Shown here piece by piece: positions 1 through 38,000 of a stretch of 38,000 nucleotides of DNA (the first letter of the stretch is position 1; every line of letters begins with the position of its first letter). Source of the stretch: a virus; IMG/VR virus record IMGVR_UViG_3300039008_000162, positions 1-38,000 of that record; one strand, written 5' to 3'. The notes below the pieces were generated by a model that did no database searches, was not told the origin of the DNA, and worked only from the letters and a program-made list of their open reading frames with translations. The position numbers and the translations under genes were made by a program.

Positions 1-28
1 CTTCAAATGTAATCTGTTTATGCCCCAT
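1..28 (-). CDS. 5' end of an outward-reading ORF (MGHKQITFE...), possibly an IS5-family transposase; truncated by the window edge
   Basis: ATG at 28..26 on the minus strand, preceded by GGAGG 8 nt upstream. The N-terminus resembles the IS5 InsH start MSHQLTFADSEF. Only 9 codons are visible. Confidence 0.35.
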
Positions 29-140
29 GTAGTTATCCCTCCATTGTGGAGTTTTTTCATGTAAGGACAACATATCATGGGGCTTCTTGTTTTGAAGCCC
101 TAAGTTCATCAAGGTGTTAAGTTTCAAATTACAATCTACG
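1..140. repeat. Left copy of a perfect 140-bp inverted repeat (partner 37861..38000)
   Basis: The reverse complement of 37861..38000 is identical to 1..140. Identity ends exactly at 141 versus 37860 (c versus complement g). Confidence 0.97.
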
Positions 141-183
141 CTAAAAAAGAAATTTCGGTTTCGAAAATCGTCAGGAGAAGAAA

Positions 184-360
184 ATGCCAATTGAACGATG
201 GGAATGCGAATACTGCGAAGATATTTTTGACCCTGATTGGGAATGCGAAGATCACGAAGATAACTACCTCGAAAACCCACAGGCGCAATTAAAAAATTTG
301 CTAGCAGATAAGTGTGTAACTTGTACCCGATGCAGCATGAGCGGACTTCACTACAGATAA
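184..360 (+). CDS. Small Cys-rich protein (58 aa), zinc-ribbon-like
   Basis: Translates to MPIERWECEYCEDIFDPDWECEDHEDNYLENPQAQLKNLLADKCVTCTRCSMSGLHYR. AGGAG SD lies about 7 nt upstream. Contains CxxC...CxxH and CxxCxxC motifs. Too short for the supplied ORF track. Confidence 0.4.
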   Translation: MPIERWECEYCEDIFDPDWECEDHEDNYLENPQAQLKNLLADKCVTCTRCSMSGLHYR

Positions 361-586
361 TGCGCACCTGAATGCAAACTCAGACATGCCAAGCTACCTG
401 TATCTGAAGGTGACAGGTGCGAACCATCTGATAACATTCCGGAAATGCTGGCATCCCACAACATCAACGTAGCTGTTGAAGACTTTCAAGCAAATACTCA
501 CTCAACAAAGAGGATACCATAAAAAAATTACAGGATGTAACCGTTCAAACATCTTAGAACAAAATTTCAACTACCCCTTAAAAAGA

Positions 587-623
587 TAAAAACGAAGCTG
601 AAATCAATTCAGTCTCGTTTTTA
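587..623. terminator. Bidirectional rho-independent terminator
   Basis: 12-bp stem 591..602 / 608..619 with one mismatch and one GU pair. An A-run lies on the left and a T-run on the right, between convergent genes. Confidence 0.55.
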
Positions 624-661
624 ACTCCCAATCATCAAAAAAACAATTTAGTTCTGATAAG

Positions 662-1171
662 CTACGACACATCTACAGGTATAAACTTAACAGGATCAAA
701 AACCACGTTTTCATCTTTTGACTTAATCTGGATATATATTCTATCTGAATTAGTGTGGTACATCCAAAGCTCTTCCCAATATGACTCACCATTTTGTAAC
801 ACAACTTTTTCTTTTTTATGCCAAAATTTAATTCCTTCTACAAAAAGTAACTTTCTACCCTCTGCATTTGCAGTAGTAAGCCACACCATGTTCGAATTTT
901 TATGAAGGTGGCTTATATATAAATAAGCTGTATAGTCATAATTGCTCCATGTATGATATGACCCATTACTTAAAGTAACTTTATCTACACCTGTTCTTCC
1001 GATATCTTTCCCACCTGTCAGGTGATAAAACTTATTTGAAACTTGAATTTTGAACGGAATAGACTGAAAAGAGACCACATGAGAATCTACAGGATTCATT
1101 TTTACTTTTTTTACACAGCCCACAATAAAAAAAATAGTTAACACTAAAAGCAACACCTTACGCTTCTTCAT
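662..1171 (-). CDS. Lipoprotein, unknown function (AT-rich moron-like gene)
   Basis: Starting at the second Met gives MKKRKVLLLVLTIFFIVGC, a signal peptide with a lipobox Cys. The gene is visibly more AT-rich than the adjacent phage genes. Confidence 0.7.
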   Translation of the reverse strand: MKKRKVLLLVLTIFFIVGCVKKVKMNPVDSHVVSFQSIPFKIQVSNKFYHLTGGKDIGRTGVDKVTLSNGSYHTWSNYDYTAYLYISHLHKNSNMVWLTTANAEGRKLLFVEGIKFWHKKEKVVLQNGESYWEELWMYHTNSDRIYIQIKSKDENVVFDPVKFIPVDVS

Positions 1172-1402
1172 ACAATTCCCTTTGTGCAAATCTATACAAA
1201 CTTTAATTCAACAAATTAAAAACTGTACGCAAGCCCCATCCTCACATTTAAAGGCTTATACTCTTCATTAACAACTTAAAAAATAATAAGTTAAACTTAA
1301 AAAGACGGGTACACACAAAGAATTTATATGTCATTTAGAACATGGTGTTGCAAACCAATTTCAATCCCAGCAACATAAACAGCCCTATCAAACGCATTGC
1401 CA

Positions 1403-2842
1403 CTAAAACACTTTTCGCTTTCCTTTTAACACCTTAGTAAAGGAATCATTAACTACCCCTGTAGGCATCGGCAACCCACGAGTTTCCAGCATTGCTTCTT
1501 CTTGAGAAATTTTAAGCTGCTGTTCCGGTGAGGCGCGAAGGTGTGAAAGCGGGTCTGTTGGTTCAAAACGGCGCTCTTCGGGAATATTTTGCATCCTATG
1601 CTCTCGTTCCCGTTGCGACCATTCAACATCAAAAGCCCTGTTTTCTTCTTCGGTTCTACGAAGCTGCTGCTCTTCAGCGTAATCCATTGCATCCCATTCG
1701 GGCGAGGTAAGAGGGGTAGGCTCAACAAGCCCTTCTGCTTTCACAGTACTCTTGATGCCACTATCTGCTGGTGATTCCGGTTTAGCATCCTGCGGGGTGT
1801 TTTCCTTATTACCCTCACCAGTCAGCTCTTGATCTGACTTGTTCGGGTCAAGGGATTCTTCCCCCGTCATGGCAACATCCGCACTCTGTCCAGCTTTACG
1901 ACTTGTTAATCTATGCAGCCCCTTTACACCAGACCCAAGACCGCCCGTCATAGCAACTTGCAAGGCAGTTTGCGCTGCAACACCTTTAACGGACTCGCCA
2001 AAGTCCGCAAGTTCCCTGTGCTCACCCTCTAGCAGTCCTGAATCAACGGCAAGGTTATGCTGCCCTTGTTCTGTAATCGCCTCGGTGACAATTTCAGTAC
2101 CAAACATTTCAGCACCCTTACCTGTGAGTCTGGTCAACACATTCTTCGCAAGGGTTTCGCCAAGCACTTTTTTCGCAGGGGCAAAGACAATTCCGGCACC
2201 TGCCACGTTACCGAATAGTTCCGGCAAGGCTTCCCATAAGCCATGCTCTGTTCCCAGATCGTCAAGATTTTCCTTGGCGTTTTCCCATTCTTCTTCAGTA
2301 AGTCCATGTCCACGATCTTGCATGCTTTCTTCATTAAACTGATTGAGCGTTTCTTCCATGAACATGTCTTTTGCAATGCGATACGCTGTAGCGCCTGATG
2401 CAACAGTACCTGCTGCACCAGCTGCTACAGGGTTGCCACCAGACAGTGCAAGCCCTGCCCCACTCGCAACCACACCGGACAAGGCTGAAGCTCCTGAAAA
2501 GCCAAGGCTCTCAGGAGTCTTAGCAATATGTTCAGCAGATCCTTGCCCCCTGTACTTCTGCATATGTTCAGCAGCGTCTTGCCTGCTTTTGATGATATAA
2601 TTATCCAATAAGCCGCGGCTGGAAGGGTGCGGAATATCCCCACCTCGATAGTCGCGCGCAAAGGCAGGAGCAACCTGTTCGACACCCTCAGCAAAAGTTG
2701 AACCTAACGCACCAATGGTGTTCAAAAGCCCGCCCTGTTGTGGAACAGGTTCGTCGCTATTCCAACGGCGCTCAAATTCTTCAAACGAGATTTCGTTACG
2801 CATTGGGCTAATTTCATACTGCTCTCTAATGTCAAATTGCAT
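1403..2842 (-). CDS. Internal virion/ejection-like protein with a Gly/Ala-rich hydrophobic core
   Basis: Start chosen at MQFDIREQ (AGGAG SD), just after the stop of the upstream gene. Contains a long GxxxG/Ala-rich segment. It is the last gene of the late operon. Confidence 0.6.
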   Translation of the reverse strand: MQFDIREQYEISPMRNEISFEEFERRWNSDEPVPQQGGLLNTIGALGSTFAEGVEQVAPAFARDYRGGDIPHPSSRGLLDNYIIKSRQDAAEHMQKYRGQGSAEHIAKTPESLGFSGASALSGVVASGAGLALSGGNPVAAGAAGTVASGATAYRIAKDMFMEETLNQFNEESMQDRGHGLTEEEWENAKENLDDLGTEHGLWEALPELFGNVAGAGIVFAPAKKVLGETLAKNVLTRLTGKGAEMFGTEIVTEAITEQGQHNLAVDSGLLEGEHRELADFGESVKGVAAQTALQVAMTGGLGSGVKGLHRLTSRKAGQSADVAMTGEESLDPNKSDQELTGEGNKENTPQDAKPESPADSGIKSTVKAEGLVEPTPLTSPEWDAMDYAEEQQLRRTEEENRAFDVEWSQREREHRMQNIPEERRFEPTDPLSHLRASPEQQLKISQEEAMLETRGLPMPTGVVNDSFTKVLKGKRKVF

Positions 2843-2850
2843 GGCTGCTC

Positions 2851-3663
2851 CTATTTCCCGGCATACACTGCATTGTCGTGGTTGGTGACTGTAAAGAACG
2901 GATGCGCTTCGCGCCAAGCGGCGCTTTTTTGGGCATAAATAGCTCGAGCCTCTTCCTCGCTAAGTTCTTTTTTAACATCACCGGAAACAAGATAGAACCG
3001 CCGCTCACCCGTCATCTTGTTTTCAAAAACGGAGATTTCACCATCTTCAAAAGGGTCAGCCTTATTTTGATCTGGAACATCCGGCTTTCTTTTTCCGATA
3101 AACCCTTTGTAAGCAGTCGAACCATTGCCGCTCCCCGCTGTATGAGGCTGCAAACCTTGTTTCAAACCAGCAGGACTCTGCTTTTCTCCCTGTGCAAGAG
3201 ATGGCTTCGGCTGCTCAAGCCCTCCCTTCTTTGGTTTGGAAGAACCAAGAAGCATTGTTGCAACTTGTTGCTCAACTAACGCCCGTACCTGATCCGGCTT
3301 TGCGCCTGCACGCACATGGCGCTTAATTCCTTCCGCAACCAGATTTTCATACTGCTGATTTATAGCGTGAATATTGTTCCCAGCACGGCTGAGCACTGCT
3401 GCCTTGTTGGCATTATAGACCTTGGCGCCCGTAGCGTCTTCAGTGGTACAGAGTGCTCTAATCTCTTCAGAGTACTGCTTTTGCGTCATAGGCTTGCGTG
3501 TTTTATCCAAACCACGACTAGGCAGTACGCCTAGCTCTGCCAGTTCATCTGCGGTATGCGGGTTATCAACCCCAAAATTTTTAACAAAATTTCTATCCTC
3601 ATCCACAAGCAAAAACTCTGTTGGTCTGGTGTAATCCTGCAATGAGTTCTGAGGGATACCCAC
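2851..3663 (-). CDS. Virion-associated protein, unknown function
   Basis: 270-aa ORF with a GTG start. Its first 133 nt overlap the previous ORF in the -1 frame, and this frame has the more protein-like composition there. Confidence 0.55.
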   Translation of the reverse strand: MGIPQNSLQDYTRPTEFLLVDEDRNFVKNFGVDNPHTADELAELGVLPSRGLDKTRKPMTQKQYSEEIRALCTTEDATGAKVYNANKAAVLSRAGNNIHAINQQYENLVAEGIKRHVRAGAKPDQVRALVEQQVATMLLGSSKPKKGGLEQPKPSLAQGEKQSPAGLKQGLQPHTAGSGNGSTAYKGFIGKRKPDVPDQNKADPFEDGEISVFENKMTGERRFYLVSGDVKKELSEEEARAIYAQKSAAWREAHPFFTVTNHDNAVYAGK

Positions 3664-4601
3664 ACCAGCTTGCCACCAAGTCGCATTGGTACATGCTTGG
3701 AGGTGTCATACAAATTGCTGTTATTGATTTGCTTGGTTGCCTCAAAAGAAGACGCTGAAAGGTGGTTATAGTCGGGGTTATGTCTCGCACCAAGAGAGTC
3801 AACCCGTTCGCCCCGTTTCACCTGAAGAAGGGTCTGCGCCACCTCGTCATTGCTCATCACTCTGCCTGTATCAACAAACTTGCCACCACTCTTGTCTAAC
3901 CGCATGAATACTGAGAATCCACCGTGTGTGGCTTTAAATTGATATGAAAGATTTGCATAGTGCATGGCGGTTTCGGCAGATGCCGTAAAGCCTGCTGCAT
4001 CATTTTTCTTTAAGGCACCCAGCGCACGGTCAATATTTGGGGCAACCTTTGTCTGGTAATTCTGTGTAATTCGGGCATCACGCGCCTTAGCAAAAGCCCC
4101 ACCCGCCTCCTCGTTATGCTTGAGCGTGTCAAACACCATGCTCGCCGCTCTCATGTCAGTCAGGTTTTTAGGCACAAAAGCACTTTGATATGACCCCGTA
4201 GCCGCACCCTCTTGCAGCAATTCGTTTGCCCGGCGTCTGGCTGCTGCAAGCTCATTTGCCGTTCTTTTCTTTTGTTCGAGGGTTAATTTGCTGGCATCAA
4301 TATTAGCGCGTGCGAGTTCGGTATCTAGCCCATGCGACTCAATGTTACGCTCTTCCTGTGCTGCATTATGATTGAATGCCTGTTCATTGATTTTTTGCCG
4401 CTGCGCTCCAAGCGCCATACTTTGCTCATGCACTTCACGAGCTAAACTCATACGTTCGGCTTCATTCTGAGCAGCCATATCCATTTTTTGCCGCTGCAAT
4501 TCCATATTCTGGCGCTGCATCCGGTCATTATGCAGCCGATGGGTTTGGTTAAGAATCTCCCATCCGTCGTCAGCAGTAAATTCACCATATTGGTTAGGCA
4601 T
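3531..4601 (-). CDS. Coiled-coil virion/ejection-like protein
   Basis: Q/E/A/R-rich helical N-terminal 300 aa. The last ~45 aa (SLRTHCRITPDQQSFCLWMRIEILL...) look non-coding, so the true end may lie near 3664. Confidence 0.55.
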   Translation of the reverse strand: MPNQYGEFTADDGWEILNQTHRLHNDRMQRQNMELQRQKMDMAAQNEAERMSLAREVHEQSMALGAQRQKINEQAFNHNAAQEERNIESHGLDTELARANIDASKLTLEQKKRTANELAAARRRANELLQEGAATGSYQSAFVPKNLTDMRAASMVFDTLKHNEEAGGAFAKARDARITQNYQTKVAPNIDRALGALKKNDAAGFTASAETAMHYANLSYQFKATHGGFSVFMRLDKSGGKFVDTGRVMSNDEVAQTLLQVKRGERVDSLGARHNPDYNHLSASSFEATKQINNSNLYDTSKHVPMRLGGKLVWVSLRTHCRITPDQQSFCLWMRIEILLKILGLITRIPQMNWQS

Positions 4602-4611
4602 AGCTCACTCC

Positions 4612-5058
4612 TTATGACATGAGATAGATAGAAGCACCGATAAGTGCACCGACACCAACACCGATAGGACCAGCCATTGAACCCATCGTTGCGCCTGTGC
4701 CTGCTCCCGCTGCCAAACCACCAGCGGCAGCAGTTGTGGCGGTTGTAGTTCCCGCTGCTGTCAAGCCTGCGGTTGTTCCGGCTGCTGCAACAGAAGAAAG
4801 CCCCGTGCTAGCAGTAGTTCCAAGCCCTACAGTTGTCCCTGTTTCAGCAGCACCAGAGACTAAACCACCCAATACTCCACCCTCGCCAAGCATTTCGCCG
4901 CCCATAAACGCCATAGGGACAGCCGAACCTAACGTGCCGCCTGCGGACTTTTCCGGTCTTTTCACTTTACGTTTCTGTTGCATCTTCCCTGCTGTAGCAG
5001 CCGCCGTCTGCATGCCGCCCATTGCTTCGGCAGCGTAGTCTTTTACTTTTAAATCCAT
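4612..5058 (-). CDS. Gly/Ala/Thr-rich membrane-active virion protein
   Basis: 148 aa with extreme G/A/T composition and a hydrophobic C-terminus. This resembles podovirus internal proteins. Confidence 0.6.
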   Translation of the reverse strand: MDLKVKDYAAEAMGGMQTAAATAGKMQQKRKVKRPEKSAGGTLGSAVPMAFMGGEMLGEGGVLGGLVSGAAETGTTVGLGTTASTGLSSVAAAGTTAGLTAAGTTTATTAAAGGLAAGAGTGATMGSMAGPIGVGVGALIGASIYLMS

Positions 5059-5711
5059 TACGAAAGACCTCCACCGGACGCTTGCAGACCGTAGGTTGCG
5101 CCTGCTTGCAGCCGTTTAAAGTTTTCCTGCTCTGAAGCTATTCGGGTAAGTCCACGCGCTCCGGCAGTTGCCTTGGCTTTGGCGAGATTTTGAGAGTTGA
5201 TAAGGGATGCTGTTGAACCAGCAGAAGGGGTGACACCCATGCGGGACAGACCGCGCTGTGTCTGCTGATTGGCATCTTTAAAGGATTGCGCCACATCGGC
5301 TGTGGCTCTGCCCATGCGGTCATTAATATTTACCCCGTTGCGGGCTTCGGATAGAAACTGACTGCGAACAGGGGCGGTTTCTCGGATGGCACGCTGCATG
5401 TCCCCGTATTTCGCCTGACCGTAGAGAGACTTGGATTTTTCTAAATCTGTCTGGTAGGGAAGCAGTTTGTGCTGCGCTTTAATCTTTGCGGTATCAAGAC
5501 CGCGCTGCCGAGTACGCCAGAAGTTGAAGTATTCTTCTGCCATATCCTGCTGGCGTTCATAAATCTTCGCCATACGGGCGTTATAGACTTCATCCACATT
5601 GTCACTGCTACCGCCGCTCTTGCACAAGATAACTGCGCCGTGGTGCTCAAACGATTCTTCTTCCAGAACTGTACCGTCCTTATCCAGCACCACCTTCAAA
5701 TAAACTTTCAT
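5058..5711 (-). CDS. Virion-associated protein, unknown function
   Basis: 217-aa ORF with a GGAGGG SD upstream. Its stop abuts the next start, suggesting translational coupling. Confidence 0.6.
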   Translation of the reverse strand: MKVYLKVVLDKDGTVLEEESFEHHGAVILCKSGGSSDNVDEVYNARMAKIYERQQDMAEEYFNFWRTRQRGLDTAKIKAQHKLLPYQTDLEKSKSLYGQAKYGDMQRAIRETAPVRSQFLSEARNGVNINDRMGRATADVAQSFKDANQQTQRGLSRMGVTPSAGSTASLINSQNLAKAKATAGARGLTRIASEQENFKRLQAGATYGLQASGGGLS

Positions 5712-6237
5712 ATTCTAAACCCTCCGGTATATCTTCGCGTGTAAAGGAGATGATAAGGGCAGGTTCACTTTCTTTTGTCTGTGCGTTGTATGCGCCCAAT
5801 GGTAAGCACCCTGCCACACGACCCCATTTGGTCACGTACCGACACGCAAGCTTGTTTTTTTGCGGAACAATGCCCATTAAGGAATCCAGTATATAGCCTC
5901 CGCCAACCTCCTCCAAAGTGACAAGTGCAGAAAGTATCTTCGGGGCAAACTCACGAGCTGCCTTGCCCCAGAACTTGCGGAATACACAGAAGTGGAATTG
6001 CATGAAGCGCATTTGATGGCGATTGAGCCACACCAAGGCAGCAGGTTCGGCATTGGCGAAAAGGATAAACAGATGGGTGTCGATGCGCTGCATTGTTTCT
6101 AAAAACGTATCTGCCGACGTAATACAGCCATCGTAGAACAGAGTGCTATGCAGCCCCTCGTCCACTACCCGGTGATATAGAGCACGGATGATTGAATCAG
6201 AAAAATTACCACTGGCATATGGAACAAGCTTATACAT
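5680..6237 (-). CDS. Possible GNAT-fold protein (weak)
   Basis: Start at MYKLVPY in a TAATG stop/start overlap, with a GGAGG SD. The pattern VWLNRHQMRFMQFHFCVF ... GIVPQKNKLACRYVTKWG is reminiscent of phage acetyltransferase-like proteins. Confidence 0.5.
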   Translation of the reverse strand: MYKLVPYASGNFSDSIIRALYHRVVDEGLHSTLFYDGCITSADTFLETMQRIDTHLFILFANAEPAALVWLNRHQMRFMQFHFCVFRKFWGKAAREFAPKILSALVTLEEVGGGYILDSLMGIVPQKNKLACRYVTKWGRVAGCLPLGAYNAQTKESEPALIISFTREDIPEGLEYESLFEGGAG

Positions 6238-7172
6238 TACGCCTCCGCTGCGAGCCAAAAAAGAGAGCCGGACACTGCTTTTTCTGTGTTGTCAGAAAAA
6301 TGCAGCGTAGCCGTTGGCACAAACTGGTATTGCCCATTTCCCACTGCAAGAACCTCCGCGTGCAGCTGTAGGGTCTGATCGAGGGACGGGTATGTTTTGT
6401 CATAGGTCTGGATTGATCGAGGAGTCAGAAGAATCTGCGGCTTTTTGCTCCATGTTCCAGACAAACGCACCGCTTTTCGCCCATCGTCAAGGGCGGTAAA
6501 GGTCGTGGTGTCATCAGGGTCAAAGACTCCTGTCTGAACAGGCATCAGCGCAGAATTTAAATGCATACCGCTGAACACAGGGATAGCATCCCCCTTATCC
6601 GGCAGGACACTAAGAGACGTTGCAAGTACGTTGATAGCGCTTTTGTATGCCTCATCTTGGGCAAGGCGGGACAGCAGGTCATTAAGAGAGACAATCGTAA
6701 CCGCTGGCACATGCAGTCCGCCAGAGTCAGGAATCCACCCCGAATGTTTGTGATAAACCGTTCCGGTGCGAATCCAGTAGTACCTATCTACATCCACAAG
6801 AATGTTTACCGGAGTGTACTCACACACCACGGCAGGGAGAGTCGCCACACGGGTGGCACTGGAAATATCGTTCCCTTTTGTACTGCACCACACCTCGGTA
6901 AAGGCGTTCTCTCCTCCAACCGCTACAGACCATCTCAGGGTATGTGTCATGCCTGACTGCGTGCAGGTGAGGTCAAAAGGAGGTGTCGGGGCAACATTCG
7001 GGTTCGTGTTTCCTCCTTGATGGGGAATACTTGGAGATGCGCTAGAAACATTGCTCGCAGGTATCTGTGCAAGCTGAAGCACGGTATCCCGAACTGCTTG
7101 CAAAAAACGCATGGTGGCGGGCGGTTGTCCGCTTGGTACTGCCGGAATAGAAATATTGCGTTTACTGCCCAT
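6237..7172 (-). CDS. Tail-associated protein, possibly containing an FN3/Ig-like domain
   Basis: 311-aa ORF in the tail region, beta-rich (THTLRWSV..., YYWIRTG). Confidence 0.55.
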   Translation of the reverse strand: MGSKRNISIPAVPSGQPPATMRFLQAVRDTVLQLAQIPASNVSSASPSIPHQGGNTNPNVAPTPPFDLTCTQSGMTHTLRWSVAVGGENAFTEVWCSTKGNDISSATRVATLPAVVCEYTPVNILVDVDRYYWIRTGTVYHKHSGWIPDSGGLHVPAVTIVSLNDLLSRLAQDEAYKSAINVLATSLSVLPDKGDAIPVFSGMHLNSALMPVQTGVFDPDDTTTFTALDDGRKAVRLSGTWSKKPQILLTPRSIQTYDKTYPSLDQTLQLHAEVLAVGNGQYQFVPTATLHFSDNTEKAVSGSLFWLAAEA

Positions 7173-8769
7173 TGTTCATTGCCTCAATGCTTGTACCGAA
7201 CTGAATGCTGGATACAACGCCCGTACCGCTGACCGTGATACTCCACGCATGATCGGCAATACCAGAGCGCAATCGCATGACCAGATCAGGGCGGGTGACG
7301 GTTAGCTGCTGCTCCGTCTTACTGCTTTTAACAGTGACGACACACGGAGTGCTTGCGTTCACCCCACCGGAGACACGAATCGCTCCCATATTCATGGCTT
7401 TTTCTGAATAAAACAGCTTTGACTGCCATACATAAGGAACAGGCTCTCCTGCACCCCATTTAAATACAGCCTTTTCCCCGTCCTTTTCGCCAAGGATATA
7501 CAAGGCATCCTCTTCCAGATCGCGATGCACATCGAGCACGGTAACACCAAAATCAAAGGTGCGAATATCTGCCCGTTCCATATTGTAGATATGCCCGTCT
7601 GAACACCCTGCACGGAACAGTATATATTCTCCGTCATGCACTGCGCCAACCATTTGTTCTGGTTTCAGGGAGCGCCACTGCTCGCGGGTATAGAGCGTTT
7701 GGGAGACAAGCTTAAATCCTGCGGCGGTCAAAAAACCGATTCCATCAGGAGTTGCGTACAGAACACCACCTGAAACCGCCAGAGCGCTCTTTCGAGCCAC
7801 ACACGCCTGTCCCTCTGCAATGGGAGCCTGCCCCATACTCTCCGGTGAAGAGCCGGATAACGCATAGGGAATGCCTGTTGTCAGGGCGTAGACAAGGTTG
7901 TCCGCAACCGCCAAAGACACAAGGTCATACGGCACTGCCCTACGGTACGCAGGCGGATAGGCGTACGGGATGTTGGTTTCAGACACATAAATATCTTTAC
8001 CCTTGGCGGCAAAATAGATGCCGAACATGCCAAGGCAAATACTATGGGCATCATCCGGCAACCGCTCCCACCCTTCTGTGGGCAATATTTCAGACGACAG
8101 ATTCACATCAAGCACGCTGTCGGCAAACGATGTTGCTGTCTTAGGAATATCAGCAGAGTTTGCAGAATACGGCACAAGCTGAAACTCAGCCCCGTTTGTC
8201 CCTACGTTCGTACGGTACAGCCTGAACGACTTAATTGTGACTCCGGCAAGGTCAGGCAGGGTAAAGCCTGTAAGATTACATCCCTGTCCTTCTTTTACGT
8301 CCACAACAGGGGTTGGCGGGGATGGTTCTGACTCTGCACCATCTTCGCTCACATAGGTGTAGACATAGGAAGTACTGCGTACAATTTCGGCACCGCTGCT
8401 GACGCTTCCCGTAACAGACACACCAAGAGAGTTGGATGGGCGCGGCATACCTAAGCGGCTGACTGTATCCCCGTTCTTGGTTATTTGCTTGGGGTATTCA
8501 TCGCCAGTCACAAAGACTCTGCCTGATGCGGTGACAGCCGATTCAATGACCTCTGTCATATGGTCAAAGAAAAGGAATGTGCCGGAGCGCATCTTGTAAA
8601 AAGAAACAGCGTCAGGAGCAGTGCAGGGTTCAATTTGTTTCAGGCTATGCAGAAAGGAAATATGACCACGTTCGAGCTTACAGTTATGTGCCCTTGTGGC
8701 TGCGTGGGTGGGAAGGAGCTTATCATCCTTACGGGGAGTCGTGCCGATGAATCCGGCTATTGTTGGCAT
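7162..8769 (-). CDS. Large tail structural protein
   Basis: 535-aa beta-rich ORF, coupled to its neighbours by short overlaps. Confidence 0.6.
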   Translation of the reverse strand: MPTIAGFIGTTPRKDDKLLPTHAATRAHNCKLERGHISFLHSLKQIEPCTAPDAVSFYKMRSGTFLFFDHMTEVIESAVTASGRVFVTGDEYPKQITKNGDTVSRLGMPRPSNSLGVSVTGSVSSGAEIVRSTSYVYTYVSEDGAESEPSPPTPVVDVKEGQGCNLTGFTLPDLAGVTIKSFRLYRTNVGTNGAEFQLVPYSANSADIPKTATSFADSVLDVNLSSEILPTEGWERLPDDAHSICLGMFGIYFAAKGKDIYVSETNIPYAYPPAYRRAVPYDLVSLAVADNLVYALTTGIPYALSGSSPESMGQAPIAEGQACVARKSALAVSGGVLYATPDGIGFLTAAGFKLVSQTLYTREQWRSLKPEQMVGAVHDGEYILFRAGCSDGHIYNMERADIRTFDFGVTVLDVHRDLEEDALYILGEKDGEKAVFKWGAGEPVPYVWQSKLFYSEKAMNMGAIRVSGGVNASTPCVVTVKSSKTEQQLTVTRPDLVMRLRSGIADHAWSITVSGTGVVSSIQFGTSIEAMNNGQ

Positions 8770-9185
8770 TCACCTTCCTCTTTCTTCTTAATCGGTGCGG
8801 GTGGTTCACCCCAATCAATGATATGAGGGAAACCGCCTTGCTTGTTCACATCACGAAGATGCTTTCTATACACTATCCATTCTTGTTTATTTTCATCAGT
8901 GAGCGGCGAGTCTGCCCCCACTGTCCAGTCGCATTGGAGCAACAGTTCTGCACAATGATTTTGGGCACGACGGGCTACCTCCTCAGAATATTCAGGTTCA
9001 GGTCGTACTTTGACTTCCCATACTCTGCGCCATTCGCCATTGGCAAACTCTACCCCCATACAATGACGGGTAGTTAATCCTTCATCATGGACAGGCACGT
9101 TTTCATTTAGGGGCTTTAACCCCTTATGAAAAACAGCATTCCGCTGATTATAGATGGTTCGTGTTACTGGACAAATAAAATTCAT
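8757..9185 (-). CDS. Tail fiber assembly chaperone-like protein
   Basis: The C-terminal motif SPLTDENKQEWIVYRKHLRDVNKQGGFPHIIDWGEPP matches the W..YR..LRD...FP..I.WP..P signature of phage tail-fiber chaperones. It lies immediately downstream of the putative receptor-binding gene. Confidence 0.6.
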   Translation of the reverse strand: MNFICPVTRTIYNQRNAVFHKGLKPLNENVPVHDEGLTTRHCMGVEFANGEWRRVWEVKVRPEPEYSEEVARRAQNHCAELLLQCDWTVGADSPLTDENKQEWIVYRKHLRDVNKQGGFPHIIDWGEPPAPIKKKEEGECQQ

Positions 9186-9193
9186 ACCTCCTC

Positions 9194-10519
9194 CTAAAAT
9201 CGGGAATAGTGCAGTGTTGTTATGATATTGATTGAATTTGGTAACACAGCCCCGTCATGTGTTGAGATAGCGCAGGTAGGCAAGTCTTTAATTCCGCTTA
9301 AAGAAATTCTTACCGATTTATCAAGTTGTGAAACGGACTTGTCTGAGAACGTAATATTCGGTAAATCCGGTAATGCACCTGAAGGCACGGTGTCACCGTC
9401 AACAATATGCAGGAAGGTATTCATAATTTTAGGTTCTTGATAGTAGGAGTCATTATTTATCAGGGAAAATGTCTTATTTTTGTGCTTAGTAATTAGTTTA
9501 GGGTTAGTGAGTTTTAACGAACTTGCATTCATTTTTTTGTAAGAAGTAGAACCACCCGACGTATATGTCATAAACGTGTCTTCCCATCCTGCATATACCG
9601 TACCTTCAGTATCTACATGCATTGCGGTCATGCCATAGTTTGTATTTTCATTGAAATATTTTGATTGTTTTACCGTCATTGCATCTAGGTCAATAATGCA
9701 AAAGAAAGGGTATAGATATCCATTAACCTGACATTCTCCAATGTGCCCTCCAAGATACAGAAGATTACCAATGACTTTGTTTTTGTATAAAGCAGGTCTT
9801 TTATCATAAGAAGATACGGTTAGGGTAATGTGATAGATTTCTGCTTTTGCTGTTGAAGGGGTAAAACGGATAAGTACGGTGTAAGACTCTCCGCAAACGG
9901 TAAAAAATATCTTGTCATTATACAAAAACAGTGAGGGGATATCATCATAAGAAGTAACAATATCCTTTACAGGAAGCTTCCATGTTTTGCGTATCGTCAT
10001 AGTATTCAGGTCAAATTGAGTAAGGATAAAGCTAGGATGCGTATTGATTTCTGTTTTGCCCAATGCGTATAATTTATCTTTTACAACCAAGAGGCTAAAG
10101 GCTTGATCGTAATAACCTTCTGTTCCTACATATTTATGCCATGTAATCTCTAGCGTTTCTAAATTCACACGAAGTAACAGTCCATCAGGGGTTCTTGTTG
10201 ACGGAATAGAGGCATTTGCTGCAATGAATGCATTACCATTATGAAAGCAGATGTCGTGAAAATTAGAGTATGTTGAACCCTTCCCCGTCAATGTTGCAGT
10301 CTTGGCTTTAATAATTTGTCCAGTCTTTGCATCTTGGATTGCAAAAAAGAGTTGCAAAGTTGTAGCTCCACCGGGTTCAATACCGACAGTAAAAATAGTG
10401 TCAGTATCAGGACTGGCAGCTGATCTTTGACTCACATATCTCTTTTCTTTGCAAAGATGGTAACAGAAAAAAGATTCCTCATCCGAGTAGTCACATTGAG
10501 AACTGTATACTCTGACCAC
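9194..10519 (-). CDS. Putative receptor-binding/tail fiber protein, beta-propeller-like; AT-rich cassette
   Basis: 441 aa with a GTG start and GAGG SD. Contains repeated beta-strand-rich blocks. It is markedly more AT-rich than its flanks and is followed by a chaperone-like gene. Confidence 0.55.
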   Translation of the reverse strand: MVRVYSSQCDYSDEESFFCYHLCKEKRYVSQRSAASPDTDTIFTVGIEPGGATTLQLFFAIQDAKTGQIIKAKTATLTGKGSTYSNFHDICFHNGNAFIAANASIPSTRTPDGLLLRVNLETLEITWHKYVGTEGYYDQAFSLLVVKDKLYALGKTEINTHPSFILTQFDLNTMTIRKTWKLPVKDIVTSYDDIPSLFLYNDKIFFTVCGESYTVLIRFTPSTAKAEIYHITLTVSSYDKRPALYKNKVIGNLLYLGGHIGECQVNGYLYPFFCIIDLDAMTVKQSKYFNENTNYGMTAMHVDTEGTVYAGWEDTFMTYTSGGSTSYKKMNASSLKLTNPKLITKHKNKTFSLINNDSYYQEPKIMNTFLHIVDGDTVPSGALPDLPNITFSDKSVSQLDKSVRISLSGIKDLPTCAISTHDGAVLPNSINIITTLHYSRF

Positions 10520-11673
10520 TTTCGCACCTCATCGTAAAAACGGCTTTTTATTTCAACATCGCGTGAACTTCCGAAGAAAGGAAGAGTTATGGTGAGAAGT
10601 TTTGCTGGGTCAGTTTCAATATAGTTAAAAACTTCTGCTCCTTCGAAAGTCACTACGACTTGCGTTTTCGTATGTGCTGATGGAGAGCTAGGGTCAGTAA
10701 CAGCTTGTGCAAAGGTTATTGCCTGTCCGGCTACTTTGATTGTATCTCCGTCTTTGATGTTCGTACAAACAGGCGGTGCAATGAACTGCAAGACATCCGC
10801 AGTTGCAAGCCTTACCGCTTTAGAATCAAGAGACACTACCCCCTTGTCCGTTTCCTGATTGCAGAAAGCGTAATATGTCTTATTGGTTTGTAGTAGATGG
10901 ACTCTGATATTATGCTCCACCCCGTTCTCTTTGTGGACTGGGTACGCAATATTCTTCCCTTCTGCATCAGAGCACATCCAGAACGCTGTGCACTTCAATG
11001 TATCCTCAGGGGCATAGGCAAGGCGTGGTTCTGAAGCACGAAGGATACCCCCGTGGGTAACCGCCCCGTTTTGGTGAGAGATGATTGCGGGTGTTGCAAT
11101 GGTATCTGCTGCTAGCTTAACCTTTTTTTCCGCATGCTTCGCTTCTTGCGCTGCCAACGTTGCTTCATCACGAACTGCAAAGGTAGCATCACGGGCAGCA
11201 ACACACTTTGCTTTTGCATCAAGGCACAACACCTCTGATGCCTTGGATGCTTCTTGCGATGCCTGTGCCGCATTTCGTGCCTCTAGTGCTGTCTGCATCC
11301 GGTCAAGCATGAGCTTGCTCAAAGTTTCACCAGCAGAGCGAAGTTCATAGCGGTCTATCTCTAGAATTTTGTGTAGCTCGCAATCAAGATTCGGCACCAC
11401 ACCGTACAGCGTATCAGTCCGTCCGTCAGGGTGAATCACTCTGAAACGATATTCGCTCCCCTCCGTACCAAGCTCGTTGGGAAAGAGGTTCATAACCGCC
11501 ACGCCCTCGGCATCCGTGACCACTTCAAGCATATTCGGCACAACCAGTCCCTTATAACGTTCAAGGGATTCAAGCCGTGCTTCAATCTCTGCGCCCTCAA
11601 CGGGCTGCCCGTCCTGATCGTAGATAAGTGCGGTTACGGCAACGGTAGGTATGGTGCTCATAGCTATATCCAT
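10432..11673 (-). CDS. Tail fiber/adaptor-like structural protein
   Basis: N-terminal Ig/CarboxypepD_reg-like segment (ALIYDQDGQPVEGAEIEARLE) followed by an Ala-rich coiled coil. The 3' end overlaps the next gene by 88 nt. Confidence 0.55.
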   Translation of the reverse strand: MDIAMSTIPTVAVTALIYDQDGQPVEGAEIEARLESLERYKGLVVPNMLEVVTDAEGVAVMNLFPNELGTEGSEYRFRVIHPDGRTDTLYGVVPNLDCELHKILEIDRYELRSAGETLSKLMLDRMQTALEARNAAQASQEASKASEVLCLDAKAKCVAARDATFAVRDEATLAAQEAKHAEKKVKLAADTIATPAIISHQNGAVTHGGILRASEPRLAYAPEDTLKCTAFWMCSDAEGKNIAYPVHKENGVEHNIRVHLLQTNKTYYAFCNQETDKGVVSLDSKAVRLATADVLQFIAPPVCTNIKDGDTIKVAGQAITFAQAVTDPSSPSAHTKTQVVVTFEGAEVFNYIETDPAKLLTITLPFFGSSRDVEIKSRFYDEVRKWSEYTVLNVTTRMRNLFSVTIFAKKRDM

Positions 11674-12239
11674 CCCGGAGTCATAAAAAGAGTTTCAGAA
11701 GAGCCTGTAAATGCGACCTTGCCCTTTGCCTCGGCAATGTAATCATTAAACAGAGCAAGCTTGACCTGCGCCCCTGTCAAATCTTCCCATTCCCTGCCGC
11801 GCATGGATTTAAGTGATGCGATGGCACCATATGCAATGGCATCTGCCCAATCATCATACATCCCCTGCTGTAACCCTTCTGAAGATCGGGTAGGCTTGAG
11901 TGCTGCTGATATTTGCAACATATGGTCGTCTGGATACGTACGGTACAGGGTCAGCACATCTGAATCGGACGAATACTCTGTGCGCGGAATAGCGCGGCTG
12001 GCTGTCATGTCATACACACCAAGGATAGAGACTATCCGAGAACCACGCTCCGGCAGCAATTCAATTTGATTGCGACCAGCTTTTAGTTTTACGGGGTCAA
12101 GAGGCATACGCCATACGCCTGTTTCAGCAAAAAACTTTCCCGACGCTGAAATGATATGCCGACGCACCACCGCCTTTGGAGCCTCTGAGACTTCCGGCAA
12201 CACATCCGGCATAATCGTATCCCACTTTACTACACGCAT
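11664..12239 (-). CDS. Virion structural protein, unknown function
   Basis: 191-aa ORF in the head-tail connector region, tightly packed against its neighbours. Confidence 0.55.
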   Translation of the reverse strand: MRVVKWDTIMPDVLPEVSEAPKAVVRRHIISASGKFFAETGVWRMPLDPVKLKAGRNQIELLPERGSRIVSILGVYDMTASRAIPRTEYSSDSDVLTLYRTYPDDHMLQISAALKPTRSSEGLQQGMYDDWADAIAYGAIASLKSMRGREWEDLTGAQVKLALFNDYIAEAKGKVAFTGSSETLFMTPGWI

Positions 12240-12935
12240 CTATTCTGCCTCCTGCACTTGTACAGGGAAAAAGAGATCAGCTTTCAATTTGACACCAAGG
12301 GTCTGATAAAAAGCGGTCAGGTGATGCTGCGCCTTTGCTGCATTGGCATCGCCATTATCACCTGCAAAAATCTTGTAAAGCATCCAGTGAATAATCGCAC
12401 CGGAGTAGACTTCAGAAACGGGCAATGCATCGTCAGGGCTGGCAATGGCATCCGGTATAGCCGAATACGTCGCCTCAACCCATACGTCTTTGTCTTTTGC
12501 TACCGCTGGCAGCACGTAGTAGACCTGTGGGTTGGTCTTGGCATCATAGGCGTAGTTGTCGATTTCTATACCGTCTTTTGACCAGTCTGCTGTCTTCAGG
12601 GCATCACGGGCTGTTGCAAAAATGGGTTCTCCGGCTGTGTGCCCGTCTGAACCCATATTCTGTACAACTTCTAATAGCCGCAGCGCTTTTTTGCTAGATT
12701 GATGCAGCGCAGGGTCGGGGATGAGTTGCCGCGCCCCTGTCTCAAGTTTGATGGATTCCGTCACCGCAGTGGCATCCGGTCTGTTCATGGCAATTTCAAA
12801 CAGCGCAGAATTAAACAAATCCACAAGTGACACGTCCGATTCGTCTGCCTGCTTCTCCCAAGGCCAGCGGCGGGCATCTGGAATCATATCTTGTAAAATG
12901 GCAGACACCTGTAAGAACAGTTCGCGGGCTTTCAT
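12240..12935 (-). CDS. Virion structural protein (head-tail adaptor candidate)
   Basis: 231-aa ORF positioned two genes after the capsid gene. Confidence 0.55.
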   Translation of the reverse strand: MKARELFLQVSAILQDMIPDARRWPWEKQADESDVSLVDLFNSALFEIAMNRPDATAVTESIKLETGARQLIPDPALHQSSKKALRLLEVVQNMGSDGHTAGEPIFATARDALKTADWSKDGIEIDNYAYDAKTNPQVYYVLPAVAKDKDVWVEATYSAIPDAIASPDDALPVSEVYSGAIIHWMLYKIFAGDNGDANAAKAQHHLTAFYQTLGVKLKADLFFPVQVQEAE

Positions 12936-12937
12936 GC

Positions 12938-13336
12938 TTACACCAAGGCTCTTGCTTCTTCGATTTTCACTTTGATTTCATCTTTAGTATCATCATCAAT
13001 CACGGCAATACTAAAGAATAGCGCAATGTCTTTCAGTTCATCGCGGTTCAATGAAGACAAGCCCTTTGTCATGCAGTATTCACGGCGTGCATCTTCCGCA
13101 TTAAGCTGTGCTGCAACCGGATTAACTGCCTGCTGTAACACTGCCTGATGCGGTACAGGGTCAGGTGTTAAGCCTACGCTTTGGGCGCTGCTGGATGTTG
13201 CCATTGAGGCTGCAACAACAGGGTCTATAAGCTGACCGTTTGCATCGCATTCAACCATATCCTTTCTGGTCGCAAGAATGGGGTTATAGCTCACCACACG
13301 GCGGTTATTGATATTCAATAAAAATCGCTGAGACAT
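12938..13336 (-). CDS. Small head-associated protein, unknown function
   Basis: 132-aa ORF directly after the capsid terminator. Confidence 0.55.
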   Translation of the reverse strand: MSQRFLLNINNRRVVSYNPILATRKDMVECDANGQLIDPVVAASMATSSSAQSVGLTPDPVPHQAVLQQAVNPVAAQLNAEDARREYCMTKGLSSLNRDELKDIALFFSIAVIDDDTKDEIKVKIEEARALV

Positions 13337-13345
13337 GCTGTATCC

Positions 13346-13378
13346 TTTTTGAAAAGGGGAAGAGCTAGCCCTTCCCCC
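13346..13378 (-). terminator. Hairpin plus T-run downstream of the major capsid gene
   Basis: Stem GGGGAAG/CTTCCCC (13356..13362 / 13371..13377) is followed on the minus strand by TTTTCAAAAA. Leaky terminators of this type are common after capsid genes. Confidence 0.55.
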
Positions 13379-13386
13379 GTTATGTG

Positions 13387-14307
13387 TTACCCAAGGGTCA
13401 ATGCGGCATGACCAAAAGCATCTTTCTTAATCAGCTTAAAGCCATAGACCTGCAAACCACGCACGAGATCACCGAACTGATTCGGGTTACGCAAGGTTTC
13501 GTTCTTTGTGATCTGTGTAGCAAAGGTCAACGCAGACTTATGACCGAACACCACATTCACAGCTTTCTTCTTCTGGACAGTAAAGCGGCTCATGAGGTTG
13601 GACTGGTAGATGGTAAAGCGATCAACCATACCGATGCGCCCGTTACGGAGCATGGAGGTTCCGTCACCGGTTAAGGAAGCGTCTTTGAGTTCAGACTTTT
13701 TAATCAGCGCGGTATACCGAGGAGGGAGTACAACGTAACGGTTTGATTCCGGCACGTTCTGCTCATCAAGCACGGTTCCCATGTCAACCAGCAAGTCGAC
13801 AATGCTGTCCTTGGTCACTACCAGCGGAGCAGCAGCGGTTCCAAGGTTGATATCCTGCGAGTCTTTACCAGCAGTTGCACCAGCGTTATGTGCATCGGCA
13901 TCTGCGTAGATGTCTGCAAAGACGCGCTTATCGACTTTACTTTTCATCTGCTCAGAAGCATCTTCCGACCAGTTGTTCATGTAGTTCAGGTCAGACTGGC
14001 GGCTTTCCACATCGTCAATGTGAAAACCGAAATATGCGCCCTTATCAATAAGCAGTTCCACCTTGCCGCCCTGCGGATTGTCATACACAAGGTCTTGGCC
14101 TGCTTTGTAGTCACGGACTTCAATGTCCGGCACTGTGCGGATAATGACCTTATCGCCGTGCGCACTGATTTCGCCTTCGTAATCAGTATTAGCGATAGCT
14201 GCGATGGTGGATGCCGGGTAAAACTTTTCAATCAGTTTGCCCGACCAGATTGTTGGGATATACCCACCGGACATGCTCGGACGTCCGTCTACGACTGGAT
14301 ATGCCAT
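13387..14307 (-). CDS. Major capsid protein (P22-coat-like family)
   Basis: N-terminus GGYIPTIWSGKLIEKFYPASTIAAIANTDYEGEISAHGDKVIIRTVPD matches the IPEIWS...DYEGEI..GD.V.I signature. It follows the scaffold gene. Confidence 0.75.
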   Translation of the reverse strand: MAYPVVDGRPSMSGGYIPTIWSGKLIEKFYPASTIAAIANTDYEGEISAHGDKVIIRTVPDIEVRDYKAGQDLVYDNPQGGKVELLIDKGAYFGFHIDDVESRQSDLNYMNNWSEDASEQMKSKVDKRVFADIYADADAHNAGATAGKDSQDINLGTAAAPLVVTKDSIVDLLVDMGTVLDEQNVPESNRYVVLPPRYTALIKKSELKDASLTGDGTSMLRNGRIGMVDRFTIYQSNLMSRFTVQKKKAVNVVFGHKSALTFATQITKNETLRNPNQFGDLVRGLQVYGFKLIKKDAFGHAALTLG

Positions 14308-14340
14308 TGTATACCTGTCCTTATGTCAATGGAGAAGGGG

Positions 14341-15318
14341 CTACCCGTCTGAAAGAAAACGCCCTTCAGACTGAGCGGCAAACAAGTCCTTCTCCTGTTC
14401 CTCTAGTTCAGCCAGAGTAAAACGGCTTTGTCCCCGAGAGGCTTTGTCTTTTTCTGCATACAGTGTGTTTACGTCGCGGCTGGTCCAAACCCGCTTATCC
14501 CCTGTGTCGTTTCCGCCTGTAGTTTTAGGAGGAACCAATTGTTCACGAGGGTCAATGCGGGGCTGTGGCTCCGGCTGCGGAGTGTCCGCAGGCTGATGTG
14601 AGTCTGGCTGCTGGGCTGAAAGCGCTTTGGACGCTTCATACATGCTGTAGATAGACGCAATTCCCTGTGCATTCTTCTGCTGCATTTCCCGTTCTGCCTT
14701 TGCCCGCCATGTTTCCCCGCTCGGGGTATACTCTTCTAAAAAGCTATGCCACGCCGGATCATTGTTTTTCTGGCTCCAAAAATCAGGAATAAGCGCTTCG
14801 ACCTGTTCATTAAACAATCGCTGCGCCTCTTCTGCCTGCGCCTTTTCGTTTGCGGTGCGGCGTGCTTCATCAAGGGCGGTCAACTCCTGCACTTGCTGTG
14901 TGGCAGCCTGTGCTGACTCTGCAATCGCCACCATGTCGTCACCGTATTCCTGTCTAATGGTATCAACATCAAACGCTGGCTGCTGCTCTGAACGCTGAGC
15001 ACGTAGGTCATGAAGCGCCTGTAGCTCTGCCCGTGCTTCTCGAAGCTGGCGAGACAGTTCCGGCACTTCTGCACTGTACTTGCCCTGTAGGGTAGAAAGC
15101 GCCTGTTTGAGATGGGCGTTTTCTGCCTCAAGGGTATCCGTTTTACTCTGTTCCTCTGTTGCTGGCTGCTGGTTTTCCTGCGAGTTGGCCTGCTGCGCGG
15201 CAGAAGGAGGTGGAAGTGTCGCATCGTCTGCCTTATTCTGTGCATCGTTTAGCTTCTGAATAAGAGCGTCTGCGGCTTCGCCTTGCTGTTTCGCGCCTGT
15301 AGGTATCAATTCTTGCAT
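14341..15318 (-). CDS. Scaffolding protein
   Basis: Start at MQELIPTGAK with an AAGGAA SD. Strongly Q/E/A-rich and helical, located between portal and capsid. Confidence 0.65.
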   Translation of the reverse strand: MQELIPTGAKQQGEAADALIQKLNDAQNKADDATLPPPSAAQQANSQENQQPATEEQSKTDTLEAENAHLKQALSTLQGKYSAEVPELSRQLREARAELQALHDLRAQRSEQQPAFDVDTIRQEYGDDMVAIAESAQAATQQVQELTALDEARRTANEKAQAEEAQRLFNEQVEALIPDFWSQKNNDPAWHSFLEEYTPSGETWRAKAEREMQQKNAQGIASIYSMYEASKALSAQQPDSHQPADTPQPEPQPRIDPREQLVPPKTTGGNDTGDKRVWTSRDVNTLYAEKDKASRGQSRFTLAELEEQEKDLFAAQSEGRFLSDG

Positions 15319-15549
15319 CAGGTATTCCTTTTGTATTTGCGCTACTGCCCCAAGTGTCCTCAATTTCCTCAGAGGGCTTGCTGCATAGTATCCTCTCCTG
15401 CACAAGACAGGGCTATGCACCACGGCATGAATCAATGAAGGGCTTGGTGTCCGGTGTCTTTTGTCGTCCTAGCAAACTGCAAACCGTCCATACTGTGCGG
15501 GTACAACTCTGCTTACAACTTGCTCGAAGTTTCAAAAGGCCGGACATGG

Positions 15550-15816
15550 CTAATAGGGTGTTTCGCCATGAATTTGTGCCTCTTGCCGTTTTACGGTCTG
15601 GATACGTTCATGCGGAGTTTCAAGCGCCTCAAGTAGTTCAAGGTACGCCTGCGCCTTGCCTTGCAAGATGCGGATTTCCATCTCGTCTCCTGCTCGTACA
15701 AGATCGTCCTTACATGATGTAATCTCCCGCCGGATAACGTCACAAAGCACATTTCCGTCGGAAGCACCCTGCAATCTGCACAGCGCTTCCAGTTCAAATT
15801 TTTCCAATGATAACAT
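15550..15816 (-). CDS. Small protein of unknown function
   Basis: 88-aa ORF that starts immediately after the portal stop. Confidence 0.5.
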   Translation of the reverse strand: MLSLEKFELEALCRLQGASDGNVLCDVIRREITSCKDDLVRAGDEMEIRILQGKAQAYLELLEALETPHERIQTVKRQEAQIHGETPY

Positions 15817-17859
15817 CTAGACAACCTTCACGTCTTGACCACTGACAACTCTTCCTGAAGGGTCTACCTGATTTCCTTGGGAAAGTTGCTGTTGCGGCAT
15901 TTGTGATTCGAGAACCTGCGCGATACGCGCCCTGTTGTTTGTTCTGAGCAGTTCGTCCTTGCTCGGAATGATGCTGTCTTCTGCAAAGTCAAGCCCTTTC
16001 AAAACGTCGCGCAATATCTCAGCAAGTCCGTTATTTTCTTCTAAGAGCGCATACGCTTTATCGCTGGTCAGCAAGAGTTGCAGCAATTCCTGTCGTCTAA
16101 GCTGGTGAATCTCTTTTGCCACCAATGATTGTGAGCCACGGGCAACCACATAGAGGTCACACACCAGCTCTTTCTCCGGCTCGAACATAAGCAGCCATTC
16201 ATAGTTGCGGGTTATGGAAGGAACGATGGCGTCTGTATCAATAGATTTGACTACGCGCTTAATCCCTTTTGACGCTGACGCCATCATCATAGACATGCCG
16301 CCTACCGTGGAAAGTGCGCCAGTAGACTGCCCGATGCCGTATGCATAACGGGGGATACCGGACTTGTTGTCAGCTTCCGTTGAAAACTCTTTATATATAG
16401 TGATAAGCTGCGGTGCGATATTCGGTGGCACAAAGAAAGAGATCGGCACTCCTGCACTCTGTCCTGAGCCTGCCGACTGCCAGACTTTAAACGGCACAAC
16501 ACGCAGGTCCTCGCCTTTTGCCAGCCTGTTCATGTCAACAACTGCTTGTGGACCTGCTGCAAGCGCCATGTTCGCACAGGCTGCACGTACTGCGGTGTTA
16601 CATACGTCCTGCACATCCGCGATAAGTTCCGGGAGTCCCTTGCCCACCAAGGAACCAGCTATCTTATGGAATGAGGATGCGTAGTACGGAATACGTCCGA
16701 GCGGGTCAGGGTTCAGCACGGCTTTAATAACGTATTGCCCGATAAGCCACACTTCCACCTGACATTCTGCTGTTACGTCCTTGATTTGTTCACTGGAAAA
16801 GCCAAAGTCGATAAGGTGCTGTCCTGATACATTGCCCCAAAATTGCACCGCATCTATCTTTTTGTCCGGACTCATGTCATCGCGCTTGCGCCCTTCAAGA
16901 GATTCACGCAAGGAGTCCGCAAGAAAGTGCTCTTTGTAGCCAGATTGTCCATAATTTTCGAGCACTCTGCGAATAGCATTATCGTTGTAGCCCTTCACGC
17001 CGATCAATGCGTGCAGGTCACTACGGGACATGCGATGCCGTTCAATGACATATCCGTCTTCTAAGCGTGAAACATCCGGTGCCCAATAGACGTCTAAGGG
17101 GTTCGGTGCGGTTGTCTCGTGCACAAAGTGCTCTTCCGGCTTAGGAACGCGCCTACCCTGCTCATCAACGCCCCACACCAATTTCTTTTTACGCTTCACC
17201 ACAGGCGCTTTTAAAAAGGCAATAGGGTACGTGCAGAAGTAACAGATAAACTCAAGCATCGCCTCTTCCCACCTACCCGTAATCAGCGCATCCTCAAGAT
17301 GCCTTGATGTACGCTCACATCCGGTGTCAGACTCTTTTTTCAGCTCTTTTTCCACCACTGCGCGCAGGTTCTCCAATGCCTCTTTCACCTGTTCGGCGGT
17401 TATGTAATCACCCTGTTCGATGGCTTGCAGCGTCTCCTGCTTCACGCGGGCTGTAATCTTTTCAGTTATATCTGCGGGTAGATCAGGGACAGGTGAAGAC
17501 TTAATGCTCCACGGCTTTTCATTACCGGGAAACAGGATATCGATAATCCACGATTCAGCAGCAGTGCATTTTTCATCAGTAATCCCCATATATATTGGTG
17601 GGAATCCTGCCTGCTGGATTGCATTCAGCTTTGCGGCTGAATACTTACTGCTCCTGCGCTCAAGGCAATTGAGCATACGTAGTTCAAACGGATTCTTAGC
17701 GTCTTTAGCTGCCAGAAAGCATTTGCGTACGTATGCAGCAAGTCCGGTTATCCCTGCCTCTGCCTCTTTTTTGCGTTCCTGCGTTGCCCTGTGCTCTTCT
17801 GCCTGCACTTGTCTGATGGTGTCTTCGGTTCCCACCACCCTGATTAATCCATGTGACAT
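15817..17859 (-). CDS. Portal protein
   Basis: 680-aa ORF directly downstream of TerL and upstream of the scaffold/capsid genes. Called from size and position only. Confidence 0.6.
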   Translation of the reverse strand: MSHGLIRVVGTEDTIRQVQAEEHRATQERKKEAEAGITGLAAYVRKCFLAAKDAKNPFELRMLNCLERRSSKYSAAKLNAIQQAGFPPIYMGITDEKCTAAESWIIDILFPGNEKPWSIKSSPVPDLPADITEKITARVKQETLQAIEQGDYITAEQVKEALENLRAVVEKELKKESDTGCERTSRHLEDALITGRWEEAMLEFICYFCTYPIAFLKAPVVKRKKKLVWGVDEQGRRVPKPEEHFVHETTAPNPLDVYWAPDVSRLEDGYVIERHRMSRSDLHALIGVKGYNDNAIRRVLENYGQSGYKEHFLADSLRESLEGRKRDDMSPDKKIDAVQFWGNVSGQHLIDFGFSSEQIKDVTAECQVEVWLIGQYVIKAVLNPDPLGRIPYYASSFHKIAGSLVGKGLPELIADVQDVCNTAVRAACANMALAAGPQAVVDMNRLAKGEDLRVVPFKVWQSAGSGQSAGVPISFFVPPNIAPQLITIYKEFSTEADNKSGIPRYAYGIGQSTGALSTVGGMSMMMASASKGIKRVVKSIDTDAIVPSITRNYEWLLMFEPEKELVCDLYVVARGSQSLVAKEIHQLRRQELLQLLLTSDKAYALLEENNGLAEILRDVLKGLDFAEDSIIPSKDELLRTNNRARIAQVLESQMPQQQLSQGNQVDPSGRVVSGQDVKVV

Positions 17860-17860
17860 G

Positions 17861-19420
17861 CTAGCACCATCCTGATGTATCTGTTACTGGTTGCGGTTTG
17901 GCGTGTACTATTGTTCCACCGGACATCATTTCAAACCCCATAGCGAACGTCTGGAATGCGTCAGCACCGTTGGAGTTAATGTCATGCAGCGGGTGTGATT
18001 GATATGCCCCTGTGCGCGGATTGTATGCCTTGCGATAGTTCTTGAGACGATCAAGCCCCGTGGCACAATGCTCCTCATCAAACCAGCACTGTGGTAAAAT
18101 ACGGCGGGCAGCTTCAATGGAATCTCGCTTATCTTGAATACGGGGAACCGCTACAAAGCTAATCCCCTTTTCTGCTGCGGACTCTTTTCGAGTCTTACCT
18201 GTAGCCATCTCCTGCACTTCAATATCGTGCGGGGCATAATGCCCTCCATAGTTGTAGCCCTTCTCGCGCAGCTTATTTGCATAAAACCCAAGCCCTTCAT
18301 GATTATTCTCATAATAATCGATCACTCTAACTTCCCGCCCAACAAGCTGGACAAACCAGATCGCCATACAATCGTTCATGCCCAAATCCCAAAAGGTATA
18401 GGTCAGCGCTCCTTCCTGTACGGGAACCTTAGTGATCTGCCTGCGCTCGTAGAGCTTCATGAATTCTGTACGGAAGTAAGCGCCTTCGATAGATTTTTCA
18501 AAGGCTTCTTCAGGGGTGGCAGGGTATTCGCGCTTCATGTCTGCGCCAAGGTTCTGAGCCTTCAAGGCGTACCATGCTTTTTGTGCTGGATGCAGTCCGA
18601 TTTGATGCTTGGCGTTAAGCTCATCAAAATAGCCTGCCATGTCCTGCGGAATTGCTACGGGGTGTTGCTCTCTAATGACGTATTCAGGGTTCTTCCACCA
18701 AGGGAAAAAGAAAAACTTGTAATCCAGATGAGTCAGCTTTGCTTCCTGCCGCGCCAACTCCTGCCCCCGCTCGCAGTAATCGTAAAAATATCCCTGCTGC
18801 CCCTCTGCTGTTGACTCAATGGACACCATACCGTCTTGTGGGACAGCTTCGATTGCCCCCGTGACGATCTCCTTTGCCCGGTCAGGACGCTCTGCACAAA
18901 TTTTTCCGAACTCTGAAATATGCAAATACTGCAATGTACCGGAGCGAAATGAAGTACCCACTCGGATTGAAGAGCCGTTCTTAAACTCGAGCATCTTTGC
19001 CTGCGAACGCACGGTGGGAATGGCATCACGAATTGCAGGAGCCAACTGGTCATAGGCAAAAGTTATTTTATTAAAAATTGCTTCAGCCGCATCAAGGTCT
19101 TGGGCTATCAGTCCGCACTTTATGTTGTTTCCAAACAGCGCTGCATCAAGCTCAAGCATGGTCATAAAGGTGGTAAAGCCAAGCTGCCGCGCTTTTAAGA
19201 TGACGTTGCGAAACCACCGTTCATTATAAAATGTTTCTTGCGCCCAATTAAAACGAAACCGCACCACCTTGCCGTTTTTATCCTGAATCCAGTACAGGTT
19301 ATTTAAACGCCAGCGGCGATTGTCCAAACACTCCACAAACACTCTTTCCTGCTGCGCTTTGGGAAGAGCGGTAATGGACTCAATGAATGGAAACTGTTCT
19401 GCCGACTGCGCCTTAATCAT
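17861..19420 (-). CDS. terL: Terminase large subunit
   Basis: Walker-A-like ILKARQLGFTT and Walker-B-like GLIAQD. The C-terminal RNaseH-like nuclease has FWDLGMND and GGHYAPHD. Confidence 0.85.
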   Translation of the reverse strand: MIKAQSAEQFPFIESITALPKAQQERVFVECLDNRRWRLNNLYWIQDKNGKVVRFRFNWAQETFYNERWFRNVILKARQLGFTTFMTMLELDAALFGNNIKCGLIAQDLDAAEAIFNKITFAYDQLAPAIRDAIPTVRSQAKMLEFKNGSSIRVGTSFRSGTLQYLHISEFGKICAERPDRAKEIVTGAIEAVPQDGMVSIESTAEGQQGYFYDYCERGQELARQEAKLTHLDYKFFFFPWWKNPEYVIREQHPVAIPQDMAGYFDELNAKHQIGLHPAQKAWYALKAQNLGADMKREYPATPEEAFEKSIEGAYFRTEFMKLYERRQITKVPVQEGALTYTFWDLGMNDCMAIWFVQLVGREVRVIDYYENNHEGLGFYANKLREKGYNYGGHYAPHDIEVQEMATGKTRKESAAEKGISFVAVPRIQDKRDSIEAARRILPQCWFDEEHCATGLDRLKNYRKAYNPRTGAYQSHPLHDINSNGADAFQTFAMGFEMMSGGTIVHAKPQPVTDTSGWC

Positions 19421-19871
19421 CTATGCAACTCCTGCTGTTGCCGCAGACTCCCTGAATAGCATCTTCAATAACATGCAGTTCATGCTCATGTTTCTCCGGT
19501 GAATACAACCCCTTCACTTTTAAAGCCATGTCCAGAGTCTTGCGCTGCACCTCAAGGGCTTCGACTTCAATCATGTCTTTTACTTCACCCTTCTCTGCAA
19601 ACATCTTCGTTTCTTTGGCATCAAGGAGCTGCACGAGCTTTTGTTTCAGCACGCTATCAGAAAGTCCCTCTTCTTCTAGCCATGTATCTATACGAGACTG
19701 AAGAGCCTTTTTATTCCGATAGCCAATTTCTGAAAGATTCGCGTCGTTCTTCCCACTGTACCCAGCAGCCCGTGCTGCATTGGTGGCATGCATAAACGTA
19801 GAACTGCCTCGGTCAAGATACGCCGCCAGCCACAGGCGTTGCTTTGGTGTCATGCCTTTTTTCTTAGCCAT
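19413..19871 (-). CDS. terS: Terminase small subunit
   Basis: From the internal Met: MAKKKGMTPKQRLWLAAYLDRGSSTFMHATNAARAAGYS, matching the Terminase_2-type HTH signature (TPKQ..F...Y....NAT.AA..AGYS). Confidence 0.75.
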   Translation of the reverse strand: MAKKKGMTPKQRLWLAAYLDRGSSTFMHATNAARAAGYSGKNDANLSEIGYRNKKALQSRIDTWLEEEGLSDSVLKQKLVQLLDAKETKMFAEKGEVKDMIEVEALEVQRKTLDMALKVKGLYSPEKHEHELHVIEDAIQGVCGNSRSCIDD

Positions 19872-20211
19872 TTGTGCGCTCCTCAAGACGGATAACTTTC
19901 TCTTTGGTGGCATCCACCTTTTTTTCCAGCTTCCCCACTTCGGTTTTTGTTGCATAGGTTGAAGCGTTTGAGAGCTGGCATGTATGCCTGCGCTCCGCCT
20001 CTTCATCTAGGCGCGCATGAACCTTGCCAATCTCGACGCGGGACTGCCGAAACTCTTCTTTAATATCTAGTGATAATTGAGTGAATTGGCTTTGTCGCGT
20101 TTCATCACGCTCATCCTGCGTATTCATCATCCGGCGTAACGAAAAACCTACCCATAATAACAGTAACGACAACACAGCTCCGGCTAATCCCGTGATAATC
20201 GGTTCATTCAT
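19864..20211 (-). CDS. N-terminally membrane-anchored coiled-coil protein; first gene of the late operon
   Basis: Start at MNEPIITGLAGAVLSLLLLWVGF with a GAGGTG SD. One TM helix followed by a charged helical region. Confidence 0.55.
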   Translation of the reverse strand: MNEPIITGLAGAVLSLLLLWVGFSLRRMMNTQDERDETRQSQFTQLSLDIKEEFRQSRVEIGKVHARLDEEAERRHTCQLSNASTYATKTEVGKLEKKVDATKEKVIRLEERTNG

Positions 20212-20324
20212 GCAACACACCTCGTTGAGATATTTGGGGAAAGGGTAACACAAAGGACAACCTCCCCAAAATAGCTGAAATAAAAAAGACAACCTTTACG
20301 AGCTGGCTACAGCGGCACATAAAA

Positions 20325-20612
20325 ATGATACAAGAAGGAATGAGAAGAGCAGCAAAAACAGATAGTAATCATGCACAGATACGCGACGCTCTACGTGCTG
20401 TAGGAGCAAGCGTTCATGACATGTCCAGTGCTGGTGCTGGATTTCCAGACCTTGCGGTGGGATTCAAAAAAAAGACGTTTCTGCTGGAAGTAAAAACAAA
20501 GACCGGCAGACTCACCAAGCCACAAGTAAAATGGCACGATGAGTGGCGCGGACACCACGCAATTGTCCGTACCGAAGAAGAAGCACTAAAAGAAATCGGA
20601 GCCATCCGGTGA
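20325..20612 (+). CDS. VRR-NUC-like PD-(D/E)xK nuclease
   Basis: Contains GAGFPDLAV...FLLEVKTKTGRLTKPQVKWHDEWRG..AIVRTEEEAL, the typical VRR-NUC pattern. Confidence 0.65.
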   Translation: MIQEGMRRAAKTDSNHAQIRDALRAVGASVHDMSSAGAGFPDLAVGFKKKTFLLEVKTKTGRLTKPQVKWHDEWRGHHAIVRTEEEALKEIGAIR

Positions 20613-20764
20613 AGTGCACGGTGACAAATATCAAGCTACCGGACACACATCTTGTGGAATGTCCTAAGACCACCCCGCCAAATTGGTTTGTCTACAAAAC
20701 GACCTGTACACAATGTCCCGACTGCTGGCGTAAAAAGGCAAAACAAAAACGTAAGCGTCGGTGA
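20609..20764 (+). CDS. Small basic Cys-rich protein
   Basis: GTG start overlaps the upstream stop (GTGA). The sequence ECPKTT...CTQCPDCWRKKAKQKRKRR is zinc-ribbon-like. The start is uncertain. Confidence 0.35.
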   Translation: MKCTVTNIKLPDTHLVECPKTTPPNWFVYKTTCTQCPDCWRKKAKQKRKRR

Positions 20765-20790
20765 TTCATCTTATTCATAAGGAGGCAATC

Positions 20791-21141
20791 ATGCCCGGTG
20801 TAAGAGAAGCCTTTGAGAAAGCGTTAAAGGACAAGTTCACTAAATTTTTTCTTTTTATTGTTAAGACTCTTCTAATACTTCTCACGATACGAATCGTCTC
20901 AGCGAACATCCAGCCGGATATGGCACAGCTTGCTTGGTTCGGCATTGTGCTCAAACTGATGTTATGCGGTGTTGCCGTAATCGGCTTGAAGGCGGTCAAT
21001 GTACTGTTCCATGCCATTCGTGGGCGCAACAGAAAAGCACTCATTGATACCATACAGGAGAACCCCATTGCGACGTCTATTTATGTTAGCGGCAATAGCC
21101 TTGCTGCTGCCCTTGTGTTTGGTCTCATACTCTCAAGCTGA
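20791..21141 (+). CDS. Holin-like membrane protein (about 3 TM)
   Basis: GGAGG SD at 20781. Three hydrophobic helices. Immediately upstream of, and overlapping, the lysin gene. Confidence 0.55.
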   Translation: MPGVREAFEKALKDKFTKFFLFIVKTLLILLTIRIVSANIQPDMAQLAWFGIVLKLMLCGVAVIGLKAVNVLFHAIRGRNRKALIDTIQENPIATSIYVSGNSLAAALVFGLILSS

Positions 21142-21439
21142 CAGTAGCAGATTCACACCTAAGTTTGACCGTCAGATCAAGCAGTCTATGCACAGGTGGC
21201 TCCCACATCTGGACTGGCGGTGGTACAAGGCGCAGCTCTATCAGGAGTCGATGTTAAATCCTAAAGCTGTTTCTCCAGTAGGCGCGAAAGGCTTAGCGCA
21301 ATTCATGCCCGCAACATGGAAAGAAATAGCCACACTGCGCGGCTACGGATACGCAAGCCCCCATTCGCCCAAGTACGCCATCGATGCCGGAGCCTACTAC
21401 ATGGCAAAGCTAAGGCGTGGATGGTCATCACCCCGCCCT
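21083..21439 (+). CDS. SLT-domain lytic transglycosylase (endolysin), 3'-truncated; the ORF reads on to 21523 through foreign sequence
   Basis: Signal peptide, then YQESMLNPKAVSPVGAKGLAQFMPATWKE and AIDAGAYYMAKL. The expected downstream AYNAG-type motif is absent after WSSPRP. Confidence 0.7.
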
Positions 21440-21600
21440 GGCTTAAAAAGCCGCTTCACCGCGCACAGTATTCACCATTATGTTCAACACACCGCCAGAT
21501 ACAGCAGTTCCTCGGACACATGAATATTCGCACAACCGGAACCTATCGACATGAATTGCAGATAGATCATGATATTTTGAATGCTTTTGATGGGGAGTGA
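21440..21600 (+). pseudogene. C-terminal remnant of a tyrosine recombinase/integrase, frameshifted
   Basis: RFTAHSIHH (degenerate HxLRH box) in one frame is followed by IQQFLGHMNIRTTGTYRH (LGH...TT..Y catalytic Tyr motif) in another. No N-terminal part is present. Confidence 0.6.
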
Positions 21601-21679
21601 GGGATAACTTAGAATATAACAAAAATAATAGCCCAATAACTGCAAGAACATAAAAAGTACATAGGACTTGGAGGACATT

Positions 21680-22147
21680 ATGCATAAAGTATTTTCAATT
21701 TTTATGTGCCTTGTTCTCTCTGGCTGTGCAGCCGGATTGAGAGTTGATCAGCTTGCCCCTATTGATACGTCATCAAACGAAGTTGTTATTTTAAACAACA
21801 CACAATGGAATACAAAAATGCGAAGAGCATTATCGAAGGAAGGCTTTCACGTAAAACATTTCTCTGCACTTAAAGAAATCGAACTATCCAACAACCAACG
21901 AAAAGAGACTTTCAACCTTGCCGATGCTCGGTACGGTTTAACACTCACCCCCGGAAGCACTGTAGACAGATGCTTAGGCGGAGGTGCTGTGAAATTTGGT
22001 GATTTTTCAGTCGAAGTTACCGACTTGAAAACAAATGAAATGGTTCTAGTTGTTGAACAAGGCGGATGGACAGACTTTTGTTTTCCAATGGAAGGTACCT
22101 TGTTTAAGGATTTAGCAGCAGCAATAAAGACCAATTGGGAAAACTGA
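21680..22147 (+). CDS. Lipoprotein, unknown function
   Basis: GGAGG SD. MHKVFSIFMCLVLSGCAAG is a signal peptide with a lipobox. AT-rich. Confidence 0.7.
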   Translation: MHKVFSIFMCLVLSGCAAGLRVDQLAPIDTSSNEVVILNNTQWNTKMRRALSKEGFHVKHFSALKEIELSNNQRKETFNLADARYGLTLTPGSTVDRCLGGGAVKFGDFSVEVTDLKTNEMVLVVEQGGWTDFCFPMEGTLFKDLAAAIKTNWEN

Positions 22148-22189
22148 CCAATGGAACCTTCCCTTTTTCATACCCATTCCAAATATAAA

Positions 22190-22221
22190 AAGCCCCATTA
22201 CTCACAAAGAGTATGGGGCTT
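22190..22221. terminator. Bidirectional terminator between convergent genes
   Basis: Perfect 9-bp stem AAGCCCCAT/ATGGGGCTT, flanked by an A-run and T-rich sequence. Confidence 0.6.
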
Positions 22222-22226
22222 ACTGC

Positions 22227-23168
22227 TTATGGCTCATATTTAATTCTTAGGTATTTTTGAGAAGGGTACTTCCCGTCTATTGTTTTGCATATTTTTTTAC
22301 CTTCAAGCGTTCCGTAAGGTGTATCTTTTAACGCTGAATCAATTTCTACTCTGTATGTTTTAGGGTTAATTTTGAGTAGCTTTTTATCAAACAGATTATG
22401 CAAATCAGCGCGGAGCAAAATTCCATTAGCCCGTCGATTATTGCCATCTTCATTATGATTTTGGATATGACAAGCATCGAGAGCATGATGCGGTGTCGTT
22501 CCTGTAATTGCACATCGATCGGCATACGCTCTTCTTAATACCCATCTAAATTTCCATTGGTTTATTCGAATTCTCGCGCGACGGTTCGCATACCTCTCTG
22601 GGTCATTCAACGCCTCATCTTCATAAAAAGAGCTAGTTTTAATAGGTTGATGATGCTTAACATAGCAAACCTCAATCAATCTAGCGAGCTTGGTAATAAG
22701 TTCACGCCACCCACCGTTTTCAACCAACAAATATCCTGTTGCAGGGCGATCATTACCAGCCCCCGTTACTTCCTTGCAATTTAATACATACTCTCGATAA
22801 TCTTCAGGAAAATCTTGAACTTCACCCAATTGCTCCTCGTACTCATCACACATTCTTTGGGGACGCCGAAGATACCACTGAAACTTGTCTCCCACAGGAC
22901 GAAGTAAAGCTAAGTTCAGCTGAAAGAGTCTATCGCCTGCATTATTATGCTTGCTCCCTATCTTTGGAATCAGGTAGAACGGCAGCTTCCAGTTTGAACC
23001 CGGTCCCCACTTTTGAAAGTGAATTGAATTGCCATTAGGCAAGTCCAACCGCTGGTAACAAATACCATCGTCTACATCTACAAGACATCCATCATCTAAG
23101 GCATCTTTTAAACCTTCCATTATGCTATAGCCAAGACCAGCTAATTCGTCATAGACCCCTTCACTCAT
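22227..23168 (-). CDS. HNH (HNH_2-type) nuclease with an uncharacterised ~200-aa N-terminal domain
   Basis: The C-terminus CAITGTTPHHALDACHIQNHNEDGNNRRANGILLRADLHNLFDKKLL matches the HNH_2 pattern (C.itg...l.aaHI...NGl.LradlH.lFD). Confidence 0.75.
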   Translation of the reverse strand: MSEGVYDELAGLGYSIMEGLKDALDDGCLVDVDDGICYQRLDLPNGNSIHFQKWGPGSNWKLPFYLIPKIGSKHNNAGDRLFQLNLALLRPVGDKFQWYLRRPQRMCDEYEEQLGEVQDFPEDYREYVLNCKEVTGAGNDRPATGYLLVENGGWRELITKLARLIEVCYVKHHQPIKTSSFYEDEALNDPERYANRRARIRINQWKFRWVLRRAYADRCAITGTTPHHALDACHIQNHNEDGNNRRANGILLRADLHNLFDKKLLKINPKTYRVEIDSALKDTPYGTLEGKKICKTIDGKYPSQKYLRIKYEP

Positions 23169-23334
23169 TCCAACCTCCCACTAAAGAACAGAATGCCAGC
23201 AATACGAGTTACTCAAATTTCATACGTGATTCACTTCAACATCCAAAAAATAAACTGCGAACACATGCAATCGAAAAATGTGTAACACACCGTAAAACAA
23301 AGCTTATGAACAAACAACCATTTCGCTCTGATGC

Positions 23335-23393
23335 CTCGAAATCGTGCTTAGGTGTCAAAGCCTAACGAGGGTCGAATCCCTCTCTCTCCGCCA
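23335..23393 (+). pseudogene. 3' half of tRNA-Ser(CGA), an attachment-site remnant rather than a complete tRNA
   Basis: Anticodon loop CTCGAAA, 3' anticodon stem, long variable arm TTAGG/CCTAA, T-arm GAGGG-TCGAAT-CCCTC (loop 1 nt short), acceptor TCTCTCC, then G-CCA. The required 5' GGAGAGA acceptor strand and D-arm are absent upstream. Confidence 0.75.
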
Positions 23394-23405
23394 AATCATG
23401 ATCCT

Positions 23406-23451
23406 AAGGGGTTTCTGAAGAGTACCAAATCTTCGGAACCCCTTTTGTTTT
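23406..23451 (+). terminator. Rho-independent terminator following the tRNA fragment
   Basis: Long hairpin AAGGGGTTTCTGAAGA...TCTTCGGAACCCCTT with one bulge, followed by TTTTGTTTT. Confidence 0.6.
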
Positions 23452-23505
23452 GAGGCTTTGGCACTTCCGGTGGTTTCAAGCGCCCTCATGGCAGCCCGCA
23501 TAATC

Positions 23506-23561
23506 TGGGGGTACATTTTGGGGTACGTCGTGATATGCTCAAAATCTTGGGGGTACATTTT
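23506..23561 (+). promoter_or_regulatory. Direct repeats TGGGGGTACATTTT (x2, plus a degenerate third), candidate integrase arm-type binding sites
   Basis: Identical 14-mers at 23506..23519 and 23548..23561, with GGGGTACGT at 23520..23528. They lie between the att core and the int coding region. Confidence 0.5.
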
Positions 23562-24761
23562 CATAAAAGCCTGAAACCCACGGGAGACGCCACTTTGCTA
23601 ACAGAATCAAAAATACGAAACCTCAAACCGGAAGCGAAAACAAAACGCTATTTCGATGGGCACGGCCTGTATTTGAAAGTCCGAAAGAATGGTTCTAAAT
23701 ACTGGCGCTGGAAGTATCGTTTTGGTGGAAAAGAAAAGCTACTTGCCTTCGGAGTGTACCCAACAGTCACGCTCAAGGCTGCACGCTTTAAACGAGACGA
23801 CGCCCGCAGAACGCTACTCTCCGGTGCCGACTCCGCCATTGTCAAAAATCAACAAACCACCGCGCCAACCTTTCAAGCAATAGCCGAGCAATGGCTTGCA
23901 CGCCAAACGCACTGGGCAGCAAACCATCGACGCACAGTTGTACTACGACTCCACAAGGCCATCTACAATACTATTGGCTCCGTCCCAATAACAGAATTGC
24001 AGCCTATCGATTTTCTCACAGCGTTACGGCGCATTGAAAGCAGAGGCTCGCACGTGACTGCGCACAAGGTTAAGGGCGTATGTTCGCAGATATGCCGTTT
24101 TGCGGTCGCAGCTTGCATAATTCCAAGCGATCCCACCCGCGACCTTAAAGGAGCGCTTACAACGCCTACACACGGTAAATTTTCTGCATTCACCACACCG
24201 CAGCAAGCCGGAGAAGTTATGCGCGCCCTTCGCAGCTACAACGGCTATGTTGTTTCAAAATTTGCTCTGCTACTTACCGCCTATACTTTTCCCAGACAAA
24301 AGGAGCTGCGCCACGCTGAGTGGACTGAAATAGATCTGCAGCGCGCTCTATGGATAGCACCCGCAGAAAAAATGAAAATGAAACGCGAACACGTTGTGCC
24401 GCTCTCCACCCAGTCGCTCGACCTGATCCGCACGCTGCAAACAGTCACCGGTGGTGGCAAATATCTTTTTCCATCTGTTCGCACAGCATCGCGCCCTATG
24501 AGTGAAGCAACTTGCTTGGCTGCCCTACGCCGTATGAGATTTACTAAAGAAGAAATAACAGCGCATGGCTTTCGCGCCATGGCATCGTCAATTTTGAATG
24601 AAGCAGGCTACAATCCAGATGTAATAGAAATGCAGCTGGCGCATGCTCCGGCTAACAAAATTCGTGCAGCATACAACCGCGCTCAGTACCTGCCAGAGCG
24701 ATGCAAATTAATGCAAGACTGGGCAGACATGTTAGACGCCTTCGAATCGCAGGAAAGCTAG
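23535..24761 (+). CDS. int: P4-type tyrosine integrase (DUF4102 N-terminal domain)
   Basis: LTESKIRNLKPE..KRYFDGHGLYLKV..NGSKYWRWKYRFGGKEKLLAFGVYP, then HGFRAMASS and LAHAPANKIRAAYNRAQYLPER. The true start may be an internal TTG near 23594. Confidence 0.9.
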   Translation: MLKILGVHFHKSLKPTGDATLLTESKIRNLKPEAKTKRYFDGHGLYLKVRKNGSKYWRWKYRFGGKEKLLAFGVYPTVTLKAARFKRDDARRTLLSGADSAIVKNQQTTAPTFQAIAEQWLARQTHWAANHRRTVVLRLHKAIYNTIGSVPITELQPIDFLTALRRIESRGSHVTAHKVKGVCSQICRFAVAACIIPSDPTRDLKGALTTPTHGKFSAFTTPQQAGEVMRALRSYNGYVVSKFALLLTAYTFPRQKELRHAEWTEIDLQRALWIAPAEKMKMKREHVVPLSTQSLDLIRTLQTVTGGGKYLFPSVRTASRPMSEATCLAALRRMRFTKEEITAHGFRAMASSILNEAGYNPDVIEMQLAHAPANKIRAAYNRAQYLPERCKLMQDWADMLDAFESQES

Positions 24762-24852
24762 GCTAGATGCGGCATTGCAGGCAGCGAATAGAAACACGCT
24801 TGCATAGCGCATTTCTGTTTGTGGCTTGAAGATTCAAACAAAAAAACAAGAC

Positions 24853-24890
24853 AAGCTCATAACTTTCGGCAAGTTATGAGCTTTTTCTTT
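24853..24890 (+). terminator. Rho-independent terminator downstream of int
   Basis: Perfect 13-bp stem AAGCTCATAACTT/AAGTTATGAGCTT with a 5-nt loop, followed by a T-run. Confidence 0.8.
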
Positions 24891-25203
24891 TATCGCAAGC
24901 AGTTGACTCTTTTGCACTACTTGGCAAAACATTGCAAAAAGTGCAATTGGCTATTCCATCATAAAACCCAGTACTGGCGGGCTCTGGCACACTGTTTTGC
25001 ACCCTTCGCTAATTGCAAAAAAATGACAAAAAAATGCTCGAAGGCGGGAGCGAAGGAGTGTTTTTGATTCTAAGATATACTTTTTTCACTTACATCTCGA
25101 CACCCTATTGCACAGATCCCTCAAAAAGCGCACAGTCCCTTGCTGCATACATGCTTTAACATTCTACGCTGGCAACTCACGCTACTACGAGGGACAAATA
25201 ATT

Positions 25204-26019
25204 ATGACATTATCAACGCCATCACTTCCGAAGACTAAAGCCGACACATCATACGACTCAGAATTAATGAAACTTTCTCACTATCAAAAGTATCCAAATA
25301 TGATTCCTTGGATTGGTGAATATTACTCTTCTTTTTCTCCCAAGATATTTGTCATTGGCGAGAGCCATTATTTAGACAAAGGTGATACATATCACCATGC
25401 TGCTGAAGATTGGTATGCTGGTATTCCAATTGAAAAACGTGCTAACAAAGGTTGGTACAGCACTAGAGAAATCATCGGGTCAAATGTTGAAAAAATAGCC
25501 AATAACGGCAAGTGGAGACTGAAATCTCATTCTATTTATCGCAATATTGATTCAGCTCTAAAAGAATTTATTCCAGCATTAACCTACACTCCTTCAGCAT
25601 TTACCCATATTGCGTTTATGAACTACTTTCAACGCCCCGCTCAAGTTACTGGTGACTCGATTAAGGTCACCGAACTCGACAGGAAAATTAGCTATGATGT
25701 TTGCTTAACAGTTGCCAAGCAACTTCGCCCAGACCTTATTGTTTTTACAAGCTCTCTTGCATTTAGAACCGCAAAAAAATCTGGATTCATAAATGAGCTA
25801 GCTGACAACGGGGCACTTGTCGGTGCTGTCCCTCATCCTAGTTGCCCGTGGTGGTATCGAAAAAATAAAAAAGGTCTTACGGGAAAAGAAAAATTTAAAA
25901 ACTACTTAGATCAAGGTAGGGGACTTTTCATTTGCTTTCTCTTTCTATTCAGTAATCCGTTCTCCCGCTCCATCAAAATGGGCGGCGGCATCGTCTACGG
26001 CTTTTTCCATGCTTTTTAG
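25204..26019 (+). CDS. Uracil-DNA-glycosylase-superfamily-like protein (divergent)
   Basis: Start at MTLSTPS with a GAGGGA SD. Three motifs appear in UDG-like order and spacing: KIFVIGESHY (cf. GE.PG), IAFMNYFQRP, VPHPSCPWW (cf. HPS). The last ~30 aa run antisense into the next gene and may not be native. Confidence 0.4.
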   Translation: MTLSTPSLPKTKADTSYDSELMKLSHYQKYPNMIPWIGEYYSSFSPKIFVIGESHYLDKGDTYHHAAEDWYAGIPIEKRANKGWYSTREIIGSNVEKIANNGKWRLKSHSIYRNIDSALKEFIPALTYTPSAFTHIAFMNYFQRPAQVTGDSIKVTELDRKISYDVCLTVAKQLRPDLIVFTSSLAFRTAKKSGFINELADNGALVGAVPHPSCPWWYRKNKKGLTGKEKFKNYLDQGRGLFICFLFLFSNPFSRSIKMGGGIVYGFFHAF

Positions 26020-26133
26020 GATGAAAATTAGCTCTGGGTACTTATCGCCGAATTCTTCATGCATCATGTTTAGGGAACGGGCGATGTTGTAGAGAGTCAT
26101 TACGTGATCTGTTTGCTCTACTTGCTGACTCAT
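25945..26133 (-). CDS. Small helical protein, unknown function
   Basis: 62 aa. Its start overlaps the upstream stop (ATGA). GC is higher than in the surrounding cargo. Confidence 0.45.
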   Translation of the reverse strand: MSQQVEQTDHVMTLYNIARSLNMMHEEFGDKYPELIFILKSMEKAVDDAAAHFDGAGERITE

Positions 26134-26315
26134 GCTGCTACCCTCCGCTCTACGGTGTTAGCGAGCTCGATGAGCTTGTCTGCAATGTAGTCCAGCGCGA
26201 GGCTGCTTTCTGCTGTGGAAGTGTCTTTGCGGATCTGTTGGAGCGTTGCAGCTGCGTCGCGCAGCTCGTCCATGCTTGGAAGCATTCCGGTTGGAATGGT
26301 GGTAGATTGTGCCAT
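26130..26315 (-). CDS. Small helical protein, unknown function
   Basis: 61 aa with an AGGAG SD upstream. Translationally coupled to 25945..26133. Confidence 0.5.
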   Translation of the reverse strand: MAQSTTIPTGMLPSMDELRDAAATLQQIRKDTSTAESSLALDYIADKLIELANTVERRVAA

Positions 26316-26385
26316 TTGGCAACTCCTGAGTGTTGTTTGAGTTTATGAGAAGTTGTCCATAACCAATAAAAAAGGTCGGGAGTTC

Positions 26386-26604
26386 TCAAACCGCACTCAG
26401 CACGGCAGAAGGCTTTCCCCTTGCGGGTATTATATGACCTTCGTACTCCCGACCAAAATATTTGGCGAATATGTAATTCAAGATGCTTCCGATCACAAGA
26501 TGCACTATTCCTAGGGACTGTGCATTTTGGTCATTAGACGCAAAAAAAAACCACTTCTTACGGGAGCGGATAAGCCGCTGAGTGTCAAAGGTGTTTGAGA
26601 TCAC
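26386..26604 (-). CDS. Doubtful 72-aa ORF
   Basis: Open frame only. It contains a T9 run, and its 3' third lies inside a long hairpin structure. Confidence 0.2.
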   Translation of the reverse strand: MISNTFDTQRLIRSRKKWFFFASNDQNAQSLGIVHLVIGSILNYIFAKYFGREYEGHIIPARGKPSAVLSAV

Positions 26605-26678
26605 CTAGGGGAGAATATGCCGAAGTTTGCAAGCAGGGTCAAGTAGGAAAGAAATTTCAGGAAACGTAATATGCTATC

Positions 26679-27647
26679 TTGAAAGAGTTTTTAGAAAGAC
26701 ATACAATTCTCAAAAATCCACTAGGAGCCTTCTCTGTGCAATATTCCTTCTTAAATAAAACAAAAATTCTTTTTCTACGAATTACAAAATTTTCAATAGC
26801 TGCGTCACTCATTTTTATCCTCCTAGTACTCCTTAGTGTAATCTCTCCAGATATAAATACTCTTGGTAAGAAAGTGATTACAATAGTAAGTTCAGATGAA
26901 GAGCTTTTAATCTCTATCGTGCTAATATCTTGTGGAATCGTAGGAACATTTTTAGCTTTTTATCAAAATGTTTTTCAACAAGCTGATCTCGAGCGAAAGA
27001 AAGACATCCATATTACATATGCAAAAAACAACAGGCCTGACTCCGAAAAAAGAACAGAACAAACTTCTGAACCATATACTCAGCAATCACTTTTTGACCA
27101 AATATCACAAAGCTTGACTCAACAAGTCTTACTTTTTGATAGAAAAGCTTCGATAATGCTTGAGCAAGGAATTAAAATTGCTATCTCAGGCGTTTTACTT
27201 CTCTTAGCAACAATCATTCTATGGAACTATTTTCTACAATATTTAGGTAGCGCTGCAAGAACAGAACACTTTATAGGGATAGTTTCGTGCAGTTTAGTTT
27301 TTGTTTTTCTTCAAGCACTTGCGGTCTGGTGCTTAAAACAACACAGAGCATACGTTGATGCTTCTCTTTACGTCACCAAAATTCGTTCTATTTTTGAACG
27401 TAAAATGCAGGCTTATCTTTTAATCAAAGAATTTTCTCAAGGTAAAGAAGGCTACCATAAACTACTCGACAATTTCTTAACCGACATTGAATGGCCACCA
27501 GAACCACTAAGCGCAAAACAACAAACTAGCTATGCAAAAGAAGCTGCTGCAACATTAACAGAAGTTACAAAGTCTCTCCGCGTACTTCATGCAGCACACG
27601 ATAAGCCTGCCAGTTCACATCGCAGATATCCTAATCCATCGAGATAA
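26679..27647 (+). CDS. Multi-pass membrane protein (two 2-TM pairs separated by a charged linker)
   Basis: 322 aa with a TTG start. Hydrophobic helices lie near aa 38-58, 78-98, 163-185 and 198-222, followed by a helical tail. AT-rich. Confidence 0.6.
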   Translation: MKEFLERHTILKNPLGAFSVQYSFLNKTKILFLRITKFSIAASLIFILLVLLSVISPDINTLGKKVITIVSSDEELLISIVLISCGIVGTFLAFYQNVFQQADLERKKDIHITYAKNNRPDSEKRTEQTSEPYTQQSLFDQISQSLTQQVLLFDRKASIMLEQGIKIAISGVLLLLATIILWNYFLQYLGSAARTEHFIGIVSCSLVFVFLQALAVWCLKQHRAYVDASLYVTKIRSIFERKMQAYLLIKEFSQGKEGYHKLLDNFLTDIEWPPEPLSAKQQTSYAKEAAATLTEVTKSLRVLHAAHDKPASSHRRYPNPSR

Positions 27648-27650
27648 CTA

Positions 27651-28373
27651 ATGTCGCTAAACTTCATCAAAAAATACTCAGAAATCCTCTGTCTCGGAGG
27701 ATTTCTTCTTTATTGGCTTTGGGATACGAAGATATCGCCTTTCACAATCAACCTTAGCTCCAGCGAATGGGCTAGCCTCGCAAATGCTTCTGCCTCATTA
27801 GTCCTTGCAAGTATTGGTATTTGGGGTGTTAATAGTTGGAAAGGGGAGTACAAACAAAAAGAACAATATAAAGCTGCTGTTAATTTCGGCGAACATGCAA
27901 AAAACTCTGTTGATGCACTCAGACATATTGCGAGTAACTTTTACCTACCACATGAGATACCCAGCGATATGTCAAATTCAGTTGATAGGCATAGTGAGAT
28001 AATTATACATATTTTAAATTCTTATATGACAACATTTAGCAAACTCTATACTTATCTTAACCGCTCTCAAATCGTATTAGGTGATGATGCCAGCAGCATC
28101 TACAATAAAATCCATCAATCGATACATGATATTAAAGAGCATTGCTCAAACCATTACGACATTGGAGAAAACATTAAAATGGTAAGGGCACAGGCAAACA
28201 TTCATGCGCCAGGCATCAGTCTTGAAGCAAAACAGCAAAGCTCCTACGCGCTCATTCGAGAGCTTGAAGATAAAAAACGCCTACTAAGAAAAAATTTCTT
28301 TAAAGAACTAAAAGAAGAAATTGCTATCATCCAAAATTTAATCGATAAACTATTAGCAGAAAATACAATTTAA
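27651..28373 (+). CDS. 2-TM membrane protein with a C-terminal helical domain
   Basis: 240 aa, starting 4 nt after the previous stop. TM helices lie near aa 12-30 and 42-62, followed by WKGEYKQKEQYKAA... and a coiled-coil end. Confidence 0.65.
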   Translation: MSLNFIKKYSEILCLGGFLLYWLWDTKISPFTINLSSSEWASLANASASLVLASIGIWGVNSWKGEYKQKEQYKAAVNFGEHAKNSVDALRHIASNFYLPHEIPSDMSNSVDRHSEIIIHILNSYMTTFSKLYTYLNRSQIVLGDDASSIYNKIHQSIHDIKEHCSNHYDIGENIKMVRAQANIHAPGISLEAKQQSSYALIRELEDKKRLLRKNFFKELKEEIAIIQNLIDKLLAENTI

Positions 28374-28380
28374 AATGAAA

Positions 28381-28418
28381 CCTCCCGCCTCATTGAGACG
28401 GGAGGTTTTTTATTTTTA
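28381..28418 (+). terminator. Rho-independent terminator of the two-gene membrane operon
   Basis: CCTCCCG / CGGGAGG stem followed by TTTTTTATTTTT. Confidence 0.8.
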
Positions 28419-28509
28419 ACATCAAATTTTAAACCGATGCCCACATCTAGATTATCTGAGACTCAAGGGGAACCAGTTCAACTAAGCTTAAAATAATACA
28501 AGTGACAAA

Positions 28510-29337
28510 CTACTCACCACGCTCAATTGAAGACAACCCTTCATTAATCCTTGTCATAAATTGACCACTCATGTGAGGTTTATACTCTGTACGTCTTTTA
28601 CTGTCTGCAAGGGCAACAGTATCTTTAAATGCATCAACTCTTACTGAGTCAATATAGTTATACAGGTCAACTTCAGCACCATTATTTGCATCAATTAACA
28701 ATTTTATAGCATTAAAACTGCTCATCAAAACAGGATGCATCTTTTCGAGCGCTTTAGGGTTATGAGAAAGCATAAAAGCCCATCGTGCCCTTGTAGATGT
28801 ATGACTTTTAGCAACAGCAACGTTATAGGTATCAAGACCTTGCATTTCATAAACAAAAATATTTATCGCCTTACGAAGTTCCTTAACATGCTCGCGACGC
28901 GCTTTTAACTGACGTTGTTTTTTACGCTCTGCTCTTGCATGCTCTTCTTGCCTTGACTGAGCATTACGGTTTTTCTCATTTTCATCTTTTTTAAACGTAC
29001 GCTCCTTCGAGTTCTCCTCAATAATAAGGGCTCGGTCCTTCGCATTCTCTTCTATTGTTAATGCTCGGTCTTTCGCGCTCTCTTCAACAAAAGCCCCACG
29101 GTTCTTTCCACCTTCTTCCACGGTTAACGCTCGATCTTTGGCATTCTCTTCAATAATTACGGCTCGATCTTTAGCATTTTCCTCGATAGTTAACGCACGC
29201 CCCTTCGCATTCTCTTCTGCAGCAAGTAATTGAGCCGCTTTCGCTCGTGGTGCGACATGTACCACTTCCAGATAGTAATTACCAACGACAGCTGCAATAA
29301 TCGCTACTAAGCATGAAACTAAAATTTTTTTCATCAA
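28510..29337 (-). CDS. Membrane-anchored protein with eight tandem 11-residue repeats (EENAKDRALTI)
   Basis: N-terminal TM helix MMKKILVSCLVAIIAAVVGNYY. Repeats span aa 41-128 (nt 28954..29217, 33-nt period), followed by a basic segment and a ~120-aa C-terminal domain. Confidence 0.7.
   Translation of the reverse strand: MMKKILVSCLVAIIAAVVGNYYLEVVHVAPRAKAAQLLAAEENAKGRALTIEENAKDRAVIIEENAKDRALTVEEGGKNRGAFVEESAKDRALTIEENAKDRALIIEENSKERTFKKDENEKNRNAQSRQEEHARAERKKQRQLKARREHVKELRKAINIFVYEMQGLDTYNVAVAKSHTSTRARWAFMLSHNPKALEKMHPVLMSSFNAIKLLIDANNGAEVDLYNYIDSVRVDAFKDTVALADSKRRTEYKPHMSGQFMTRINEGLSSIERGE
28954..29217 (-). repeat. Eight in-frame, diverged 33-bp tandem repeats inside a CDS
   Basis: The units encode EENAKGRALTI / EENAKDRAVII / EENAKDRALTV / EEGGKNRGAFV / EESAKDRALTI / EENAKDRALII / EENSKERTFKK / DENEKNRNAQS. 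Confidence 0.9.
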
Positions 29338-29423
29338 TTCTCCTTTGAAAGAATAATATTAGAGATCAAGGGGAGAATATTACCTAACCTTCAATCAATG
29401 CAATACTTTTACTTATAACTGTT

Positions 29424-30599
29424 TTACCCCCTAATCCCCTCAACACGCTCCCGACACTCTTCAACCCTCTCCCCATATCCTGCAATTGCTCCGCTCTGAT
29501 GCGGTGCGTTCGCAGTGCTGCCGGATACTGGGTGCGTGTGACTGGCTAGTACCATTGCGAGGTCATGCAGCGCCTTCCACACCTTATCCATTTCATCCAA
29601 CAGCGATACGCCACCAGCTGCGCCGCTGCTTCCAATTTTAATCTTTGGCGCGGCTATGGTGAACACGCTCCCTGCAGAGTGGGTGGTTGTCGATTTCGAC
29701 GCCACAGAATGCGCGCCGCCGACTGTTACATCGCTATTACCTTCTATAGACTGCGTAGCGTTGCCGCTGATCTGCTGCGTGGAGTTGCCGCCGATTGATT
29801 CTGTACTGGTTCCGGCGATGGTCTGGGTAAAGTTTTGCCCGACGGTATTGGAGTCTGAACCTGCTATGTTGCTTGTTCGGCTGCCCTTCACTTCTGTTTG
29901 ATGATCTTTGCCGATGCCCTCGCGCTTATTGTCTGCCACTATGCAGCGTAGATCACGGGCTGTGGTCAAATTCAGGCTATCCACGGCTGCTATATTTGCT
30001 CGCCCGCCAGATGTAATATTCATGGCACCCAGAGCTTCTAGCGTCTTTACGCCGCCGACTTCTTCAGTGCTATTTTCTGCAATGGTTCGCACCTCTCGCG
30101 AAAGCTCATCTACTGCTTCCACACAGCGTCGCACGTGGCGCAGGCTTTCATCCGTTATCGCAGCCTCACTGGTTCGCAGCCAGTTTCCTTGCGTATCCGC
30201 ACTCTGGTAGACTGTGGCAGACTGTTGCCAACGCAAGTCGCCGTTAGTTAACTGTGGTAGAGAAAGCCCCATGGGGTAGATTTGACGAATCACCGGATGA
30301 TCGGCTCTACCATAGGCAAAGCCCAGAACAACCAGCGCGCCTGCTTCTGGAAACGCAAACAGACCAGACTCCATGCCTGCACCTACTGGCACCGGCAGCG
30401 GTACAGCCTCGTAAATGGGGAAGGCTTTATCACGCGCACCTTCCGGCGTCAGAATCTCTACATCCACCGCATATCGAGGTCTAAACCGCTCGCTCGTGCC
30501 ACCTTGCTCCGGAGCATCACACACCTTTACCACCCGCGCATATCGATCAAGATGCAGCCCTGCTGTCAGTTCTGGAAAAGTTCGCAGCACCACGCGCAT
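29424..30599 (-). CDS. Baseplate central spike (gpV/VgrG-like OB fold plus beta-helix)
   Basis: OB-fold-like GLFAFPEAGALVVLGFAYGRADHPVI. G/S/T/N-rich beta-helical repeats (TQTIAGTSTESIGGNSTQQISGNATQSIEGNS). HTHP near the tip resembles the His-rich metal site of the P2 gpV apex. Start in a TAATG overlap. Confidence 0.65.
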   Translation of the reverse strand: MRVVLRTFPELTAGLHLDRYARVVKVCDAPEQGGTSERFRPRYAVDVEILTPEGARDKAFPIYEAVPLPVPVGAGMESGLFAFPEAGALVVLGFAYGRADHPVIRQIYPMGLSLPQLTNGDLRWQQSATVYQSADTQGNWLRTSEAAITDESLRHVRRCVEAVDELSREVRTIAENSTEEVGGVKTLEALGAMNITSGGRANIAAVDSLNLTTARDLRCIVADNKREGIGKDHQTEVKGSRTSNIAGSDSNTVGQNFTQTIAGTSTESIGGNSTQQISGNATQSIEGNSDVTVGGAHSVASKSTTTHSAGSVFTIAAPKIKIGSSGAAGGVSLLDEMDKVWKALHDLAMVLASHTHPVSGSTANAPHQSGAIAGYGERVEECRERVEGIRG

Positions 30600-31288
30600 T
30601 ATGAGTTCTCGCACTGAATCACCATTTCATGCCCTGTTAACTGGAGTGATGTGAGGCGCTGCCCGTTGAGCAACACACCCGCACGGAGCGCAGGAATTGC
30701 CGGAAGTACTTTTGCGCCGGCTGCTGTGACGCCCGTAAAAAACTTTTCTTCTATATCCACTGATCGCGATGCCCAGCAGCTATGCTGCCATGAGCCTACA
30801 AAGACGGAACCATCCGGTTGCGGCTGCCAGAAATAGTCCTCTATGCCGAACACAACCCCGAGCTGATCCATGCCATGGTAGCCGCTACCGAGTGTTTGAA
30901 AATGCGGAATGCGGCGCGTTGCGTACGGCTGCTCCGGAACTGTGAAGGCGAGATTTGTTTTGTCGCTGTAGGCGCACAGCACATCGTGCAAGGTGGGGTG
31001 GCGCAAGCTTACGGGAAGTTGAAAACTGAGGGCGGCTGCCATTTCTCTGCAAAAAATCTTTTGTGTGGCAGCATCTACCGTGTGACTGTTTTCAATGTAG
31101 CCGGAGAAAAATAGCTGATCTTTGTTCTGGTTCGAATAGCCAAGCCGCAGCTGCACTATGCCGCTAAGCGGTTTTACCGACTGCACACGAAACAAAGCGC
31201 GACCGGAAGTGTTGGTTTCCAGCCGCACATCATCTTCCACCAGATCAAACAGCTTACCGCCAATGTAGAGAGACTTGCGCAGCTTCAT
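30599..31288 (-). CDS. Baseplate/tail-associated protein, unknown function
   Basis: 229-aa ORF immediately upstream of, and coupled to, the spike gene. Confidence 0.5.
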   Translation of the reverse strand: MKLRKSLYIGGKLFDLVEDDVRLETNTSGRALFRVQSVKPLSGIVQLRLGYSNQNKDQLFFSGYIENSHTVDAATQKIFCREMAAALSFQLPVSLRHPTLHDVLCAYSDKTNLAFTVPEQPYATRRIPHFQTLGSGYHGMDQLGVVFGIEDYFWQPQPDGSVFVGSWQHSCWASRSVDIEEKFFTGVTAAGAKVLPAIPALRAGVLLNGQRLTSLQLTGHEMVIQCENS

Positions 31289-31797
31289 GCCAGTGCCTCG
31301 TCTATTTTATGCAGAATGCTTTCCAGCATTGTTTGCGGTTCCTGAACGGCAACTGCGGTTTGTGGCTCTGCATCCGGCTGCTTTGGCGCTATGGCTGTGC
31401 CTTCGCTCTTTTGGGCTACTGGCTCCGGTGTTTTTTCACGCTTCTCGGCTTTCTCCGGAACGCTTAAATATTCACGTAGCGTGAACGCCACAGCCCACGC
31501 TTTCACCCCGTCTATGGGCTTCCAACTGAAGCGATCAGACACGCGCACCTGCTTAATCCCTGCCGCATTCGCTTCACGATTAGTGATGTTGTACACCTTG
31601 CCCTCGCCATGCGCTCCACGTGCCTCTATGACGCGGATAAGGTCGCGCAGCTGCCTTGCATCTTCACATCGAATATTGGTTGCTACATTCAGCTTTTTCG
31701 GCTTCACGCCTTTATCCACGCGCGCTGTTCCGCTTGTTTCTCCGGAGAGATCTTCTGTGCGAATTTCCAGTTCTCCGGAAACAGTCAAAGCGAGCAT
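31285..31797 (-). CDS. Tail-associated protein, unknown function
   Basis: 170-aa ORF with a beta-rich N-terminal 115 aa and a charged P/E/K/A-rich tail. ATGA overlap with the next gene. Confidence 0.5.
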   Translation of the reverse strand: MLALTVSGELEIRTEDLSGETSGTARVDKGVKPKKLNVATNIRCEDARQLRDLIRVIEARGAHGEGKVYNITNREANAAGIKQVRVSDRFSWKPIDGVKAWAVAFTLREYLSVPEKAEKREKTPEPVAQKSEGTAIAPKQPDAEPQTAVAVQEPQTMLESILHKIDEALA

Positions 31798-32484
31798 CCG
31801 CGAGGGCTTTCAAAATAGAACGGTCCACCGGTCTACCGAGCATATCCTGCGGCTTGTTTGCCCATTCGCCAAGCAAGTTGCCTGTTGCAACGCGCATAGG
31901 AGAATCTGCCACTGTCACAGCGCGATTACACAAACGCCCGACGTAAGTGCCGAGCTCGTGGCCCCACAGATATGGAACAACAGACACAGTCTCTGCGCGC
32001 AAACCGCTAAGCATATCCACAACAGCTTTTATGTAAGTTGCCCATGTGTCAGCTAGTGAATTCAACTTACGGAAAGCAGCAAGAAACACCGTCGGGCGCA
32101 TGTACTCTGCCATTACCTCGGCTTGTTTGGTTTGCATCGCTTCCACTTCTGTAGATTCGGTGATTGGATCTGTCAGAACAAAGCCTTCTACGCTCTTCTG
32201 CTCCATGACGTAATCCACCGCTTCTTTCCACGTAAGCACACCATCGAGCACAAAGACGCAGGCATTCCAGTTTTGACCGGCATTCACTTTTGCAGCTTCA
32301 ACCTGCGTTTTCAGCACACTGGTGCTTTTGCCCAAAACGGCATCGAGGTCGGTGTCTGTATTCACCATGTGCAAGCTGCCGCGCCCAGTATCTACCAGAC
32401 CAATGAAGCAAAAAAACGTTCCACTTCCTTAAACGGTCCCTGATTACGGTTAAGGCGGTTTACTTGCACTATAGGGGTTGCCAT
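31712..32484 (-). pseudogene. DUF2586-like phage tail protein, frameshifted at a homopolymer and apparently shortened
   Basis: ATG at 32484 (AAGAGGTG SD) gives MATPIVQVNRLNRNQGPFKEVERFF. Reading continues as CFIGLVDTGRGSLHMVNTDTDLDAVLG only if the A7 run at 32410..32416 (T7 on the coding strand) had one extra base. Confidence 0.55.
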
Positions 32485-32493
32485 TTGCACCTC

Positions 32494-33214
32494 TTATTTC
32501 TTGAGTTGTTCTATGGTTCGGCGGGCTAAATCGTGTAGCATTTCTTTTTTGTCTTCTGGCGTTGCACCAAGAAACGGACGGGCTGCGGGCTTACTCTCCC
32601 AGCGGGAGGAATGCGTATTGTTGCCACTTAGCAGCTTTATCAGCTTTCCTGCCTGCCCCTGCGTCAAGTTCTCGCAAATCCACTTAATGGAAACACGTTT
32701 CAGGCGAGATCCTTTGCCACGCTTCTTTTTGACAGAAACACGATAACCGGCAGCGTTAAGCGCTTTGGCTTGAGCTCGAGTAGCAGGCGCCTTGTAGTTC
32801 GGCGTTCCATATTGCTCTGCAGCTCTTGCAGCACTCCATGGTTCTGCAATCCCGTGCTGGTGCCTATAAGGCAACTTTGCCAACACCTCGATTCCCATAC
32901 GCAAGCTCTGCTGCATCATGTCCACGCCCAAACACCTGCAACCCCTTTTTCCCATTTGGCTTCGCTAAATTCTTCAGCATGCGGCGCTTGATTCTAGAAT
33001 CCTTGCGCGGAGCCATTCGGCGTCCTTCTACAGTGCGCTGCTGCCGAATATTCAACGCTGCCTGCTTACGCACAGTGCGCGCCATGGTCATGATGATCCT
33101 GCGCTGCTCGCGTGGCTCCATTGCCAGTATTTGCAGCTGCTTTCTAAACTTGAGGCGGGATTTTCTATCTACAGAAAATTCAAGCGGGCTAGTTGTCGGC
33201 ATGGGCTTTACCAT
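32494..33214 (-). pseudogene. Virion morphogenesis/tail completion protein (P2 GpS / Mu G-like), frameshifted
   Basis: The N-terminal part (32864..33214) ends ...ELAYGNRGVGKVAL*. The conserved RHQHG and ARPFLG motifs continue in another frame (32494..32955). The shift lies near 32868..32880, with no homopolymer. Confidence 0.6.
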
Positions 33215-33775
33215 CGAAGCCGGCTAATTCTTCAGCAACATCGATGGGCACATCTGCCACACGCCAACGCTTGCCGTTAAAAGGAATGCTGCCGTTTTCA
33301 TCCGGCACTATCTACAGCGGTTCTTCAAACTCTATGGCGAGATCAACATCCGCGGTAAAGTCATCGTTCAAGCTTGCATCTACTTCCGGATCTGCAAGAC
33401 CGGTATGGTCGCATTCTTTGTCGTGATCATGCAGCCAGCCCATTACGAGGAGAAGCAATACGCTACTGCTGCCGTTAAAGGCTTCTACCTGAATGAGCGC
33501 GTCATACTTGAATACGCCCAGTTCCACGCCATGTCCTGAATCGCGCCCTGTGGGGCGAGTGCCTTATCGAGCAAAGCGCCAAGCTGCTGATTACCAATCA
33601 AGCCCATAGGAGCTACCTTGAACGTATCCGGTGCTTCCAGCTCTGCTTCTGCCTGTTCACGCGCTGCGCGTATATTCTCTTGGTGAGAAAGCATTAAGCT
33701 CATAAAATTCTCCAAATCAAAATTATCTAAAACTGAGCCAGCTTTGTGCAGTGCAAGGAGCGTAGCAACTGACAA
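33189..33775 (-). pseudogene. Tail completion GpR-like gene remnant (frame change plus in-frame TAG)
   Basis: LGVFKYDALIQVEAFNGSSSVLLLLVMGWLHDH...DLAIEFEEPL resembles P2 GpR. TAG at 33312..33314 is followed by 40 more open codons (IVPDENGSIPFNGKRWRV...) ending at 33189, overlapping the GpS-like start. The N-terminal part sits in a different frame with only a TTG start. Confidence 0.5.
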
Positions 33776-33852
33776 GCTCGAAGCGTATCAAGACATACGT
33801 GAGAGTTTGGCAGTTGTGAGCAACGCAGCAATGTGCGGAGCTGGCATCAGTT

Positions 33853-34881
33853 TTACACCCAGCCATCGCCGGCTTCATTCGGCAGCTTCACATTATCAAA
33901 CTCAACTGCAACCAACTGCTCTACGTCCTCAACTACGTAGCCCTCGTTACGACTGTTGAAGTCTTCCACGCGGTCTTTTTCCGGCTTGTCTTTGATGTGA
34001 CGACGCCATTTACCGTCCTGATAATAGATGGAGAGGTTCTTGTGGTTAGTGATGGTAAGACCGCGTCCTGAGTAGTTAGACGGAGTCTCCCACGGCAGCC
34101 CGCCGATGGTTGCCATGGCTGTGTTCATGGCGTTCTTTTCTGTCGGAGTACCTTTAACGGCTAAAAGCAATGCGGCGCGCTCGCGCGCAATAAGCTCATC
34201 ACCCACCATTACGACCAAGCCTTTGCGCTTCCATTTCGGGATGCCCTGCAGCATGTCGTTAACGGCAAGATCAAGGTTGGCGTAGTCGCCACCTTCGCCA
34301 ATGCGAATTTCGCCGGCTACTTTACCCTGAGAGATAATGTTCTCCGGCTTGCGGTCGCGCATGTACTGGAACCAACCAGGGAGCACATCCTGCATGAGCG
34401 GGTATTTAGAAAGATCTGTATCTTTGGCGGCGTGTGTACCGTACCAACCAACAAGCTCGCGGTCGTTTGCAATCTGCGACTGCACGTTGCTTGTGTAGCG
34501 ATCGTGGAAATCTGGGAACTTCGCCCACACGTCCATGGTCTTATAGGTCATGTACACATCACTGTTCACTTGGTGCAGCTGGTACTCGTACGGCTCCATA
34601 CCAAGCACATCGCGCGGCATGCGCTCTTTACCGTCCACACTGGTATCTGTTCGACCAGAAACGGGACCGGTAACGCAGCCTAAAATATTCTGCCCCTGCA
34701 GCTCGTCTACTGGGATAACGTTGATCTTCGGCAGGAAGGTAGACTGCTCTACAATCTTATCTTGAAGCTTTTGCTGAACTGTCGGGGTAAGAGAAAACTG
34801 CTGCTGAACGGAAGGAACGCCGTAGCCTTCGCAATAAGCTTTGCAAAGGGCATTGAAGGCTTGTCTTGTTAATGTATTCAA
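33853..34881 (-). CDS. P2-family major capsid protein (GpN-like)
   Basis: MNTLTRQAFNALCKAYCEGYGVPSVQQQFSLTPTVQQKLQDKIVEQSTFLPKINVIPVDELQGQ...SGRTDTS matches the Phage_cap_P2 N-terminal signature. 342 aa. Confidence 0.85.
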   Translation of the reverse strand: MNTLTRQAFNALCKAYCEGYGVPSVQQQFSLTPTVQQKLQDKIVEQSTFLPKINVIPVDELQGQNILGCVTGPVSGRTDTSVDGKERMPRDVLGMEPYEYQLHQVNSDVYMTYKTMDVWAKFPDFHDRYTSNVQSQIANDRELVGWYGTHAAKDTDLSKYPLMQDVLPGWFQYMRDRKPENIISQGKVAGEIRIGEGGDYANLDLAVNDMLQGIPKWKRKGLVVMVGDELIARERAALLLAVKGTPTEKNAMNTAMATIGGLPWETPSNYSGRGLTITNHKNLSIYYQDGKWRRHIKDKPEKDRVEDFNSRNEGYVVEDVEQLVAVEFDNVKLPNEAGDGWV

Positions 34882-34890
34882 CCGTGCCCC

Positions 34891-35760
34891 CTAAATGAGT
34901 GCGTTGCCGCTGGCAGGGTTGGCGTTTTCCGGAACGGATGTTCCGCCGGCTGCACCTTCCATGCGCTGCGCCATTGCGCCGAACTGCTCAGAAAGTTTTG
35001 TCATGCTGTTTACAAGCGGCTCCAGCTGCGCGGAGAAGTTATTCTCCGGTTCGGTCTTAACCGGTTCCTGCGCCAGTTCCGGTGCTTGCGGCGCTGCCTG
35101 CTGGCTTTCAAACTTATTTGCCAAGCCGTTAACGGCGCTTTGGGTATCGGTTAAAGCATTAAGCAGCTGCTTAAACTGGTCGTCCTTCATGCTTTCCTCT
35201 TGTGTTTCTGGTTCTGTGATATTGCTGCCGAACAGCGCAGCGCCCAGACGCTGGAATAAAGAATAGGCTTCTGGCTTTTGTTCGTCCGGCTGCGCTGCGG
35301 CAGCAAAAAAGGATGGTAGCTCTACGCCGGCGTAAAATTCTCCGGCTTGCTCGCTATGCTTGGTACGCTGTGCGGTGAACAGGCGAATCTGCTCGGTTCC
35401 GAGCGAGGCAGGTGTGTCGGTAATGGCAATACCGGCTAGGTACGCCTTACCGGAGTTAGCAAAGTTGTCCCAAATTTCTATGGAAGAATAGAGCTTCTGC
35501 CCTTCCTTATTCTTCTCCAAAAAACGCCAGCCCGGCTTAAATTTGGCGTATAGCTCCACCAGTTCCCCGTTTTCGCGTGCTTCCACTGCGGCTACGGTTC
35601 CGTGGTTGCCAAAAAAGCGTTCGTGCTCCGGCCAAATTACGGCTTCGTACGTGCTTGGACTGTAGGATTCTGCAATCTCGCGTAAATCCTGTGGCGCAAT
35701 TTCGCGCCCGTCCATTGTAGTGCCGGACTGTGCAACTTTGATAAACTCTGTGTATAACAT
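34891..35760 (-). CDS. P2-family capsid scaffolding protein (GpO-like)
   Basis: From the internal Met: MLYTEFIKVAQSGTTMDGREIAPQDLREIAESYSPSTYEAVIWPEH...AYLAGIAITDTPASLG, the classic GpO signature. Confidence 0.85.
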   Translation of the reverse strand: MLYTEFIKVAQSGTTMDGREIAPQDLREIAESYSPSTYEAVIWPEHERFFGNHGTVAAVEARENGELVELYAKFKPGWRFLEKNKEGQKLYSSIEIWDNFANSGKAYLAGIAITDTPASLGTEQIRLFTAQRTKHSEQAGEFYAGVELPSFFAAAAQPDEQKPEAYSLFQRLGAALFGSNITEPETQEESMKDDQFKQLLNALTDTQSAVNGLANKFESQQAAPQAPELAQEPVKTEPENNFSAQLEPLVNSMTKLSEQFGAMAQRMEGAAGGTSVPENANPASGNALI

Positions 35761-35855
35761 GACGTAACCATACACGGATGCATGCATGTTACAACGTAAG
35801 CGAATCCTATATATAGATTGTAGGACTGTAGAATGGGGAGATATAAAGGAAGGAT

Positions 35856-37631
35856 ATGTACTGTAGCGCAATGCCGCAGTATCCTGAAGAAATAAAAATA
35901 GCAGCGCGTGACTTGTTTTTGCGTAAACACACCATTGCAGAAATTCACACAATGCTCAACTTGTCTAAACGCACGCTCTACCACTGGAGAGATAAAGACG
36001 GTTGGGACAATCTACTACAGCACGAAAGCACCATCAACGCCACCAAGCGCCGCCTTGTGCTGCTTACAGGCAAGGAGAATAAGGACAAGACAGACCTTGC
36101 AGAGCTGAACACGCTTGTCTCTATTTTAGAGCGCCTGCAAAAGCTTGATGAACGCAGACGCAACGCAGAATACGGAGCTAATCCGCAAGACGATGACGGA
36201 AAACCAAGACGCTCCAAGGACAAGAAGAAGCCCAAAAAGAAGATTAAAAACGACGTATCGCACCTTACTGCAGAAGACTTTGCAGAGAAGCTTCACGGCG
36301 ACTATTTCGTGTATCAGCACGAGCTGCGCGAAGCCAAGCGCTACCGCAACCGCTTCATTCTTAAGTCCCGCCAGATCGGTGCCACGTGGTACTTTGCGCA
36401 GGAAGCGTTTGAGGACGCATGCCTCACTGGCGACAACCAGATATTTCTTTCCGCCACACGTGCGCAGGCAGATGTTTTCCGCTGCTACATCATCGCCATT
36501 GCCAAGCAAAAGTTCGACATTGAACTGAAGGGGAAAGACAAGCTGGAACTACACACAGCGCACGGCACAGCCACGCTCTACTTCCTTTCCAACAACTCCA
36601 AAAGTGCGCAGTCGTACCACGGGCATGTATATATTGACGAGTGTTTCTGGATTAACAAATTCAGCGAGCTCTACAAAGTTGCCACCGGCATGGCGACACA
36701 CAAAAAGTGGCGGCGCACCATATTTTCCACCCCGTCATGCGTCAGTCACGAGGCGTATCCGCTGTGGTCTGGCGAACTATACAACAAGCGCTTCAAAACA
36801 AAGCGCGTACAGTTTCCATCCTTCAAGAAACTACAAGCCGGTGTGGAATGCGTGGATAAAATCTGGCGCAAGATCATCACCATTCAGGATGCCATGGCAG
36901 GCGGTTGCGACCTGTTCGACATCAAGCAGCTGAAGCTTGAATACAGCCCCGAAGATTTCGCCAACCTATTCGCCTGCAAGTTCATCGACGGCAGCCTTGG
37001 CGTGTTCAAGCTCTCTGCCCTTGAGCAATGCTACGCAGACAGCAGCGACTGGCACGACTACCGTGCAGACATTCTGCGACCATTCGGCAACATGCCCGTG
37101 TGGGGTGGGTACGATCCGTCCCGCAGCCGCGATGATGCATCGTTCGTCATCGTCGCCCCGCCGCTGGAGCCGCAAGGCACCTTCCGCGTACTCGCCCGCT
37201 TCAAATGGCTTGGGCAATCCCTGCGCTGGCAGGCGGAGCTGATCAAGCAGCTCACCCAGCGCTACAACTTCACCTACATCGGCATGGACACAACCGGTCC
37301 CGGCTTGGGCGTGCTGGAGATGGTAGAAGCCTTCTACCCGCAGGTAACGCCCATCCATTACGGGCTAAAAACCAAAACGCACCTCGTTCTAAAAACGCAG
37401 GACGTAATCAACACAAACCGCATCCACTGGGACGCATCACTCACCGACATCGCCGGAGCATTCCTAACAGTAAAGCAAACCTCCACCGCCAACGGGCACA
37501 TTACCTATTCTGCCAACAGAACATCCGACACAGGGCATGCAGACGTAGCCTGGGCAATAATGCATGCCCTGCACAACGAGCCGCTTGCAACGCTACCGAG
37601 CGGCGGGTCTGATTTCGCAATGAGTGCTTAG
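35856..37631 (+). CDS. P2-family terminase ATPase/large subunit (GpP-like)
   Basis: N-terminal HTH (AEIHTMLNLSKRTLYHWRDKDGWDN), ILKSRQIGATWYFA (Walker A-like) and HVYIDECFW (Walker B-like). 591 aa, divergent from O and N as in P2. Confidence 0.85.
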   Translation: MYCSAMPQYPEEIKIAARDLFLRKHTIAEIHTMLNLSKRTLYHWRDKDGWDNLLQHESTINATKRRLVLLTGKENKDKTDLAELNTLVSILERLQKLDERRRNAEYGANPQDDDGKPRRSKDKKKPKKKIKNDVSHLTAEDFAEKLHGDYFVYQHELREAKRYRNRFILKSRQIGATWYFAQEAFEDACLTGDNQIFLSATRAQADVFRCYIIAIAKQKFDIELKGKDKLELHTAHGTATLYFLSNNSKSAQSYHGHVYIDECFWINKFSELYKVATGMATHKKWRRTIFSTPSCVSHEAYPLWSGELYNKRFKTKRVQFPSFKKLQAGVECVDKIWRKIITIQDAMAGGCDLFDIKQLKLEYSPEDFANLFACKFIDGSLGVFKLSALEQCYADSSDWHDYRADILRPFGNMPVWGGYDPSRSRDDASFVIVAPPLEPQGTFRVLARFKWLGQSLRWQAELIKQLTQRYNFTYIGMDTTGPGLGVLEMVEAFYPQVTPIHYGLKTKTHLVLKTQDVINTNRIHWDASLTDIAGAFLTVKQTSTANGHITYSANRTSDTGHADVAWAIMHALHNEPLATLPSGGSDFAMSA

Positions 37632-37860
37632 GGACTGTTTTGATGCCTCCGGCGGCTGGGCTGAAAACTTTGAAAAGTTTTCCCCCAGACCCCCTTTTAA
37701 ACTTTTTATTAGCGAGCCCACCTCGTTTTTTAATACATCAGTCAGCTTAAAGGGGACTACCCGAAACAGAAAGGTAGCCCCCTTGCGGCTACCAGCAACA
37801 TAAAGCAACGGGCGACCTTCGCCCCTAAAAGTTTTTGGAGAGTCCAGAGAACCTTGTTCC

Positions 37861-38000
37861 CGTAGATTGTAATTTGAAACTTAACACCTTGATGAACTTA
37901 GGGCTTCAAAACAAGAAGCCCCATGATATGTTGTCCTTACATGAAAAAACTCCACAATGGAGGGATAACTACATGGGGCATAAACAGATTACATTTGAAG
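37861..38000. repeat. Right copy of the perfect 140-bp inverted repeat (partner 1..140)
   Basis: Exact reverse complement of 1..140. Confidence 0.97.
37973..38000 (+). CDS. 5' end of an outward-reading ORF (MGHKQITFE...), possibly an IS5-family transposase; truncated by the window edge
   Basis: ATG at 37973 with a GGAGG SD 8 nt upstream. Mirror image of 1..28. Confidence 0.35.

Follow-up and report, generated by a model that had tools for sequence, protein, structure and literature searches.

The 38,000-nt stretch of viral DNA analysed here (the window; positions 1 to 38,000 of the IMG/VR record IMGVR_UViG_3300039008_000162) carries a two-gene operon, A–B, which is a moron, that is, accessory cargo of a temperate HP1/P2-like phage. 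Both A and B are real genes under purifying selection, and both encode membrane proteins. From their context we tentatively read the pair as an anti-phage membrane module in which A would be the effector and B a sensor or regulator, a reading to which we give somewhat less than an even chance.

Cargo Slot and Transcription Unit

The cargo region that holds A–B is bounded by two phage genes:

23535..24761, + strand: tyrosine integrase, left bound (Pfam Arm-DNA-bind_3, Phage_int_M, Phage_integrase)
29424..30614, − strand: gp5/gpV-like tail spike (baseplate hub), right bound (Pfam Gp5_trimer_C, Gp5_C)

The tail spike matched the baseplate family PHROG 4011 (E 2.6e-111) and is the same neighbour in two related loci, L003 and L008; a homologous integrase takes the same position in L003. 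The slot between these genes contains the same A–B cargo in L003 and a different membrane-anchored cargo in L008, and the GC content is 0.36–0.42 over 25–29 kb vs. 0.49–0.55 in the flanks. The assignment of A–B as a moron is based on this deviating GC content, the position between integrase and spike, the replacement in related phages, and the operon's own promoter and terminator. Such a prophage cargo position fits a defence or exclusion role. The transcription unit comprises the following features:

26679..26707, + strand: sigma70-like promoter of the A–B operon (−35 TTGAAA at 26679–84, 17-nt spacer, −10 TACAAT at 26702–07)
26736..27647, + strand: gene A, 303-aa inner-membrane protein with four predicted TMs (322-aa form from 26679)
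27651..28373, + strand: gene B, 240-aa membrane-anchored protein
27680..27706, + strand: 12-bp hairpin with a T-rich tail within B codons 10–19, a terminator-like match
28378..28408, + strand: intrinsic terminator ending the operon, a bidirectional hairpin with a 14-bp stem (8 GC pairs)

The two ORFs (26679..27647 and 27651..28373) lie on the same strand with 3 nt between the stop of A and the ATG of B, and the homologous loci have a TAATG overlap. The arrangement described in the initial annotation, two adjacent ORFs with a common strong terminator, was thereby confirmed; the stem at 28378–28408 is followed by a T-run, TTTTTATTTTT. The promoter is the top-scoring promoter-like site within 24700–29500 (10/12 matches). 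As the total of promoter-like sites does not exceed that of shuffled sequences (11 found vs. 10.5 expected), the support for this promoter comes from its conservation and position: L001 and L003 retain the −35 box together with the sequence around it, and their A genes begin downstream of the box.

The ORF of A had earlier been given a start at TTG 26679 and 322 aa. The ORF itself stands, but this TTG belongs to the −35 hexamer, and the start is most likely GTG 26736, giving 303 aa. A Shine–Dalgarno sequence, AGGAG, is located at 26723–26727 with the GTG 8 nt further on, and the 303-aa form equals the database gene call P0001. All five A–B loci keep the DNA sequence of the hairpin within the beginning of B, even at synonymous sites; in L008, whose B is without an upstream A, synonymous changes break it.

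A–B is neither a housekeeping transporter nor a lysis cassette, both raised earlier as refuting identities. No transporter or lysis family was matched. As phage proteins with several TMs and charged cytoplasmic tails, A and B might still bring to mind a holin, antiholin or spanin-like function, which we regard as highly improbable, since A–B adjoins the integrase and runs against the direction of the structural genes, the genes flanking it in the window, L003 and L001 include no endolysin family, PHROGs gave no lysis match, the island L001 also has the pair, and the 303 and 240 aa of the two proteins are well above typical holins.

Predicted Structure of Proteins A and B

Protein A has four hydrophobic segments (38–56, 76–94, 164–182, and 198–216 in the 322-aa numbering) forming two hairpins set apart by a charged linker of ~65 aa, just as first described. 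It is predicted to be N-in/C-in, with both the ~65-aa linker and a helical tail of ~105 aa in the cytoplasm. The conserved core consists of the TM3–TM4 hairpin and the flanking cytoplasmic helices, and contains the motifs FDxKAS before TM3, SCS together with a buried E/Q in TM4, and W-x-L-K-Q-[YH]-R-x-[FY]-V-D after TM4. The AlphaFold2 model of A, built with 4 sequences, is unreliable (pLDDT 50). An internal duplication of A (TM1–2 vs. TM3–4) was also considered and is unsupported (hhalign probability 4.9%).

Protein B, a helical bundle anchored in the membrane, is specific to its lineage. Of the N-terminal two-TM hairpin initially assigned to it, the second segment (40–60) holds as the sole robust TM, but the first (12–24) is a weak hydrophobic helix (13 hydrophobic residues, maximum KD 1.38), and the distant relatives in the family alignment of 11 sequences carry a single TM. 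According to this alignment, the TM is followed by an invariant juxtamembrane motif, G-[IV]-x-S-W-[KR]-x-E-x3-K, and then by a cytoplasmic helical bundle. The AlphaFold2 model of B is all helical (pLDDT 81.5, pTM 0.65), and a Foldseek search of the PDB with it returned generic helical bundles only (best E 0.025, TM-score ≤ 0.37). One distant single-TM relative of B is flanked by a TIR protein and an Mrr-like PDC-M58A protein; the TIR neighbour is ThsB/PDC-S66-like (E 6e-55), a single case. No B was found in viral contigs.

Both genes thus encode membrane proteins with large cytoplasmic helical parts, in line with the initial description, and nearly all of the mass of A and B is predicted to be cytoplasmic. 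This topology bears on superinfection exclusion, in which A, with or without B, would reside in the lysogen's inner membrane and block entry of an incoming genome, the host not being killed. Known exclusion proteins that block genome entry include T4 Imm and HK97 gp15. The moron anatomy, the prophage-end location of the A family and the inner-membrane character of both proteins would agree with exclusion, for which prophage-expressed membrane proteins are a classical mechanism: P22 SieA (PMC10883804) is likewise a phage-encoded inner-membrane protein in an accessory position, protecting the lysogen, and a membrane protein of the prophage Charlie is cited as an example in PMC6426606. We nevertheless consider exclusion unlikely. 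The predicted periplasmic exposure is minimal (loops ≤ ~20 aa), with the most conserved residues and both large domains predicted in the cytoplasm; nucleic-acid-binding or nuclease fusions of A relatives suit cytoplasmic sensing better; and PHROGs gave no similarity to known Sie proteins. There is no homology to SieA, Imm, or gp15, from which A–B differ by their mostly cytoplasmic predicted conserved mass and by having two co-conserved components.

Profile and Sequence Searches

Searches of Pfam, NCBIfam, PHROGs, and PADLOC gave no significant family for A and B of the window and no significant family assignment for 60 relatives of A and 11 of B. The earlier statement that no enzymatic domain is visible was borne out for both proteins by the Pfam, PADLOC, and PHROGs searches, in contrast to the suggested kinship with SLATT/DUF4231 or Abi families, which gave no match for the window proteins and were absent from the most frequent families of the 60 A relatives. 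Specifically, neither A nor B of the window matched SLATT_1-5, SLATT_fungal, or DUF4231 in Pfam at E ≤ 0.1, SLATT/DUF4231 was absent among the 25 most frequent of the 55 Pfam families matched by the A relatives, although isolated matches of single relatives may lie below this rank, and the 11 B relatives had no match to it.

In PADLOC-DB 2.0, the best matches of the window proteins were not significant (E 0.034 for A, 0.011 for B). Weak CARF_TM matches were obtained for 5/60 A relatives (best E 1e-4), along with matches to the CBASS “2TM effector” (~1e-3), and none for the B relatives; these weak matches could reflect TM composition. RexB and RexA/DUF4747 had no Pfam or PADLOC match to A, B or their relatives, and PDB sequence profiles yielded nothing for A, B, or the neighbouring 61-aa and 62-aa proteins described below. 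At the DNA level, no match was found among E. coli genomes and phages; protein-mode searches gave a single hypothetical protein of Pseudomonas phage LPPA36, with none for plasmids and none for the 62-aa protein. Overall, no homology to any characterised defence protein was detected for the window proteins or their relatives.

Co-conservation and Selection

In 5/5 loci of the close subfamily (the window, L001, L003, L004, and L005), A and B lie side by side with translational coupling; one of these loci is a tRNA-adjacent non-phage island in Halodesulfovibrio; L003 is a prophage and L001 a non-phage island. The co-conservation of the pair, on which the initial annotation had been made to depend, therefore holds in the close subfamily but not in the wider A family, where B never stands beside A in 62 further loci, nor in one B subclade without A (L008 and L076).

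Conservation within the pair is mosaic. A block spanning TM4 and the tail in A and the N-terminal 30 aa in B retains an amino-acid identity of ~0.8–0.9 (about 0.87) at a third-codon-position identity of ~0.45–0.6, and divergence is close to saturation in the N-terminal half of A and in the C-terminal bundle of B. That A and B are real genes under purifying selection follows from the presence of homologues elsewhere and from the retention of amino acids while third positions diverged. Recent DNA transfer as the source of the conserved A C-terminus and B N-terminus was rejected, because synonymous sites have diverged. A mosaic of this kind would be expected if a conserved core for interaction or effector action were combined with variable parts that set specificity. 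The suggestion that the modules of A and B are paralogous did not survive comparison: BLASTP aligned only a 19-aa patch (E 0.01), and the profile–profile hhalign probability was 0.45% (E 0.13).

The Wider A Family

The A family comprises 228 clusters at 50% identity (E ≤ 1e-3) from many phyla and is present in 33 IMG/VR contigs. In 11 of the 17 contigs of ≥30 kb it lies ≤5 kb from a provirus end (3.8 expected, P ~2e-4), and in many loci the relatives directly adjoin tyrosine or serine recombinases or UmuC. In some relatives a cytoplasmic domain, AlbA_2 (Schlafen-type), GIY-YIG or DUF4407, is fused at the N-terminus, and these fusions have a sensor-plus-membrane-effector layout. No conserved partner gene was found for the wider family, in which A is usually solitary, and its neighbourhoods are heterogeneous, showing genes of mobile elements and prophages but no clear defence islands. 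SMODS, SLOG, TIR, CARF, and SAVED sensors were absent from the window and from 89 neighbours of A relatives.

Morons encode many sorts of host-fitness factors, and A–B might accordingly serve lysogenic conversion outside defence, altering the host envelope or membrane physiology (e.g., ion homeostasis or stress tolerance) to ecological benefit. The heterogeneous neighbourhoods, the recurrence of UmuC among them and the lack of a defence domain in A or B would be consistent with this role, which we nonetheless find quite unlikely: no fold or family match of a transporter type was obtained, proteins that each vary so strongly over one half are unusual for a role in membrane physiology, and the AlbA_2 and GIY-YIG fusions together with the TIR neighbourhood point towards conflict systems.

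Adjacent sRNA-Xcc1 and Small Genes

Three further conserved features lie upstream of the operon, on the opposite strand:

25945..26133, − strand: gene for a conserved 62-aa soluble protein with a “YPEL” motif (73–81% identity in L001 and L003)
26130..26315, − strand: gene for a conserved 61-aa soluble protein, divergent from A–B (85–97% amino-acid identity in L001 and L003)
26366..26454, − strand: sRNA-Xcc1 family RNA gene (Rfam RF02221) in the divergent intergenic region

The RF02221 match scored 66 bits against a gathering score of 53 (E 6e-10, model positions 1–87 of 87), and L001 and L003 carry the RNA in the corresponding position, L001 having three copies in all. The 61-aa gene, which the 62-aa gene overlaps by 4 nt, includes a stretch of ~65 nt invariant at the DNA level; DNA at ~26232–26291 is 98–100% identical vs. 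73–85% in its flanks. Together with A and B, the RNA and the two small genes form a five-part block common to the window phage, the L003 prophage and the L001 non-phage island.

The conservation of this block across such different elements, its tight gene organisation and the RNA itself, whose family is typical of integron cassettes, islands, and phages (PMC2996969; PMC12189769; bioRxiv 10.1101/2020.03.17.996009), could be taken to indicate an addiction or toxin–antitoxin-like unit for element maintenance, in which a membrane toxin A would be checked by B or by the small proteins and sRNA-Xcc1. We judge this very unlikely. A general association between sRNA-Xcc1 and the A family was rejected, as only one further locus among 72 sources (L048) has the RNA near an A-family gene. 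In L001 the RNA tracks the small “YPEL” genes rather than A–B, and paralogues of the 62-aa gene come after the two other RNA copies. Predicted pairing of sRNA-Xcc1 with the small-gene mRNA or the leader of A was no better than in shuffled controls, and members of the wider A family usually stand alone, which one would not expect of a toxin needing a cognate antidote.

Comparison With Known Systems

The prophage exclusion systems RexA/RexB of lambda, gp44/gp43 of CarolAnn, and gp30/gp31 of Sbash (PMC6426606) are analogous. In the Rex-type model, a sensor activates a membrane channel, and the resulting depolarisation leads to abortive infection (PMC6426606). Like A–B, these are two-gene prophage units that include a 4-TM membrane protein, and their second protein is a proposed infection sensor. 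They have no sequence relationship to A–B, sharing only the number of TMs with A; A has 303 aa with large cytoplasmic parts, in comparison to 144–178 aa for RexB or gp43, and B differs in being membrane-anchored itself. Furthermore, A–B adjoins the integrase and has its own promoter, whereas RexAB-type genes lie in the repressor operon.

The core of A may resemble SLATT/DUF4231 and other CBASS, Pycsar, and CARF-TM (type III CRISPR) effectors in its helix–TM–TM–helix layout. TM3–TM4 with the flanking helices fits the SLATT layout, but the arrangement is a generic one, the AlphaFold2 model of A cannot be relied on, and A carries two TMs more. Some of its relatives share SLATT/CARF-TM-like features, namely N-terminal sensor-like domains and the weak CARF_TM and “2TM effector” matches in PADLOC. 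Unlike in SLATT-type systems, A has, besides the extra TMs, a conserved 100-aa tail, and no cyclase, CARF or SAVED gene is nearby.

P2-like prophages and P4-like satellites have defence hotspots that include pairs of an unknown protein and a transmembrane effector (bioRxiv 10.1101/2021.01.21.427644). The window, L003 and L008 similarly have differing membrane-protein units in a variable slot at a fixed P2/HP1-like position; the slot of A–B is nevertheless that between integrase and spike rather than the P2 or P4 loci, and no PADLOC model matches A–B.

Proposed Function and Conclusion

In the anti-phage reading, the lysogen would transcribe the operon from the promoter described above, and A and B would form a small inner-membrane complex, acting on superinfecting phages by abortive infection. 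A would be the membrane effector, and B would be held beside it by its N-terminal anchor, which is conserved, together with the G-I-N-S-W-[KR]-x-E-Y-K motif, while the fast-evolving cytoplasmic helical bundle of B may serve as sensor or gate. A cytoplasmic infection cue would then switch A to a putative permeabilising or depolarising state. This reading is suggested by the moron anatomy, the adjacency of A and B in 5/5 loci and the mosaic conservation; by the breadth of the A family, its location at provirus ends and the sensor-like N-terminal fusions; and by the weak CARF_TM and 2TM PADLOC matches, the TIR-adjacent B relative and the mostly cytoplasmic mass. Against it stand the absence of a characterised defence homologue, the weakness of those same PADLOC matches and the single TIR case, the wider A family without clear defence islands or a conserved partner, the pLDDT of 50 for A and the generic bundle fold of B.

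A broader proposal appears rather doubtful to us: the A family might be an unrecognised, widespread prophage-end effector with interchangeable sensors, analogous but unrelated to SLATT and RexB, and here part of a mobile five-part cassette with sRNA-Xcc1 and the two small proteins. With the same doubt, the sensor would be the separate B here and the fused AlbA_2, GIY-YIG or DUF4407 domains elsewhere.

In conclusion, if the anti-phage reading is true, the prophage anti-phage repertoire would gain a family of ~228 clusters from many phyla, so far absent from Pfam, NCBIfam, PHROGs, and PADLOC, as well as a simple two-protein model for the coupling of a membrane effector to a sensor that evolves rapidly. 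In this HP1/P2-like phage group, the slot fixed in place by integrase and tail spike could be a hotspot for further cargo. Even if its function is not defence, the A family is a common unannotated prophage-end gene that deserves a name and a phenotype.

Gene structure and genomic setting

The evidence supports the A-B operon being accessory prophage cargo that codes for an inner-membrane assembly of two components. It lies in a low-GC segment of the window (0.36–0.42, against 0.49–0.55 in the flanks), bounded on the left by a tyrosine integrase and on the right by a spike gene. The features of the region are:

22227-23168 (-), HNH_2 endonuclease, just upstream of the integrase
23506-23519 and 23548-23561, exact 14-nt direct repeat TGGGGGTACATTTT
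23535..24761, tyrosine integrase
24853-24883, perfect 13-bp palindromic hairpin
25108-26019 (+), unannotated ORF of 271-303 aa (271 aa in the database call)
26130..26315 (-), 61-aa gene
26366-26454 (-), sRNA-Xcc1 family RNA (RF02221)
26679-26707, sigma70-like promoter
26736..27647 (+), A
27651..28373 (+), B
27680-27706 (+), hairpin and T-rich tract in codons 10-19 of B
28378-28408, terminator hairpin
28510-29337 (-), 275-aa protein, convergent with A-B
29424..30614 (-), gp5/gpV-like spike

The initial annotation described two plus-strand reading frames (26679..27647 and 27651..28373) followed by a strong terminator, and both observations were confirmed, the terminator having a 14-bp stem with 8 GC pairs and then a T-run. 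Its choice of TTG 26679 as the start of A was not borne out: this TTG belongs to the -35 hexamer of the top sigma70-like promoter of the region (TTGAAA, 17 nt, TACAAT; 10/12 matches), a stretch whose DNA is conserved in two further loci, where A starts further downstream. GTG 26736, located 8 nt past AGGAG (26723-26727), gives a protein of 303 aa, which is also the database gene call P0001. The stop of A and the start of B overlap as TAATG in homologous loci. With its own promoter and terminator, the A-B unit fits the definition of a moron, a phage accessory unit.

The 12-bp hairpin within B and its T-rich tract are kept, synonymous sites included, in 5/5 loci with A before B, and the hairpin is broken by synonymous changes in L008, which has B without A. 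A role as intra-operon attenuator or RNA-stability element is possible.

The prophage locus L003 has an order like that of the window: tmRNA, integrase, cargo with A-B, spike, and P2/HP1-like baseplate and tail genes. The window itself carries two different virion gene sets, an SU10-like module at 1-20000 (SU10_portal, Phage_capsid_4, SU10_adaptor) and a P2/HP1-like one at 29400-38000 (gp5-like spike, HP1_ORF34, GpR, Phage_cap_P2, GPO, terminase), which points either to tandem elements or to a hybrid of an unusual kind; several samples yielded contigs of 37.5-38.1 kb with both sets.

Around the integrase, the two copies of TGGGGGTACATTTT stand 42 nt apart, astride the start codon, and may be arm-type or regulatory sites. 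The palindromic hairpin, about 90 nt past the stop, scores as a terminator on both strands and overlaps a sub-threshold match to the "trpB ncRNA motif" (34.8 bits against 59); it may terminate integrase transcription or belong to the attachment region. The ORF at 25108-26019, between the integrase and the small genes, had no family match, is not conserved in L001 or L003, and is probably a separate cargo gene. The 275-aa protein, also without a family match, combines an N-terminal TM anchor with a C-terminal helical domain and contains about six tandem 11-aa repeats, EENAKDRALTI, at 29015-29212 (33-nt period). Unrelated proteins built alike, with a TM anchor and a helical domain, flank the B homologues of L008 and L076.

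Small genes and sRNA-Xcc1

Divergently from A-B run two small genes, of 61 and 62 aa, which overlap each other and have counterparts in L001 and L003 with 73-97% conservation. A full-length sRNA-Xcc1 (66 bits; gathering score 53) lies in the divergent intergenic space that separates the 61-aa gene from A. It is closed by a long-range stem GGTCGGGAG / CTCCCGACC, followed by a U-run, and is conserved at the same place in both loci. L001 has three copies, all on the minus strand (9647-9735, 16422-16514, 20896-20983), each lying some 40-50 nt ahead of a small gene. For the two extra copies this gene encodes a paralogue of the 62-aa "YPEL" protein of the window. The arrangement looks like a repeated cassette header. 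The L001 island also carries a KAP NTPase gene. Homologues of sRNA-Xcc1 have been reported in integrons, islands and APSE phages (PMC2996969; PMC12189769; bioRxiv 10.1101/2020.03.17.996009).

An addiction or toxin-antitoxin-like role of A-B, possibly involving the small genes and the sRNA, is improbable in our estimation. No pairing of the RNA with nearby mRNAs rose above shuffled controls, and a general link between sRNA-Xcc1 and the A family was rejected, as only one further locus (L048) has both.

Inside the 61-aa gene, about 65-80 nt at ~26232-26310, including the palindromes GCAGCTGCGTCGCGCAGCTC and ATGCTTGGAAGCAT, are 98-100% identical in DNA among the window, L001 and L003, against 73-85% in the flanking coding DNA. 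This suggests that the nucleic acid itself is constrained, for example as an RNA structure or binding site.

Membrane architecture and conservation of A and B

The two hairpins described for A, with a charged linker of ~65 aa, were recovered as four clear hydrophobic segments by Kyte-Doolittle (38-56, 76-94, 164-182 and 198-216 in 322-aa numbering). For the N-terminal 2-TM hairpin claimed for B, the TM at 40-60 is robust; the first helix (12-24) is short and weak (13 hydrophobic residues, KD at most 1.38). From the charge distribution, nearly all the non-membrane mass of both proteins is predicted to be cytoplasmic. A lysis role of the two genes seems extremely improbable.

The AF2 model of A (4 sequences) was unreliable (pLDDT 50). 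That of B (11 sequences) was confident (pLDDT 81.5, pTM 0.65), with TM2 extending as a long helix, which is packed in a helical bundle; Foldseek against the PDB gave only generic bundles (best E 0.025, TM-score at most 0.37), and no PDB sequence matched either profile.

Close relatives number a handful for each protein. A and B are adjacent in all loci with the close A subfamily: the window, L001 (a tRNA-adjacent island of Halodesulfovibrio spirochaetisodalis), L003 (integrated beside tmRNA), L004 and L005 (A seemingly split). Conservation is mosaic, with ~0.8-0.9 amino-acid identity in TM4 and the cytoplasmic tail of A and in the first 30 residues of B, and near saturation (0.1-0.4) in the N-terminal half of A and the bundle at the C-terminus of B. 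Third-codon positions in the conserved block are only 0.45-0.6 identical, which indicates purifying selection on the protein and rules out recent DNA transfer.

The suggested paralogy of A and B found no support: BLASTP gave a single 19-aa patch (P..L.AKQQ.SYA, E 0.01), missing in most B relatives, and profile-profile comparison of 60 A with 11 B relatives gave a probability of 0.45%. No duplication was detectable between the two halves of A.

Distribution of the two families

Searches of Pfam, PADLOC and PHROGs gave no significant match to either protein. With a profile of A, exhaustive searching by HMMER reached 228 clusters (50% identity) at E ≤ 1e-3, 214 of them at 1e-10, mostly 300-350 aa long. 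The signature, centred on TM3-TM4, comprises F-x-D-V-D after TM2, A-D-x-K-A-S-x-L-L-D-K-G before TM3, S-C-S with a buried E in TM4 (Q in the window lineage) and W-x-L-[KR]-Q-[YH]-[RK]-x-[FY]-V-D after TM4 (136/151 representatives), as well as D-I-x-W-P and S-F-A-K-E-A. When 60 members were scanned singly against Pfam, NCBIfam, PHROGs and PADLOC, no curated family was among the matches listed, apart from weak ones to CARF_TM (5/60, best E 1e-4), three CBASS "2TM effector" models (~1e-3) and DUF2207_C (13/60, best E 1.7e-6). Five representatives have extra N-terminal domains: SLFN_AlbA_2 (2), DUF4407 (2) and GIY-YIG (1).

The A family occurs across many phyla, including Bdellovibrio, Acinetobacter, Pseudomonas, Paenibacillus, Planctomycetes and Leptospira, and in 33 IMG/VR contigs. 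Among viral contigs of at least 30 kb, 11/17 have A within 5 kb of an end (3.8 expected, P ~2e-4), some of these contigs being related and provirus ends being predictions. In ten loci the gene immediately after the A-family member, and overlapping it, is a large serine recombinase; L064 has a MiaB-like radical-SAM/TRAM gene on the other side. At other loci a tyrosine integrase is found 1-4 genes away, or UmuC immediately precedes the family member. The complete Pseudomonas phage LPPA36 has an A-family gene upstream of the recombinase, all annotated as hypothetical. The genes up to two positions away in genomes form a heterogeneous set of mobile-element type (Bro-N, HNH, Arc, resolvase, portal, Eco57I, Fic). 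The wider family showed no conserved partner, and a B relative was found in 0/62 loci.

The B family (11 sequences) shares an invariant juxtamembrane motif, G-[IV]-x-S-W-[KR]-x-E-x3-K, and its distant members have a single TM. One subclade without A (L008, L076) stands beside a divergently transcribed, unrelated TM-anchored helical protein; L008 is in the same prophage slot next to the spike gene. At L072 (1590-4800), and also at L073, the genes on either side of a distant single-TM relative encode a TIR protein (PADLOC PDC-S66/ThsB-like, E 6e-55) and an Mrr-like, PDC-M58A-like nuclease, possibly a still uncharacterised defence arrangement of a TIR with a TM protein.

Possible role of the A-B unit

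For all functional steps we infer, tentatively, an anti-phage abortive-infection module, in which A would be the membrane effector and B a tethered sensor or regulator. Several observations favour this reading. The unit has the anatomy of a moron, and the A family is enriched at prophage ends. Each protein pairs a conserved core with a variable half, and almost everything conserved in them is predicted to lie in the cytoplasm. Occasional A relatives have a sensor-like domain fused to the N-terminus, some match TM effectors of CBASS and type III CRISPR weakly, and one B relative has a TIR protein as its neighbour. Lambda RexAB and CarolAnn gp43/44 (PMC6426606) offer a functional analogy without homology. 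Exclusion of DNA entry is unlikely, and a lysogenic-conversion function other than defence somewhat more so.

Prophage-encoded membrane modules protecting the lysogen are an already known kind of system. The A and B families have no detectable relation to any characterised family, and the A family is broad and unannotated. A-B is a good and cheap candidate for experiment.
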